Shown: positions 1 through 64,000 of the stretch, one piece after another
Numbering within the stretch: position 1 is the first letter of the stretch
How the letters are laid out: each line of letters starts with the position of its first letter
Assembly (NCBI GenBank): GCA_038321865.1
Contig: JBBQFH010000005.1
Span: 68,694-132,693 of the forward strand
DNA: 64,000 bases
Source of the DNA: Gemmatimonadales bacterium
GTDB lineage: Bacteria > Gemmatimonadota > Gemmatimonadetes > Gemmatimonadales > GWC2-71-9
Reading direction: 5' to 3'
The notes under the pieces: generated by a model
What the model was told of the DNA's origin: nothing
The model's input: only the letters and a program-made list of their open reading frames with translations
Database searches by the model: none
Program-made: the position numbers and the translations under genes

Positions 1-2
1 AT

Positions 3-155
3 GTGAGCGAGCTTCGCCCCGGTATCAGCGTCACGACCAACTTCGTCGGCCGGATACACAACGACAGCTTCATCGGCAGCTGGGTGGCGCATTATCGGTC
101 CAAGTCGGCCGACTCCGTGCTGCGCGGACGCACCGAGGGTGTCAAGGCGCGCTGA
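3..155 (+). CDS. 3' end of a hypothetical protein running in from the left edge
   Basis: Open frame from position 3 (VSELRPGISVTTNFVGRIHNDSFIGSW...KAR) to TGA at 153-155, GC3-rich codons, converges on the peptidase. Confidence 0.5.
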   Translation: MSELRPGISVTTNFVGRIHNDSFIGSWVAHYRSKSADSVLRGRTEGVKAR

Positions 156-170
156 GCCGCCGAGGCAAGA

Positions 171-2429
171 TCAGATCGCAGGCGCCGAGCGGCCTCCCGC
201 GGGGAGGTGCTCCAGCAGATAGCGATTGAGCAGCGAGTAGATGTGCTGGGTGGTGCCGGGTCCCTCGAAGATCCCGTGGGTCCGGTTGGGATACACCATC
301 AGCTCGAACGGCTTCCCCAGCGCCACGAGGCGGTTGACCAGGCGCTCGGTGCCCTGGTAGTGCACGTTGTCGTCGCCCGAACCGTGCACGATCAGCAGGT
401 GGCCCCGCAGTCCCTCCGCGAAGTTGATCGCCGACCCGGCCTTGTAGCCCTCGACGTTCTCCTGGGGAAGCCCCATGTACCGTTCCTGATAGATCGTGTC
501 GTACAGCTTCTGATCCGGGACCGGCGCCACGGCCATCCCGACCCGGAACAGGTCGGCATCGCGGAACATCGCATTGAGGGTGTTGGTGCCGCCGCCGCTC
601 CAGCCCCAGATCGCCACGCGCGTCGTATCCACGAAGCGATGCAGCGCCGCCAGCGCGCGAACCCCTGCCGCCTGGTCCGCCGCGGCCAGCACGCCGACCG
701 AGCCGTAGATGCTCTTCCGCCAGGCCCGGCCCTTCGGGGCCGGCGTGCCGCGGTTGTCGATGCTCACCACGAGGTAGCCCTCGTTGGCGATCATCCGGTG
801 GAAGAGCGTGCCGGCCCCGCCCCACACATCGTTGACCGTCTGGGCCGCCGGCTCCCCGTACACCTCGACCAGCACCGGGTACGACTTCGTCGAATCGAAT
901 CCGGCGGGGCGCATCAGCCAGCCGTCGAGCGGGACGCCCTCCGGGGTCTTCACATGGAAGAATTCGGTCGGGGGCGCGTGGAGGGCGGCGATCTTCTCGC
1001 GAAGCGCCGCGTTGTCTTCCAGCACCCGCACCACGGCGTGCGACGGCAGGCGGATCAGCTCGACTCTCGGCGGGGTGTCGAAGCGCGAGGTCGTGTGCAC
1101 GGCCCAGCGCCCGTCCGGCGAGACGTCGTACCCGTGGCGGCCCGCCTGATCGGCCGGCGTGACCCGCAGCGCCTTGCCGCCCTTGAGCGGCACCCGGTAC
1201 AGATAGCGCTGCGTCGCATTGTCGGGGGACGCGAGGAAATAGAGCAGTCCGCCTTTTTCATCCACACCGGCGAACTGGATCACGTCGTAGGGCCCGTCGG
1301 TCAGCTTGCGGAGCCCGCTTCCGTCGCGGCGCATGCTGTAGACGTGGCGCCAGCCGTCGCTCTCACTCTGGAACAGCGCGGTCTTCCCGCCATCGATCCA
1401 GCGGAAATCCTGCTGGTCGACCCACGCGCTGTCACGGTCGGTGTGGGCGACGCGGCCTTTGCCGGTCGTCGCGTCGCCGATCCAGAATTCATTGGCGTTC
1501 TGCCGCCGGTTGAGGTGCTGCACCAGGAGCGTCGTCGGGTCGGTCCACTCCACGCCGGCGATGTAGCTCGTGGCGGTGTCGCCGGCCACGTCCATCCAGG
1601 TGACGGCACCGCCAGTGGGAGCCACGACGCCGATCGTCACCCGGGAGTTCGTCGTGCCGGCCTTCGGGTACGGAATCCGTGTCGTGGCCGGATACAGCGA
1701 GTCCGTGTCGTTGATGAGCAGGAAGTCGCGGACCGGCGAGGCATCGAAGTGCCAGAACGCGATCCGCCGGCCGTCCGGGCTCCACTGGAAGGCCTGGCGG
1801 ACGTCCAGCTCTTCCTCATAGACCCAGTCCGACGTGCCGTTGATGCTGGTGGGAGTTCCGTCGCGAGTCAGGCGCGTGATGGTCCCGTCGGCGAGATTTT
1901 CGACATACATGTCGTTCTCCCGCACGTACGCCACGCGACTCCCGTCCGGTGAAAATGTCGCGAACATCAGCGTGCTGGGCCGCGCGTCACCGCCAAGCTT
2001 GGCCAGCTTGCCCGTCTTGCGGTCGAGCACCCAGTAGTCACCGCGGGTATTTTGGCGCCAGACCTTCTTGGTATTGGTGAAGAGCAGCAGCTTCGAGTTG
2101 TCCTCCGACCAGGCGAAGCTCTGGAAGCCGAGCGGGGCGCTGGCGCCGGCCGGCGTGAGCTGGGCCGCGGTGACCAGCACGGTGCGGGCGTCGGTCGCCG
2201 TCTCGTGCCGCACGATCTCCCGGCCGGTGCCGCCGGCGGCCGGCTCCACGGTCAGAAATCCCGTCCCCCCGTCCACCCAGCGCAGCTGGCCCACGCCGCG
2301 GGCGCCGAACTCGTTCGAGAAGATGCGCTGAACCGTAAGACTGTCGGCCGGGCTCCGGGCGGGCATCTGGGCCGTGAGCCCGGGAGCGACGAGGAGGAGA
2401 GTCGCGAGCGTGCTGGCGAAGTGGCGCAT
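171..2429 (-). CDS. S9B family dipeptidyl-peptidase IV-like serine peptidase, secreted
   Basis: Signal peptide MRHFASTLATLLLVAPG; DWVYEEE motif; nucleophile GWSGGG, DDNV Asp and C-terminal His; start trimmed to ATG 2429. Confidence 0.92.
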   Translation of the reverse strand: MRHFASTLATLLLVAPGLTAQMPARSPADSLTVQRIFSNEFGARGVGQLRWVDGGTGFLTVEPAAGGTGREIVRHETATDARTVLVTAAQLTPAGASAPLGFQSFAWSEDNSKLLLFTNTKKVWRQNTRGDYWVLDRKTGKLAKLGGDARPSTLMFATFSPDGSRVAYVRENDMYVENLADGTITRLTRDGTPTSINGTSDWVYEEELDVRQAFQWSPDGRRIAFWHFDASPVRDFLLINDTDSLYPATTRIPYPKAGTTNSRVTIGVVAPTGGAVTWMDVAGDTATSYIAGVEWTDPTTLLVQHLNRRQNANEFWIGDATTGKGRVAHTDRDSAWVDQQDFRWIDGGKTALFQSESDGWRHVYSMRRDGSGLRKLTDGPYDVIQFAGVDEKGGLLYFLASPDNATQRYLYRVPLKGGKALRVTPADQAGRHGYDVSPDGRWAVHTTSRFDTPPRVELIRLPSHAVVRVLEDNAALREKIAALHAPPTEFFHVKTPEGVPLDGWLMRPAGFDSTKSYPVLVEVYGEPAAQTVNDVWGGAGTLFHRMIANEGYLVVSIDNRGTPAPKGRAWRKSIYGSVGVLAAADQAAGVRALAALHRFVDTTRVAIWGWSGGGTNTLNAMFRDADLFRVGMAVAPVPDQKLYDTIYQERYMGLPQENVEGYKAGSAINFAEGLRGHLLIVHGSGDDNVHYQGTERLVNRLVALGKPFELMVYPNRTHGIFEGPGTTQHIYSLLNRYLLEHLPAGGRSAPAI

Positions 2430-2574
2430 GCGATGCCTGTCTGGTGAAAAGTGGGTGTCGGCCACAGCATGACGCGGGCAGCCGCCATCCTGTTTCGAGT
2501 GGTTCCATGTCGGTGAATTCAGTCTAGCTTTCTCCCTAGTCGTGGCGGTTCGGCACCTGTGCTCCGGAGGTCGC

Positions 2575-2943
2575 ATGCGCATTCCCCTGTTGTCCCTGAT
2601 CCTCACCATCGCCGCCGGGTGCGCTCACGAGCCCGATGCCATGCTCGACGGCGTCTGGCAGGCGGCGTTTCAGCCCGTGCCGGGCGTGAACCACACGCTC
2701 ACGCTCACCCAGCACGGATCAGCCGTCACCGGCACCGGCACCTGGACCGGCGAGGCGATCAATCCACCGGGCGGGTCGCTCACCGTCTCGGGAACGGCGA
2801 GCGATCGCCACGTCCTGCTCACATTCACCTACGACAACAACCGGACGACCACCTACAAGGCGACGCTTGTGGACGCGACGCACCTGGCGGGCAGCGAGAC
2901 CTTCGCAGGCGGCACCGACAGCCTGGTCTTCACGAAGGAGTGA
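2575..2943 (+). CDS. Hypothetical beta-rich lipoprotein
   Basis: GGAGG RBS before ATG 2575; lipobox AAGC; Thr/Gly-rich beta-strand pattern. Confidence 0.7.
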   Translation: MRIPLLSLILTIAAGCAHEPDAMLDGVWQAAFQPVPGVNHTLTLTQHGSAVTGTGTWTGEAINPPGGSLTVSGTASDRHVLLTFTYDNNRTTTYKATLVDATHLAGSETFAGGTDSLVFTKE

Positions 2944-3337
2944 CGCGGACCGCCCACCCGGCCGCGATACCGGCGAGGCCCACCAGGGGAATCACCCAGC
3001 CGTACCAGCCGGGCTGGCTGGCGGCGGCCGGCGTCGAGCGCATCGTCATGGCGCTGATCACGCCCATCACCAGCAGGAGCGCGCCGAGTGCCAGCACGTG
3101 CGTACCCGGGCTGCTCGCGGCGAATCGGGTCACCAGCCACCCGGCCAGCACGGCGGCGAGGAACGAGATGACGAGATTCGCGCCGAGGTACGACGCGGGG
3201 AGCCGGCCGGTGGGGCCATTGCGCATGGTGGCGAGTCCGCCGGGCACCACGGCCGCGGTGGCGGCCATGGTGCCGAGCATGACGACGATCGCCATCACGA
3301 TGAATCCGCCGAGCACGACGCCAATGCTGCGCAGCAT
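2930..3337 (-). CDS. Hypothetical membrane protein (about 4 TM)
   Basis: GGAGG RBS then MLRSIGVVLGG; four hydrophobic segments. Confidence 0.7.
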   Translation of the reverse strand: MLRSIGVVLGGFIVMAIVVMLGTMAATAAVVPGGLATMRNGPTGRLPASYLGANLVISFLAAVLAGWLVTRFAASSPGTHVLALGALLLVMGVISAMTMRSTPAAASQPGWYGWVIPLVGLAGIAAGWAVRVTPS

Positions 3338-3424
3338 GACGACCTCCGGACTAGGGGAAGCTGGATCGGGGATACTCAAGTATATGCGAACCGTTGCCGG
3401 ACCTGGGTTCCGGGGTCCGTCGCC

Positions 3425-3892
3425 ATGACCAACCCGCCGGTGGTCAGTGCGGGCATTCTCCTCTATCGCCGTCACGGCGAGGCGCTGGAGGTCCTGCTCG
3501 CGCACCCGGGCGGCCCGTTCTGGTCGCACCGCGATGCCGGGGCGTGGACCATTCCGAAGGGGATCGTGATGGACGGCGAGGGCCTGCTCGCGGCGGCGCA
3601 GCGCGAGTTTGCCGAAGAAACCGGCGCTTCACTCGCCGGTCCGTTCATCGAGCTCGGCTCGGTCCGGCAGAAGGCCGGCAAGGTCGTTCACGCGTGGGCC
3701 TGCGCGGGAGACCTCGATCCGGCACGCGCCGTGAGCAATACGATGACGACCGAGTGGCCGCGCGGGTCGGGCCGCCGGATCACCTTTCCCGAGATTGACC
3801 GCTGCGCCTGGTTCGGGACGGCGGAAGCCCGGACCCGCATCAACCCGGCCCAGGCCGAGCTGCTGGAGCGGCTGGAGCGGCTGACTCCATGA
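3425..3892 (+). CDS. NUDIX hydrolase
   Basis: Nudix box G-x5-E-x7-REFAEETG; LLAHPGGPFW motif. Confidence 0.88.
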   Translation: MTNPPVVSAGILLYRRHGEALEVLLAHPGGPFWSHRDAGAWTIPKGIVMDGEGLLAAAQREFAEETGASLAGPFIELGSVRQKAGKVVHAWACAGDLDPARAVSNTMTTEWPRGSGRRITFPEIDRCAWFGTAEARTRINPAQAELLERLERLTP

Positions 3893-4875
3893 GCGACGCA
3901 CTGCGGGACCTGTTTTTCGGCGCCCGTGCGCGGCTGGTCGAGACCATCGCCCCCAGGCGCACCTTCGACGATGTGGTGCTGCCGCCGTCCACGCTCGACT
4001 CGATCCGTCATGCACTGGCATTGATCCGGAAGCAGGACCTCATCTTCCGGCAGTGGGGGCTGGCCGAGCGACATGGCGGCGGCCTGGGTCTGGCGTTCCA
4101 CTTTGCCGGACCGCCGGGCACCGGCAAGACGATCGCCGCCGAAGCGATCGCCGCGACGCTGGGACGGGAGCTGCTCGTGGTGCGGTACGCCGAACTGGAA
4201 TCCCGCTGGGCGGGCCAGACGGCCAAGCACGTCGCCGCGGTCTTTCGCGCGGCGGCCGACGCCAACGCCGTGCTCTTCTTCGACGAGGCGGACGCGATCG
4301 CGGGCCGGCGCTTCACCAACCTGACGCAGGGCTACGAGCGGGACTCCAACGCCACCGTCGCGGTGCTGCTGAACGAGCTGGAGCGCTTCCCCGGGGTCGT
4401 GATTTTCGCGACCAATCTCGCGACCAACATCGATCCGGCCTTCGAGCGCCGGATCCGGCACCACATCCGCTTCGAGATGCCGGGACCGTCCGAGCGCGAA
4501 CGCATCTGGCGCGCGCAGCTCCACGCCACCAAGACCCCGCTCGCGCCGGACGTGAATTTCGCCGAGCTGGGAGACCGTTTCCAGCGCGCCGGCGGCGACA
4601 TCAAGAACGCGGTGCTGAAGGCCGCCCAGATGGCGACGCTCGAGCCGGGCCCCGACGACGAAAAGCGGATTCATCAGCGCCATTTCATCAATGCGATGCA
4701 GCAGGTCGTCGGTGCCGGGGAGGTCATGTCGCAGTCGCTGTTCGACGGCCGCGAGACCGATCCACTCGCGCCGCTGGCCGGCGCCCTCCAGGCGCGGGAG
4801 CGGCAGCTCGTCCTGCTCGCGGGGGGCGCGCTGCTGGTCGCGCTGATCGCGCTCGCCGTGGCGCTGTTCCGCTGA
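3889..4875 (+). CDS. AAA+ ATPase with C-terminal hydrophobic anchor
   Basis: Walker A GPPGTGKT, Walker B LFFDEAD, sensor/arginine finger ATN...DPAFERR; hydrophobic tail LVLLAGGALLVALIALAVALFR; ATGA overlap with NUDIX. Confidence 0.88.
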   Translation: MSDALRDLFFGARARLVETIAPRRTFDDVVLPPSTLDSIRHALALIRKQDLIFRQWGLAERHGGGLGLAFHFAGPPGTGKTIAAEAIAATLGRELLVVRYAELESRWAGQTAKHVAAVFRAAADANAVLFFDEADAIAGRRFTNLTQGYERDSNATVAVLLNELERFPGVVIFATNLATNIDPAFERRIRHHIRFEMPGPSERERIWRAQLHATKTPLAPDVNFAELGDRFQRAGGDIKNAVLKAAQMATLEPGPDDEKRIHQRHFINAMQQVVGAGEVMSQSLFDGRETDPLAPLAGALQARERQLVLLAGGALLVALIALAVALFR

Positions 4876-4876
4876 G

Positions 4877-7084
4877 CTAGTTGGCCGCGAGCGCTGCCCG
4901 ATACTTGCCGGCCAGGCGCCGGGCAACCTCGATCGCATCCCCCCGTGGCACCGTCGGGTACCGCTCCCGCCCCCGCGACCACGCCCGCTCCCACGTACAC
5001 ATCGCCTCGGCGTAGGGCCTCCGGTCGAAGGTCGTGCCCTGATCCAGCGAGCGGTGCAGGGCCGCAAAGAAGGCGGTCCAGCGCGGCAGATAGTATCCGG
5101 TGAACATCCCCTGCCACTGCTTGTAGGCGTACAGGTTGAGGTCGTCGTTCTGGCCTTCGGTGCATTTCTCGCCCCAGAGCGTGATGATGTTCCGCGCATT
5201 CCACTGGTAGAGCGCCCGTTCGCCGGGCGTTCGCCCCCAGCGCCCGGCGTCCTCGAGCCACCGGCCAAGGAGAAATTCCGGCCGCGTGCCGACCAGCTCG
5301 TCCAGATCGCGGAGCAGGCCGGTGATGCGCCGCTCGGCGCCTGCGATCCCCACCCGATCCTTGCGTTCGTATGCCGCCTGCAGCGCATTGACCAGCGGCA
5401 GCCCGAGCCCACCGAGGACCTGGCGCGTGAGGTTGACGACATCGTAGCGGTAGGCGTCGTTCGTCGCGAGGCCGTCGGACGCCGCGAGCAGCGTATCCAG
5501 CGCCTGCGCCAGCACCCGTGCGTCATACGGCGGCGTCGGCTGTGTGCGGTACGCCGCCTTCGGGTCATAAAACCCCGGCCGCTCGGCGAGAAAGGTTCCG
5601 GTCTGCTGGGCGGACCGGTACGCTGTCGCGAGCAGCAGCCGCCACGCGTTCCAGGCGTGCGCCCCGGGCCCGCCGTAGCGGCGGCTGACGTACTCGTGCG
5701 CCCATGCCTCGAGATCGGGTACACGGTCGCGCCAGGCGAGGTCCATCACGAAATCGGGCACGATCGGGTTGTATCCCAGGCCCTCCATCATCATGCCGAG
5801 TCCGGCGAGCCTGCCCCGGGCCGGACTGCGGAGCGCGTCGCCGAGATTCGCGGCGATCTTTGGCAGATCGCCGTTGACGGTGACCTGGCCGCCGAAGTTG
5901 TACAGCACGTTCCAGATCCACGGCTTGCCGTAGAACGCCTGCCGCTCCTTCCAGACCGGATGGAGGTCGCCGTAGAGATCGAGCACCAGCATGCGATCAT
6001 CAGGCACCGCCCCAAGGAGCGCCCGCGCCTGCGGCTCCTTCCAGAATTTGGCCTGGTAATAGAGAAACCACCCCTGCAGCACCCACACCGCGTCGGGATC
6101 CGCGGCGTGCATCGACTCGTACACCGTGCGCCCCATCCCGGCGAGAAACACGGAGTCGTTCGTCGGCGGGTCGATTTCGTTGAAGCTGTCGGCGGCGTAG
6201 AAGTGGTCGGTGCCGAAGAGCTCGGTCTGCCGCTCGATGAAGCGGCGCCCCATCCGCTGGAAAAGCGGGTCGAGCGGGTCGAGGAACCAGGTGCCGGAAA
6301 AGCCGGCCGACCAGTCGCCGGTGCGGTGGATCTTCGCCCCCGGGAAGTGAGCCCGGATCGACTCCGGCACATGGCCGGTAAATCCCTGAAGCACGGGGCG
6401 CATGCCCAGCGCCCGCTCGCGCGCGAGGATCCGGCGCTCCAGCGCCACATGGCTCGTGATCCATGACCGGGGCAGCGGCCCGCCCAGTCCGTCGATGTTG
6501 CCCATCCAGCCCCACGGCAGATACGCCGGCCCCACCAGGAACTGGCCGATCTCCCGGTCGCTGAAGCCCAGGTCGCGCAACACCAGCTGCCAGGTGCCTT
6601 CCTGCCCGGTCGCTGCCAGCGGCAGGTTGACCCCCTTGAGCGCCATCCAGTCCACCATCCGCTCCCAGTCGGTCCAGTCCCACCAGGCCATGCTGTAGGA
6701 GAAGGTGCAGTAATTGAAGAAGTAGCGGTATCGGTATGGGGTACTGATGCGGACCCGGCTCGTCACCGGCGGCAGTCTGCCGAGGTTCAGTGGCCGCAGC
6801 GGGTTGGCGACGGTGACTCCGGCGACGTGCTCCAGATACCAGTTGAGCGCCGACGCGATGGCGACGCCGCTCGATCCGCGGAGCACGATCCGGTCGCCCC
6901 GGCTCTCGACCTCGAACACGTCGAGCCCGGCGGAGTCAGGGATCGCTTCGGCGATGAAGTTCCCGGACTGCCCGGGCACGACCCGCGCGATCAGCGCCCG
7001 CACCGCCGGGAGGTCTATCGGACGCGTGACCGAGACCGCAGCCGGGGGCGCGCCCGCGAGCAGCAACAGGACAGAGGCAATCAC
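4877..7084 (-). CDS. Alpha-N-acetylglucosaminidase (GH89), secreted
   Basis: NYCTFSYSMAWWDW, IDWMALxG-like, FNE and MEG catalytic segments, YQWNARNIITLWG typical of GH89. Confidence 0.92.
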   Translation of the reverse strand: MIASVLLLLAGAPPAAVSVTRPIDLPAVRALIARVVPGQSGNFIAEAIPDSAGLDVFEVESRGDRIVLRGSSGVAIASALNWYLEHVAGVTVANPLRPLNLGRLPPVTSRVRISTPYRYRYFFNYCTFSYSMAWWDWTDWERMVDWMALKGVNLPLAATGQEGTWQLVLRDLGFSDREIGQFLVGPAYLPWGWMGNIDGLGGPLPRSWITSHVALERRILARERALGMRPVLQGFTGHVPESIRAHFPGAKIHRTGDWSAGFSGTWFLDPLDPLFQRMGRRFIERQTELFGTDHFYAADSFNEIDPPTNDSVFLAGMGRTVYESMHAADPDAVWVLQGWFLYYQAKFWKEPQARALLGAVPDDRMLVLDLYGDLHPVWKERQAFYGKPWIWNVLYNFGGQVTVNGDLPKIAANLGDALRSPARGRLAGLGMMMEGLGYNPIVPDFVMDLAWRDRVPDLEAWAHEYVSRRYGGPGAHAWNAWRLLLATAYRSAQQTGTFLAERPGFYDPKAAYRTQPTPPYDARVLAQALDTLLAASDGLATNDAYRYDVVNLTRQVLGGLGLPLVNALQAAYERKDRVGIAGAERRITGLLRDLDELVGTRPEFLLGRWLEDAGRWGRTPGERALYQWNARNIITLWGEKCTEGQNDDLNLYAYKQWQGMFTGYYLPRWTAFFAALHRSLDQGTTFDRRPYAEAMCTWERAWSRGRERYPTVPRGDAIEVARRLAGKYRAALAAN

Positions 7085-7250
7085 GGAGACTCCAGTGCCG
7101 GCGAGGATTCGCAGTTCGTTAGGGATTTACGTCAAGGAAGGGAATCGCCGCAAGCGGGCTGGCGCGACGCCGCGCCGCCGTCCATCTTCCGGTCACTCGC
7201 TTCTCCCTCCACTCGCGTCTCCCATCGTCGGCTTCGGCCGGGAGATCACC

Positions 7251-7829
7251 GTGAACCGCCGCACCCTGCTTCGCCTGATCGGCGGGGCCGCCATTCCCGC
7301 CTCACTGGGTCTCAGCGCGGACGATCTGCTGGCGGCCGGCCGGCGCCTCGGGCAACGTGCCGCGCGGCGCGGTGCGCTCGGTCCGTTCGACGCCCATCAG
7401 CGGGAAACCGTCGCCGCGCTGGCCGAGCACATCATTCCGGCCACCGACACGCCGGGCGCACGCGCCGCGCGGGTGGACGAATTCATCGCCCTCCTGCTCG
7501 ATGAATGGTACCCGGCGGAAAAAAAGACCGAATTCCTCGATGGACTCGCCGCGTTCGACGCGCGGAGCGTGCGTGAGCTGGGGCATCCCTTCGTAACCGC
7601 CGTTCCTGCCGACCAGCTCAGATTGCTCGCCGCCCTCGACGCCGAAGCCCACGCGCCGCGCCCGGCCGGCTCCGCCAAGCCATTCTTCCAGTGGATGAAG
7701 GAGCTGACCGTCAGCGGCTACTACTCGTCCCGCATCGGCATGAACGACGAGCGGCATTACGTGATCTGGCCGGGCCGGTACGACGGCTGCCGCACCATCG
7801 GCGCCCGGCCGGGCGGAGCGCCGTCGTGA
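7251..7829 (+). CDS. Gluconate 2-dehydrogenase subunit-3 family protein (Tat small subunit)
   Basis: Tat motif NRRTLL; IIPATDTPGA and KELTVSGYYSS motifs; overlaps the following GMC gene. Confidence 0.85.
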   Translation: MNRRTLLRLIGGAAIPASLGLSADDLLAAGRRLGQRAARRGALGPFDAHQRETVAALAEHIIPATDTPGARAARVDEFIALLLDEWYPAEKKTEFLDGLAAFDARSVRELGHPFVTAVPADQLRLLAALDAEAHAPRPAGSAKPFFQWMKELTVSGYYSSRIGMNDERHYVIWPGRYDGCRTIGARPGGAPS

Positions 7830-9511
7830 GCCGCGGAGTCGAGCAGTACGATGCGATCGTCATCGGCTCCGGCATCACCGGTGGCTGGGCGGCCAAGGAG
7901 CTGACGGAAAAGGGGCTGCGGACCCTGGTGCTGGAAGCCGGCGGCCCGATCGATCCCGCGAAGGATTTCGTGGAGCACGTGCAGCCCTGGCAGCTCCATT
8001 TTCGCGGATGGGGAGACCGGCGGGCGCTCGAGCGCGATCAGTTCATCCAGAAGAACTGCTACGCCTGTGACGAATGGAGCGGCAAGTTCTTCGTGAACGA
8101 CCGCGACAACCCCTACACCTTCGACACCGACAAGCCGTTTCACTGGATTCGCGGCCGTCAGGTCGGCGGCCGGTCCATCATGTGGGGCCGCCAGGTCTAC
8201 CGCTGGAGCGACCTCGATTTCGAAGCGAACGCGCGGGACGGCCACGGGGTGGACTGGCCGATCCGCTATGCCGACATCGCTCCGTGGTATTCCTACGTCG
8301 AACGCTACATCGGCGTGACCGGAGAGCGGCTCGGCCTGGCGCAGCTCCCCGATGGCGAGTTCCTCAAGCCGATGGAGCTCAACTGCGCCGAGATCGCGGT
8401 CAAGGCCGGCGTGGCGTCGCACTTCGGCGGCGAACGAGTGCTGACCGTGGGGCGCGCCGCGATCCTGACGGAAAACCACAACGGGCGCGCCGCCTGTCAC
8501 TATTGCGGCACCTGCGAGCGGGGCTGCATCACCCGGTCCTATTTCAACAGCATCGGCGTGACACTGCCCGCCGCCCGCGCCACTGGCCGGCTCACGCTCC
8601 GGCCTCACAGCGTGGTCCATAGCCTCAGCTTCGACCCCCGGACCCGGCGGATTTCCGCCGTCAACGTGATCGACGCGCAAACTCATGCGGCGCTCGCATT
8701 CCGTGCTCGCGTGGTCTTTCTCTGCGCCTCGACGCTCGAGTCCACCCGGATCCTGCTCAACTCGAAATCGGCCGCGTTTCCGGACGGCCTGGCAAACTCG
8801 AGCGGGGAACTCGGCCGGAACCTGATGGATCATGTGATGGGTGGCGGCGCCGGCGGCACGATTCCCGGCATGGAAGACAAGGAGTCCTACGGCCATCGGC
8901 CCAACGGCACCTATTTGCCGCGGTTTCGGAACGTGAAGACCGAGAGCCCGGATTTTCTCCGGGGCTATGCTTTTCAGGGCGGCGGGGGGCGCGGCGGTTT
9001 CGGCGCCGACGTGCCGGGATTCGGGAAGGCGTTCAAGGAGAAGCTCCGCGAGCGCGGCAGCTGGTACTTCTCGTTCTATGGCTTCGGCGAATGCCTGCCC
9101 CGCCCGACCAACTTCGTGGCGCTCGATCCGGACAAGGTGGATGCCTGGGGCATTCCGGCGCTCCGCATCAACTGCACCTGGAGCGACAACGAGCGGAAAC
9201 TGCTTCAGGACATGTCGGTTACGGCAGCCGAGATGCTCGAGGCCTCCGGCGCGACGAACGTGAAGCCGTTCGTGCAGGACAATCCGCCGGGCCTCACGAT
9301 TCACGAGATGGGAACCGCCCGGATGGGCCGCGATGCGAAGACCTCGGTGCTCAACGGACACAACCAGGCACACGATGTGCCGAACCTGTTCGTGACCGAT
9401 GGCGCCTGCATGGCATCGTCGGCCAACCAGAATCCGTCCATCACGTACATGGCGCTCACCGCGCGCGCGGTGGACTACGCCGTCGGCCAGCTGAAGCAGC
9501 ACTCGCTGTAG
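7826..9511 (+). CDS. GMC family FAD oxidoreductase (glycoside 3-dehydrogenase-like)
   Basis: GSGITGG FAD motif, GGRSIMWGR, Cys cluster CHYCGTCERGC, HEMGTARMG, NPSITYMAL. Confidence 0.9.
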   Translation: MSRGVEQYDAIVIGSGITGGWAAKELTEKGLRTLVLEAGGPIDPAKDFVEHVQPWQLHFRGWGDRRALERDQFIQKNCYACDEWSGKFFVNDRDNPYTFDTDKPFHWIRGRQVGGRSIMWGRQVYRWSDLDFEANARDGHGVDWPIRYADIAPWYSYVERYIGVTGERLGLAQLPDGEFLKPMELNCAEIAVKAGVASHFGGERVLTVGRAAILTENHNGRAACHYCGTCERGCITRSYFNSIGVTLPAARATGRLTLRPHSVVHSLSFDPRTRRISAVNVIDAQTHAALAFRARVVFLCASTLESTRILLNSKSAAFPDGLANSSGELGRNLMDHVMGGGAGGTIPGMEDKESYGHRPNGTYLPRFRNVKTESPDFLRGYAFQGGGGRGGFGADVPGFGKAFKEKLRERGSWYFSFYGFGECLPRPTNFVALDPDKVDAWGIPALRINCTWSDNERKLLQDMSVTAAEMLEASGATNVKPFVQDNPPGLTIHEMGTARMGRDAKTSVLNGHNQAHDVPNLFVTDGACMASSANQNPSITYMALTARAVDYAVGQLKQHSL

Positions 9512-9539
9512 CCATGCCGACCTCGAGGAAACCCAGCCG

Positions 9540-10373
9540 ATGACCGACCGTCGCTCCTTTCTCGCCCTGTCCGCCGCCGCCCTCGGCGCCGGCCGACTGC
9601 ATGCGCTCGGCCAGGCGGCGCTGGGTGCCGCGCGGCTCGGCCGGATCGGCGTCCAGCTCTATACCCTGCGCGACGCGATGAAGCGCGACTTCGAGGGCAC
9701 GCTCGCCCGTGTGGCGAGCATCGGGTATCGGGAGGTCGAGTTCGCCGGCTACTTCGAGCGGCCCCCCGCCCAGGTGCGCCACGTGCTCGAGGCCAGCAGG
9801 CTCACGGCGCCCGCCGCGCACATTTCGCTGGAGGACATCCGCAACCGCTGGCCGCAGACGCTTGACGCCGCCCACACCATCGGGCACGACTACCTGGTGT
9901 GCGCGTGGATCAACGACGAGGACCGCACGGTGGACCGATACAAGCGCGTCGCCGACGAGTTCAGCCGCGCCGCGGAGACGGCACGGAAGGCCGGCATCGG
10001 CTTCGGTTATCACAACCATTCCTACGAGTTCGTGCCGATCGCCGGACAGCGGCCGTACGATATCCTGCTCGCCAACTCCGACCCGAAACTGGTGCAGTTC
10101 GAGATGGACCTGTTCTGGATCGTGCAGGGCGGCGGCGATCCGCTCGCCTACTTCGCGAAGTACCCGGGCCGCTTCCCGCTGGTCCATGTCAAGGATCGGG
10201 CGGCGGACGGCAAGATGGTGGACGTCGGCCAGGGACGGATCGACTTCCGGACGATCTTCGCGCACCGGAACCAGGCGGGGATCCGGCACTTCTTCGTCGA
10301 GCACGACGAGCCGGCCGACCCGTTCGTGAGCATCGCGGCGAGCTACGGCTACCTGCGCGGACTGCGTTTCTGA
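9540..10373 (+). CDS. Sugar-phosphate isomerase/epimerase-like TIM barrel (Tat)
   Basis: DRRSFL Tat signal; GVQLYTLR, YHNH, EMDLFW, HVKD, VEHD metal ligands. Confidence 0.88.
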   Translation: MTDRRSFLALSAAALGAGRLHALGQAALGAARLGRIGVQLYTLRDAMKRDFEGTLARVASIGYREVEFAGYFERPPAQVRHVLEASRLTAPAAHISLEDIRNRWPQTLDAAHTIGHDYLVCAWINDEDRTVDRYKRVADEFSRAAETARKAGIGFGYHNHSYEFVPIAGQRPYDILLANSDPKLVQFEMDLFWIVQGGGDPLAYFAKYPGRFPLVHVKDRAADGKMVDVGQGRIDFRTIFAHRNQAGIRHFFVEHDEPADPFVSIAASYGYLRGLRF

Positions 10374-10378
10374 CCGAC

Positions 10379-11239
<861 letters not shown>

Positions 11240-11260
11240 TGTGCGCGTCCCCGTGATGCC

Positions 11261-13189
11261 ATGACCGACACGTTTGCGCGGGAGCGCATTCCGACCCGCG
11301 TCTTCCCCACCGCGGAGGAGGTGAGTGTCGCCGTCGCCAGAGACATCGCGGCGCTGATCGGCGCACGCGCGGCCGAGCGCCGGACCTGCGTCCTCGGGCT
11401 GGCCACCGGTTCCACGCCGATGACGGTGTACGCGGAGCTCGTGCGGCTGCACCGGACCGAAGGCCTGTCGTTCCGGAACGTCGTCACGTTCAACCTGGAC
11501 GAGTATTTCCCCATCCAGCCGGCCGCGCTTCAGAGCTATCACCGGTTCATGCACGAGCACCTGTTCGACCACGTGGACATCGAGCCCGCCAACATCCACG
11601 TTCCGGACGGCACCATCGCCGCCGCCGAGGTGGCCCAGTACTCCCGCGATTACGAACGGGCGATCCGCGATGCCGGCGGCATCGACCTGCAGATCCTCGG
11701 CATCGGCCGCACCGGGCACGTCGGCTTCAACGAGCCGGGATCGGGCGCCGACAGCCGGACCCGCCTGATCACGCTCGACCGGGTGACGCGCCTCGACGCG
11801 GCGAGCGATTTCTCCGGGGTGGAGTTCGTCCCCCGGCGTGCGATCACCATGGGCGTCGGCACCATCCTCGAGGCACGCCGGCTGGTGCTGATCGCCTTCG
11901 GCGAGCACAAGGCCGCCGTGGTGGCGCAGGCGATCGAGGGGCCGGTCACCCCCAAAGTCGCCGCGAGCTACCTGCAGCAGCACCCGAACGCCGAAGTGGT
12001 GCTGGACGAGGCCGCCGCGGCGGAGCTGACGCGCTTCCGGACGCCGTGGCTGGTGGGTGCCGTCGAGTGGGGGCCGACCTCCACCCGGAAGGCCACGATC
12101 TGGCTGGCGCGAAAGCTCGGCAAGCCGATCCTCAAGCTCACCGATGGCGACTACAACGAGGAGGGCCTGCAGGACCTGGTGGCCGAGCGCGGGTCGGCTC
12201 ACGAGATCAACATCGACGTGTTTCGCGGCCTCGCCGAGACGATCACCGGATGGCCAGGGGGAAAGCCGGTCGCGCTCAAGCGACCGGGCGACATCGCCCG
12301 GCCGACCGACGCGATCTTTCCCAAGCGGATCATCGTCTTCTCACCGCATCCCGACGACGACGTGATCTCGATGGGCGGCACCCTGATCCGGCTCCAGGAG
12401 CAGGGGCACGAGGTGCACGTCGTGTATCAGACCTCGGGCAATCTGGCGGTGTTCGACGTGGACGCGATCCGGTTTGCGGAGTTCGCGGCCGAATTCAACG
12501 GCATCTTCGGCATCGGCGCCGATCTCGCCGAGCGGATCGAGCGGCACATCGAGGACGCGCTGCGACGGAAGGAGCCTGGGCAGATCGACACACCGGAAGT
12601 CAGGCAGATCAAGACCCTGATCCGCCGCGGCGAGGCGCGGGCGGCTGGCCGTGACAGTGGCATCCCGGTGGACCGGCTCCATTTTCTCGACCTGCCGTTC
12701 TACGAGACCGGCGCCGTGCGCAAGAACCCGCTGGGCGAGGCCGACATCGCGCGTGTCGCCGAGGTGCTGGCCCGCATCCGCCCGCAGCAGATCTACGCCG
12801 CCGGCGATTTGTCCGACCCGCACGGCACCCACCGGGTCTGCCTCGCCGCGATCGTCGCGGCCTTCGACCGCTGCCGTGACGCCGACTGGTTCCGCGCCTG
12901 CGAGGTCTGGCTCTATCGCGGCGCCTGGCAGGAGTGGGAGCCCGAGCGGATCGAGATGGCGGTGCCGCTGAGTCCCGATGAAGTGCTGCGGAAGCGGAAC
13001 GCCATTTTCAAGCACCAGTCGCAGAAGGACCGCGCGATGTTTCCCGGCACGGACGAGCGGGAATTCTGGCAGCGTGCCGAGGCGCGCAATCGGGAGACGG
13101 CGCAGATCTTCGACCGGCTGGGGCTGGCGGAGTATGCGGCGATCGAGGGCTTCGTCCGCTGGCGCGAGGGGTTTCGGGCACTCGCCTGA
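11261..13189 (+). CDS. nagB: Glucosamine-6-phosphate deaminase fused to a PIG-L-like deacetylase domain
   Basis: N-domain GLATGSTP, FNLDEY, GHVGFNEPGS; C-domain SPHPDDD and DPHGTH; 642 aa. Confidence 0.92.
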   Translation: MTDTFARERIPTRVFPTAEEVSVAVARDIAALIGARAAERRTCVLGLATGSTPMTVYAELVRLHRTEGLSFRNVVTFNLDEYFPIQPAALQSYHRFMHEHLFDHVDIEPANIHVPDGTIAAAEVAQYSRDYERAIRDAGGIDLQILGIGRTGHVGFNEPGSGADSRTRLITLDRVTRLDAASDFSGVEFVPRRAITMGVGTILEARRLVLIAFGEHKAAVVAQAIEGPVTPKVAASYLQQHPNAEVVLDEAAAAELTRFRTPWLVGAVEWGPTSTRKATIWLARKLGKPILKLTDGDYNEEGLQDLVAERGSAHEINIDVFRGLAETITGWPGGKPVALKRPGDIARPTDAIFPKRIIVFSPHPDDDVISMGGTLIRLQEQGHEVHVVYQTSGNLAVFDVDAIRFAEFAAEFNGIFGIGADLAERIERHIEDALRRKEPGQIDTPEVRQIKTLIRRGEARAAGRDSGIPVDRLHFLDLPFYETGAVRKNPLGEADIARVAEVLARIRPQQIYAAGDLSDPHGTHRVCLAAIVAAFDRCRDADWFRACEVWLYRGAWQEWEPERIEMAVPLSPDEVLRKRNAIFKHQSQKDRAMFPGTDEREFWQRAEARNRETAQIFDRLGLAEYAAIEGFVRWREGFRALA

Positions 13190-13240
13190 GCGCATAGCTT
13201 CAATTCTTCCGCAGTTCTACATCATACCTCACGAGGCTCC

Positions 13241-14935
13241 ATGGGCTTCGCACCTCCCCGCAAGACATACGACGTCTGCATCGTCGGCTCGGGCGCCGGC
13301 GGCGGCATGGCCGCACACATGCTCACCCAGGCCGGGGCCGACGTCGTCGTGCTCGAGGCCGGCGGCATGTGGGACAACATGAAGGACAGCGCCATGCTCA
13401 AGTGGCCGTACGACTCGGAGCGGCGCGGTGCCTCCACCAAGGAGCGGCCGTTCGGGGAGTTCGACGCCTGCATCGGCGGCTGGAGCATCGAGGGCGAGCC
13501 CTACACCCGGGCCCCCGGCACCCAGTTCGACTGGTGGCGCGCCCGGATGCTGGGCGGCCGGACCAATCACTGGGGCCGGATCTCGCTCCGGTTCGGTCCC
13601 GACGACTTCCGCGGCAAGAGCCGCGACGGCCTGGGAGACGACTGGCCCATCAGCTACGACGAAATCAAGCCCTACTACGACAAGGTCGACCAGCTGGTCG
13701 GCATCTTCGGCAGCCGGGAGAACCTGCCCAATCATCCCGACGGGTTTTTCCTCCCGGCACCGAAGCCCCGGTGTTACGAGTTGATGGTCAAGAAGGCATC
13801 CGACAAGCTGAAGGTCACCTGTATTCCCGCACGCCTCTCGATCCTCACGCGCCCGCTCAACGGCCGGCCTGCCTGTCACAACTGCGGTCAGTGCAACCGC
13901 GGCTGCGCCGTCAACGCCAACTTCACCTCCACCAACGTCCTGCTGCTTCCGGCCCTCAAGACCGGCAAGCTGACCATCCTGGCCAATGCCATGGCGCGGG
14001 AGGTGACGACGGACCGGAACGGCCTCGCCACCGGTGTCGCCTACGTCGACAAGGCGAGCGGCGCCGACGAACACGTGCTCGCGCGCGTCGTCGTGCTCGC
14101 GGCCAGCGCCTGCGAGTCGGCGCGCCTGCTGCTCAACTCGAGGTCATCCCGGTTCCCGCAGGGCCTGGCCAACTCGAGCGGTGTCGTCGGCAAGTACCTC
14201 ACCGACACCACGGGCACCGACGTCGCCGGCTTCATCCCCAGGTTGATGGACCACGTGCCGCACAACGAGGACGGCGTCGGGGGCGGGCACATTTACATGC
14301 CGTGGTGGGTGGACAACCGGAAGGTGAACTTTCCGCGGGGATACCACATCGAGGTGTGGGGCGGGCTGGGCGCGCCGTCGTATGGATTCATGGGCGGCAT
14401 CCACCGCTATCCCACCGGCGGCGGCTACGGCGCCTCGCTCAAGAACGACTATCGCCGCTACTACGGCGCCACGGTCGGCTTCTCCGGCCGCGGCGAGATG
14501 ATTCCCAACGCCGATTCGTACTGCGAGCTCGACCCGGACGTGGTGGACAAGTACGGCATTCCGGTGCTCCGCTTCCACTGGAAATGGAGCGACCACGAAT
14601 ACAACCAGGTGAAGCACATGCAGGAGACGTTCCGGGCGCTCATCGCCGAGATGGGCGGGGAAGTGTTCTCCCCGATGCCGACCAAGGAACAGGGATACGG
14701 CATCGCGTCCGGCGGCCGCATCATCCACGAGCTCGGCGTGACCCGCATGGGGAAGGACTCGAAGACCTCGGTGGTGAACGCCAACTGCCAGGCCCATGAC
14801 GTGAAGAACCTGTTCATCGCCGATGGCGGGCCGTTCGTCTCCCAGGCCGACAAGAATCCCACCTGGACCATCCTCGCCCTCGCGATGCGGACGGGTGAGT
14901 ACATCGCCAGCCAGCGGAAGCAGGGGGCCGTATGA
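13241..14935 (+). CDS. GMC family FAD oxidoreductase (second paralogue)
   Basis: GSGAGGG, GGRTNHWGR, CHNCGQCNRGC, IHELGVTRMG, NPTWTILAL. Confidence 0.9.
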   Translation: MGFAPPRKTYDVCIVGSGAGGGMAAHMLTQAGADVVVLEAGGMWDNMKDSAMLKWPYDSERRGASTKERPFGEFDACIGGWSIEGEPYTRAPGTQFDWWRARMLGGRTNHWGRISLRFGPDDFRGKSRDGLGDDWPISYDEIKPYYDKVDQLVGIFGSRENLPNHPDGFFLPAPKPRCYELMVKKASDKLKVTCIPARLSILTRPLNGRPACHNCGQCNRGCAVNANFTSTNVLLLPALKTGKLTILANAMAREVTTDRNGLATGVAYVDKASGADEHVLARVVVLAASACESARLLLNSRSSRFPQGLANSSGVVGKYLTDTTGTDVAGFIPRLMDHVPHNEDGVGGGHIYMPWWVDNRKVNFPRGYHIEVWGGLGAPSYGFMGGIHRYPTGGGYGASLKNDYRRYYGATVGFSGRGEMIPNADSYCELDPDVVDKYGIPVLRFHWKWSDHEYNQVKHMQETFRALIAEMGGEVFSPMPTKEQGYGIASGGRIIHELGVTRMGKDSKTSVVNANCQAHDVKNLFIADGGPFVSQADKNPTWTILALAMRTGEYIASQRKQGAV

Positions 14936-15549
14936 GCGAGCTGAACCGCCGGGACGTGCTCCGCATGCTCGGGGTGAGCGTCGCCGCCGCGACGATGTCA
15001 TGCACACCCGAGGTCGCGGACAAGGCGCATCAGGCCGGACAGGCAGCGCGCGACAGTGCCGCCGCGACGGGCGGGAAGGTGCCGACGAAATTCTTCACTC
15101 CGCATGAGCACGCGACCGTGACGCTGCTCGCCGACCTGATCATCCCAAAGGACGACCGCTCCGGGAGCGCGAGTGACGCCGGCGTGCCCGAGTTCATGGA
15201 CTACATCCTCACCGAGTACCCCGATGGCCAGACCGCGATCCGCGGCGGCCTCGCGTGGCTCGACAACGAGTCCCGCGACCGCTACGACAAGGCGTTCGTC
15301 GACTGCAGCGTCCCGCAGCGAAAGGCGCTGCTCGACGACATCGCCTGGCCGAAGAAGGCCAGGCCCGAGCTGAGCCAGGGGGTGGCGTTCTTCAACCGGT
15401 TCCGCGACTTCACGGCGTCCGGCTTCTTTTCCAGCAGGATGGGGACGGAGGACCTGCGCTACATCGGCAACACCGTGGTGCCTGTCTGGAACGGCTGTCC
15501 GCCGGAGGCGCTCGCCAGGCTCGGCGTGTCCTACGAGGGCTACACATGA
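14932..15549 (+). CDS. Gluconate 2-dehydrogenase subunit-3 family protein (Tat, possible lipoprotein)
   Basis: NRRDVL Tat motif followed by TMSC; IIPKDDRSGSA, TASGFFSS. Confidence 0.85.
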   Translation: MSELNRRDVLRMLGVSVAAATMSCTPEVADKAHQAGQAARDSAAATGGKVPTKFFTPHEHATVTLLADLIIPKDDRSGSASDAGVPEFMDYILTEYPDGQTAIRGGLAWLDNESRDRYDKAFVDCSVPQRKALLDDIAWPKKARPELSQGVAFFNRFRDFTASGFFSSRMGTEDLRYIGNTVVPVWNGCPPEALARLGVSYEGYT

Positions 15550-16787
15550 GCGGGAGACCCCTGGGCGTCGGCTTCATCGGCAGCGGCTTCAACGCCCGCT
15601 TCCACATGCAGTCGTGGACCGGTGTCCGCGACGCCGACGTACTCGGCGTGTGGAGTCCCAATGCCGCGCGCGCCGGTGAGGCGGCCGCGTACGCACGGAA
15701 GCTCGATATCGGCCGCGCCAGGGCGTACCGGTCGATCGGCGAGATGGTGGCCGATCCGAAGATCGATGCGCTCTGGCTCTGCGGGCCGAATCAGGCCCGG
15801 ATCGAGAACGTCGAGGAGATCGTGGACGCGATCGAGCGCGGCAAGGGAGAGCTCAAGGGACTCGCCTGCGAGAAGCCGCTGGCCCGGAACGTCGCCGAGG
15901 CGAACGAGGTCATCCGGCTGGTGCGGCGCGCCGGGCTCGCGACCGGCTACCTGGAAAATCAGCTCTTCGCGCCGCAGGTCGAAACCGGCCGGAATCTGAT
16001 CTGGGCGCGCGGCGCGAAGCTCACCGGTCGTCCCTATCTCGCGCGCGCCGCCGAGGAGCACAGCGGCCCGCACATGCCGTGGTTCTGGCAGGGGAAGCTG
16101 CAGGGCGGCGGCGTGCTGAACGACATGATGTGTCATTCGGCGCTGGTCGTCCGCCATCTGCTGACCCGGCCGGGCGAGCCGCTGTCGACCGTCGCGCCGG
16201 TCAGTGTCACGGCCCGGATCGCGAGCCTCAAGTGGTCGCGCCCGGCGTACGCCAGGAAGCTCAAGCGTACCATGGGATCCGAGGTGGATTACCGCCGCCG
16301 CCCCTCGGAGGACTTCGCCAGCGTCACCATCGAATTCATGACCGATGACGGTTACCGGGTCTTCGGCGAAGCCACGACGTCGTGGAGCTTCGTCGGCGCC
16401 GGCCTCAGGCTCTCCGCCGAGCTGCTGGGGCCCGAGTATTCGATGTCATGGAACACCCTCGATGCGGGGCTCAAGCTGTTCTTCAGCCGGGAAGTGTCGG
16501 GTCGCGCGGGGGAAGATCTCGTCGAAAAGCAGAATGCCGAGACCGGCCTGATGCCGGTGGTGGCCAACGAGCCGATGGCGTACGGCTATGAGGCCGAGAA
16601 TCGGCATTTCGTCCGCGTGTTTCAGGGAAAGGCGAAGCCACTGCTGACGTTCGAGGACGGCCTCGAGGTCGTGAAGATGCTGATGAGTGCCTACATGAGC
16701 GCGGAACAGGGGCGCACGATTGCGTTTCCGCCGCGCGGACTGGCCGGCTTCATGCCGGCTGTTGCGAAAGGGAAGTGGAGACCGTGA
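15546..16787 (+). CDS. Gfo/Idh/MocA family oxidoreductase (cytoplasmic)
   Basis: GFIGSGFNA Rossmann motif, CEKPLA, GGGVLNDMMCH; ATGA overlap. Confidence 0.88.
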   Translation: MSGRPLGVGFIGSGFNARFHMQSWTGVRDADVLGVWSPNAARAGEAAAYARKLDIGRARAYRSIGEMVADPKIDALWLCGPNQARIENVEEIVDAIERGKGELKGLACEKPLARNVAEANEVIRLVRRAGLATGYLENQLFAPQVETGRNLIWARGAKLTGRPYLARAAEEHSGPHMPWFWQGKLQGGGVLNDMMCHSALVVRHLLTRPGEPLSTVAPVSVTARIASLKWSRPAYARKLKRTMGSEVDYRRRPSEDFASVTIEFMTDDGYRVFGEATTSWSFVGAGLRLSAELLGPEYSMSWNTLDAGLKLFFSREVSGRAGEDLVEKQNAETGLMPVVANEPMAYGYEAENRHFVRVFQGKAKPLLTFEDGLEVVKMLMSAYMSAEQGRTIAFPPRGLAGFMPAVAKGKWRP

Positions 16788-17554
16788 CGAGCGCAAAGAT
16801 CGCGGGACTGGCGATGTTGGCGGCTGTGGCCACGGCCGGCCCATGTCTGGCCCAGGGCGACCGGACGTGGCCGCCCAATTCGATGGACCGTCCCCGGCCG
16901 CCGGTTATTTCGGCGCCGGCCGGCACGGCGGGACTGGTTCCGCCGCCCTCGGACGCAGTCGTACTCTTCGACGGCAAGTCGGCCGCCGCGTGGCAGACCG
17001 ACAGCGGCGCACCGGTGAAGTGGACGCTGCGCGGCGGGTATCTCGAGGTCGCGCCCGGCGCGGGCACCATCCGCACGCGACGCAGCTTCGGCAGCGTGCA
17101 GCTGCACGTGGAGTGGGCCTCCCCGGTGCCGGCCGAAGGCGAGAGCCAGGAGCGGGGCAACAGCGGCGTGTTCCTGATGGGTCGCTATGAGATCCAGGTA
17201 CTCGATACCTACCACAACCTGACCTACGCCGATGGCATGGCCGGCGCCGTGTACGGCCAGACGCCGCCGCTGGTGAACGCGAGTCGCGCGCCGGGCCAGT
17301 GGCAGACGTACGACATGGTGTTCCATCGTCCGCGCTTCGACGCGCGCGGCAACGTCACCCGGCCGGCGCGGGTCACCGTGCTGCACAACGGCGTGCTGGT
17401 GCAGGACAACACCGCGATCACCGGATGGACCGTGCACGGAGAAATCGCGAAGTATCAGCCGCACGCCGACCGCCTGCCGCTCGCCCTCCAGGATCATGGC
17501 CGCAAGGTTCGGTACCGGAACATCTGGCTTCGGGAGCTCGCCGACACGGACTGA
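16784..17554 (+). CDS. DUF1080 / 3-keto-glycoside hydrolase-like protein, secreted
   Basis: LFDGKS, GNSGVF, YEIQVLD, LQDHG..VRYRNIW; signal peptide. Confidence 0.88.
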
Positions 17555-17557
17555 GCT

Positions 17558-17573
17558 CGGCACACCGTTTGCC
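17558..17573 (+). promoter_or_regulatory. Candidate sigma-54 (-24/-12) promoter
   Basis: cGGCACaccgtTTGCc with exact GG-N10-GC spacing, intergenic, about 107 nt upstream of the HhH gene. Confidence 0.5.
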
Positions 17574-17679
17574 TCTGACGGCCGAACGAGGCGCCGGCGG
17601 CCCCCAGGGCCGCGATCATCGGCGCTCCGTTCACCGGAATGAGCCAGGATTGGTCCTCACGCAAACGGAGGAGGCCGAA

Positions 17680-18093
17680 ATGTCCCTCGCACGGTTGGTT
17701 GGTTCAGCGGGTGTGCTCGCGCTGGTCGCGGTGCACCCGCTGCTCGCGCAGAAGCCGGTGGCCGCAACTTCCGCAAAGCCCCGCCCTGCCGCCGCGGCCC
17801 CGGCCCCGGCCGCCGCCGCCGGGGCGGCTCAGCCCTCCGCCTCGCCGGTCAGGGCGCCGGCCGCGACCAGCACCAGAACGACGGCCACGACCACGGCGGC
17901 CGCGACGCTGCTCGATCTCAATGCCGCATCCGCCGATCAGCTGGCGGCGCTGCCGGGAATCGGTACGGCATATTCGGCGAAGATCGTGCAGGGCCGGCCC
18001 TATCGTGCCAAGGACGACCTGGTCCGCCGGCACATCATCCCCGCGGCGACGTACGCGAAGATCAAGGACAAGGTGATCGCGCGGCAGAAATAG
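17680..18093 (+). CDS. ComEA-like helix-hairpin-helix DNA-binding protein, secreted
   Basis: GGAGG RBS; signal peptide; Ala/Pro/Thr linker; [29 protein letters not shown]. Confidence 0.85.
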
Positions 18094-18099
18094 ACGGCG

Positions 18100-18840
18100 T
18101 CAGCACTTGATGGGCGAATCCCATTTGGGGATTTGCTGCGGTTGCGGAGAGGGAGGAACCGAATGGGGCGCCGCGGATGGAGTGGGCCGCGGTGCCTCAT
18201 TGCGTGTGCGCGGCCCGCCGCCGGCCGCCGCGGTGATCAATGCAAGGCTTCCGGCGACCGTGGCAACGGCCAGACGGCGGCGCCCGGAGTGCCGCTTGCG
18301 CTCGATCCGCTCCGCAAGCGCAAAGGCCAGCACGGCCCCCACGACGAGCAGCGCGACCCCAGCACCCTTGGAAAGCCCCGCCAGTCCGTACCAGGTGACG
18401 GGGCCAAGCGGTGTAGCGTCGAAGAGAGGCCGAATCCAGTGAAAAAGCTCGGCGAAGGCAAAGGTCCCCGCCAGCATCCCGCCAATCAGTGCCAGCGCGT
18501 CGCCCCGCCCGGCGGCCGCCGCGACGCACGACGTTCCCGGGCAGTAACCGCCGACGACGAACCCGACGCCGAAAATGAGTCCACCGATCAGCTGCGGCAG
18601 CACGTAGGTCGGCGGCAGGTACACGGCCGCCGGATCGAGCCATCCCATGCGGGCCAGCCAGAACAGCCCAGCGGCAGCCGTCACGATCGCCGTCATCATC
18701 ACCTTCAGCACCGTGAGGTCGGTGAGGGTGAACTGTGCGGCGAGCTTGCGCGGGTCGGCCAGGCCGGCGCGCTCGAGGACTGCCCCGAACGCGGCCCCGA
18801 TCGGCAGCGCGAGCCAGAGTGCCGCGCGGGGAGAGATCAT
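18100..18840 (-). CDS. YeeE/YedE family sulfur-compound transporter subunit with Pro-rich tail ending in Cys
   Basis: FGAVLERAG, GGLIFGVGFVVGGYCPGT; tail ...PKWDSPIKC-stop. Confidence 0.85.
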   Translation of the reverse strand: MISPRAALWLALPIGAAFGAVLERAGLADPRKLAAQFTLTDLTVLKVMMTAIVTAAAGLFWLARMGWLDPAAVYLPPTYVLPQLIGGLIFGVGFVVGGYCPGTSCVAAAAGRGDALALIGGMLAGTFAFAELFHWIRPLFDATPLGPVTWYGLAGLSKGAGVALLVVGAVLAFALAERIERKRHSGRRRLAVATVAGSLALITAAAGGGPRTRNEAPRPTPSAAPHSVPPSPQPQQIPKWDSPIKC

Positions 18841-19355
18841 CGCCACTGCTTCCGGGACAGCGCGACCGCTCCATAGGCACCCGCGAAAAGCGCCAGCATG
18901 AACACCCAGCTGCCGGCAGCGAGCACGGCGCCGCCGCTCAGCGCCTGCCCACTGGTGCAGCCGCGCGCCAGTCGCGCGCCGAAGGCCATGACGGTTCCAC
19001 CGGCGAATGCCATCAGCACACGGCCTGGCCGCCGCGTGGTCGGCCCTCGTTCGACCACCGCATGCCACCGCCCTGCGGCGGCGGCGGAGATCGCCCCTCC
19101 CACGGCCATCCCGGCCACTTCGAGCAGCAGCCAGTTGACCATCGGTCCGCCCGCCTCGTCGCCCGCATCCCGGTAGACCGGATTCGCCATGACGCGGGCC
19201 GGCGCTACAGTCTCGACCCCCAACGATACCATGCGCATGAACGCACCGGAGGCGCCGAGCCCGCGCCCCACCAGCACGAACGTGCCCAGCAGCACGATCC
19301 CCAACGCGAGGCCGGCCGCGTACGGATTCCAGTAGCGGGGAAGCTGCGTGCTCAC
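18837..19355 (-). CDS. YeeE/YedE family sulfur-compound transporter subunit
   Basis: YWNPYAAG, GLGASG, FGARLARGCTSGQALSG. Confidence 0.87.
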   Translation of the reverse strand: MSTQLPRYWNPYAAGLALGIVLLGTFVLVGRGLGASGAFMRMVSLGVETVAPARVMANPVYRDAGDEAGGPMVNWLLLEVAGMAVGGAISAAAAGRWHAVVERGPTTRRPGRVLMAFAGGTVMAFGARLARGCTSGQALSGGAVLAAGSWVFMLALFAGAYGAVALSRKQWR

Positions 19356-20746
19356 GCGCTCCTCCGCTGAGGGATGGCCGTCGGCAGCTCAGGATGCGTC
19401 CAGCTTCCCGCCACGGGATCGAGCACGTAGCCGCGCCGGAATCGTCCGGCCGCGATCTCCGCCAGAGCGGTGACCAGCATGTCCACGTCATCCTCGGTGT
19501 TCTGCAGTCCGATGCTCGCGCGGACCATTCCGGGGGCGTCCGACCGGTCACCGCGCAGGATCCGGAGCTGCGCCTGGGCTTCAGCGAGCGGAGAGAGGCC
19601 CAGCAACCGCTTTACGTACGGATGGGCGCAGAAGCATCCGCTGCGGGTCCCGATGCCCCACTCGTCAGCCAGAATCTCGGCGACCAGGGCGTGAGGCAGT
19701 CCGGCGACGTTGAACGGGATGACACCCAGACGGTCGTCGGCGTCGGCCGGCTCGGCATCTCCGTACAGGGTCACGCCGGGAATAGCCCCGATCTCCAGAC
19801 GTGCGCGCGACGCGAGCGCCCTCTCGTGCTCGATGATGCGCGACCAGCCAATTTCGCCGTAGATCCGCATTGCGGCGCCGAGCGCCACCGCGCCCAGAAC
19901 GTTCGGCGTCCCCGCCTCTTCCCGGTCCGGCAATTCCGTCCATGCGACGGCATCGGGGTCCACGGTTTCCACCGTGCCGCCGCCCGACTGATAGGGCCGG
20001 TCCGGATCGAACAGCGCCGCTGGCGCGACGAGCACGCCGATGCCGAACGGCGCGTACATCTTGTGGGCGGAGAATGCGACGATGTCCAGATGCTCGGGAT
20101 CGTCCGGATCGCCGACGTTGATCTGACGGTGCGGCGCCAGCTGCGCCGCATCCACCGCGATGCGCGCACCGGATTCATGCAGCCAGCGCGCCCAGCGATG
20201 CACCGGGTTCACGATACCGGTGACGTTCGATGCACCGCTCACCGCGAACAACGCCACCCGCCGCCCGTATTCGCGCAGCCTGGCTCGCAGGTCGCGCTCA
20301 TCCACCCGGCCCGACGCGTCCACCGCCACGTGGACGACCCGCGCGACGTTCCGCCACGGGAGATCGTTCGAGTGATGCTCCATCCCGCTCACCAGGACCA
20401 CCGCCCCCGGCTCGAACCGGTACGAGGCCGCGACGTGGTTGAGCGCCTCGGTGGTGTTCCGGCCGAACAGCACGACACTACGACTCGAGTCGGCGCCGAC
20501 GAACCGCTGGACGTCCTGGCGGGCCGAGTCGTACGCATCGCTGGAGATGCGCGACTTGAATCCCGCCCCGCGGTGCACACTGCCGTACCACGCCGCCATG
20601 CCGCCGATCGCGTCCAGCACCCTCGCAAACGGTGGCGTGCTCGCCGCGTTGTCGAAGGGGACGTAGCGTCGCTCGCCGCCGCCGAGCACCGGCACGCGTG
20701 CGTCCGAGCCCGTCACGACTCCGGCCAACCCGGCGATGCGCGTCAC
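19352..20746 (-). CDS. Class V PLP enzyme, cysteine desulfurase/selenocysteine lyase-like
   Basis: FDNAAST, EHHSN, VDAAQ, SAHKMYAP (PLP Lys), EAGTPN, catalytic-loop RSGCFCAHP. Confidence 0.87.
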   Translation of the reverse strand: MTRIAGLAGVVTGSDARVPVLGGGERRYVPFDNAASTPPFARVLDAIGGMAAWYGSVHRGAGFKSRISSDAYDSARQDVQRFVGADSSRSVVLFGRNTTEALNHVAASYRFEPGAVVLVSGMEHHSNDLPWRNVARVVHVAVDASGRVDERDLRARLREYGRRVALFAVSGASNVTGIVNPVHRWARWLHESGARIAVDAAQLAPHRQINVGDPDDPEHLDIVAFSAHKMYAPFGIGVLVAPAALFDPDRPYQSGGGTVETVDPDAVAWTELPDREEAGTPNVLGAVALGAAMRIYGEIGWSRIIEHERALASRARLEIGAIPGVTLYGDAEPADADDRLGVIPFNVAGLPHALVAEILADEWGIGTRSGCFCAHPYVKRLLGLSPLAEAQAQLRILRGDRSDAPGMVRASIGLQNTEDDVDMLVTALAEIAAGRFRRGYVLDPVAGSWTHPELPTAIPQRRSA

Positions 20747-21666
20747 TGCCCTGCCGCCGCGGTGTGATGGCTGTCGCCCTCGACGGGCAGGTCGGCCCGC
20801 GCGCTCCATTCCTGAAACGATCCGTCATAGAGCCGCGCGTCATAGCCGAGCGAGCGCGCCACCAGGCGGACCCAGCTCCCCTGCTGCCCGATGTGGCAAT
20901 AGACGACGAGGATACGGCCCGGCGCGGCGCCCGCGGCACGGAACGCACTCCGCAGTGCGCCCTCGCTCTTCAGGTTGTCCAGCGAATCTGTCAGGCTGGT
21001 GTAGGGGATGCTGTGCGCGCCGGGAATGTGCCCGCCGCGCGGCATGCTGCTCTTGATGGTGTCGAGGTAAAATCCCGCGTCCCGCGCGTCGATGATCGCC
21101 ACCTTCGGATCGTGCAGGTGCGCCTGGACGAAGTCAGCGGACACGAAGTAGGCCGGATGTGGCCGGGTACGGGCCGTTCCGGGCGACACGGAGGGGAGGT
21201 CGGCGGTGAGGGCGCCGCCGCTCCGCCGCCATCCCTCCGCGCCGCCCTCCATGAAGCCGACTCGGCCACCGAACCCGGCCCAGTCCAGCGTGAGCGCCAG
21301 ACGGGCGGTCGGAGTCACCCATCCGCTGGTGGCGTACACCACGATTCTCGAGTCGTCCGTGATGCCCAGTGTTCGCAGCGTGGAGTCGAAGCGCGCGGAC
21401 GTGGGCAGTTCGAGCGCCAGGCCTGGATGCTGCTTGCCATCCATCGCCATCGGCGCGGTGAATGCGTGGAAGTCGACGTAACGCGCGCCCGGCAGATGCA
21501 GGGAATCGTACGCCGGCCGGGGGCCGACAGTCAGGATGATCAGCCTGGGATCCGTCAGATGAGCCTTCACCCATGCCGGGCTGACGACCAGCGGCACCGC
21601 CGGATCGGCCGGCTGTCTGGGTGCGCCGTTCATGGAGAGGAGCGCGGCGGCGAAATGAGCGATCAT
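20743..21666 (-). CDS. Tandem-domain rhodanese sulfurtransferase, probably exported
   Basis: Hydrophobic N-terminus; HLPGA and GHIPGA repeats; active loop YCHIGQQG; YDGSFQEW. Confidence 0.88.
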   Translation of the reverse strand: MIAHFAAALLSMNGAPRQPADPAVPLVVSPAWVKAHLTDPRLIILTVGPRPAYDSLHLPGARYVDFHAFTAPMAMDGKQHPGLALELPTSARFDSTLRTLGITDDSRIVVYATSGWVTPTARLALTLDWAGFGGRVGFMEGGAEGWRRSGGALTADLPSVSPGTARTRPHPAYFVSADFVQAHLHDPKVAIIDARDAGFYLDTIKSSMPRGGHIPGAHSIPYTSLTDSLDNLKSEGALRSAFRAAGAAPGRILVVYCHIGQQGSWVRLVARSLGYDARLYDGSFQEWSARADLPVEGDSHHTAAAGQ

Positions 21667-21704
21667 GGCGGAACCTCCGGTGGATGAAGTCGAACCCCGA
21701 CGAC

Positions 21705-21786
21705 ATCATAGGGAGGCGGTCACCGGCAATGGCGCAGGTTCGGTCGCCGATTCGTGCGAGTTCTGTGCGGAGATGTCGCGAAGGGG
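21705..21786 (-). promoter_or_regulatory. Putative activator-dependent promoter of the rhodanese operon (-10 TATGAT plus 11-bp direct repeats)
   Basis: TATGAT at 21710-21705; plus-strand GTGCG cores at 21754 and 21765, TCGCG at 21776. Confidence 0.55.
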
Positions 21787-21789
21787 CCG

Positions 21790-22479
21790 TCAGGGACGGA
21801 AGCGGTATCCCACCTTCCAGACCGTGAGGAAATGACCGGGCTCCGCCGCGTCGTCCTCGAGCTTGCGGCGAAGTTCCGCCATATGCGAGTCGACGGTGCG
21901 CGTAAGCACGTCGCCCTCCTGGCCCCAGACCTCGCGCAGCAGGTCCACGCGAGTCGCCACCGCGCCGTTGCGGCGCACCAGCGCAAGCATCAGCTCGTAC
22001 GCCTTGGGCGTGAGCGTCACGGCAGCGCCGGAGCGGGTGACTCCGCGCGATGCGGGTTCCACCTCGATCGTGCCGAAGCGAATCGGCGCCAGCGCGGGAT
22101 GCGCCGCGCCGTTTGCGGCCCGTCGGAGCAGCGAGCGGATCCGTTCGAGCAGCTCGAGCAGGCCGAACGGCTTCGTGACGTACTGGTCAGCATCGAGCCG
22201 GAAGCCCCGCACCTTGTCCGCCTCTTCGCCGCGGGCGCTGAGAATCAGCACCGGCACCCGGTTGCCCGCGGCGCGCATGGCCTGCAGTACCCGATAGCCA
22301 TCCACGCCCGGCAGCATCAGATCGAGCACGACGAGATCGGGGCGCCACTGGCGGGCCAGCTCGATCGCGCGGTGCCCGTCGCCGGCGACGGACACTTCAT
22401 ATCCCTCGAGCTCAAGGTTGTACCGTACGCCATCAGCCAGCTCGGCGTTGTCCTCGACCACGAGGATGCGGCTGGTCAT
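21790..22479 (-). CDS. OmpR/PhoB family response regulator
   Basis: VEDN, LDLMLP phospho-Asp, TKPF, winged helix TRTVDSHMAELRRKL, VWKVGYRF. Confidence 0.93.
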   Translation of the reverse strand: MTSRILVVEDNAELADGVRYNLELEGYEVSVAGDGHRAIELARQWRPDLVVLDLMLPGVDGYRVLQAMRAAGNRVPVLILSARGEEADKVRGFRLDADQYVTKPFGLLELLERIRSLLRRAANGAAHPALAPIRFGTIEVEPASRGVTRSGAAVTLTPKAYELMLALVRRNGAVATRVDLLREVWGQEGDVLTRTVDSHMAELRRKLEDDAAEPGHFLTVWKVGYRFRP

Positions 22480-24119
22480 GGCGACACGCCAACGGGCGCG
22501 GGACGAGTCGCCGGCAGGCCAGGAATCTCGATGATGACGGTCGTGCCGCGCGATACGTTGGGATCGATCCAGGCACTGCCGCCGTGGCGCTCCACCGCCT
22601 CACGCACGACGGACAGGCCGATCCCACTTCCGCCGATGGCCCGCACATCGGGACTGCGACCGCGGAAGTATGGCTCCCACACCCGTTCCCGCTCGGCCGG
22701 CGGGACGCCGGGGCCTTCGTCCGCGACGCTGACGCGAACGGAGGATCCGCGAGTCGTAGCTCCAACGGTGACGGTCTGGCCCGGCGGCCCGTATTTCACC
22801 GCGTTGTCGAGCAGGTTGAGCACCAGTTGGCGGAAGCGCGCCCGATCGAGCGGCGCGACCAGGCCCGGCGCAAGCTCCATGCGAATCTCCACCCGGCGCG
22901 AGCGCGCCAGCGGCGCGAATGCCCGGACGGTCTCTCCGACTTCCGTGGCCACATCAAGGGGCTCGAGTGGCGGCGGCGTGGGCTGATGGCCCGCCGGGGA
23001 AAACTGCAGCACGTTATCCACCAGGTTCCCCAGCCGAGTGGTTTCGCGGTCCAGGTGGGCAAGGAGCCATTCGCGCTGTTCCTCGGTCTCGAACCGGCCG
23101 AGTCGCAGTGTTTCGAGAAACAGGCGTACCTGTGCGAGCGGTGTACGCAGCTCGTGGGAGACACTGGAGACGAAATCGGAACGCAGCCGTACGAGCTCGC
23201 TTTCGCGGCGGAGCTGGCGCAACGCGACCACCGCGAGAGCAGCTGAAATCAGGACCAGTGCAAGGAGGAGACCGGATGTCGACCGTCCGCCCCGCAGTAC
23301 CTGCCCTGCCAGCGCCGGGCGAACCGCGGCGGTGATGTGGAGGCCCGCCGCCGCGGTGCGGACTGTGTCATTGGCCGCTCGGCTCCAGTCCGCATCGCTG
23401 GATGATGCGAACAGCCGGACGCCGCCCGCAGTGGTGACCCGCACGGCCAGAATCGAGTCGTTGGGCAGGCCGCGGGTGACCGCCGCCGGGAGCAGCCCGT
23501 TCGCCGTAAACGCATCCGCAAAGACCGCGGACATCGTCGCCGGATCGAAGGTGAAGCCGTAGACGATCGTGTCAGCATGCCAGTTCGGCATCAGGCCGTA
23601 CGCGAACATGCGCTCCTGCCCGTGCACCCGCCCGGACACCAGCGCCATCCGCTCGCTCGTCCGGGCCAGCCCCCGTAACCTGGCGGTCAGTTCGGAGTGG
23701 ATCCAGCGCCGCATAGCGGAATCCGGCTCGGCGCCGGCGGTCCCCATCGTGTCGGCGCCGAGCGTGAAGGCAAAGAACATTTCGGCGCGATACTTCGGAT
23801 TGCAGTTGCACTGGGCGAGCGACGTGCGCTGGTAGTCGAGCAGGCGGGCGGCGCTCGGATGGTTCAGCAGCATGTGGGTTTCCCGATGCAGGATCGGGTT
23901 GAGCACCTGCCACCCTGCTTCACTCAGCGCATTGTTCACATGGCGCTGGTAGCTCCACGCCGCGAATGCCGCGTAGTCATGCACCAGCTGTTCCGCTGTC
24001 TGCCGCTGGAGCCGCGCCGCGCGCTGGGCCTGGATCGCCGCGAGCGCCATTGCGGCGAATGTCGCGACGAGCAGGAGGAGTGACCAGGCGATCGGGCGAC
24101 TGGGACGCGAAACGGGCAA
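22476..24119 (-). CDS. Membrane sensor histidine kinase
   Basis: Two TM segments flanking an extracytoplasmic domain; H box VSHELRTPL, N box NLLDNAVKY, DEGPG, GSGIGL; start uncertain (TTG 24119). Confidence 0.9.
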   Translation of the reverse strand: MPVSRPSRPIAWSLLLLVATFAAMALAAIQAQRAARLQRQTAEQLVHDYAAFAAWSYQRHVNNALSEAGWQVLNPILHRETHMLLNHPSAARLLDYQRTSLAQCNCNPKYRAEMFFAFTLGADTMGTAGAEPDSAMRRWIHSELTARLRGLARTSERMALVSGRVHGQERMFAYGLMPNWHADTIVYGFTFDPATMSAVFADAFTANGLLPAAVTRGLPNDSILAVRVTTAGGVRLFASSSDADWSRAANDTVRTAAAGLHITAAVRPALAGQVLRGGRSTSGLLLALVLISAALAVVALRQLRRESELVRLRSDFVSSVSHELRTPLAQVRLFLETLRLGRFETEEQREWLLAHLDRETTRLGNLVDNVLQFSPAGHQPTPPPLEPLDVATEVGETVRAFAPLARSRRVEIRMELAPGLVAPLDRARFRQLVLNLLDNAVKYGPPGQTVTVGATTRGSSVRVSVADEGPGVPPAERERVWEPYFRGRSPDVRAIGGSGIGLSVVREAVERHGGSAWIDPNVSRGTTVIIEIPGLPATRPAPVGVSP

Positions 24120-24146
24120 GCAGGGCTCCGGGTGACGGCTAGGCCA

Positions 24147-24225
24147 ACTGTAGCGGCCGGGCCTGGTGCCAGCAATGCCGACCTGGTGCTGGAATTGTGC
24201 GGAAACGGTGCGAAGTTGGTTGCGG
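24147..24225 (-). promoter_or_regulatory. Putative promoter of the two-component operon with 11-bp direct repeats
   Basis: TTGCTG-N17-TACAGT (24175-24147); plus-strand GTGCT 24186, GTGCG 24197, GTGCG 24208, TTGCG 24220. Confidence 0.55.
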
Positions 24226-24232
24226 TCGGGAA

Positions 24233-24988
24233 TCAACGCTGAGGGGAGACGGATGCCTTGCCGATGAGCTCCACCAGCCGGCGGATTCGGTTTGCATCCG
24301 TGACCATGCGGGAGCCCTCCGGCGGCACCGCCCTGATCATCGACACGAGTGGATTGTGGAACTGCATCTGGTCGGTCTTGACCGAAACACCACGCGCATG
24401 CACCTCGCTGACCCCGGTGGCACCGATCAGCGCGGCCACGTTTTTTTCGCTGACGCCGCCTCCGGCCAGCACGATGATGCGGCCGGCGGCCTGCCGAACC
24501 AGCGCGGCGAGGGCGACTGCGCCCTCGAGAGCCGTGGCGGCCTGACCCGATGTCAGCACGCGGTCGACTCCGAGCTCGATCAACTCCTCGAGGCCTCGGC
24601 TGGCGTCCCGGCACCCGTCGAAGGCGCGGTGGAAGGTGACCGCCATCGGCCGGGCAGTCTCGACGAAGCGAGCGGTCGTCTCCAGGTCGACGCGTCCGTC
24701 TGACCGAAGGGCGCCGATGACTACACCATCCACCTCGAGCTCGCGGCACATGATGATGTCGCGACACATCGCCTCGACCTCGAGATTCGAATACACGAAG
24801 TCGCCGCCGCGGGCGCGAATCAGTACGAAAAGCGGTATGCCGACCTGCTCCCGGCATACCGCGATGATTCCGGCACTCGGTGTCGTCCCGCCTTCGGCGA
24901 GATTGTCGCACAGCTCCAGCCGGCCCGCGCCACCCGCCTCGGCGGCCAGCGCGGACTCGATCGAGTCCACGCAGGCCTCCAGGATCAC
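24233..24988 (-). CDS. cutC: CutC family protein
   Basis: LEACVDS, RLELCDNLAEGGTTPS, LIRARGGDFVY, TFHRAFD, RVLTSG. Confidence 0.92.
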   Translation of the reverse strand: MILEACVDSIESALAAEAGGAGRLELCDNLAEGGTTPSAGIIAVCREQVGIPLFVLIRARGGDFVYSNLEVEAMCRDIIMCRELEVDGVVIGALRSDGRVDLETTARFVETARPMAVTFHRAFDGCRDASRGLEELIELGVDRVLTSGQAATALEGAVALAALVRQAAGRIIVLAGGGVSEKNVAALIGATGVSEVHARGVSVKTDQMQFHNPLVSMIRAVPPEGSRMVTDANRIRRLVELIGKASVSPQR

Positions 24989-26316
24989 AACGTCCAGCCC
25001 TTCCGATACACCGGCTTGAGATACTCGGGCGGCACACCGGTATTCCTGATCTCACCCGTTTCCGAATTGAGCTCGATCGGCTGCTGCATGCGCACCGCAA
25101 AATTGCCCAGCAGCACCATCTGGGTCAGCGGCCCCGAATGACCGTTGAAGTTGGAGCCCGGCTGGGTGCCGCCCTTGATCGCGGCGATCCACTCCTTGTG
25201 GACCCCCTCGGTGCGTGGATACTTCTGCGCCGGCGGATGCGCCTTGAGCTCCTTGTCATGCGCGGGGTCCACGAGCCGGACATTGTCACCGTACACATCG
25301 GCCACGAGCATGCCGGCGGTGCCGACCCAGAGCTGGTGGCCGGGATCGCCGCCGAGCGGCCAGATCGCGTCCGCCGGATATCCGGCCGGCCGGCCCGGCG
25401 TCAGGCCGCCGTCGCGCCAGAACACCTTCAACGCGGGCCGGGTGCCGCGGGCGGGAAACTCATAGATGATGCGCGACATCTTGGGCGCGGTCTCGGCGTA
25501 GGTCGGCGACGTCTCGGCTTCGATGCGTGTCGGAAACCCGAGGTTGAGCGTCCAGAATGCCGCGTCCATCGCATGAGGCGCGATGTCACCGAGGGCGCCA
25601 CAGCCGAAATCCCACCAGCCACGCCAGCGGAATGGAGCGTAGGCGGGATTGTAGGGGCGTTCGTTCGCCGGGCCCAGCCAGAGGTTCCAGTCGAGCGTGG
25701 GCGGGACGTTGAACGCCTCGCTCGGCCGGTCGATGCCCTGGGGCCAGATGGGGCGGTTGGTCCAGTAGTGGACCTCCTTCACCGCGCCGATTGCGCCGGC
25801 CTCCACCAGCTCGCGAATGAGCCGGGTGCCGGCGCCGGCATGTCCCTGATTGCCCATCTGCGTCGCCAGTTTCGGTGACCGGCGTGCCTGCTCCATCAGC
25901 GCCCGCACCTCGCCGATGGTCCGGGCCAGCGGCTTCTGGCAGTACGTGTGCTTCCCGGCCCGAAGCGACAGGAGCGCGGCAGCGGCGTGCGAGTGGTCCG
26001 GCGTCGACACGGTGATCGCATCGATATTCTTTCCCTCCTTGTCGATCATCTCGCGGTAGTCCTTGTACCGCCGGACCTTCGGATAGGTCTTGAAGGCGTC
26101 CTCGGCGCTCTTCCAGTCCACGTCGGCAAAGGCGACCAGGTTCTCGCCGCTCATGCCGGTCACGTCGTTCCGACCCATGCCCCCCACCCCGATGCACGCT
26201 ACATTCAGCGTGTCGCTCGGCGCGCGGTATCCGCGGCCCAGCACATGCCGCGGTACGATGGTGAACAGGCCGGCCGCCGCGCCGGTCCCGACGAACTTTC
26301 GCCTCGACACTCCCAT
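24985..26316 (-). CDS. Gfo/Idh/MocA family oxidoreductase (Tat)
   Basis: SRRKFV Tat signal; IGVGGMG, TPDHSH, YCQKPL, QMGNQG, WRGWWDFGCGALGD. Confidence 0.9.
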   Translation of the reverse strand: MGVSRRKFVGTGAAAGLFTIVPRHVLGRGYRAPSDTLNVACIGVGGMGRNDVTGMSGENLVAFADVDWKSAEDAFKTYPKVRRYKDYREMIDKEGKNIDAITVSTPDHSHAAAALLSLRAGKHTYCQKPLARTIGEVRALMEQARRSPKLATQMGNQGHAGAGTRLIRELVEAGAIGAVKEVHYWTNRPIWPQGIDRPSEAFNVPPTLDWNLWLGPANERPYNPAYAPFRWRGWWDFGCGALGDIAPHAMDAAFWTLNLGFPTRIEAETSPTYAETAPKMSRIIYEFPARGTRPALKVFWRDGGLTPGRPAGYPADAIWPLGGDPGHQLWVGTAGMLVADVYGDNVRLVDPAHDKELKAHPPAQKYPRTEGVHKEWIAAIKGGTQPGSNFNGHSGPLTQMVLLGNFAVRMQQPIELNSETGEIRNTGVPPEYLKPVYRKGWTL

Positions 26317-26334
26317 GCGATCTCCTTTGGTAGA

Positions 26335-27543
26335 CTATGCGGCGGCTGTGCCCGCCCGCGAAGCGGGGCGGAACAGCAGTGCGAACGTGACCAGCACCAC
26401 CAGCGCCATCACCGCCGGCACCATCCAGATCGACTGCCAGTCGTGCCCGGAGCCGTCGGCCAGCTTCCAGTTGTCCACCACCGACCCCGAGACGAACGCG
26501 CCGACGAAATATCCCAGCCCGTTGGTCACGAAGTTGATGAATCCCTGTGCCGCCGCGCGGATTGTCACGCCGGCCTTCTCGTCGGTGTAGATCTGGCCAC
26601 CCACGAAGAAGAAGTCGTAGCAGATGCCGTGCAGCAGGATGCCGATGTAGATGAGCCACATGCCGGCACCCGCGTTGCCGTTGCTGAAGGCGAAGTAGCG
26701 CAGCGACCAGGCCAGCATGCCGCCGAGCATGATGCCCTTGATGCCGAAGCGCCGGAGGGCGAAGGGTAGCAACAGCATGAAGAAGAACTCGGACATCTGG
26801 CCGAAGGTCTGGATGTAGGCAGCGTCGCGCACCCCGATCTCGTTGAGATACGCGTTGGTCCAGGTGTAGTAGAACTGCAGCGGCACGCAGAGCAGGAACG
26901 ACCCGATCACGAAAATGAGGAACGAGCGGTCCTTCAGCAGCCCCAGGGCGTCGAGTCCCAGCGCGTCACGCGCGCTGAACGGCGTGCCGGCCGCCTTGGG
27001 CGGCGTGTGCGGCAGCACCAGCGAGAAGAGGCCGAGTACGATTGAGCCGATTGCTCCCACGCGCATCGGCAGGGCGAGCGGGTCGGCGTGCATGACGCGC
27101 CCGATCAGGACGCCCGCCACGATCCAGCCGATGGTGCCGAGTACCCGGATCTTCGGAAAGTCCCGTGCCGGGTCGGCGATATGGTGGAACGAGATCGAAT
27201 TGGTGAGCGAGAGCGTGGGCATGTAGCAGAGGGCGTAGAGAATCAGAACCGGATAGAAGCTCCCGAACGTCGTCTGGGTGGACACCAGCCAGAGCAGCAC
27301 GCCGCCGATCAGGTGCAGCACGGCGAGCAGTTTTTCGCTCGCGAAGAACCGGTCGGCGACCATGCCGACGAAGAAGGGCGTCACCAGCGCCGCGATCGCG
27401 GTCGCGCCGTACGCCAGTCCCACCTCGCGGCCGCTGAAGTGCAGCGTCTGGGACAGATAAGTCCCCATGGTGACGAACCACGAGCCCCAGATGAAGTACT
27501 GCAGAAACATCATCACGGACAGCCGCACGCGGGTGCTGGTCAT
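26335..27543 (-). CDS. MFS transporter, nucleoside:H+ symporter (NupG-like) family
   Basis: [36 protein letters not shown]. Confidence 0.9.
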
Positions 27544-28277
27544 GGCAGCACCCGGATCTTGATGTTCCGGAGCGAGAGTGTGCCGTCGTGATCGCCCTGG
27601 AAGGCGATGTAGCCCCGTTGGAGCTTCCCGTACTCGGGCCACGCGGCGAACTTGCTGGCCTTCACCTTGGCGGTCCAGTCGGCGCTTCCCAGCTCGTATT
27701 CCAGCAGCTTCCTGCCGTTCATCCAGTGCTCGACGTGGGATCCGTTCACCACGATCCGGCCGCTGTTCCATTCGCCCACCCGATGCAGCACCCCGATCGG
27801 CGACGGATAGAGTCCGTATGCCGCACCCGCCGAGGTCAGGCGGCTGCGGCCGTCGGGCGCGCCCAGGTCGTCGAGCAGCTGGTATTCCGGCGCGGTCCAG
27901 TAGATGTGCTCGTACGCCTCGTTGCCCCGGTAGAAGACGCCGGCGTTCCCCCCTGCGCCGAGCTGCCAGTCGAACGCGAGCTCGAAGTTGGCGAACTGTT
28001 CGGTCGTCATGATGTCTTCGGTGCTGCTCGACTTGGTCAGCGTGCCGTTCACGGCCTTCCAGCCGGCCGGCACGGCCTGCATCTTGTAACCGCGCCAGCC
28101 GTCGAGCGTCCGCCCATCGAACAGCAGGCGCCAGCCGTCCCGCTGTTCCCTGCTCGAGAGCCGGTTGAAGTGTCCCGCCGGCGACACGCTTCCGCCGCCC
28201 TGGCTGCAGGACAGCGTCGCGCATACGAACAGCAGGACCGGCAGCAGTGCCACACGGGCGGGCAGGCGCAGAATCAT
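27540..28277 (-). CDS. DUF1080 / 3-keto-glycoside hydrolase-like lipoprotein
   Basis: Lipobox [45 protein letters not shown]. Confidence 0.87.
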
Positions 28278-28392
28278 CGTCGTCTCGATCGGAGTCATTG
28301 TAGGGGAAGCGGGTGCCATCGGCAGACCCGCCTCAGAATACGATTCATGCCCGCTGAGCGAAAGGCCGGCCAGCCCGAACCACGGAGCGCGC

Positions 28393-29526
28393 GTGCCTCA
28401 CCGGTGGAAGCACCTGACCCTGCCCGTCTCATTGCTGTTGGCGCTCCTGCCGCGTGCCCTGCCGGCGCAGCAGCCCCGCCGCACCGAAAACGTCGTCCTG
28501 ATCGTCACCGACGGGCTCCGCTGGCAGGAGCTGTTCCGCGGCGCCGATTCGGCGCTCATCGATGCGCGCTGGGGCGGGGTCGAGGACACGGCCGGCACGC
28601 GCCGCGCCTTCCGGCGGCCGACGATCGAGGCGACGCGCGGGGCGCTGCTGCCGTTCATCTGGGGCCAGGTCGCGCAGCAGGGGCAGATCTTCGGCAACGT
28701 GCCGCGCGGCAGCGTGGCGACCGTCACCAACGGGCTCAAGTTCTCGTATCCCGGCTATAACGAGATGATCTCCGGCCGGCCCGATCCGCGTATTGACCGC
28801 AACGATGCCGGCCCGAACCCGAACGTGACGGTGTTCGAGTGGCTGAACGGCCGTGCCGGCCTGAAGGGACGGGTCGCGGTCTTCGGCACCTGGGACGCGT
28901 TCCCGGCCATCTTCAATCGCGGCCGGAGCGGCCTCCCCATCCACGCGGGTTGGGAGGTGCCATTCGTCGCGCATCCCGCGGCGGGCCAGGCCGCGATCAA
29001 TCGGCTCTACGCGACCACGACGCGGCTCTGGGATGACCTCGCCTACGACGGGTTCATGCAGGCCGTGGTGCTCGATTACGTCCGGGCGCGGCGCCCGCGG
29101 CTCCTGTTCGTCGGCTATGGCGAGACGGACGAATGGGCGCACAGCCGGCGTTACGACCAGACACTCCGCTCCGCCCAACGGGTAGACGGGTTCATCGCGG
29201 AGCTGTGGAACACGATGCAGGGAATGCCCCAGTATCGCGGTCGGACCACGTTCATCATCACTACCGACCACGGCCGCGGCGCCACCCGGGAGGACTGGAC
29301 CGACCACGGGAAAAACGTCGTGGGTGCCGAGAACATCTGGATCGCTGTGATCGGGCCCGATACCCCGGCGGTCGGGGAAGTCACCGGAGGGGTGCGGGTC
29401 ACCCAGGGCCAGATCGCCGCCACGATCGCCGCGCTGCTGGGCGAAGACTACCGGGCTGTCGCCCCGGACGCTGCGCCGCCGCTCGCGTGGGCCATCCCGT
29501 CGCTCGTGCCGGCCGGCGTCCGGTGA
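28393..29526 (+). CDS. Alkaline-phosphatase-superfamily protein, secreted
   Basis: VLIVTDGLRW, FSYPGY (putative Ser nucleophile), ETDEWAH, TTDHG metal ligands; start approximate. Confidence 0.8.
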   Translation: MPHRWKHLTLPVSLLLALLPRALPAQQPRRTENVVLIVTDGLRWQELFRGADSALIDARWGGVEDTAGTRRAFRRPTIEATRGALLPFIWGQVAQQGQIFGNVPRGSVATVTNGLKFSYPGYNEMISGRPDPRIDRNDAGPNPNVTVFEWLNGRAGLKGRVAVFGTWDAFPAIFNRGRSGLPIHAGWEVPFVAHPAAGQAAINRLYATTTRLWDDLAYDGFMQAVVLDYVRARRPRLLFVGYGETDEWAHSRRYDQTLRSAQRVDGFIAELWNTMQGMPQYRGRTTFIITTDHGRGATREDWTDHGKNVVGAENIWIAVIGPDTPAVGEVTGGVRVTQGQIAATIAALLGEDYRAVAPDAAPPLAWAIPSLVPAGVR

Positions 29527-30896
29527 ACCGCCGGGACCTGCTGCTCGCCGGCGGCAGCGCGGGGCTCGCGTTCCTCGTTCCGGGCCGGGGAGCGTCGGCC
29601 GCTCCGCGCCCCGTGCCCTCCCCCGCCCAGCTCGCCTGGCATCGGCGCGAGCTCGCGATGTTCCTTCACTTCGGCGTGAACACATTCACCGACCGGGAGT
29701 GGGGTGACGGCACCGAAGATCCGGCGATCTTCGATCCCCGCCGGCTCGATGCCCGCCAGTGGACTCGGGCCGCGCGCGCAGGCGCGTTTCGCACCGTGAT
29801 CCTCACGGCCAAGCATCACGACGGCTTTTGCCTCTGGCCCAGCCGCGTCACCAGCCATTCGGTCGCCGGAAGTCCCTGGCGCAACGGCCGGGGCGATGTG
29901 GTCGGCGAGCTCGCCGCTGCCGCCCGCGCCGACGGCCTGGGCTTCGGCGTTTACCTCTCGCCCTGGGACCGGCACGAGCCGTCGTACGGTGATTCGCCTC
30001 GCTACAACGACTACTACTGCGCCCAGCTCACCGAATTGCTGACCGGCTATGGACCGATCACCGAAGTCTGGTTCGACGGCGCGAACGGTGAGGGCCCCAA
30101 CGGCCGCCGCCAGGTCTATGACTGGCCCCGGATTCACCGCCTGGTGCGGTCGCTCCAGCCCGGCGCCGTGATCTTCTCCGATGCGGGCCCCGACATCCGC
30201 TGGGGCGGCAACGAGCGCGGCATCGCCGGTGATCCCAACTGGTGCACGATGGATCCGGCCGCCGTCCCCGTCCCCGGCGCGAGCGGCGATGGCGTTACTG
30301 ACGCGCTGCAGCATGGAGACCCGGCCGGCACCGTCTGGCGCCCCGCTGAGGCGGACGTCTCCATTCGCCCGGGCTGGTTCTGGCACGCGGCGGAGAACGA
30401 GCAGGTGCGGTCGGTCGGCAACCTGGTCGACCTCTACTTTTCGTCGGTGGGCCGGAACAGCGGCCTGCTGCTCAATGTCCCGCCCACCACCGATGGCCTG
30501 CTGCATGACACCGACGTCTCCCGGCTCGCGGCGTTCGGCGCGGCGCGAGCCGCCCTCTTCGCGGACGACCTGGCCCGCGGCGCACGGGTGACTCGAGGCG
30601 AGGGCCGAATCGAGATCAGGCTGCGCCGGCCGGCCACCTTCGACGTCATCTCGCTCGGGGAGCGGATCGAGCTGGGTCAGACGGTCTCGACCTACACCGT
30701 GCAGTGCCTGACCGACCGCGGGTGGGAGATGGTTTCACGCGGGACCACGATCGGCCATCGGAAGCTCGATCGCATCTCCCGCACGACCGCACGAGCCGTC
30801 CGCCTCACCACGACCTCGCCGGGCGGCGCGGCGCACATCGCCTCGGTGTCGCTCTACGACTCGCAGCGACTGGCTCAGGGAGTGACCGGCCGGTAG
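29523..30896 (+). CDS. Alpha-L-fucosidase (GH29), Tat
   Basis: NRRDLL Tat signal; FLHFGVNTF, TAKHHDGFCLW, WFDGA, EADVSIRPGWF, SVGRN. Confidence 0.92.
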   Translation: MNRRDLLLAGGSAGLAFLVPGRGASAAPRPVPSPAQLAWHRRELAMFLHFGVNTFTDREWGDGTEDPAIFDPRRLDARQWTRAARAGAFRTVILTAKHHDGFCLWPSRVTSHSVAGSPWRNGRGDVVGELAAAARADGLGFGVYLSPWDRHEPSYGDSPRYNDYYCAQLTELLTGYGPITEVWFDGANGEGPNGRRQVYDWPRIHRLVRSLQPGAVIFSDAGPDIRWGGNERGIAGDPNWCTMDPAAVPVPGASGDGVTDALQHGDPAGTVWRPAEADVSIRPGWFWHAAENEQVRSVGNLVDLYFSSVGRNSGLLLNVPPTTDGLLHDTDVSRLAAFGAARAALFADDLARGARVTRGEGRIEIRLRRPATFDVISLGERIELGQTVSTYTVQCLTDRGWEMVSRGTTIGHRKLDRISRTTARAVRLTTTSPGGAAHIASVSLYDSQRLAQGVTGR

Positions 30897-32503
30897 TTCA
30901 CGTCCAGCGCCTCCAGTCGGCGCAGATGTGAGGCGAGACGCGTGGAGAAGTCGGCGAAATCCTTCCGGGCCACAGGCGTCCACAGGATCTCGGCTAGCGC
31001 TGACATCCGGGGATACGCCATGTATTCCACCTGTTTCGGCCCGGCGATGTACTCGGTCCACACCTGTCCCTGTGCGCCCAGGATGTGCTTGGCGAATCGC
31101 GGTTCGAGCTCGGCCGGCATCGGGTCGTACGCATAGACGGTATCGATTGGCAGGAAGCCCCCGATCGCGAGCGGCTCGGCTCCGCGATTCAGCGATTGAT
31201 AATGGTCGAGGTACGTGTGGCTTCCCGGCGCCATCACGACGTCGTGGCCCGCTCGCGCCGCGGCGATACCGCCGCTGATACCGCGCCACGACATCACCGC
31301 CGCGTTCGGCGCCAGTCCACCTTCCAGAATTTCGTCCCAGCCGATCAGCCGCCTGCCGTGCGCCGTGAGAAATGCATCCATCTGCCGGGTGAACCAGCTC
31401 TGCAGCTCGTCCTCGGTTTTCAGGTTCAGCGCCCGCATCCGTGCCTGGGCCACCGGACTCGCCTTCCATTGCCCTTTAGGGGCCTCGTCGCCGCCGATGT
31501 GGATGTAGGGCCCGGGAAACAGCACCATCACTTCGGTGAGTACATCCTTCATGAACTGGATGGCGCTGTCCGAGGGATTGAGGATGTAGCTGCTGACACC
31601 CCAGATGGTCATGACGGGAATCGTGTCCGCCGTATTGCCGAGCCACGGGTACGCGGCGATCGCGGCCTGCGAGTGACCCGGCATCTCGATTTCCGGCACC
31701 ACGTTCACGAATCGCGCCTTGGCGTATGCCACGATCTCGCGGATGTCGGCCTGGGTGTAATAGCCGCCGTGGCGCTGATGGTCGTAGACCCGCTTGGCGG
31801 TGTCCGCCTCGTATGGGCCGACGAGCGTCTCCCTGCGCCACGCGCCCACTTCGGTCAGCCGCGGATACTTCTTGATCTCGATCCGCCAACCCTGGTCTTC
31901 CGTCAGGTGCCAGTGGAACGAATTCATCTTGTGGAGCGCCAACAGGTCGATGTACTTCTTGACGAATTCCTTCGGCATGAAGTGCCGGCCCGAGTCGAGA
32001 TGGCCGCCGCGCCAGCGGAAGCGCGGCGAGTCCTCGATCGTCACCGCCGGCATGGCCCACGTCACTCCGGTCATCGTCGCTTCGCGGAAGATTTCGGCCG
32101 GCAGCAGTTGCCGGATCGACTGCATGCCGTAGAACAGCCCCGCTGCGGCCGGCGCCCGCACCGTGACGCGCCCGGCACGCACGTCCAGTGTGTACCCCTC
32201 CGGCCCCAGCCGGCTGAGCGTCTTGTCGCGCGTCAGGACGATCCGGCTGCCGGAAGGCGTCCCCCCGATGCGCACGGCGATCGCGTAGCTGGTAGCCGGG
32301 GCCAAATAGGCGGCGAGCTGGCGCCCGAGCGCCGCGTCGGCCCGATCGGTCCAGATGACGGACTTCGCGGTGAGCAGGAATCGGCCGGCGTGCGGCGTCA
32401 GCTTCACCGGACGAGGAATGATCGCGGGCTCCGCTTCCTGGGCAGCAAGGCGGGCCACTTCGGTCCCGCTCAGCAGTGCGACGGCGAGAATCAGCTTCCG
32501 CAT
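30875..32503 (-). CDS. Beta-N-acetylhexosaminidase (GH20), secreted
   Basis: DSPRFRWRG, FHWHLTEDQGWR, PEIEMPGH, HIGGDE, WTEY. Confidence 0.93.
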   Translation of the reverse strand: MRKLILAVALLSGTEVARLAAQEAEPAIIPRPVKLTPHAGRFLLTAKSVIWTDRADAALGRQLAAYLAPATSYAIAVRIGGTPSGSRIVLTRDKTLSRLGPEGYTLDVRAGRVTVRAPAAAGLFYGMQSIRQLLPAEIFREATMTGVTWAMPAVTIEDSPRFRWRGGHLDSGRHFMPKEFVKKYIDLLALHKMNSFHWHLTEDQGWRIEIKKYPRLTEVGAWRRETLVGPYEADTAKRVYDHQRHGGYYTQADIREIVAYAKARFVNVVPEIEMPGHSQAAIAAYPWLGNTADTIPVMTIWGVSSYILNPSDSAIQFMKDVLTEVMVLFPGPYIHIGGDEAPKGQWKASPVAQARMRALNLKTEDELQSWFTRQMDAFLTAHGRRLIGWDEILEGGLAPNAAVMSWRGISGGIAAARAGHDVVMAPGSHTYLDHYQSLNRGAEPLAIGGFLPIDTVYAYDPMPAELEPRFAKHILGAQGQVWTEYIAGPKQVEYMAYPRMSALAEILWTPVARKDFADFSTRLASHLRRLEALDVNYRPVTP

Positions 32504-32528
32504 GGAACCCCGCGTGGCGTGTGTGTCG

Positions 32529-32804
32529 TCATCGGAGACGGACGAGATATCCGCCTTCGTTCAGGTCCTTCGAATACTCCTGCACCAGCCCACGAAACTC
32601 CCCCGCGAGCATGCGTCCGACCAGCGGTCGCAGCACCGGTCGCCCGCCGGAGCCGAGCCCTCGGCCGGTGACGATATGCGCGACGTCGCCCCGGCGGGCG
32701 CCGCCCTTGCCGCGCAGCAACCGCTCCACCATCTGGCGAGCCCGGGCGGCATCGCAGCCATGGAGGTCGAGCGTCGTGGCGACCTTCGCGTCGAGCAGGT
32801 TCAC
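32529..32804 (-). CDS. Stand-alone Smr (small MutS-related) domain protein
   Basis: LDLHG, IVTGRG, NEGGYLV; GTGA overlap with the kinase. Confidence 0.82.
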   Translation of the reverse strand: MNLLDAKVATTLDLHGCDAARARQMVERLLRGKGGARRGDVAHIVTGRGLGSGGRPVLRPLVGRMLAGEFRGLVQEYSKDLNEGGYLVRLR

Positions 32805-34141
32805 ACGCGAGTCGCCGGCGGACCTGCACGCGCCGGGAAGAACTCCGAGCGCTCCTCCGGCACCGGGAACGCTCGCCGGTAGGTCCGCGCCCACTCCAGC
32901 GCGAACGGTTCCGTGTCGGCGGTGGGCACCAGCGCCCATACGCTCCCGCCGAAGCCCGCGCCGAACGCGGACGCGGCCACCGCACCGAGCGACCGCGCCG
33001 ACCGCGCCAGCGCGATCGTTTCCGGCACCTGGTTGCCCAGCAGGCGCTCGGCGCACTGCTGCGACACGTCCACCATCGCGCCCACCGTCACCAGGTCGGT
33101 TTCCGACAATGCATCCGCGACAGCGGGAATCACCACGCTGTTCTCGGTCTGGAACTGCTCGAACCGGTCCACCAGGGCCGGGGCGTCGAAGCCGCCGGCG
33201 GTGGGTGTCCGGATCAGCGCACGGATGCGGTCCGCGGCGCCCGCCTCGGAGTCCACCGCGGCGCCGAGGGAGCAGTCCTGCCGGCCGGTCGCTCGATTCC
33301 ATTGCTGCAGGATCGTGGCGGCCGCGGCGGCGCAGCGATTGTAGGCCCGGCGGGCGGCTCCGGTCTTCTCCGCGGCCACCCCGCTCGACGCGATCACGAA
33401 TGTGAAGTCGTCGGGCAGCGCGATCGCCTGCTCGAAGCGGAGCGGGGCAAAGGCGTACTGCACCAGGGCACCAGGACGCGAGCGCAGGATCGCGGCGTGG
33501 TCCTGGCTTCCGCCCGACGTGCCGGTGCCGGCGTCACCGCCGAGGTCCGCGAATGCCGAGCCATTTTCAACGGCGCCGAGATAGCCGGCGAGATCGTCGG
33601 CGGTTCGGATGTTGCGCCGATACTCCTGGCGGCTCGCCAGCTCGTTGATGTCGGACACCACGAGGAACGCGGCGACGACGAGTGCGCTCGAGCTGCTCAT
33701 CCCCGCGGCCTGCGGGAGGTCGCTGGCGAACGCGATATCCGCGCCGCGATGCAGGCCGGGAAAGTTGCGGGCGACACGGCGCACGACGGTGATCACGTAG
33801 TTGGACCAGTGACCCGGCACCGAGCCGACCGACGGCGAGATCGCGCACTCCATGGCCTCTCCGCTCCGGAGGTCATGCATGCGCACGCGGTTGTCCTCCC
33901 TGGGCGACGCAAGCACGCAGAGCCCGCGCTCGATTGCGCAGACCAGGCTCCGGCCGCCGGCGTAATCGGTGTGCTTGCCGAGAAACTCGATCCGGCCCGG
34001 CACCCACCAGCCCCGCGCCCTGGCCGGATCGCCTCCTGCGGACCCGAGCAGTCTTTCAAGCTCTCCGAACCAGTCCGCCTTCCGCCGCGCCTCGGCGGCG
34101 CTCATCCCGGCATCGATCAGCGTCTCCAGCCGTCCGGTCAC
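32801..34141 (-). CDS. GHMP-family anomeric sugar kinase (galactokinase-like, atypical)
   Basis: PGRIEFLGKHTDY, PQAAGMSSSSA, GSQDH, FGAGFGG. Confidence 0.85.
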   Translation of the reverse strand: MTGRLETLIDAGMSAAEARRKADWFGELERLLGSAGGDPARARGWWVPGRIEFLGKHTDYAGGRSLVCAIERGLCVLASPREDNRVRMHDLRSGEAMECAISPSVGSVPGHWSNYVITVVRRVARNFPGLHRGADIAFASDLPQAAGMSSSSALVVAAFLVVSDINELASRQEYRRNIRTADDLAGYLGAVENGSAFADLGGDAGTGTSGGSQDHAAILRSRPGALVQYAFAPLRFEQAIALPDDFTFVIASSGVAAEKTGAARRAYNRCAAAAATILQQWNRATGRQDCSLGAAVDSEAGAADRIRALIRTPTAGGFDAPALVDRFEQFQTENSVVIPAVADALSETDLVTVGAMVDVSQQCAERLLGNQVPETIALARSARSLGAVAASAFGAGFGGSVWALVPTADTEPFALEWARTYRRAFPVPEERSEFFPARAGPPATRV

Positions 34142-34947
34142 GGACGCACCGATACGTCCCGGAGCCGCGCCGTTACCGCCGCAACGTCGCCGCGACTCGA
34201 CAGGTCGAGCACGGGCAGGTCGGCCGGCACCGCGCGCACCCGGAGATGGTGTGCCTCGATCGCGTGCTGGACCGCGAGCGGAAGCTCCAGCTCGCCGCGC
34301 GACGACGGGGTGACCTCCCGGCACGCCTCGAAGATCGACGACTCGAACAGCCAGCAGTTCATCCCGATCCTGGGATCGGAACCGAGGGCGGCGATCTCGG
34401 CGGGATCGGGTTTCTCCACGATGCGACGGAGATAGCCATCCGGAGCAATGTCCAGGACCGAGAAGCGTTCGATCCGCTCGGGCGGGATGTGGCCGTCGGC
34501 AATCAGCGCAGCCCGGGAGAAGGCCGCCACCGCCGTCTCCGACTGAGCGCGCATCGCCGCCAGCACGGGCACCGGGTAGTAGTTGTCGCCGTTGACCACG
34601 AGGAACCGGTCGAGTCCGACAAAGTCGCGCGCCGCCAGTACCGCGTCGGCGGTGCCGATCGGCTGCTCCTGCACCGCGAACGAGACCGCGATCCGGCGAA
34701 GACCCCGGCCCGCGACATGAGTCCGGATCGCCTCGTGTTCGGGACCGATGACCAGGCACGCCTGCTCGAACCCGGCGTCCGCCAGCGCGCTGAGCGCAAA
34801 ATCCAGGAAGGGCCGGCCCACCGGCATCATCGCCTTGAGTCCGGCGGAGGCCGCCGCTGCCTGTTCGGCAGCCAGCGGGGCTCCACTGTCTGCCGTACGC
34901 ATCCGGGTGCCGAGCCCGCGCGCGAGGATGACGGCCTTGCCGCTCAC
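34138..34947 (-). CDS. Sugar-1-phosphate nucleotidyltransferase family protein
   Basis: VILARGLGTRMR, KAMMPVG, QEQPIGTADA, NGDN, VEKP, SSRGELEL. Confidence 0.87.
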   Translation of the reverse strand: MSGKAVILARGLGTRMRTADSGAPLAAEQAAAASAGLKAMMPVGRPFLDFALSALADAGFEQACLVIGPEHEAIRTHVAGRGLRRIAVSFAVQEQPIGTADAVLAARDFVGLDRFLVVNGDNYYPVPVLAAMRAQSETAVAAFSRAALIADGHIPPERIERFSVLDIAPDGYLRRIVEKPDPAEIAALGSDPRIGMNCWLFESSIFEACREVTPSSRGELELPLAVQHAIEAHHLRVRAVPADLPVLDLSSRGDVAAVTARLRDVSVRP

Positions 34948-36716
34948 GTGGCTGGCGTACCCGCCCAGAGCTTCGGAATCAGACGGATGAGCCCGAGTCC
35001 GCTCACCACGAAGAGGACGGCCCAGATGACCGCGCCCGTCGTGTTTCCATATATGAAGCTTCCGGTCCCGAACAGCCCGGCATACACGAAGGTGATGCCG
35101 AGGCTCCACCCGAGGAGCATCTGGGGCAGGCTGTCCGGTGATCCACCGACACCCGCAATCGCCTGGATCGGCGCCCACCCCTTGCCGGCCGGCCGCACCA
35201 GCCGGTAGAACGCCACCAGCGTGTCGCGATCGGTCGGTTCGGTGAGGAGCGTGACCGTCAGCCAGATCGCCGTGGTCGCGGCGACCGTGATGAGGAGCCC
35301 GATATGCGGCGCGATGTCGAGCCCCATCTTGCCGGCCACGAATAATCCGATGCCGATGATGAACGAGCTGGCCATCGCGGCAATTTCGCTCCACGCATTG
35401 ATGCGCCACCAGAACCAGCGCAGCAGGTAGATCAGCCCCGTCCCGGCGCCGATGGACAGCAGCAGCTGGAACGCCTCGCTCGCCGTCGAGAGGAAGAGGG
35501 TAAAGACGCCGCACGTGATCATCAGGAAGGCGGTCAGGAACCGCGACACCCAGAGGTAGTGACGCTGGCTCTTTCCCTTGGCCATGAAGCGCTGGTAGAA
35601 GTCGATCACCAGGTAGGACGACCCCCAGTTGAGATGGGTCTCCATCGTGGATCGGTACGCCGCAAACAGCGACGCGACCAGGAGCCCCTTCATCCCCGCA
35701 GGCAGGAGTGTCAGCATCGCGGGATACGCCAGGTCGTTCCCGATCAGCTTCGGATCGACATGGGGAATGGCGCGCTGGATGTCGGCGAGCGTGGGAAACA
35801 CCAGCATGGAGCAGAGCGCGACGATGATCCACGGCCAGGGGCGGAGCGCGTAATGGGCCACGTTGAACCAGAGCGTGGCCCCGAGCGCGTGGCGCTCATT
35901 CTTCGACGCGAGGATGCGCTGCGCGATATAACTCCCGCCACCAGGCTCCGCGCCAGGATACCAGACCGACCACCACTGCACGGTGAGCGGAATGATCAGG
36001 ACCGAGAGCGTGAGCGAGGTGTTGCTGAAGTCGGGCAGGAGCGAGAGCGTCTTCGGGTCGATGCGGTGGAGCAGGTTGGCGAGGCCGCCGACGGCCGGGT
36101 GATGCAGCGAGAAGTAGGCGGCTCCGATGACCCCGGCCATGGCGAGCACAAACTGCACGAGATCAGTCGCGAGGACGCCCCAGAGCCCGGAGACCGCCGC
36201 GAAGAGCACGCAGGCGGTCCCGGTGATGGCGATCGTTTCGAGTCGCCCCCAGCCCAGCATCACGTTCGCGATCTTCACGGCGGCGAGCGTGACCGTGGAC
36301 ATGATCATGAGGTTGAAGAACAACCCCAGGTACACCGCCCGGAACCCCCGCACGAACGCCGCCGGCCGGCCCGCGTAGCGCAGCTCGTAGAACTGCAGGT
36401 CGGTCAGCACCTTGGACCGTCGCCACAGCTGCGCGTAGAAGAAGACCGTGGCCATGCCGGTCAGCAGGAACGACCACCACACCCAGTTGTACGACACGCC
36501 GCGCGTGCGCACGAAGTCGGTCACCAGGTTCGGCGTGTCGGTGCTGAATGTCGTCGCGACCATCGACGTGCCGACCAGCCACCAGGGTGCCGCCTGTCCG
36601 GACGTGAAGAACTCGCTGGTATTTTTCGTCGCACGCCGGAGATAGAACATGGCCGGCAGGTAACACAGCACGAGACTCACGACCACGATGATCCAGTCGA
36701 GGGACGTCAATTCCAT
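34944..36716 (-). CDS. Sodium:solute symporter
   Basis: LDWIIV, SMVATTFSTDT, YIAQR, many TM helices. Confidence 0.9.
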   Translation of the reverse strand: MELTSLDWIIVVVSLVLCYLPAMFYLRRATKNTSEFFTSGQAAPWWLVGTSMVATTFSTDTPNLVTDFVRTRGVSYNWVWWSFLLTGMATVFFYAQLWRRSKVLTDLQFYELRYAGRPAAFVRGFRAVYLGLFFNLMIMSTVTLAAVKIANVMLGWGRLETIAITGTACVLFAAVSGLWGVLATDLVQFVLAMAGVIGAAYFSLHHPAVGGLANLLHRIDPKTLSLLPDFSNTSLTLSVLIIPLTVQWWSVWYPGAEPGGGSYIAQRILASKNERHALGATLWFNVAHYALRPWPWIIVALCSMLVFPTLADIQRAIPHVDPKLIGNDLAYPAMLTLLPAGMKGLLVASLFAAYRSTMETHLNWGSSYLVIDFYQRFMAKGKSQRHYLWVSRFLTAFLMITCGVFTLFLSTASEAFQLLLSIGAGTGLIYLLRWFWWRINAWSEIAAMASSFIIGIGLFVAGKMGLDIAPHIGLLITVAATTAIWLTVTLLTEPTDRDTLVAFYRLVRPAGKGWAPIQAIAGVGGSPDSLPQMLLGWSLGITFVYAGLFGTGSFIYGNTTGAVIWAVLFVVSGLGLIRLIPKLWAGTPAT

Positions 36717-36930
36717 GCGGCGGAACCTCGCGCTAAGGAGAGAACCGGCTCGGAGCGGTGCAGGAGAGTTGGACGAACGCACGGACGTGCGCCCGGTGGA
36801 GAATACGCGGCCCGACTGACGGAGGAAAGGTGGGAACGACAGGTTTCGGCATGCGGACCGGATTTGACCGCTCGAAACGGATAGCCGGACCGTGCCGCGC
36901 ATGCCATCTTCGGGCAGGAGGAAACAACCA

Positions 36931-37995
36931 ATGACTGCTGCCCAGCTCCACCCGGCCGCCGATGACTCCGCCTGGCAGGCGGTGCTCGACCGCGACAAGG
37001 CCGCCGACGGCCGGTTCGTGTACGCCGTGCGCTCCACCCGGATCTTCTGCCGGCCCAGCTGCCCCTCGAAACGGCCGGGCCGGTCGCAGGTCCGCTTTTA
37101 CCCCTCGCCCAAGGCCGCCGCCGCCGAGGGGTATCGCGCCTGTCTCCGCTGCCGGCCGGATCGGTCCGGCGACCCCGATCGCGAGCTCGTGGAGCGCGCG
37201 ACGGCCCTGCTCGGGAACGGCCCCGTGCCGGCCGCCGCGCTGGCCGGACGGCTCGGAACGAGCGCGGCACATCTGGCGCGGGCCTTCCGCCGGCTGACCG
37301 GTCTCACTCCCAGGGCCTATGCGGCCGCCCGTCGCGAGGACACCCTCCGGACCGGACTCCGCTCCGGTGCGACCGTCAGCTCCGCGATGTACGATGCCGG
37401 CTACGGCTCGAGCAGCCGGCTCTACGAGGGCTCCGCGACCTCGCTCGGCATGACGCCGGCACGCTATCGCCGCGGCGGTGAAAGCCTCCACATCGGATAC
37501 GCCCTGGGCGATTCCCCTCTCGGCCGCGTGCTGGTGGCGGCCACTGATCGCGGTCTCTGCGCCGTCAGTCTCGGTGACGACGATGCATCGCTCGCCGCCC
37601 GGCTTCGGACCGAGTTCCCCGCCGCCGAGCTGTCCGCCGACGCACCGCGCCTTCGTGCGCTGCTTCACTCCGTGCTGGAGCGGCTGAACGCCGGACTGCC
37701 CGCCGCCGATCTCCCCACCGACGTCAGGGCGACCGCGTTCCGTCGCCGCGTCTGGGACGCGCTGACCCGCATCCCCCGCGGCGAGACACGCACCTATGCC
37801 GACGTCGCCCGCGAGATCGGGCAGCCGGCCGCCGCGCGGGCGGTCGCGTCCGCCTGCGCCGCCAATCCCCTCGCCGTGATCGTACCCTGCCATCGCGTGG
37901 TCCGCGGCGATGGCGGGCTCGGCGGTTATCGCTGGGGCGCGGAGCGGAAGCGCGCTCTGCTGGAGCGGGAGCAGGCATTATCTTCGGGGCCATGA
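36931..37995 (+). CDS. ada: Bifunctional transcriptional activator / O6-methylguanine-DNA methyltransferase
   Basis: Zn ligands FCRPSC and ACLRC, AraC-type HTH, PCHRV acceptor motif; AGGAGG RBS. Confidence 0.93.
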   Translation: MTAAQLHPAADDSAWQAVLDRDKAADGRFVYAVRSTRIFCRPSCPSKRPGRSQVRFYPSPKAAAAEGYRACLRCRPDRSGDPDRELVERATALLGNGPVPAAALAGRLGTSAAHLARAFRRLTGLTPRAYAAARREDTLRTGLRSGATVSSAMYDAGYGSSSRLYEGSATSLGMTPARYRRGGESLHIGYALGDSPLGRVLVAATDRGLCAVSLGDDDASLAARLRTEFPAAELSADAPRLRALLHSVLERLNAGLPAADLPTDVRATAFRRRVWDALTRIPRGETRTYADVAREIGQPAAARAVASACAANPLAVIVPCHRVVRGDGGLGGYRWGAERKRALLEREQALSSGP

Positions 37996-38360
37996 TCCGG
38001 TCCCTGTACAGCGTCGCCGTCTTCGTCACCGATATCGAGCGGGCGGTTGGCTTCTATCGCGATACGCTGGGCCTCCCGCTCATCAAGCAGGGCTCATTCG
38101 GCGCCGAGTTTCTCGAGTCTGAACCACATCTCGGCGTCCACCCGGCCAACCATCCGGACTCGAAGGCGATGGTCGGCCGGCACACCGGTCTCACCTTTCA
38201 TGTGCCCGAGCTGCTCCATTTCTGCGGCATGCTGCACGATCGCGGCGTCCGGTTCATCGCCGAGCCGACCCGGCAGGCCTGGGGCGTGATGGCGATGATC
38301 GCCGATCCCGATGGCAACATCTTCGCGCTCTGGGACGAGACGGTGCCGGATGACGCGTAG
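37992..38360 (+). CDS. VOC/glyoxalase family protein
   Basis: VFVTDIERAVGFYRDTLG, WG..A.IADPDGN. Confidence 0.85.
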   Translation: MIRSLYSVAVFVTDIERAVGFYRDTLGLPLIKQGSFGAEFLESEPHLGVHPANHPDSKAMVGRHTGLTFHVPELLHFCGMLHDRGVRFIAEPTRQAWGVMAMIADPDGNIFALWDETVPDDA

Positions 38361-39375
38361 CTTCGCCAGCGACAACAACGCCGGCGTGCATCCTGAAATT
38401 CTCGCCGCCATTGCCGCCGCGAACGACGGTCACGTTCGCGCCTACGGCGATGATCCGTACACCGCACGTGCCGTCGAGTGCTTCCGTGACCATTTCGGTC
38501 CCGCGACCGAAGTCTTCTTCGTGTTCAACGGCACCGGCGCGAACGTGCTTGGTATCCAGGCGCTGACACGGCCGCACGAAGCCGTCATCTGCGCCGACTT
38601 CGCGCACATCAACGTGGACGAATGCGGCGCACCCGAGAAGTTCACCGGCTGCAAGCTCCTCGGCGTGCCGGCACCGGCCGGCAAGGTGACCGCCGAGGCC
38701 GTCGCCGGCCGCCTCCGCGGCATCGGCGACCAGCACCACGTCCAGCCGCGCGTCGTGTCCATCTCCCAGTCCAGCGAATACGGCACCGTCTACACACCGG
38801 CCGAGACCAGCGCGCTCGCCGACTACTGCCACGCGAACGGGCTGCTGCTGCACATGGATGGCGCCCGCATCTCGAACGCCGCGGCCGCGCTCGGGCTTCC
38901 GCTCCGCGCGCTCACCGCGGCAGCGGGGGTGGATGTGCTTTCGTTCGGGGGCACGAAGAACGGGCTGCTCGGTGGCGAGGCCGTGGTTTTCTTCGACCCC
39001 GCCCTGGCCGACCGCTTCCGGTTTCTTCGCAAGCAGGCCATGCAGCTCTCGTCGAAGATGCGGTTCCTGGGGGCGCAGTTCGCCGCGCTGCTGGGCGACG
39101 ATCTGTGGCTCCGGAGCGCGCGGCACGCCAACGCCATGGCCCGGCGGCTGGCCGATGGGCTCCGCGTCATCGACGGCGTGACCATCACCCAGCCGGTGGA
39201 TGCGAACGCCGTCTTCGCTCTCCTGCCGCCAAGCCACGTCGCGGCGCTTCAGTCCGAGGCGTTCTTCTACGTGTGGGATGAAGGGCGGACCGAAGTACGG
39301 CTGATGGCCTCGTTCGATACCACCGAAGACGATGTGGATCGGTTCGTCGCCGCCGTGACCCGCCAGCTTTCCTGA
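38350..39375 (+). CDS. ltaE: Low-specificity L-threonine aldolase
   Basis: FASDN, YGDD, GTGAN, HMDGAR, FGGTKNG, SKMRF. Confidence 0.88.
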   Translation: MTRSFASDNNAGVHPEILAAIAAANDGHVRAYGDDPYTARAVECFRDHFGPATEVFFVFNGTGANVLGIQALTRPHEAVICADFAHINVDECGAPEKFTGCKLLGVPAPAGKVTAEAVAGRLRGIGDQHHVQPRVVSISQSSEYGTVYTPAETSALADYCHANGLLLHMDGARISNAAAALGLPLRALTAAAGVDVLSFGGTKNGLLGGEAVVFFDPALADRFRFLRKQAMQLSSKMRFLGAQFAALLGDDLWLRSARHANAMARRLADGLRVIDGVTITQPVDANAVFALLPPSHVAALQSEAFFYVWDEGRTEVRLMASFDTTEDDVDRFVAAVTRQLS

Positions 39376-39389
39376 CTGGGAGTCGCCTC

Positions 39390-39866
39390 ATGTCCGAGAT
39401 TGCCACTGCCGCCCAGGGCGGGGACGCCGAGCGAATCCGCGAGATCCTGCAGCGCGACGCGGCGCTGGTGAACGCGCCGGGCGCCGATGGGTGGACGCCG
39501 CTCCACCTCGCGGCCTACTTCGGGCACCGGGAGGTTGCCGAGGTGCTGCTCTCGCACGGTGCGGACGTGGCCTCCGTTTCGACCAACGGCATGGCCAATC
39601 AGCCGCTGCACGCCGCGGTCGCCGGCGGACGGGCGGCGCTCGTCACCCTGCTCCTGGGCCATGGCGCTGACCCGAATGCTGCGCAGCACGGCGGATGGAC
39701 ACCGCTCCACGGTGCGGCCCAGCAGGGCGATGCCGAAATGGTTCGCATGCTCCTCGCCCACAACGCCGACGTCGAGGCGCTGAGTGACGACGGGCAGAAT
39801 GCCGTCGACCTCGCCGCGGCGCCCGGCCACAACGAGGTCGTCGACCTGCTCCGCCGGGCGCTCTGA
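39390..39866 (+). CDS. Ankyrin repeat protein
   Basis: Repeated GWTPLHxAA...LL.HGAD motifs. Confidence 0.9.
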   Translation: MSEIATAAQGGDAERIREILQRDAALVNAPGADGWTPLHLAAYFGHREVAEVLLSHGADVASVSTNGMANQPLHAAVAGGRAALVTLLLGHGADPNAAQHGGWTPLHGAAQQGDAEMVRMLLAHNADVEALSDDGQNAVDLAAAPGHNEVVDLLRRAL

Positions 39867-39867
39867 G

Positions 39868-40329
39868 TCAGCCTGATCCGCGCCGGCGGGCGGTCGGCGA
39901 ATAGGGCGATACCGACTGCGCGCCCGCGTCGCCGTTGAAGCAGTCTTCCACGATCCGCCCCTGCTGCTCCATCCCGTACGCTTCGAACGGCCTGCCATCC
40001 AGGACATACTGGTAGGGACCCGGCCCGTACCCGATGGTCAGGTGCAGCACGTCACGCACGCGGTCCGCGATGGCTCGCGCGTAATACGTCGGAGGTCCCC
40101 AGGCCTGATATTGCCCGCAGTGGGTGAGCTCGTGCGCCAGGAGCGCGACGCCCGCCGCACCGTCCGGCAGAAAGACATGGTTTCCCAGCGCCACGGCCCG
40201 CTGTCCGCTGAGCGCGAGCACCAGCCGCCGCTTCCAGTCGGCCGGGTCGCGGTGGACCTGGACCGCGTCGCAGTCCACCCCGTCGCACAGGCTGCCCAGC
40301 GCCTCCCGCTCCTCGCCCCGCAGCGTCAC
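39868..40329 (-). CDS. DUF4157-like HExxH domain protein
   Basis: ALGNHVF, LLAHELTHCGQ, GMEQQG. Confidence 0.7.
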   Translation of the reverse strand: MTLRGEEREALGSLCDGVDCDAVQVHRDPADWKRRLVLALSGQRAVALGNHVFLPDGAAGVALLAHELTHCGQYQAWGPPTYYARAIADRVRDVLHLTIGYGPGPYQYVLDGRPFEAYGMEQQGRIVEDCFNGDAGAQSVSPYSPTARRRGSG

Positions 40330-41486
40330 TTGCCCAGAAACTCCCCGATCGGTGCCAGCGTCTCGATGTGGTCACAGAAGATCTTGAAGGTGGCCAGCAG
40401 CGGCACCGCGATGAAGGCGCCTGGAATCCCCCAGATCCATAGCCAGAAGACCAGGCCGATGAAGATGGCGACCGGGTTCAGCGTGAGCCGGCGTCCCAGC
40501 ACCAGCGGTGACACGAAGTTGGCCTGGATGAAGTTCGTCGCGAGATAGATGGCGGCGGGCAGTAGCGAGTGTCCCAGGGTATCGAACGACACCAGGCCGG
40601 CGAACAGGAGGGTACCGACCATCGTCGCCGCACCGACGTAGGGGATGAACTCGAACAGCGCCACCAGCACGGCCCAGAGCGCCGCGTTGGGCAGGCCGAT
40701 CGCGAACAGCCCGACGCCGACCACGACGCCCTGCCCCACGTTGATCAGGGTCACGGTGAACAGGTAGGTCGAGATCGCCGCCTCGGTGTCCCGGGCGATG
40801 GCCACCGCGGTCTTCTTGTCCCGGAACTGCGGCAGCACCTTGATCAGCTTCTGCAGGAAGAGGTCGCCCGACGCGAGCAGGAAGTACAGCAGGATCATGA
40901 CTTCGAGAAATCCGGTGAGGATCTCCCGCGTGGTGCCGACCAGCTTGGACGTGAGGCTCGGGCCCTTGATCTCCACCTGCTGGGTCTTGGGGCCGCTCGT
41001 CTGCGTCGCGTCGGCCACCCGGTTGGCCGTGTTGCTCATCTGCTCGATCGGACGCCGGATCGCGCGGATCCGTTCCTGCACCTTCGCCATGCTCGCCGGC
41101 GCGGACGCGATCCACCCCTGGGCCGGTCCGCTCAGCTCGTACGCGCCGAATCCGATGCCGCCGATCAGACCGAGCACGACGATTCCCGCCCCGAGCGGTG
41201 TCGGAATGCGCAGCCGTTTCATCCCCCGGATCACGGGGCTGAAGAGAAAGTCGAGCAGGATGGCGAGCAGGATCGGCAGGATGAAGGCGCGCGCGAAGTA
41301 GAGGGTGTAGAAGAGCGCCAGTACCAGGAGTCCGGTGATCGCCAGCGAGCGGACCTCGATCTCGGCCCGCAACGCATCGCCCATCTTTCGCAGATCGGTA
41401 TCCTGCCCGCTTGCCGTCGTGGCCTGCGCGCGCGGATCCACGTCCGGCGTGAGCACCGAACCGGCTGACACCTTCGGCTCATCCAT
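40326..41486 (-). CDS. AI-2E family transporter
   Basis: FIPYVG, PLVLGRRLTLNP, WGIPGAFIAVP. Confidence 0.9.
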   Translation of the reverse strand: MDEPKVSAGSVLTPDVDPRAQATTASGQDTDLRKMGDALRAEIEVRSLAITGLLVLALFYTLYFARAFILPILLAILLDFLFSPVIRGMKRLRIPTPLGAGIVVLGLIGGIGFGAYELSGPAQGWIASAPASMAKVQERIRAIRRPIEQMSNTANRVADATQTSGPKTQQVEIKGPSLTSKLVGTTREILTGFLEVMILLYFLLASGDLFLQKLIKVLPQFRDKKTAVAIARDTEAAISTYLFTVTLINVGQGVVVGVGLFAIGLPNAALWAVLVALFEFIPYVGAATMVGTLLFAGLVSFDTLGHSLLPAAIYLATNFIQANFVSPLVLGRRLTLNPVAIFIGLVFWLWIWGIPGAFIAVPLLATFKIFCDHIETLAPIGEFLGK

Positions 41487-41633
41487 GAACAGGAGTCCTC
41501 TCGGGTTGGTAAGTGACGTCGCGGAACCCTTGTCGGGTCCGGTGAGGGGTGGCTAAGGTTACGCCGGCTGCCCCCACTGGTCTGTGCGCTGGCACACTAC
41601 GTTCACCCCACACTCCGGACGGGATCTGGCCGA

Positions 41634-42383
41634 ATGGCGGACCTCTCGCGCTCCCTCATGTCGATCTGGACCTGGGCCGTCCTCGTCATCTGCATCCTCA
41701 TTTTTCTGCCGATCATGTTCCTGACTCGCCTGGCCACGGCGGCCTTCGATCCCGGCCGCTACGCCGTGGGGCGCATGTTCCGGTCGATCGGTATCGTCAC
41801 CGCCCGCCTCAATCCGCTCTGGCATTTCCGGCACACCGGGGTCGTCATCACCGATCCGCGCCGGCCCTATGTCGTCGTGTCGAATCATGAATCCTTCGCC
41901 GACATCCTCCTGATCAGCCATCTGCCATGGGAGATGAAATGGCTCTCGAAAGCCGAGCTGTTCCGCCTGCCGCTGCTCGGCTGGATGATGGCGCTCGCCG
42001 GCGATATCCCGGTGCGCCGCGGCGTCGGACCCAGCGCCATCGAAGCGATGGAGCGCTGCAAGGACGTGCTGAAGCGGCGCGTGTCCGTCATGATTTTCCC
42101 TGAAGGCACCCGCTCGGCCACCGGACGCATGCTTCCGTTCAAGGACGGCGCCTTTCGGCTGGCGGTCGAGATGGGCGTTCCGGTATTGCCGCTGGTGGTG
42201 GCCGGTACCGGCACCGCGCTTCCCAAGAAGGGGTGGCGGATGGGCCGGTGCGTCGCCGAAGTCCGCGTGCTCGAACCGATCTCGACCGAGGGACTCACCC
42301 TGGCCGACGTCGCGCGGCTGCGCAATCGGGTACGCAATCTCATCGAGCAGACCCGGGCGACCATGCCCGCCATCGCGCCTTAA
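41634..42383 (+). CDS. plsC: 1-acyl-sn-glycerol-3-phosphate acyltransferase family
   Basis: NHESFAD (HX4D), FPEGTRS, FKDGAF. Confidence 0.88.
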   Translation: MADLSRSLMSIWTWAVLVICILIFLPIMFLTRLATAAFDPGRYAVGRMFRSIGIVTARLNPLWHFRHTGVVITDPRRPYVVVSNHESFADILLISHLPWEMKWLSKAELFRLPLLGWMMALAGDIPVRRGVGPSAIEAMERCKDVLKRRVSVMIFPEGTRSATGRMLPFKDGAFRLAVEMGVPVLPLVVAGTGTALPKKGWRMGRCVAEVRVLEPISTEGLTLADVARLRNRVRNLIEQTRATMPAIAP

Positions 42384-43306
42384 CGCCGAAACGCCTTGCC
42401 GAGATCTTCCGGCGCTCGCGTGCGCCGGATCGCGCCGGCCAGCGCCAGCAGGGTGAGTAGGTACGGCAGCATGAGGAAGAGCTGATACGGCACCGGAAGC
42501 CCCGCCGCCTGGAACAGGTACTGCAGCGCGGTCGCGGCGCCGAACAGCAGCGAGGCAAGCAGCACGCCGCCCGGCCTCCACCCGCCCAGCACCACGATGG
42601 CGATCGCCACGAACCCCCGGCCGACCGTCATGCGCTCGGTGAAGGTGCCCACCTGCGCCAGTACCAGCGTCGCGCCGGCCATGCCCGCGAACGCACCCCC
42701 CAAGAGGGTCGCGCCAACCCGGATTGCCCGCACCCGCACGCCCGACGCGCGCGCGGCGATCGCGCCTTCCCCCGACGCCCGGAGCGATAGCCCGGTGCGC
42801 GTCCGGTAGAGCAGCCACCAGACGGCCGGCACTGCCGCCAGGGCGAGGTAGGTCATCACCGGCTGGAGGAACAGCGCCTCGCCCACGAGCGGGATGCGCG
42901 CCAGCACCGGCACGCGCATCACGCCGAATGTCGGGATCGAGAGCCCGGCTCCCGCGCTGCCGAAGGCCACCCGGTAGATCCCTCCCGTCAGTCCGACCGA
43001 GCCGAGCGTAACGGCGGTGCCCGTGATCACCTGATCGGCGCCGGCGCCGATCGCCACCGCAGCGAACACCGCGGCCAGCGCCACACCCGCCAGGAGACCG
43101 GCGAGCAGCCCGACCCATGGCCCGCCCGCGGAGGCCCCGATGGCGGACGCGAGTGCGCCGCCGAGCATCGCGCCCTCGATGCCGAGATTGATGACCCCCG
43201 AGCGCTCGGCGACCAGCTCGCCGGTGGCGGCGAGCAGCAGTGGCGTCGCCACCCGCACGGCGGCGGCGAGGAAGCCGGCGATGAGAATCGTGAGCGGAGC
43301 CGTCAT
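42380..43306 (-). CDS. ABC transporter permease (nucleoside/simple-sugar type)
   Basis: ERSGVINLGIEG, GRGFVAIA, MLPYLLT. Confidence 0.9.
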   Translation of the reverse strand: MTAPLTILIAGFLAAAVRVATPLLLAATGELVAERSGVINLGIEGAMLGGALASAIGASAGGPWVGLLAGLLAGVALAAVFAAVAIGAGADQVITGTAVTLGSVGLTGGIYRVAFGSAGAGLSIPTFGVMRVPVLARIPLVGEALFLQPVMTYLALAAVPAVWWLLYRTRTGLSLRASGEGAIAARASGVRVRAIRVGATLLGGAFAGMAGATLVLAQVGTFTERMTVGRGFVAIAIVVLGGWRPGGVLLASLLFGAATALQYLFQAAGLPVPYQLFLMLPYLLTLLALAGAIRRTRAPEDLGKAFRR

Positions 43307-44316
43307 GCGTGGCGCCGCCGTGCGCTCGCGTCGGCCAGCAGAATGACGATGATGATCACCGCTTCCACCAGGTAGACGGCGACCGCCGGCACCCCGGCTT
43401 CCCGCTGCATACCGCCGGCCCCGGCTTCGAGCGCGCCGAACAGAATGCCGGTGAGGATGATCACCGGCGGATTCAGCCGCGCCAGGAGCGCAACCGCAAT
43501 CGCGGTGAAGCCGTAGCCGGGCGAGAGATTGGGATACAGCGCATACGAGACCCCGGTCACCTCGATGCCGCCGGCCAGCCCCGCGATCGCACCCGACCAG
43601 ACCAGGGCTATCGCGGTCAGCCGGGGCACGTCCACCCGCCCGCTCACCCGCGCCGCCTGCGGGCCGAGTCCTGCGGCGCGGAGCCGGAACCCCCACAGCG
43701 TGCGCGCCTGCACGTACCATAGTGCGCCCGCAAGCGCCAGCGCCGCGAGGATTCCGGCGTGCAGTCTCGTGCCCGGCAGCGTCGGGAGGCGGGCGGCCAG
43801 CGCGATCGGCTCGCTCTGGGGATAAACGTGAGTGTGCTCCTGCAGCGGCCCCTGCACCATGAGGCTCACCAGAGCTTCCGCGACGAAGTTGAGGAGCAGC
43901 GTGGTGATGACTTCGAGCACGCCGAACCGGAAGCGCAGCACCACCGGCACCGCGATCCACAGCGCCCCGGCGGCCAGCGACACGGCCCACACGATGGGGA
44001 TGGCGAGTGCCGGTGGCCAACCGGCCGCGAGCGTGCCCAGCCATGCGGCCGCGATCGCCCCGGCGTAGAACTGCCCCTCGGCGCCGATGTTCAGCGCGCC
44101 GCCCCTCAGGGCGAGCGCAAACCCGAGCCCGATCAGCACCAGCGGGGTCGCCCGCACCAGCGTCGCCGACGCGAACGTGTCCCACGATCCGAACGCACCC
44201 CGCCACAGTGCGCCCAGGGCGAGCCCCGCGTCGTACCCGGCGAGCGCCAGGCCGGCGGCCAGCACGACCAGACCCACGCTGATCGCCGCGCCAGCCGTGA
44301 GCGCGCCGCGCTTCAT
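43303..44316 (-). CDS. ABC transporter permease (nucleoside/simple-sugar type)
   Basis: LNIGAEGQ, EVITTLLLN, GYGFTAIAVALL. Confidence 0.9.
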   Translation of the reverse strand: MKRGALTAGAAISVGLVVLAAGLALAGYDAGLALGALWRGAFGSWDTFASATLVRATPLVLIGLGFALALRGGALNIGAEGQFYAGAIAAAWLGTLAAGWPPALAIPIVWAVSLAAGALWIAVPVVLRFRFGVLEVITTLLLNFVAEALVSLMVQGPLQEHTHVYPQSEPIALAARLPTLPGTRLHAGILAALALAGALWYVQARTLWGFRLRAAGLGPQAARVSGRVDVPRLTAIALVWSGAIAGLAGGIEVTGVSYALYPNLSPGYGFTAIAVALLARLNPPVIILTGILFGALEAGAGGMQREAGVPAVAVYLVEAVIIIVILLADASARRRHA

Positions 44317-45773
44317 GACCCGCCGGAAACCATCAACGACCCGATCTCGGCCTTGCCCGCACCGGCCGGAGCCTCCACCACACGTCCTCCACCTGCCACC
44401 AGCACGCGATCCGCCAGATCGAGCACTTCATCGAGGTCGCTCGACGAGAACAGCACCGCGGCGCCCCGATCCGCCGCCCCCCGGAGCCGCGCGTGGACGT
44501 CGCCGGCGGCGCGGAGGTCGAGGCCGCGCGTCGGGTTTTCCGCGACGAGGACGCGGGGTGCCCGCTCGAGCGCGCGCGCCACCACGACCTTCTGCTGGTT
44601 CCCGCCGCTCAGGCTTCCGGCAGGAGCCGCGGGCCCCGCTGCGCGGATGTCAAACAGCTCGATGACTTCCGCCATGCGCGCGCGCGCCTCGGGCCAACTC
44701 ACCCGCCCCCCGCGGATCCACGGCGCGTCCGTCCCGAGACCCAGCACGAAGTTTTCCGTCAGTGTCATGTCGGGGATGAGCCCTTCCGTCGTGCGATCCT
44801 CCGGCACGAACGCAACCGGCCCGGTCACCTCCAGCGTACCATCGACGACACTCCCGACCCCGGCTATCGCGCGGAGCAGCTCCCGCTGCCCATTTCCCTC
44901 TACGCCGGCGACCCCCACGATCTCACCCGAGCGAACCTCCAGCGATTCCACGAACAGCACCTGCCCTCGTCTGCCTTCCCGATCGAGCCTCAGGGAGCGC
45001 GCCTGCACCTGCACTTGGCCAGAGCTCCGCGCGGATGGCCGCGCAGGCGCGGCCTGAAGGGTCCCGCCGATCATGGCGCCGGCGAGCGCGACGGCAGTCT
45101 GCGCCCCCGCGGCGCCGCTCAGTACGACCGTGCCACGGCGAAGTACCGTCACCTGGTCTGCGACGACGAGCGCTTCATCAAGCTTGTGCGTGATCAGGAC
45201 GACCGCGTTTCCGGCCTCCGCGAAGCGCCGGACCATGCGCAGCAGCTCCTCGACTTCGGCCGGCGCCAGCACGGCGGTCGGCTCGTCGAGCAGCAGGATC
45301 CGTGCATCGGCCGCCAGCGCTTTCACGATTTCGAGCCGCTGCTTCAGCGCGACGGTGAGCGATTCGACGCGTGCGTCAGGATCGAGCGCGAGCCCGGTGC
45401 GGCCGGTCAGTGCATCTACCCGCGCCCGAAGCCTGGCGGGTTGCACCGGCCAGCCCGCGGCGAGCGCGATGTTCTCGGCGACCGTCAGTGACGGAATCGA
45501 CGTGAAGTGCTGATGGACCATGCCGATCCCGAGCGCGCGCGCGTCCCGGGGCGAGCTGGGGAGGTGGGGTGCGCCGAAGACGCGCACGTCGCCGCCGTCG
45601 GGGCGGAGCATGCCGTACGCGATGTGCATGAGCGTCGACTTGCCGGCTCCGTTTTCCCCGATCAGGGCGTGCACCTCCCCGCCATTGACCGTGAGATCGA
45701 CTCCGCCGAGCGCCTGCACCGTGCCGAATCGTTTTGTGATGCCGCGCAGCTCGAGCGCGGGTGCGCCGGTCAC
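44313..45773 (-). CDS. ABC transporter ATP-binding protein (tandem domains)
   Basis: GENGAGKSTL, LDEPT, LSGGNQQK. Confidence 0.92.
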   Translation of the reverse strand: MTGAPALELRGITKRFGTVQALGGVDLTVNGGEVHALIGENGAGKSTLMHIAYGMLRPDGGDVRVFGAPHLPSSPRDARALGIGMVHQHFTSIPSLTVAENIALAAGWPVQPARLRARVDALTGRTGLALDPDARVESLTVALKQRLEIVKALAADARILLLDEPTAVLAPAEVEELLRMVRRFAEAGNAVVLITHKLDEALVVADQVTVLRRGTVVLSGAAGAQTAVALAGAMIGGTLQAAPARPSARSSGQVQVQARSLRLDREGRRGQVLFVESLEVRSGEIVGVAGVEGNGQRELLRAIAGVGSVVDGTLEVTGPVAFVPEDRTTEGLIPDMTLTENFVLGLGTDAPWIRGGRVSWPEARARMAEVIELFDIRAAGPAAPAGSLSGGNQQKVVVARALERAPRVLVAENPTRGLDLRAAGDVHARLRGAADRGAAVLFSSSDLDEVLDLADRVLVAGGGRVVEAPAGAGKAEIGSLMVSGGS

Positions 45774-46597
45774 AGGCCGGTGGGGTGGTCGTGAAAGTCC
45801 CAGGGAAGGTCAAACCGTTCGGAGAGGTGCGAGGCGAGCGCCTGCACGCCCAGGGTTTCGGTGGCGTAGTGGCCGGCGTACAGCAGGTTGATCCCCCACT
45901 CGATCGCGTCGAAGTAGGTGTGGTGGGCACCTTCGCCGGTGATGAATGTGTCGAGCCCGGCCTCGCGGGCGGCGGCCACCATCGACCCGGCGCCTCCCGT
46001 GATGATCCCTACTTTCGCGACACGATCCGGCCCACCCGGCACGAGGAGCGGGCCCGGCGGCGCCGTGGTCACCGCACGGCCAAGCTCGGTGCGCAGGCTC
46101 TCGCGCTGGCTCAGACGCGGCGGCACATGGCCCCAGACCCCGATCGGAATACCCCGCGCGTTGCCGAACCACCCCTCGACCGTGATGCCGAGCCGCTCTG
46201 CCAGCACCACGTTGTTGCCGACCACCGGATGCACGTCCAGCGGAATGTGCGCCGAATAGAGCGCGATGTCGTGCTCGAGGAGCGCGCTCAGGCGCCGGTA
46301 CCGCCGGCCTGTGACCGGCAGGTTGCCATCCCAGAGGAGGCCGTGATGGGTCAGGATGAGCGGCGGTCCCCCGTCCGAGGGGCCCACGGCGAGCTCCTCC
46401 TCGATGACGCCGTCGATGGTGGCCTGGGACGCGTCCACGGCTGCCACAATGCTGCCGATGCGCCCGCTGTTCTCGACCTGTAGCCCGTTCTGCGCACCCG
46501 GATCGTCGGGCACGTCGCGGACGCGCAGGTACTCGTCCAGATAGGTGACGATCTCGTGCAGCGGGACACTGGCCCCGGTTCCACCAGGCCCACTCAT
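45770..46597 (-). CDS. Nif3/DUF34 dinuclear metal-centre protein
   Basis: NGLQVE, THHGL, HIPLD, GHYATE. Confidence 0.9.
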   Translation of the reverse strand: MSGPGGTGASVPLHEIVTYLDEYLRVRDVPDDPGAQNGLQVENSGRIGSIVAAVDASQATIDGVIEEELAVGPSDGGPPLILTHHGLLWDGNLPVTGRRYRRLSALLEHDIALYSAHIPLDVHPVVGNNVVLAERLGITVEGWFGNARGIPIGVWGHVPPRLSQRESLRTELGRAVTTAPPGPLLVPGGPDRVAKVGIITGGAGSMVAAAREAGLDTFITGEGAHHTYFDAIEWGINLLYAGHYATETLGVQALASHLSERFDLPWDFHDHPTGL

Positions 46598-47571
46598 GGG
46601 ACCGCCTTCAGCGTGCCGGCCCTGAGCCCCCGTTCGGCTTGCGCCAGGCGGGCGGCGAGCGGCGGAGGGATCAGCGTGTCGAGTGCCGAATTCGGAACAT
46701 ATTTCACGACGTCGCTCGCGATGCCGAACGACTCGGCGCGTGAAATGAATCGCGCTTCCTTTACCTCGCGGGCTATCAATAGAAAGGCGTGCGGCAGGTT
46801 GATCACCGCCGACCCGATGACGTGGTCGGGGGCCAGCGCAGACTGATCCGCATTGGCACCGAAGATATAGACGCTCGGCGTCTGCTTCACCGCCTGGAAG
46901 ACTCCGAGCGCTGCGGCATCGGCGTTGTGATGGAACATGTCCGCCCCTGCACGGATAAGCGCCAGCGCAGCTTCGCGGCCTGCGGCGGGATCGTCCCAGG
47001 TGTTGAGATAGGTGACCCGGGTCTGCACCCTCGGGTTGGCGGCCCTCGCCCCGTTGACCCAGCCATCGTATGCGCGCTTCACGGGCGGCAGTTCCACCCC
47101 GCCGACAAAGGCGATGATTCCGGACCTCGTCAGCCCCCCCGCCACCAGACCGGCGAGATAGCTCGCATCTTCGAGTCGAAACACCAGGGGCACCACGTTG
47201 CCCTTCGCCCGCTCGCCCGAGGTCACGACGAAAATCGTTTTGGGGTACGATACGGCCACCCGCTCGGCCGCGGCCTGGAATTCGTAGCCGTGAGCGAAGA
47301 TGAGTTGGTAGCCCTCACGGGCATAGGTGCGAAGCGCGTCCTCCTGCTCGGCCGGCGTGCGGGCCTCGACATTGCTGATCTTCGCAGCCAGCGAGTCACG
47401 CACGGCCGTGAGCCCGGCGTACGCGCCCGAATTCCAGGCGGCGTCGCTGATGGATCCCGGCGTGATCAAGGCGACGCTGAACCCATCCCGTGGCACATTG
47501 GGACGTCCGGAGCAGCCCAGAAGAGCCACATAGAACACAGTAAAGCGCCAATTATACGCCAGTGAGGCCAT
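46594..47571 (-). CDS. BMP family ABC substrate-binding lipoprotein
   Basis: Lipobox LLGC; DAAWN, SYLAG, WDDPAAG. Confidence 0.88.
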   Translation of the reverse strand: MASLAYNWRFTVFYVALLGCSGRPNVPRDGFSVALITPGSISDAAWNSGAYAGLTAVRDSLAAKISNVEARTPAEQEDALRTYAREGYQLIFAHGYEFQAAAERVAVSYPKTIFVVTSGERAKGNVVPLVFRLEDASYLAGLVAGGLTRSGIIAFVGGVELPPVKRAYDGWVNGARAANPRVQTRVTYLNTWDDPAAGREAALALIRAGADMFHHNADAAALGVFQAVKQTPSVYIFGANADQSALAPDHVIGSAVINLPHAFLLIAREVKEARFISRAESFGIASDVVKYVPNSALDTLIPPPLAARLAQAERGLRAGTLKAVP

Positions 47572-47622
47572 TATTGGGGGCCTGGTTCGCGGTGTCAGCT
47601 TACTATTCAGATCACGAATCGG

Positions 47623-48096
47623 TCACAAGGCAAGTGTTTCCACAGACTTGTAAGACTTCTCAACGTGCGGGGCCCGAATCGGGCTGTCTGCGAGCGTGCT
47701 GATCTCCATCCGAACCGCCCCACTGAGCCGGCCGCCCTCGAGAATCGCGATCCGCGGCGTATGCACGTCCCCCACGACCGCGGCGCTTGCCTGTAGCTCC
47801 ACTCGTTCCGAAGCATGAATCGCCCCGTGCACTTCCCCGGCGACTACCGCCTCCCGTGTATGCAGCTCGCCCTGGACGATTGCGCCCGGGGATACCAGGA
47901 CCTGTGAGCCCGCGCGGATATTGCCGGTGACGCGCCCTTCCACCTTCACGACGCCATCGGTGTCCAGATCGCCGTTGACGGTCATGTCCTTCGCCACGAT
48001 CGAGAGTGCCATGCCGTCCGAGCGCCGCCGGTTCGGCGCCGGCTCGGTCACGGCGGTCGTGGGCGTTTCGCGCGAGCTGTTCGAGAAGATGGCCAT
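47623..48096 (-). CDS. Bactofilin (polymer-forming cytoskeletal protein)
   Basis: N-terminal MAIFS; beta-helix repeats V.G.V.G.I; GGAGG RBS. Confidence 0.88.
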   Translation of the reverse strand: MAIFSNSSRETPTTAVTEPAPNRRRSDGMALSIVAKDMTVNGDLDTDGVVKVEGRVTGNIRAGSQVLVSPGAIVQGELHTREAVVAGEVHGAIHASERVELQASAAVVGDVHTPRIAILEGGRLSGAVRMEISTLADSPIRAPHVEKSYKSVETLAL

Positions 48097-48897
48097 TCAG
48101 CGTCCCTCCTTCACCAGGATGAGCGGATCGATCGAACGTCCTCCGTGCCGTACCTCGAAGTGAAGGTGCGGCGCCGTCGAGCGCCCGGTATTTCCGGACA
48201 GGCCGAGCACGGTGCCGGGCTCGACAGTGTCCCCACGTGCCGCGATGATGCGCGAAAGATGTCCGTACATTGAGCGATAGCCCGACGGGTGGTCGACCAG
48301 CACAAATCGTCCGTACTCTGGATCCGAACCTGCCTCAGCCACCGTTCCACCGCCACTCGCGCGGACGGGCGTGCCGATGGGGACCGCGATATCGAGTCCG
48401 GGGTGCGACTCATCCGGAGTGCTGTCGCCGACTAGCCCACGTGTAATGAACCCAGGCTCATCAAGTGGCCAGTACCGGGGGACCGTCAGTCCGGTCCGGA
48501 ATCGTGGAGTGGCCAAGGGCGAGCGCGCGAGCACCGGAGGTGCGACGGGCAGATCGGTCGCCAACTCGACCGGGTCACGCACGATGTCGGCTCCGACCAT
48601 GCGGCGCACCTGGGCGTAATTGTGTTCCACGCTGTCGAGTGCGGCGGCCAGCCGCGCGACCTGGGCATTGTCGGTCTCGAGTCGCCGCACTTCGGCTTCG
48701 AGCCGCGGAACCCGCATCGCCGCCCGCGCCAGCGGCCCCACCATGACGAGGCCGATCATCACTCCGACGCCGATCAGCACCACCAGACCCACCAGGGCAC
48801 GAAATACCCAGAGCGGCAGGTGATAACTGAGCGAATCCGCCGCGCCGTCGTGATGCACCATCACGCTGACGTAGCGACGGCGCGCTGGAGGTTTCAT
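48097..48897 (-). CDS. M23 family metallopeptidase with TM and coiled coil
   Basis: HPGLDI, YGHL, STAPHLHFE. Confidence 0.9.
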   Translation of the reverse strand: MKPPARRRYVSVMVHHDGAADSLSYHLPLWVFRALVGLVVLIGVGVMIGLVMVGPLARAAMRVPRLEAEVRRLETDNAQVARLAAALDSVEHNYAQVRRMVGADIVRDPVELATDLPVAPPVLARSPLATPRFRTGLTVPRYWPLDEPGFITRGLVGDSTPDESHPGLDIAVPIGTPVRASGGGTVAEAGSDPEYGRFVLVDHPSGYRSMYGHLSRIIAARGDTVEPGTVLGLSGNTGRSTAPHLHFEVRHGGRSIDPLILVKEGR

Positions 48898-49787
48898 CCC
48901 GCGAAGGGCTCGCCGATGATCAGCTCGAGGAGCCGCGCAAGGTCATCGTTCGAGTAGTAACTGATGGAGACGAGGCCGCGGCCTTTCCGCTTGGCGGTCA
49001 CCCGCACGTCCGTGCCGAGCCGTTTCCGCAGCGCATCCTCGATCCGCCGCGCATCCGCGGTGGCCGCGTGAGGCTCCGGAGCCTTGCGCAGCCGCATGCC
49101 GCCCTTGAGCGGGGGCACGACGGGTCCGCCGCCGCGAACTCGCGCCTCGACGTCGCGCACCGAGAGGCCGTGTTCCACGGCTTCCTCGGCCAGCCGGATG
49201 GCGGCCGCCGGATCATCGAGGCCAAGCAGCGCCCGGGCGTGCCCTTCGGTCAGCTTCTCCTGGTGCACCAGCGCCTGGACCTCAGCCGGCAGGCGGAGCA
49301 GCCTAAGGCGATTGGCTACCGTCGGCCGGCTGCGTCCCACCATGCGCGCCACTTCGACCGACTGGATCCTGAACTCGTCCACGAGGCGCTGATATCCGAG
49401 TGCTTCGTCGATGGCGGAGAGGTCATGCCGCTGGAGGTTCTCGATCAGCGCGAGCGTCAGCAGCGTCTGGTTGTCAGCGTCCTTGATCACCGCGGGAATG
49501 GTGCGCCAGCCGAGGCGTTGCACCGCGCGCCAGCGGCGCTCGCCCGCGATGAGTTCGTAGCTGCCGTTCTGTGGCCGCACCACCACCGGCTGGAGAAGCC
49601 CGGACGCCTCGATCGACGCGGTCAGCTCGGCCAGCGCGGGCTCGTCGACTCTGGTCCGTGGCTGGTAGGGGTTCGGCCGGATACTCGATACCGGCAGCTC
49701 CTTCAGCGCACCGGAGGCGGCCGCCTGCTCGCGCGAGGTGGGGCCGAGCAGTGCCTCGAGCCCGCGTCCCAGCCGCTTCTCACTCAC
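48894..49787 (-). CDS. parB: Chromosome partitioning protein ParB
   Basis: LGRGLEALL, PNPYQPR, AGERRWRA, ENLQRHDL. Confidence 0.95.
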   Translation of the reverse strand: MSEKRLGRGLEALLGPTSREQAAASGALKELPVSSIRPNPYQPRTRVDEPALAELTASIEASGLLQPVVVRPQNGSYELIAGERRWRAVQRLGWRTIPAVIKDADNQTLLTLALIENLQRHDLSAIDEALGYQRLVDEFRIQSVEVARMVGRSRPTVANRLRLLRLPAEVQALVHQEKLTEGHARALLGLDDPAAAIRLAEEAVEHGLSVRDVEARVRGGGPVVPPLKGGMRLRKAPEPHAATADARRIEDALRKRLGTDVRVTAKRKGRGLVSISYYSNDDLARLLELIIGEPFAG

Positions 49788-50617
49788 GTGGCCGCCACCT
49801 GGGTCTCGCTCTGGCCGCTGCCCGCCCCGATCGCATCCTCCACGCGCCGCATCAATTCCTGCGCGATCGCGAGATAGCTCTTCGCTCCGACCGACTGCAC
49901 GTCATACAGCAGGATCGGCTTGCCGAAGCTCGGCGCTTCCGCCAGCCGGACATTCCGGGGCACCGTGGTACGGAACATCTGCGCACCGAAATACTCCTTG
50001 GCGTCGTCCGCCACCTGCCGGCTGAGATTGAGCCGGGTGTCGAACATGGTAAGAAGCACGCCGTCGATCGCCAGCGCGGGGTTGAAATTCTGCTGCACCT
50101 GGCGAACGGTATTCAGCAGCTGGGAGATTCCCTCCAGCGCGTAATACTCGCACTGAATCGGAATCACGACGCCCTGCGCCGCAGTCAGCACGTTCAGCGT
50201 GAGGAGTCCGAGGGAGGGCGGGCAGTCCACGACGATGTAATCGTACCGGTCGCGCATCGGCTCCAGCGCTCGCCTGAGCGCCGTTTCCCGCCCGTCCCGC
50301 TCCACAAGCTCGAGCTCGGCGCCGACGAGATCCTGAGTGGCGGGAAGCACATCGAGATGCGGTAACGACGGATTCTTGACAACGACGTCTGCCGCCGAGG
50401 CGGCCCCCATGATCACATCGTAGAGGGAGCGCTCGAGCGACGCCTTCGGGACGCCGACACCGCTGGTGGCGTTCCCCTGCGGATCGGCGTCGACCAGCAG
50501 CGTCCGCCGCTCCGCCACGGCGAGCGACGCGGCGAGATTTACGGCAGTCGTCGTCTTGCCAACCCCACCCTTCTGGTTGGCTATCGCGACGATATGCCCT
50601 CTGGAGCCATTTAGCAA
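49784..50617 (-). CDS. parA: Chromosome partitioning ATPase ParA/Soj
   Basis: NQKGGVGKTTT, DPQGNATSG, DCPPSLG, EAPSFG; TTG start. Confidence 0.95.
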   Translation of the reverse strand: MLNGSRGHIVAIANQKGGVGKTTTAVNLAASLAVAERRTLLVDADPQGNATSGVGVPKASLERSLYDVIMGAASAADVVVKNPSLPHLDVLPATQDLVGAELELVERDGRETALRRALEPMRDRYDYIVVDCPPSLGLLTLNVLTAAQGVVIPIQCEYYALEGISQLLNTVRQVQQNFNPALAIDGVLLTMFDTRLNLSRQVADDAKEYFGAQMFRTTVPRNVRLAEAPSFGKPILLYDVQSVGAKSYLAIAQELMRRVEDAIGAGSGQSETQVAAT

Positions 50618-50706
50618 ATGAAGTCTCTACAATGACTTACATGATTATTGATTCTGCAGGGCCGGTGGATCGCAGTGGGGCAATATACAGCTTTCGCTCC
50701 CGACCT

Positions 50707-52614
50707 TCAAACCCCAGTTTCACGTGAAACAGCATCGGATGAGGGGTTCTGTTTCACGTGAAACTTACGATTTCGTGCGATCTCCATCAGGAGCGTCTGC
50801 ACGTCGCTGGGAGAAACCCCGGGAATTCGGCTGGCGTGTCCAATCGTGGTTGGAGTCTGAGCCGCCAGCTTCTCGCGTGCCTCCCACGACAGTGTGGTGA
50901 GTGTCCGATATTCGAGTCCTGATGGTATGGGGAATTCATCGAGTGTCGCGACCCGCGCTGCAGCTGTCGCCTCGCGAGCGAGATAACCTGCGTACTTGAG
51001 CTCGATGTCAGCCCACTCACAGTCTTCCGCTGCCACGTCACTTCCCGCTACCTCAAAAAGCCGCTCCAGCGGGACTTCCGGCCTGCGGGCCAGGTCCGCA
51101 ATCCGCGATCCGCCGACGACCAGTGGTGAGCTGAGCTCGACGAGGGTGGGATTGGCGGTGCATTCCGACAGCGTGATCGCAGCTGCCATATCCCGAACCC
51201 GTTCCTCACGGTGCAGTCGCGACTGCGCGGCTGCAAGCTCCTCTCCGTTCAGGAGTTCCAGCGACTCCGCCTTGGGCAGGAGCCGACGAAGCGCGTTATC
51301 CTGCCTGAGCAGTAGTCTGAACTCCGACCGCGACGTGAACAGCCGATATGGCTCGTCCACTCCCCTGCTGACCAGATCATCGACCAGGACCCCGATAAAC
51401 GCTTCATCGCGGCGAAAGACGACTGGCGCTCGCCCAGCGGCCGAGGCCGCAGCGTTCAGGCCCGCCGCCACCCCCTGGCCGGCGGCTTCCTCGTAGCCTG
51501 TGGTGCCGTTGATCTGCCCGGCGAAGAACAGGCCGGGAATCTCGCGAACCTGGAGGGAATGGTCGAGCTGAGTCGGCGGGAAATAGTCGTACTCGATGGC
51601 GTAGCCCGGCCGCGTCATGTGCACCGACTCGAGTCCGGGGACAGTGCGCAGGAACTCGAGCTGAACCGACGCCGGAAGGGAGGTGGATAGCCCGTTCACG
51701 TACAGCTCCGAAGTATCCAGCCCCTCGGGCTCCAGAAACACCTGATGCCGCTCCGCGTCCGGGAACTTGACGATCTTGTCCTCGATCGACGGGCAATACC
51801 GCGGACCGCGGCCGCTGAGAACCCCACCGTACAACGCCGACTCGCTGAGGTGGTGCTGGATCACCGCTTTGAGCTCGGGTCCGGCGTAGGTGAGGTAGCA
51901 TGGCAGCTGGCGAGGGTGCGCCAAGCGCTCGTGGGAGGAAAACCAGTACGGGATCGGATCTCCGTCCTGGCGCGCCATCTTCCCGACATCGACCGATCTT
52001 CCATCGACCCTTGGAGGCGTCCCTGTTTTGAAACGTTTTACTGTAAGTCCAATGTTTTCAATTGCTTGTGCTATTTCCACCGCCGGTGCCTCTCCGGCTC
52101 TGCCGGCCGGAACGCCGGCATCGTGCCCCGTGTGAATCCGCCCGCGAAGGAATGTGCCGGCAGTCAAAACTACGGCACGCGCTCGGACAGTGAGCCCGGA
52201 CGATGTAATCACCCCGGCCACGCGTCCATGCTCGAGCAACAGATCGGCTACGGTGCCCTGGGCAAACGCCAGCGCTGGTAGCCGCTCGAGCTGTGTCCGT
52301 ACTGCCCGGCGGTAGAGTCCGCGGTCACACTGCGCCCGGGGCGACCATACCGCCGGACCCTTGGATCGGTTGAGCATCCGAAATTGCACGCGGGCCATGT
52401 CGGTGGCGCGGCCCATAATCCCTCCCAGGGCATCGACTTCGCGCACCACGGTACCCTTGGCGATACCTCCGATCGCCGGGTTGCACGACATCTGGCCGAT
52501 CGTCTCGAGATTCTGGGTCAGCAGAAGCGTCGGCGCGCCCGAACGGGCAGCCATGGCGGCTGCCTCGGTACCGGCGTGCCCACCGCCGATGACGATGACG
52601 TCGTATCGTTCCAT
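50707..52614 (-). CDS. mnmG: tRNA uridine 5-carboxymethylaminomethyl modification enzyme MnmG (GidA)
   Basis: GGGHAG, MSCNPAIGG, GPRYCPSIEDK, GQINGTTGYEEAAGQG. Confidence 0.96.
   Translation of the reverse strand: MERYDVIVIGGGHAGTEAAAMAARSGAPTLLLTQNLETIGQMSCNPAIGGIAKGTVVREVDALGGIMGRATDMARVQFRMLNRSKGPAVWSPRAQCDRGLYRRAVRTQLERLPALAFAQGTVADLLLEHGRVAGVITSSGLTVRARAVVLTAGTFLRGRIHTGHDAGVPAGRAGEAPAVEIAQAIENIGLTVKRFKTGTPPRVDGRSVDVGKMARQDGDPIPYWFSSHERLAHPRQLPCYLTYAGPELKAVIQHHLSESALYGGVLSGRGPRYCPSIEDKIVKFPDAERHQVFLEPEGLDTSELYVNGLSTSLPASVQLEFLRTVPGLESVHMTRPGYAIEYDYFPPTQLDHSLQVREIPGLFFAGQINGTTGYEEAAGQGVAAGLNAAASAAGRAPVVFRRDEAFIGVLVDDLVSRGVDEPYRLFTSRSEFRLLLRQDNALRRLLPKAESLELLNGEELAAAQSRLHREERVRDMAAAITLSECTANPTLVELSSPLVVGGSRIADLARRPEVPLERLFEVAGSDVAAEDCEWADIELKYAGYLAREATAAARVATLDEFPIPSGLEYRTLTTLSWEAREKLAAQTPTTIGHASRIPGVSPSDVQTLLMEIARNRKFHVKQNPSSDAVSRETGV
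50716..50731. promoter_or_regulatory. parS centromere site 1
   Basis: AGTTTCACGTGAAACA, 15/16 to the consensus TGTTTCACGTGAAACA. Confidence 0.9.
50750..50765. promoter_or_regulatory. parS centromere site 2
   Basis: TGTTTCACGTGAAACT, 15/16 to the consensus. Confidence 0.9.
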
Positions 52615-52713
52615 CGTTGAAATCTAGCGAAGCCGCCAGGCGAGGGTTGGATTTGCGCGAACCGATTTCATGCTGTAGCCTACCCGCATCACACCACCAC
52701 ACAGGAGCAGGCC

Positions 52714-53373
52714 ATGGCTATCCGTCTGGGCGACGAGGCACCCGACTTCACCGCCGATACCACACAGGGTCCGATCGCCTTTCACCGGTGGAAGGGAAAC
52801 GGCTGGGCGATCCTGTTCTCGCATCCCAAGGATTTCACGCCGGTGTGCACGATGGAGCTCGGTGCGGTCGCCGCGCTCAAGCCGGAGTTCGATCGGCGCA
52901 ACACGAAGGTGATCGGCCTGAGCGTGGACCCGGTGGAATCACATCACAAGTGGGAAGGCGACATTACCGATGTCACCGGGCATGCGGTGAATTTTCCGAT
53001 GATCGCCGATCCGGACCGGGTGGTCGCGAACCTGTACGACATGATCCATCCGAATGCGAGCGATACCATGACCGTGCGTTCGGTCTTCGTGATTTCGCCG
53101 GACAACAAGGTAAAGTTGTCGCTCACCTACCCGGCCAGCACGGGACGCAGTTTCGACGAAGTGCTGCGAGTGCTCGACTCGCTGCAGCTGACGGCAAAGT
53201 ATTCCGTGGCCACGCCTGCCGACTGGAAAAACGGTGACGACGTCATCATCATGAATTCGATTTCCGATGACGATGCCCGGACGCGCTTTCCGCAGGGCTT
53301 CGTGGCCAAGAAACCCTACCTGCGCGTTACGCCGCAACCCAACGCGAAGCAGGCCGAGACGGTCGACGCCTAG
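52714..53373 (+). CDS. 1-Cys peroxiredoxin (Prx6 type)
   Basis: FSHPKDFTPVC, TVRSVF, YPASTGR, ATPADW; only one Cys. Confidence 0.92.
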   Translation: MAIRLGDEAPDFTADTTQGPIAFHRWKGNGWAILFSHPKDFTPVCTMELGAVAALKPEFDRRNTKVIGLSVDPVESHHKWEGDITDVTGHAVNFPMIADPDRVVANLYDMIHPNASDTMTVRSVFVISPDNKVKLSLTYPASTGRSFDEVLRVLDSLQLTAKYSVATPADWKNGDDVIIMNSISDDDARTRFPQGFVAKKPYLRVTPQPNAKQAETVDA

Positions 53374-54683
53374 GAGGTCCGGACCCAGCGCACGACTTCG
53401 CTGAGCTTCGGCTTCTTCCCGTAGCTGAGGATGCCGACGCGATAGATCCGCGCTGCGATCCACACGACCACGACGAGCCCGGCCAGCATCGCGGCGACCG
53501 AGAGCAGCAGCTCGGTCCACGGCATTGGCGAAAGTGAATAGCGAACGGGCGTGACGAAGGGCGCGAAGAACGGCACCAGGCTAAGCGCCCGCGCGGTCGG
53601 GCCGTTGGGTTCGCTCAGGAGCGAGAACATCAGCATCAGCCCGGCCGCGATGAACAGCGTCACCGGTGTCTGCGACTGCTGCGCCTCCTGGTGGGTGTTG
53701 CACATCGATCCGACCGCCGCGTACATCGCCGAATAGAAGAAGAAGCCGAGGACGAAGAAGCCGAGAAACACCACGAGCATCATCGGGGAGACCACCGGGA
53801 TCGGGAGATCGGCGACGGTGGCGGGTGAGGCACCGAATGCCCCCGCCACCTGGGCCCGATATGTCGTCAGCAGCATGGCGGTACCCGCCCAGATACCCAG
53901 CTGCACCAGCGCCACCGATGCCACGCCGATCACCTTCCCGAGCAGCAGCTCGAACGGTGACAGACTCGACACCAGCACCTCCACGATCCGCGTGCTTTTC
54001 TCTTCGACCACCGAGGTCATCACCTGCATGCCGTAGAGCAGCAGTGCGAGGTACAGCATGAACGACATCACGTAGGCCAGCAGGAACGACGCACTTCCGC
54101 TTTGCCCGGTGAGCACACCCTGACTCACCCGCTCCGTTTTCAGGCTCACGTTGCCCTGCGCCGCATCCACGACCTTCGGGTCTACGCCGGCGCGCTCCAA
54201 CCGCGCCGCCATGACGAGTGGTCGCACGGTGGAGCGCAGCGCGTCCATGTCGTTTGGACTGCCGACATTTGACCCGTAGTAGTGCATGCGGCCGGACTCG
54301 AGCGTGCTGTCGGTGATCAGCATGATGCCGTCCACGCCCGAAGGCCCGGCCTTCCGCAGCCCCGTGAGCGCGACGAGCGAATCACGTACCTCATTCACCC
54401 GAGCGCCCGCCGCTACGTGATCGACTCGATAACGCGGGGCCGTGTGTGTCACCGTATCGCGCATGTCCCCTGCCAGCCGCGCCGCAACCTGCTCGCCGAA
54501 GCTTCCCGCCGCCGCGTCAAGGACCACCACGTGCTTCGGCGTGGTCTGCCGGCGATCGAGTAAAATCGGCATGGCGAAGAGCGCGCCCATCAACAGCGGT
54601 CCGAGCACGGTACTGATGACGAACGCGCGCGATTGCACCCGCGCAATGAACTCCCGGCGAACGACCGCCCATACCTTGTGCAT
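53370..54683 (-). CDS. ABC-2 type exporter permease (NatB/YhaP-like)
   Basis: VVRREF, VVEEKSTRIVEVL, LLGKVIG, RIYRVGIL. Confidence 0.88.
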   Translation of the reverse strand: MHKVWAVVRREFIARVQSRAFVISTVLGPLLMGALFAMPILLDRRQTTPKHVVVLDAAAGSFGEQVAARLAGDMRDTVTHTAPRYRVDHVAAGARVNEVRDSLVALTGLRKAGPSGVDGIMLITDSTLESGRMHYYGSNVGSPNDMDALRSTVRPLVMAARLERAGVDPKVVDAAQGNVSLKTERVSQGVLTGQSGSASFLLAYVMSFMLYLALLLYGMQVMTSVVEEKSTRIVEVLVSSLSPFELLLGKVIGVASVALVQLGIWAGTAMLLTTYRAQVAGAFGASPATVADLPIPVVSPMMLVVFLGFFVLGFFFYSAMYAAVGSMCNTHQEAQQSQTPVTLFIAAGLMLMFSLLSEPNGPTARALSLVPFFAPFVTPVRYSLSPMPWTELLLSVAAMLAGLVVVVWIAARIYRVGILSYGKKPKLSEVVRWVRTS

Positions 54684-55633
54684 CAGGCGACCTCCCGTGC
54701 AGGCGCGGTGGCCGCGTCGGCTCCGACCTTGGCGATGAAGATGGATTGGAGCGACGGCTCCACGATCTCGAACCGCGTCAGGCCGACACCGGTGCCGACC
54801 AGCGCCGCGAGCACCCGATCGACATCCGCACCGGGAGCGAGCTGTATCTCGGCGGTCGCGCCGTAATCGTCCACCTGCGCAACCAGCGCGCGATCGCGCA
54901 GCACCGGGAGCGCGCGCTCCGGATGATGGCTGAACGACAGTGCGACGTAACTGCCGCCAAACTCGCGCTTCACATCGGCAACGCGACCATCCACGATCTT
55001 CTCGCCGCGCGCGATGATGACGATGCGGTCACACATCCGCTCGGCCTGCTCCATGATGTGCGTCGAAAACAGGACAGTGCGCCCTTCACGCGCGAGGTCC
55101 ACGACCACGTCCTTCATCAGCTGGCTGTTCACCGGGTCCAGGCCGCTGAACGGCTCGTCGAGGACCACCAGCTCGGGTTCGTGGAGGAGGGCGCTGATGA
55201 ACTGCACCTTCTGCTGCATGCCCTTCGACAGGTCCTCAACCTTGCGGAGCGTCCAGTCTTCCAGCCCGAGCCGCTCGAGCCACCGGCGTGACCGGGCGCG
55301 CGCGTCACGCGCGCCGAGCCCCTTGATCTCGCCGAAGAAGATCAGGTGGTCGAGCACCTTCATCTTCTTGTAGAGACCGCGCTCCTCCGGCAGAAACCCG
55401 ATGCGGTTCGTCAGCGCGCGGCTGGCCGGCTGGCCACCGAACAGCTCGATGCGGCCCTCGTCCGGCGTGATCACATTCATGATCATGCGAATCGTGGTCG
55501 TCTTGCCGGCACCATTCGGGCCGAGCAGGCCGAAGATGCCGCCGCTCGGCACCTCCATCGTGAGTCCGTGCACGGCCGTATGGCCGGCGAACCGCTTCAC
55601 CACGTTCTGCACGCGCAAAACCGCATCGGGCAT
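54683..55633 (-). CDS. ABC-2 type exporter ATP-binding protein
   Basis: GPNGAGKTT, LPEERGLY, LSKGMQQK, LDEPFSGLDP; start at 55633 or 55651. Confidence 0.9.
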   Translation of the reverse strand: MPDAVLRVQNVVKRFAGHTAVHGLTMEVPSGGIFGLLGPNGAGKTTTIRMIMNVITPDEGRIELFGGQPASRALTNRIGFLPEERGLYKKMKVLDHLIFFGEIKGLGARDARARSRRWLERLGLEDWTLRKVEDLSKGMQQKVQFISALLHEPELVVLDEPFSGLDPVNSQLMKDVVVDLAREGRTVLFSTHIMEQAERMCDRIVIIARGEKIVDGRVADVKREFGGSYVALSFSHHPERALPVLRDRALVAQVDDYGATAEIQLAPGADVDRVLAALVGTGVGLTRFEIVEPSLQSIFIAKVGADAATAPAREVA

Positions 55634-55723
55634 GCGTATGACTCCGGTCACGGAGATGGATGTGCCCGGCGCACGGACGTGACGCAGGCGACGGACCTAC
55701 GGCGGGAAGGGCGGGTCGGTTTC

Positions 55724-56005
55724 TCAGTCGGGTGCCGCGGCGAAGCGGCGGATGCCCGCCACCTCGGCCGCGGGCACGATCAACTGCTTGTGCTCCACCT
55801 TGATGCCGAACTTGTGCTGGCGGGCGAGCCAATCGTCCAGTGACATGCCACTCCCGCCGTCATGGACCGCCACATCGTGCATCACGACGCCGCGCTCGAC
55901 CTGTTCGTGATACCGGCCGACGTAGCTTGCGCCTGTCTGTCCGGTGACGACCACCGTCACGCCATGCAGCGCTTCGTGACCGGGGTGAAAGACGTGTCCG
56001 GCCAT
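55724..56005 (-). CDS. His-rich hypothetical protein (93 aa)
   Basis: ATG 3 nt after the bacilliredoxin stop; normal codon bias; 9 His. Confidence 0.75.
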   Translation of the reverse strand: MAGHVFHPGHEALHGVTVVVTGQTGASYVGRYHEQVERGVVMHDVAVHDGGSGMSLDDWLARQHKFGIKVEHKQLIVPAAEVAGIRRFAAAPD

Positions 56006-56008
56006 GGA

Positions 56009-56437
56009 TCAGACCGTCGCGCCGCAATACTTGTCGAAGGCGGCCGTGAGATCGGCGGCGACCGCCTGCGGCGACCGGCCTTCGATCTGGTGCCGGTGAA
56101 CGAAGTGCACCACTTCACCATCCTTCAGCAGCGCGATGGACGGCGAGCTCGGCTGGTAGTCGCTGAAGAACTGGCGAGCCCGTGCCGTCGCATCCAGGTC
56201 CTGCCCGGCGAAGACGGTCACGACCTCGTCCGGCCGGGCCGGATGGCGAAGCGCGACGGACAGCGCGGGCCGCGCGTTGCCGGCGGCGCAGCCACACACC
56301 GAATTGACGAATACCAGCGTGGTCCCCTTGGGGTCACCGAGCGCAGCGTCGACGTCGGCGGCGGTGGTGAGCTCACGGGCTCCCATCTGCGTCATCTCTT
56401 CACGCATGGGCGCCACGAGCAGCGGATTATACGACAT
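56009..56437 (-). CDS. BrxA/BrxB family bacilliredoxin
   Basis: NSVCGCAAGNARP, TVFAGQD, PSSPSIAL, RHQIEG. Confidence 0.9.
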   Translation of the reverse strand: MSYNPLLVAPMREEMTQMGARELTTAADVDAALGDPKGTTLVFVNSVCGCAAGNARPALSVALRHPARPDEVVTVFAGQDLDATARARQFFSDYQPSSPSIALLKDGEVVHFVHRHQIEGRSPQAVAADLTAAFDKYCGATV

Positions 56438-56460
56438 GCCTTACCTCTTCCAGGTTTCGA

Positions 56461-56910
56461 TTACGATGATGTCGTCGCGGTCTCGCCTGCAAGCGCCGAA
56501 CGAAGCGCGTGCCAGGCGAGACTGGCGCATTTGACCCGTGATGGAAATTCCCGTACCCCCGAAAACACCGCGAGCTTGCCCAGGCCGGCGGCCGGCTCGG
56601 TCGGCTGGTCGCCCGCGACCATGTCGTGAAAGCGGCCGAACAGGCGCAGCGCCTCCGCCCGCGTTTTGCCCTTCACACTCAGCGTCATCAGCGATGCCGA
56701 TGCCTGGGAGATCGCGCACCCGATCCCGACGAAGCTGACATCGGTGATGACGCCGTCCTCACCGACCTTGAGCCACACGCTCAGGCGGTCCCCGCAAAGC
56801 GGGTTGTAGCCTTCGGCCTGCCGGTCGGCGTCGTCCATGCGACGGCAGTTTCGCGGCGCGCGGTTGTGGTCAAGGATCACGCTCTGGTAGAGCTCGCCGA
56901 GATCGCTCAT
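56461..56910 (-). CDS. sufU: SUF system sulfur-transfer protein SufU
   Basis: LYQSVILDH, NPLCGD, GCAISQAS, RVKCA. Confidence 0.92.
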   Translation of the reverse strand: MSDLGELYQSVILDHNRAPRNCRRMDDADRQAEGYNPLCGDRLSVWLKVGEDGVITDVSFVGIGCAISQASASLMTLSVKGKTRAEALRLFGRFHDMVAGDQPTEPAAGLGKLAVFSGVREFPSRVKCASLAWHALRSALAGETATTSS

Positions 56911-58169
56911 CGCCCCATCACCGTCCGGACACGCGCGAGTGAAGCGACGAGCGCGTCCACTTCGTCCAGTGTGCTGTAGAGCGCGAACGACGCACGCACC
57001 GTGGCGGGGACGCCGAGCCGGCGCATGAGCGGTTGCGCGCAATGATGGCCGGCGCGCACACAGATCCCGTCGGCGTCGAGGACGGTCGCGACGTCGTGCG
57101 GATGCACGCCGTCCATCACGAAGGAGACGACCGAGGCTTTCCGCGGGGCCGTGCCGATCAGCCGCACATCCGGTACCGCACCGATGCGGTCGGTCGCCAC
57201 AGCGAGCAGCTCGGCCTCGTGAGCGGCGAGCGCCCCACGATCGAGGGCAGAGAGATAGTCCACGGCGGCGCCGAGGCCGACCACCCCGGCGATGTCGGGC
57301 GTGCCTGCTTCGAATTTTGCCGGAAGCTCCGCCCAAGTGGATCCTTCGAGCGTAACCGAGGCGATCATGTCCCCGCCGCCCTGCCATGGGGGCATCGCCT
57401 CGAGCAGCGCCTCCCGGCCATACAGCACGCCGACGCCGGTCGGGCCGAACATCTTGTGTCCGGAGCAGGCAAAGAAATCGCAGTCGAAGGCGCGCACGTC
57501 GGCCGCGAGGTGGGCGACCGACTGCGCCCCGTCGACGAGGACCGGGATGCCTCGCGCGTGGGCGAGCGCGGCGATTCGCGCAACAGGGTGAACGGTTCCA
57601 AGCGCATTGGAGATGTGGGCTACGGATACCAGCCGTGTCCGCTCGCCGAGCATCCGATCGAACGCATCGAGGTCGAGCTCGCCGGCGTCCGTGATGGGCG
57701 CGGCACGGACCACGGCACCGGTCTGCGCAGCCACCAGCTGCCAGGGTACGATGTTCGAATGATGCTCCATCGCCGTGATGAGAATTTCGTCACCCGGCTG
57801 GAGCCGCGGCCGCAGATAACTCTGCGCCACGAGGTTGATCGCCTCGGTCGTACCCCGGGTAAAGATGACCTCGCGCGGGCTGCCGGCATTGAGGAAACCG
57901 GCGATTCGGGCGCGTGCGCCCTCGTACGCCGCCGTCGCGGTCTCGCTCAGCTGATACACGCCGCGATGGATGTTGGCGTTCCCGGCCGAATAGAAGCGGG
58001 AGACGGCGTCGATCACCGCCTGCGGCTTCTGGCTCGTGGCAGCGCTGTCGAGATAGACGAGCGGCTTGCCGCGCACCTGCTGAGACAGAATGGGGAAATC
58101 GCGGCGCACGGCGGCGACATCGTACCGCGGCGTCAGCGCCGTCCCACGTCGAACCTGCGTCGCCGGCAT
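56907..58169 (-). CDS. sufS: Cysteine desulfurase SufS
   Basis: YLDSAATSQKP, EHHSNIVPWQ, SGHKM, RAGHHCAQP. Confidence 0.94.
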   Translation of the reverse strand: MPATQVRRGTALTPRYDVAAVRRDFPILSQQVRGKPLVYLDSAATSQKPQAVIDAVSRFYSAGNANIHRGVYQLSETATAAYEGARARIAGFLNAGSPREVIFTRGTTEAINLVAQSYLRPRLQPGDEILITAMEHHSNIVPWQLVAAQTGAVVRAAPITDAGELDLDAFDRMLGERTRLVSVAHISNALGTVHPVARIAALAHARGIPVLVDGAQSVAHLAADVRAFDCDFFACSGHKMFGPTGVGVLYGREALLEAMPPWQGGGDMIASVTLEGSTWAELPAKFEAGTPDIAGVVGLGAAVDYLSALDRGALAAHEAELLAVATDRIGAVPDVRLIGTAPRKASVVSFVMDGVHPHDVATVLDADGICVRAGHHCAQPLMRRLGVPATVRASFALYSTLDEVDALVASLARVRTVMGR

Positions 58170-58173
58170 GCGA

Positions 58174-59478
58174 TCAGTCCTCGGCACCCAGGCGCTCGCG
58201 CACCAGCCGCTCGAGCTCCAGCCGCACCGGCTCCAGCGCCACCTCTTCCACCACTTCCGCGGCAAAGGCGTACGTGAGCAGCGTGCGCGCGCGGCGCTCG
58301 TTGATACCCCGGCTCCGAAGATAGAACAGGGCGACATCGTCGAGCCGCCCGACGGTGGCGCCGTGCGTGCACTTGACGTCGTCCGCGAAAATCTCCAGCT
58401 GCGGCTTGGTGTCGACCCGGGCGCCGTCGCTCATGAGCAGGTTCCGGTTGGTCTGCTTGGCGTCGGTCTTCTGCGCCTCGGGCCGAACCAGCACCTTGCC
58501 GTTGAACACCGCCCGCGAGCGGCCGTCCAGCACACCCTTGTAGACCTCCCAGCTGTTGCAGTTGGGATGGTCGTGATAAATCGCGGTGTGATTATCCACG
58601 ACCTGCTCGCCATGCGTCAGGTAAAGCCCGTACATCAGCGTTTCGACGTTGGGCGCGTTGAGCCGGACGTGCAGATTGTGCCGCGCAATCGCGCCGCCCA
58701 TCGCCAGCGTGAACGAGCGGTAGTGGCTGTCACGGGCCTGATCCACGTGCGTCAGGCCTACGTGGTAGGCACCTTCGCTCTCGCGCTGGATGCGGGTGTG
58801 CTCCGTCCAGGCCCCTTCGCCCGAGGAGACCTCGGTGACGGCATTGGTGAAGTAGCGGCGGCCGGGCCCGAGCGTGACATAGCTTTCGATCAGCGAGGCG
58901 CGTGCGCCTCGTTCGAGCACCAGCAGGTTCCGCGGGTGCGTCACCGTGCCGTCGCTGGATCCGCTCGAGACGAACATGACGTGCACCGGGTGAGCCAGTT
59001 CGACACCTTCCGGCACGTAGACGAACGCACCGTCCCGGATGAACGCGGTGTTGAGCGCCGTGAACGCGCTGTCGTTGACGGGGGCGTGGTGGCCGAGGTG
59101 GCGCGCCACGTGCCCGTCACCGGCGGCGATGGCATCGGCGAGGCTCACCGCGTACGCCCCGCCACCAAGCGGTCGCACCGGTGCGAGCGACGCATCGTAG
59201 CGGCCGTCCACGAACACCAGCAGCGGCCACTCCGGATGTCCGAACACGAAGCGCGCCAGCGCCTCGCGGGTGACCTGATGCGTCACGGTCGGCGCCACGA
59301 ACTCCGCGTTGGCGATCGCCGACACCGGCGTGAACCGCCACTCCTCGTCCCGCGCACCGGGAAAGCCGACCTCGGCGAAACGGGCCATCGCCGCGTCGCG
59401 CACCGGCGGGAGCCAGTCCGGCTCCGCGGCGGGATGCACAAGCTCCCGGAACTGCCGGACGTACGGGGCCGCGGTCAC
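58174..59478 (-). CDS. sufD: Fe-S cluster assembly protein SufD
   Basis: EEWRFT, ALNTAF, KPQLEIFADDVKCTHGATVG, YLRSRGI. Confidence 0.93.
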   Translation of the reverse strand: MTAAPYVRQFRELVHPAAEPDWLPPVRDAAMARFAEVGFPGARDEEWRFTPVSAIANAEFVAPTVTHQVTREALARFVFGHPEWPLLVFVDGRYDASLAPVRPLGGGAYAVSLADAIAAGDGHVARHLGHHAPVNDSAFTALNTAFIRDGAFVYVPEGVELAHPVHVMFVSSGSSDGTVTHPRNLLVLERGARASLIESYVTLGPGRRYFTNAVTEVSSGEGAWTEHTRIQRESEGAYHVGLTHVDQARDSHYRSFTLAMGGAIARHNLHVRLNAPNVETLMYGLYLTHGEQVVDNHTAIYHDHPNCNSWEVYKGVLDGRSRAVFNGKVLVRPEAQKTDAKQTNRNLLMSDGARVDTKPQLEIFADDVKCTHGATVGRLDDVALFYLRSRGINERRARTLLTYAFAAEVVEEVALEPVRLELERLVRERLGAED

Positions 59479-60239
59479 GCCATCTCCACCGCGGCTTCGA
59501 CCCAGTCGTAGCCGCGCGCCTCGAGTTCCAGTGCCAGCTCCTTGCCGCCCGACTTCACGATGCGCCCGGCAGACAGCACGTGGACATGGTCCGGCACGAT
59601 GTAGTTGAGCAGCCGCTGATAGTGGGTCACGACGATCGTGGCGTTATCGGGGCGGCGGAGCTTGTTGACCCCTCCCGCCACGATGCGAAGTGCGTCGATG
59701 TCGAGGCCCGAGTCGGTTTCGTCGAGCACCGCGAGCCGAGGCTCAAGTACCGCCATCTGCAGGATTTCGTTCCGTTTCTTCTCGCCACCCGAGAATCCCG
59801 AATTCACCGCGCGGCCCATGATCTCCGGACCCCACTCGACGACCCTCAGCTTCTCCTCGAGGACGTCGAGGAAGTCCATCGGGTCGGCCTCGTCGAGCCC
59901 TTTGGCTTTCCGGATCTCGTTGTAGGCCGCGCGGAGGAAGTAGGCATTCGTGACGCCCGGAATCTCGACCGGATACTGGAACGCGAGGAACACGCCGGCC
60001 TGCGCCCGCACCTCCGGCTCCATCTCCAGCAGATCCTGGCCCATGTAGGTGACCGAGCCGCCGGTCACCTCGTAGGCGGGGTGCCCTGCCAGTACCTGGG
60101 CCAGCGTGCTCTTGCCGGAGCCGTTGGGCCCCATGATGGCGTGCACTTCCCCGGCGTTGACGGTGAGGTCGATGCCGCGAAGAATTTCCGTGTCGCCGGC
60201 GGTCGCACGCAGGCCCCTGATTTCCAGCACTGGTTGCAC
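59475..60239 (-). CDS. sufC: Fe-S cluster assembly ATPase SufC
   Basis: GPNGSGKSTL, FQYPVEIPGV, FSGGEKKRNE, DETDSGLD. Confidence 0.95.
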   Translation of the reverse strand: MQPVLEIRGLRATAGDTEILRGIDLTVNAGEVHAIMGPNGSGKSTLAQVLAGHPAYEVTGGSVTYMGQDLLEMEPEVRAQAGVFLAFQYPVEIPGVTNAYFLRAAYNEIRKAKGLDEADPMDFLDVLEEKLRVVEWGPEIMGRAVNSGFSGGEKKRNEILQMAVLEPRLAVLDETDSGLDIDALRIVAGGVNKLRRPDNATIVVTHYQRLLNYIVPDHVHVLSAGRIVKSGGKELALELEARGYDWVEAAVEMA

Positions 60240-60252
60240 TCCGATTCCCGGG

Positions 60253-61689
60253 TTATCCGACGCTGCCTTCGAGACTGACGCCGAGCAGCTTTTGCGCTTC
60301 CACGGCGAACTCCATGGGCAGCTCCTTGAACACTTCCTTGCAGAAGCCGTTCACGATCATGGAGATGGCGTTTTCGGTGTTGAGTCCGCGCTGCTTGCAA
60401 TAAAACAGCTGGTCCTCGCCGATCTTCGACGTGCTCGCCTCGTGTTCCAGCGACGCCGTCGGGTTCTGCACATCGATGTACGGAAATGTGTGCGCTCCGC
60501 ACCGATTGCCGATCAGCATCGAGTCACACTGCGTGTAGTTCCGCGCTCCCGCGGCCTTCGGCATGATCTTCACCTGGCCGCGATAGCTGTTCTGCCCCTG
60601 GCCGGCCGAGATCCCCTTCGACACGATCGTCGACCGGGTGTTCCGGCCAAGATGGATCATCTTCGTGCCGGTATCGGCCTGCTGCTTTCCGTTCACGACG
60701 GCTACGGAATAGAATTCTCCCACCGAGTTGTCACCCTGGAGAATCACGCTGGGATACTTCCAGGTGATGGCCGAGCCGGTCTCCACCTGCGTCCACGAGA
60801 TCTTGGCATTGGCCATGGCCTTGCCGCGCTTGGTGACGAAATTGTAGATCCCGCCCACGCCGTTCTCGTCTCCGGCGTACCAGTTCTGCACCGTCGAGTA
60901 CTTGATAGACGCGTCGTCGAGCGCGACCAGCTCGACCACCGCCGCGTGCAGCTGGTTCGTATCGCGCTTGGGCGCCGTGCAACCTTCGAGATAGCTGACC
61001 GATGCACCCTGTTCCGCCACGATCAGCGTCCGCTCGAACTGGCCCGTGTCGGCGGAATTGATGCGGAAATACGTCGACAGCTCCATCGGACACCGAACGC
61101 CCTCCGGGATGTACACGAAGGAGCCGTCGCTGAAGACGGCGGCGTTGAGCGCTGCGAAGAAGTTGTCGCTCGCCGGCACGACCGAGCCGAGGTACTTCCG
61201 GACCAGCTCGGGATGTTCCTGCACCGCCTCACCGAACGAGCAGAAGATGATCCCCTGCTCCATCAGCTTGGCCTTGTAGCTGGTACCGACCGACACGGAA
61301 TCGAAGATCGCGTCCACCGCCACCCCGGCGAGAATCTTCTGCTCGGTCAGCGGGATCCCCAGTTTGGTGTAGGTCTCGAGCAGCTTGGGATCGACTTCAT
61401 CCAGGCTGCCGAGCGGCTTGGCCGTCCGGGGAGCCGAATAGTAGATGATGTTCTGGTAGTCGATCGGCTCGTAATGGATGTTGGGCCAGCTGTGTGGCTC
61501 AGCCATCTTCTGCCAGCCGCGGAACGCCTTGAGCCGCCATTCCAGCAGCCAGTCAGGCTCGTGCTTCTTGGCCGAGATGAGGCGGACCGTGTCCTCACTC
61601 AACCCCCGCGGCGCGGTGTCGGCCTCGATGTCGGTGACGAAGCCGTACTTGTAATCCTTGTTGACCAGTGTCTCGACCGACGACGTCAT
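60253..61689 (-). CDS. sufB: Fe-S cluster assembly protein SufB
   Basis: [35 protein letters not shown]. Confidence 0.95.
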
Positions 61690-62354
61690 ACGCTCTCCTG
61701 CGGGAATCGCACCTTGTATTCACACGCCCCACAGCCTCCGAGCATGTGGCTCCGGCGCTCGACGGTCCCACCGAGCACACTGGAAAGAAACCGCTCTTCA
61801 GCCGCGCAGATTTCGGGGAACCGCTCGGCGACATCGCGGATGGCGCAGTTATGCGCGGTCAGCGTGCCGCAGCTGAACGAGGCCTGCCCCTCGGCCATGT
61901 ACCCGGCCGCCGACAGCGCCCGGACGACGGCCTGCATTCGCACGTCCGGCGTGGCACCTTCGAGCTCGGGCTGCAGACGTTCGGCCAGCGCATCGAAATG
62001 TGATTCGAGCGCCGCGGCCGCCGTCGCCCGGCCGTCGCGCGCCACGACGTAGTCCAGCAGCTGGTCCAGCGTTTCCTTATAGCGGCGGGGAAACAGCGCC
62101 TCGCCGGCCGCAGTCAGGCGGTAGACGAAAACGGGAGCGCCCACGCCGCGGTGGTCGCGCTCATACTGCACCAGCTCCTCCGCCTCGAGGTCCTTCAGGT
62201 GGTGACGGACGGCGTTGAGCGAAACCCCGACACCGACCGCCAGATCCCGCGCGGTCATCCCGGTGCCACGCTTGAGCGCCAGCAGGATCGCGGCCCGGGA
62301 GCCACGAATTCCACTGGGGCCGGACTCCGGCGCGGAATCAGGAATGGCGGTCAT
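61686..62354 (-). CDS. sufR: SufR-like HTH Fe-S sensing regulator
   Basis: N-terminal HTH (AVRHHL..L), FPRRY, C-terminal HNC, EIC and CEY cysteines; first gene of the suf operon. Confidence 0.85.
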
Positions 62355-62363
62355 GAGCCGAAA

Positions 62364-62392
62364 ATCATAAGTGAGGTTATGGGGATTGTCAA
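62364..62392 (-). promoter_or_regulatory. Sigma-70-type promoter of the suf operon
   Basis: TTGACA-N17-TATGAT, ending 9 nt before ATG 62354. Confidence 0.8.
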
Positions 62393-62481
62393 TTCGTACA
62401 TCGCCTTTGGTGCGAATTAGTATCACGCTGTGAAGTAGTGCTTTAGCGGATCAGCTTCCAGCAACTATCCGTGATTGCATG

Positions 62482-62615
62482 ACGGGTTCGGCGCACCCGG
62501 GGTGAGCCAGCGGCGTGGCCTAACCTGCCAAAGTAGTCTTGTGAACTACTCCTACAATGATATCGGCGTCTCTGGCAGTCACCCCGGCGATCTCACATAT
62601 TGGATCGCACCCCGT
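62482..62615 (+). other. Structured intergenic element (candidate ncRNA/leader or miniature inverted-repeat element)
   Basis: Nested inverted repeats: CCGGGGTGA-GCCAG pairs with CTGGC-ag-TCACCCCGG, plus internal hairpins; no known family recognised. Confidence 0.35.
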
Positions 62616-62650
62616 GAGGGGTCTGAGCCGTCCACAACTTCGAAGGCTTC

Positions 62651-63223
62651 ATGACGATTCACCGTATCCGCCTGCTGGGCGATCCCGTCCTCCGCGCCAG
62701 CTGTGACCAGATCACCAAACCACAGTCAACGGCGGTCCGCGTCATCCTCGACGACATGCGGGAGACGCTGCGCGACTGGCAATCCCGGTTCGGCAGCGGC
62801 CGCGCCATCGCCGCCCCCCAGATCGGGGCACCCGTCCGCATGATCTTCGTCGAGATGGATCGTCCCTGGGCCCTGATCAACCCGGAAATCATCGATATCG
62901 GCAGCGAAGACTTCAGTGTCTGGGACGACTGCTTCTCGTTCCCGAACCTGCTGGTGCGGGTGTCCCGGGCCTACCGGATCCGGGTCCGCTATCAGGACGT
63001 GAAGGGGCAGTGGCACGAGGACGAGCTCGAGGGCGACCGATCGGAGCTCATCCAGCACGAGATCGACCATCTCGACGGCGTGCTGTCGGTCGACCGGCCG
63101 CACGGACTCGACCCATTCTACCTTCGGGAAGAATGGAACCGGCTGCACGGCCCGACAGGCCGTTACGGCGAGCCGGAGGGGCGGACTGAGTCGTACGCCA
63201 CTCCGCTGACGGGGTTGCTCTAG
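62651..63223 (+). CDS. def: Peptide deformylase family protein with atypical motifs
   Basis: LGDPVLR, GRAIAAPQIG, INPEI, DDCFS, QHEIDHLDG. Confidence 0.85.
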   Translation: MTIHRIRLLGDPVLRASCDQITKPQSTAVRVILDDMRETLRDWQSRFGSGRAIAAPQIGAPVRMIFVEMDRPWALINPEIIDIGSEDFSVWDDCFSFPNLLVRVSRAYRIRVRYQDVKGQWHEDELEGDRSELIQHEIDHLDGVLSVDRPHGLDPFYLREEWNRLHGPTGRYGEPEGRTESYATPLTGLL

Positions 63224-63224
63224 C

Positions 63225-64000
63225 TCAGAACCAGCGGCCGAGGCGCACCAGGAGCGCGTCCCGGCCGCCAGTCGCGCGACCGTATTCGAACCGCATCGGG
63301 CCAACCGGCGTGTCGGCGCCGATGCCCGCGCGGGCCCCCGCCACCCAGCCGTGGCTGGTCAGCAGCGGCCCGCCATCGGCTGAGCGGCCGACGGCGCTCT
63401 CGATCACGACCACCAGCGGCCCCCGCAGCGGGATGGTTGCACCGAGCCCGGCCATCGCCTCGCGGCCGCCGCGACGTTCACCGATGTGAAGCCCCGGAAA
63501 GCCGTCGGTCCCACCCAGCGGAAATGCGAACTGAAGCGGCAGCTGGCGCCCCCACCCGAGCCGGACGATCGGCCGGAGCGTCACGCCGCGCACCCTCATG
63601 GCCGGCGCGGCCACCAGGGCCGCCCGTCTCATGGTGCGGCTGAGCTCCGCTTCGGCCAACACAGGCTGCTCCGCCGTTTCGCTGGACCGAGTCAATCGGG
63701 CCCGCCCGCCGAATACATGGGCGCTCACTCGTGCGGGGTCACGCCACGCGGTCAGGGTGCCGCCGAGCGCCAGCAGCCACCCCTTTCCGAGCGATCGCTC
63801 CAGACCGACGAACCCGCGCGCCTCCCGCGTCTCCCCCGTGGCCAGCTCGCCGCCGGCGGAGTCGAACCGGCGGACGCCCTCGGTCGCGATGCCGGCGGTG
63901 ACGGTCGGCGTCACCAGCCGGCCGCCGAGTTGGTACGGCCGCCGGAATCCGACGGCGAGTTCTCGTCGGAGCTCCCCCAGGTACAACGCCGCACTGCCGA
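63225..64000 (-). CDS. C-terminal outer-membrane beta-barrel (Omp85-like, as in patatin/PlpD or TamA proteins), partial
   Basis: Alternating beta-strands, LGG..GFPG, TPVGPMRFEYG, terminal VRLGRWF; frame open to the window edge. Confidence 0.7.
   Translation of the reverse strand, partial: GSAALYLGELRRELAVGFRRPYQLGGRLVTPTVTAGIATEGVRRFDSAGGELATGETREARGFVGLERSLGKGWLLALGGTLTAWRDPARVSAHVFGGRARLTRSSETAEQPVLAEAELSRTMRRAALVAAPAMRVRGVTLRPIVRLGWGRQLPLQFAFPLGGTDGFPGLHIGERRGGREAMAGLGATIPLRGPLVVVIESAVGRSADGGPLLTSHGWVAGARAGIGADTPVGPMRFEYGRATGGRDALLVRLGRWF

Follow-up and report, generated by a model that had tools for sequence, protein, structure and literature searches.

The window, i.e. the whole stretch of 64,000 nucleotides of a sediment bacterium that was analysed, carries a compact gene set of approximately 6 kb in which four structural genes follow a two-component system, all six genes being located on the minus strand (Table 1). 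Overlaps of 4 bp are found at the kinase/regulator, rhodanese/PLP enzyme, PLP enzyme/YeeE1 and YeeE1/YeeE2 junctions, and 123 bp separate the regulator from the rhodanese gene. These coordinates agree with the original prediction, made from the sequence alone, that four genes are linked by 4-bp overlaps, and the domains detected in the two upstream proteins confirm the histidine kinase and the OmpR-type regulator that it had placed there. A sigma-70 scan returned 0 promoters, and the 2 terminator-like sites found within YeeE2 are at chance level. The flanking cutC (upstream) and comEA-like (downstream) genes do not recur among the neighbours of related loci.

Table 1. Features of the gene set, in positions of the window
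Feature	Position	Strand	Characteristics
Histidine kinase	22476..24119	-	547 aa; TTG start; HisKA + HATPase_c; TM 10-28, 282-300
OmpR/PhoB-type response regulator	21790..22479	-	229 aa; Response_reg + Trans_reg_C
Tandem-domain rhodanese, probable Sec leader	20743..21666	-	307 aa; PF00581 twice; single catalytic Cys257, loop CHIGQQ
SufS-related (group II-like) cysteine-desulfurase-type PLP enzyme	19352..20746	-	464 aa; PF00266; RSGCFCAHP; no leader
YeeE half 1 (YeeE1), PmpA-like, C-terminal half of TsuA	18837..19355	-	PF04143 173-309; GCTSG
YeeE half 2 (YeeE2), PmpB-like, TsuA helices H1-H7 + fused arm	18100..18840	-	YCPG
Arm of YeeE2: extra helix 187-207, Pro-rich tail to Cys246	18100..18282	-	predicted periplasmic
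Tandem 11-bp repeat 5' of kinase, probable regulator binding site	24184..24210	-	weight-matrix score
Tandem 11-bp repeat 5' of rhodanese, probable operator of four-gene unit	21741..21767	-	weight-matrix score

The kinase has a periplasmic domain (residues ~30–281) with the motif C104-x-C106, in which C106 is conserved in all 8 kinases aligned and CxC, often extended to CxCH, is present in 7 of them. The kinase model, from which a fold of the sensor domain was sought, is weak (pLDDT 67.6, 8 sequences); a fold search returned mostly kinase-domain matches, and in the Atlas unnamed clusters ranked first, followed by leads below 0.9 (CSS motif, CHASE4). Orthologs of the regulator (59–66% identity) adjoin 10 of the 18 rhodanese-type loci. 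A weight matrix trained on the regulator–rhodanese spacers of 9 other genomes, the window being excluded, recovers a tandem 11-bp repeat both 5' of the kinase (score 15.4, rank 12 of 6,798,880 genome positions) and 5' of the rhodanese gene (score 12.7, rank 42 of 6,798,880). From locus to locus, the motif occurs in step with the two-component system, which supports the predicted control of the four genes by a sensor of their own; 5' of the kinase it is not significant in 5 of 10 loci. From their sequence, the repeats are probably sites of the regulator, serving autoregulation and control of the four-gene unit. In the mechanism proposed below, the CxC motif of the kinase, facing the outside, would sense a thiol-reactive signal and the regulator would activate itself and the operon through these repeats.

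The split YeeE channel and its C-terminal arm

Both YeeE halves score over the cut-off of PF04143, in line with the half-transporters already recognized by their GCTSG and YCPG motifs. Profile alignment to 8j4c and 6leo places Cys133 of YeeE1, invariant in 61 of 61 sequences, at the position of TsuA C293 (outer), and Cys100 of YeeE2 at that of C91. YeeE2 contains a second invariant membrane cysteine, Cys105, which had been overlooked, and no equivalent of the cytoplasmic C22, whose position is occupied by Ala28. The model of YeeE2 has the TsuA fold (structure match to 8k1r and 6leo; residues 7–181 against TsuA 1–185, Z 9.9, rmsd 2.9, 170 aligned); identity to TsuA is 18–19%, and the TsuA HMMs give 27–37 bits, far below their cut-offs of 400–645. 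The single nine-TM chain with three cysteines of the TsuAB type is not found, the channel being split. Judged by domain, fold and one cysteine per half, it is assigned to the split PmpAB type of YeeE/YedE (PF04143). In the YeeE2 tree the rhodanese-type loci group only with unstarred support, and the window is not firmly placed.

YeeE2 bears at its C-terminus an arm that the original prediction had missed, with Cys246 encoded at 18103–18105; the tail is modelled with low confidence (pLDDT ~55). Of 28 phylum loci, 2 of them truncated, 25 have an arm with a terminal cysteine, against a background of 33/1548, and the terminal cysteine is present in the 21 top-ranked YeeE2 matches, that of the window included, and in 0 of 4 further long matches. 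The arm was not detected by script in 11 of 73 YeeE2 loci, among them two that possess a desulfurase (L009 and L013); since arm-less and desulfurase-less loci exist, neither part is obligatory. In one locus (L165) the arm is a separate, lipoprotein-like gene, and in another (L130) YeeE2 is fused with rhodanese domains. SoxY likewise carries sulfur in the periplasm on the cysteine of a flexible C-terminal swinging arm, whereas the arm described here is tethered to the membrane through a YeeE half. TsuA has its N-terminus outside and H7 ending inside (PMC7449682); because YeeE2 has one added helix, Cys246 would lie outside, and arm and rhodanese are predicted from the model to be on the same, periplasmic side of the membrane.

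The PLP enzyme and the rhodanese

The PLP enzyme had been called desulfurase-like from its RSGCFCAHP loop, and indeed it retains the catalytic residues of SufS: H124, D199, Q202, K229, C371, C373 and R409 are invariant in 58 of 58 homologs, and C373 aligns with the catalytic-loop cysteine of B. subtilis SufS. The PLP lysine, the His/Asp/Gln/Arg site and the loop cysteine of group II (SufS/CsdA-like) enzymes are all recognizable in its sequence. By score, loop and context it is nevertheless classed apart from SufS proper, as it reaches 279.7 bits with the SufS HMM TIGR01979 (cut-off 475.1) and its loop reads GCFC, not GHHC; the separate canonical SufS noted earlier at 56.9 kb (56.9–58.2 kb) scores 582.9 vs. 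475.1 and lies inside sufB-sufC-sufD-sufS.

A desulfurase-like enzyme is present in 13 of 18 rhodanese-type loci vs. 0 of 10 loci with PsrABC, Otr or neither, a comparison in which kin loci are not independent; in the remaining 5 of 18 it is not in the examined stretch, one such stretch ending directly after YeeE2. This slot is filled by two distant families, 10 enzymes of RGGCFCNPG type encoded 3' of the arm and 3 of RSGCFCAH type before YeeE1, which share 25–33% identity and lie far apart in the tree. The former, named cysteine desulfurase family protein in the Atlas, carry the GCFCNPG motif, which we take to be that of the NifS-like domain of molybdenum cofactor sulfurase (ABA3/MOCOS); a literature search on this motif found nothing relevant. 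The 7 cassette-linked GCFCAH enzymes form one clade (support 100), which also takes in 10 database proteins of unknown context and is itself embedded in a group of solitary relatives. The PLP enzyme could be a passenger that is co-regulated with the set, serves cytoplasmic partners and does not feed the channel: members of its family mostly stand alone, 78 of 80 genome loci being without YeeE and rhodanese and 15 of 18 phylum matches not adjoining YeeE1, and 12 of these 80 loci have a DsrE2-like gene. Against this, enzymes of two distant families have entered one cassette, in which they are tightly coupled, and they do so only together with the rhodanese; we regard a passenger role as highly improbable.

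The rhodanese, whose closest solved structure is E. coli 3-mercaptopyruvate sulfurtransferase (1urh), is built from two rhodanese domains with the catalytic cysteine in the second; the CHIGQQ loop is found in 114 of 120 homologs. A hydropathy heuristic, by which 25 of the 120 homologs were not scorable, detects a long hydrophobic leader in 92 of the other 95, compared with 9 of 118 controls. The family thus appears to be exported, and the periplasmic rather than cytoplasmic location that had been predicted withstood this check by sequence. The hydrophobic N-terminus ascribed to the protein holds family-wide and less clearly for the window itself, whose leader of 26 residues passes the heuristic narrowly (score 2.11), has no basic n-region and is weakly hydrophobic, the lowest among the top 30 homologs. 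Sud of Wolinella is a periplasmic rhodanese that acts as sulfur carrier. One of the top 120 matches (P0024) is a rhodanese–PLP enzyme fusion, which, if real, would place the two proteins in one compartment; it was rejected as a probable frameshift, because its junction resembles the end of the usual rhodanese read in another frame, and a similar string is found in an alternative frame of another locus (L147).

The proposed relay, its direction and related systems

Whereas the neighbourhood check showed that the gene set is, as predicted, kept together across phylum loci, the exact six-gene layout is not: it is a mosaic, this two-component system being absent from all 3 phylum loci that carry this PLP family. 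A description of the set was not found in the main texts of the literature searched, mostly open-access articles. TusA (PF01206), noted earlier as missing from the operon, was found neither there nor elsewhere in the genome of the window (89.85% complete), and 18 of 19 genomes with a rhodanese-type cassette likewise yielded no TusA/YeeD (PF01206).

We consider a trans-membrane sulfur relay, in whichever direction, to be probable, and we favour, tentatively and with slightly less than even confidence, an outward relay of sulfane sulfur over the inner membrane that is self-contained and controlled by a sensor. The occurrence of desulfurase-like enzymes only with the exported rhodanese, the filling of their slot by two families, the missing TusA/YeeD and the shared side of arm and rhodanese speak for this reading; the missing C22 equivalent and the loci without desulfurase or arm speak against it. 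Judging from the conserved residues, the cytoplasmic PLP enzyme would convert L-cysteine to alanine and a persulfide on Cys373, taking the place held by YeeD/TusA in TsuAB. The sulfur, as persulfide or as HS-/short polysulfide, would pass into the YeeE1/YeeE2 heterodimer via Cys100/Cys105 and Cys133, and the tethered arm, placed by structural alignment, could then take it on Cys246 and load Cys257 of the rhodanese. As a guess, the rhodanese might pass the sulfur on to thiophiles of the periplasm (sulfite, cyanide, ions of metals or metalloids, exposed thiols on proteins), the effect being thiophile detoxification or disposal of surplus cysteine sulfur; no periplasmic sulfur sink is encoded nearby. 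The originally predicted persulfide chain of desulfurase, YeeE pair and periplasmic rhodanese, exporting or importing, is partly supported by the conserved set, the exported rhodanese family, the retained catalytic residues and the probable operator, but it lacked the arm, and neither its selenium option nor a literal transfer from cysteine to cysteine within the channel is supported.

Selenium use by the cassette is unlikely because three genomes (G069, G182 and G390; 98, 98 and 93% complete) keep the full cassette where selD was not found. The same genomes speak against a role in redox or metalloid defence of the envelope without any net direction, in which arm and rhodanese would be kept persulfidated as a catalytic buffer, selenite, tellurite or thiophilic metals would be handled and the PLP enzyme would act as a Cys/Sec lyase. 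Consistent with such a defence are the weak match of the rhodanese to the Geobacter selenite/tellurite protein ExtH (46 bits vs. a cut-off of 200), the outside CxC, often CxCH, of the kinase, and the presence of SelD and tRNA-Sec in the genome of the window. However, most genomes of the phylum have selD (322 of 401), the flanking genes examined contain no recurring metal or selenium genes, and no sign of Sec recoding was seen at the arm ends; this defence is improbable.

Alternatively, sulfur could move inward: the exported rhodanese would take sulfane sulfur off thiosulfate or polysulfide, the arm would feed it to Cys133 and the channel would carry it to the desulfurase-like protein, which would replace YeeD as acceptor on its CxC loop or as primer of the chain, for use in cofactor synthesis, persulfide antioxidant pools or by persulfide dioxygenases. 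This is the direction of TsuA, SoxT1A and YedE1E2, the last of which aids import, not export, of zero-valent sulfur (PMC10812762), and the YeeE-family proteins tested in the surveyed literature all import. In 8 of 28 phylum loci, channel and arm follow PsrABC-like or Otr genes and a desulfurase is missing, a setting for which uptake has been proposed (PMC9324843). PAPS reductase and sulfite reductase domains were not detected in the genome of the window, nor were sulfate assimilation genes found, so that giving away cysteine sulfur would be costly, and two metallo-beta-lactamase/rhodanese proteins encoded there could consume imported sulfane sulfur. On the other hand, import would have a cysteine desulfurase act as acceptor, yet its full PLP active site is invariant, and desulfurases have been recruited from two families; the cassette also co-occurs with PAPS-reductase-family genes in 6 of 19 genomes, and CysE and CysK gave no match over cut-off in the genome of the window, leaving no obvious route of imported inorganic sulfur into cysteine. 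We hold import to be rather unlikely. Under the outward reading, the set might be a YeeE-family exporter and the sulfur counterpart of DsbD, with a desulfurase-charged split channel, a SoxY-like arm, a periplasmic rhodanese and a CxC kinase reading the periplasmic sulfane/thiol state, a possibility that we advance with somewhat greater reserve.

By what route and in what form sulfane sulfur crosses the bacterial inner membrane has yet to be settled, even for those YeeE proteins that have been characterised (PMC11582611). The cassette names a candidate donor, channel, carrier and acceptor, each with a single testable cysteine, in addition to a sensor and an operator, and with its minimal arm and four structural genes in a compact 6 kb it is suited to reconstitution. 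Export, if true, would reverse the known direction of the YeeE family, and the exporter would be a dedicated bacterial means of providing the envelope with sulfane sulfur or of discarding it there; import, if true, would still point to an arm that is loaded on the outside and to a route independent of YeeD.

PmpA/PmpB of Serratia, corresponding to YedE1/YedE2 of Cupriavidus pinatubonensis (PMC10812762, PMC11582611), likewise form a two-gene split YeeE channel and have in common with YeeE1/YeeE2 a C293 equivalent on one half, a C91 equivalent on the other and no C22 equivalent. The halves described here are longer (172 and 246 aa vs. ~130), and YeeE2, unlike PmpA/PmpB, keeps H7 and has the arm and Cys105 in addition; the partners here are a rhodanese predicted to be exported, a desulfurase-type enzyme and a two-component system, where PmpA/PmpB have a persulfide dioxygenase and an ArsR repressor. 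With the thiosulfate uptake system TsuA–TsuB (YeeE–YeeD; PDB 6LEO, 8J4C, 8K1R; PMC7449682, PMC11073785) the fold and two of the three channel cysteines are shared, whereas here the channel is split, YeeD/TusA was not found and an outside cysteine arm is present. The TsuA cysteines are ~7 Å apart, and direct transfer between them has been doubted (PMC11582611). A published channel subfamily with a rhodanese-like third gene is probably the same as that of the 6 of 28 phylum loci in which such a gene and the channel stand behind PsrABC-like genes; the available part of that account leaves substrate and function open and does not mention an arm cysteine, a desulfurase or a sensor. Finally, in ABA3–STR18 and in the Pseudorhodoferax CD-Rhd fusion (10.1101/2020.03.25.008375) the rhodanese cysteine receives from a desulfurase a persulfide derived from cysteine, as proposed here; those partners share one compartment, whereas in the present set a membrane channel and an arm would stand between them.

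Gene layout and the split channel

The six minus-strand genes of the original prediction, spanning 18100–24119, were confirmed by coordinates and domain matches, as were the 4-bp overlaps between them; the only junction without one is that of regulator and rhodanese, where 123 bp intervene. YeeE1/YeeE2 is the sole YeeE pair of the host genome (3.4 Mb, 89.85% complete). A full suf operon at 56.9–61.7 kb bears out the separate canonical SufS.

Cassette genes and other features of the window
Feature	Position	Strand	Remark
Histidine kinase	22476–24119	minus	
Response regulator	21790–22479	minus	
Tandem rhodanese	20743–21666	minus	
Class V PLP enzyme	19352–20746	minus	
YeeE1	18837–19355	minus	
YeeE2	18100–18840	minus	
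cutC-family gene	24233–24988	minus	Upstream of kinase; not recurring in relatives
comEA-like helix-hairpin-helix gene	17680–18093	plus	Converges on YeeE2, 6-bp gap; not recurring in relatives
Sugar/amino-sugar catabolism-like gene run	7691–17554, 24985–32503		Interrupted by cassette; from the translations only, reads as oxidoreductase, permease, deaminase-like and glycosidase-like genes
Peroxiredoxin gene	52714–53373		
suf region	56009–62426	minus	HTH regulator, sufB, sufC, sufD, sufS, then BrxA/BrxB bacilliredoxin gene

YeeE1 corresponds to the C-terminal half of TsuA, its invariant Cys133 occupying the position of C293, and YeeE2 to the N-terminal half, with Cys100 at the position of C91 and a second invariant cysteine, Cys105 (100/100 sequences); in the alignment YeeE2 has no Cys at the position of C22. 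The structure model of YeeE2 (mean pLDDT 83.8) superposes through residues 7–181 on TsuA 1–185 (Z 9.9, rmsd 2.9, 170 aligned). TsuA is reported (PMC7449682) to cross the membrane with nine helices, starting from an outside N terminus and with C293 facing the periplasm; helix H7 therefore ends inside, with which the basic stretch 179–189 of YeeE2 agrees. The YeeE1 subfamily is patchy, occurring in 27 of the 400 other genomes of the phylum sample and in 0/5 same-genus genomes. Other arrangements were also seen: in the compared locus L130 (5930–10563), and similarly in L133, an MBL-fold/rhodanese protein is followed by YeeE1 and by YeeE2 fused to three rhodanese domains, and L011 (5391–9307; genome G025) has, judging from translations only, a different split YeeE pair after cytochrome c and sulfite-oxidase-like genes.

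Beyond H7 the YeeE2 model reveals an arm absent from the original prediction, comprising an extra helix (187–207) and a Pro-rich, low-confidence tail whose final residue is Cys246. Since this helix adds one crossing after H7, the tail is predicted to lie outside. A Cys motif is found at the C-terminal end of all 21 top-ranked YeeE2 matches, the window's own among them, and in none of 4 further long matches that were aligned. Among the 28 YeeE1 loci of the phylum sample, 25 have an arm ending in Cys (10 fused, 15 as a separate gene), against a background of 33 in 1548 genes; two others are truncated and the last, L157, failed the hydrophobicity filter yet has such an arm gene. Counting by script all 73 YeeE2 loci, near-duplicates included, gave 41 with a Cys arm, 18 truncated, 3 with an arm lacking Cys and 11 with no arm, so armless versions exist (L009, L013, L099 and L102). 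A rhodanese-like domain is part of most arms; those of the window and a few others consist of anchor, linker and Cys alone, the smallest being a 48-aa lipoprotein-like gene (L165); thus, the cysteine tail is the conserved element.

Desulfurase-like enzyme, rhodanese and the question of selenium

The solved structures closest to the PLP enzyme are SufS proteins (E 2.8e-58); its Cys373 aligns with the SufS catalytic-loop Cys, and its active-site residues are invariant in 58/58 sequences. That this enzyme is a passenger in the cassette seems to us highly improbable. Its family is mostly solitary, with YeeE and rhodanese nearby in 2 of 80 genome loci, and lies beside YeeE1 in 3 of 18 phylum matches. 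Of the 28 YeeE1 loci, 18 have the rhodanese; PsrABC-like genes accompany 6 others, octaheme Otr accompanies 2, and the last 2 have none of these. The predicted gene set is indeed kept together elsewhere, a desulfurase-like gene occurring in 13/18 rhodanese-type loci and 0/10 others, counts to which no p-value can be assigned because related genomes are not independent. Three of the 13 have the window-type enzyme (GCFCAH loop) and ten a distant RGGCFCNPG-loop family, whose gene sits after the arm. A quick tree, whose long branches leave its deep order unsure, places the two families at a distance from each other and groups in one clade the 7 window-type enzymes linked to cassettes. We read this as two probable separate recruitments of a persulfide donor into the cassette.

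Near solitary GCFCAH-type desulfurases, a DsrE2/DrsE-like sulfur-carrier gene was noted in 12/80 loci, all from Bacillota, namely L048 (9317–9823, directly downstream), L034, L035, L042, L044, L045, L050, L051 and L053–L056. The channel, mostly with a Cys arm, also follows PsrABC-like molybdoenzyme or octaheme Otr and cytochrome b genes, without desulfurase (L008, L142, L144, L145, L148, L149; L154, L156, L123, L132).

The window rhodanese has two domains and a single Cys, in a CHIGQQ loop common to 114/120 homologs. A long hydrophobic leader is present in 92 of 95 scorable homologs versus 9 of 118 control proteins, and in neither of the host genome's two other tandem rhodaneses. The leader of the window copy is weak; the originally predicted periplasmic location therefore has good support across the family, and for this copy is likely. 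L009, L099, L101, L102, L140 and L162 each have two rhodanese paralogs.

Selenium had been considered alongside sulfur. The host genome has SelD and tRNA-Sec, and SelD is common in the phylum (322 of 401 genomes, three marked unpublished being used in such tallies only). A role in selenoprotein supply is nevertheless unlikely on genomic grounds: in three genomes, 93–98% complete, that keep the full cassette, SelD was not found. A directionless defence, for example against selenite, is in our estimate quite unlikely. Many selD genes of the sample contain one in-frame TGA, consistent with a selenocysteine-containing SelD, and in genus g36 only 1/15 genomes has selD.

Two-component system and probable operator

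Orthologs of the two-component genes adjoin 10/18 rhodanese-type loci and 0/10 others (regulator 59–66% identical, sensor domain alignable), and in L013 lie 4 kb downstream. As they stand beside none of the three phylum-sample loci with the window's enzyme type, the window locus is a mosaic. In the outside domain of the kinase Cys106 is invariant, and CxC occurs in 7/8 kinases. Spacers before the rhodanese contain CAC-type repeats with an 11-bp period. Among 6,798,880 positions, a weight matrix built from 9 other genomes ranks the window's candidate operator site upstream of the kinase 12th and that upstream of the rhodanese 42nd. L157, an independent test whose sensor genes are 4.7 kb distant, scored 23.0 upstream of its rhodanese. 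In the other independent tests the matrix is significant upstream of the kinase in 5/10 loci; it is also significant in 1/8 PsrA loci (p 0.04), and in none of 13 other loci without the two-component system, one further locus being too short. Where the system is missing, BlaI/BlaR1-M56, LytS-type kinase, PadR or GntR/MocR regulators were seen upstream (L009, 13223–15618; L099, L140, L147, L155, L143).

Direction of transport and known relatives

Export of sulfur is the direction we tentatively favour, at a little under an even chance, through a relay whose genes, residues, co-occurrence, alignment-based topology and operator statistics are established and of which we infer every chemical step. 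It is suggested by the desulfurase chemistry, by the occurrence of desulfurases only alongside exported rhodanese, and by the known desulfurase-to-rhodanese transfer (10.1101/2020.03.25.008375). Moreover, YeeD, reported as essential for TsuA uptake (PMC11073785), was not found in the host genome or in most rhodanese-type cassette genomes, and host CysE/CysK gave no match above the cut-off. Import through YeeE1/YeeE2 is rather unlikely in comparison; it would accord with import by TsuA and SoxT1A (PMC11582611, PMC7449682), with YedE1E2, described as importing and not exporting (PMC10812762), and with the absence of desulfurase and of the arm, each from some loci. Import is further favoured by the host genome, in which sulfate assimilation genes, present in 6/19 cassette genomes, were not found and two MBL-rhodanese proteins could serve as sinks. 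These two metallo-beta-lactamase plus rhodanese proteins, at L170:5151–6578 (C7) and L172:957–2375 (C100), are candidate persulfide dioxygenases.

In the main text of open papers we found no account of rhodanese, split YeeE, arm and desulfurase under a two-component system; YTD clusters and selenoproteins are the subject of PMC13047784, PMC13490349 and PMC9312934, which do not treat the present gene set. The parts of the cassette are already known, and their wiring is real and undescribed. Its nearest printed relatives are PmpAB/YedE1E2, the yeeE-yedE-pdo2 operon (PMC7315123) and the phsABC-pmpAB-sulfurtransferase cluster, to which the paper concerned assigns no definite function (PMC9324843).
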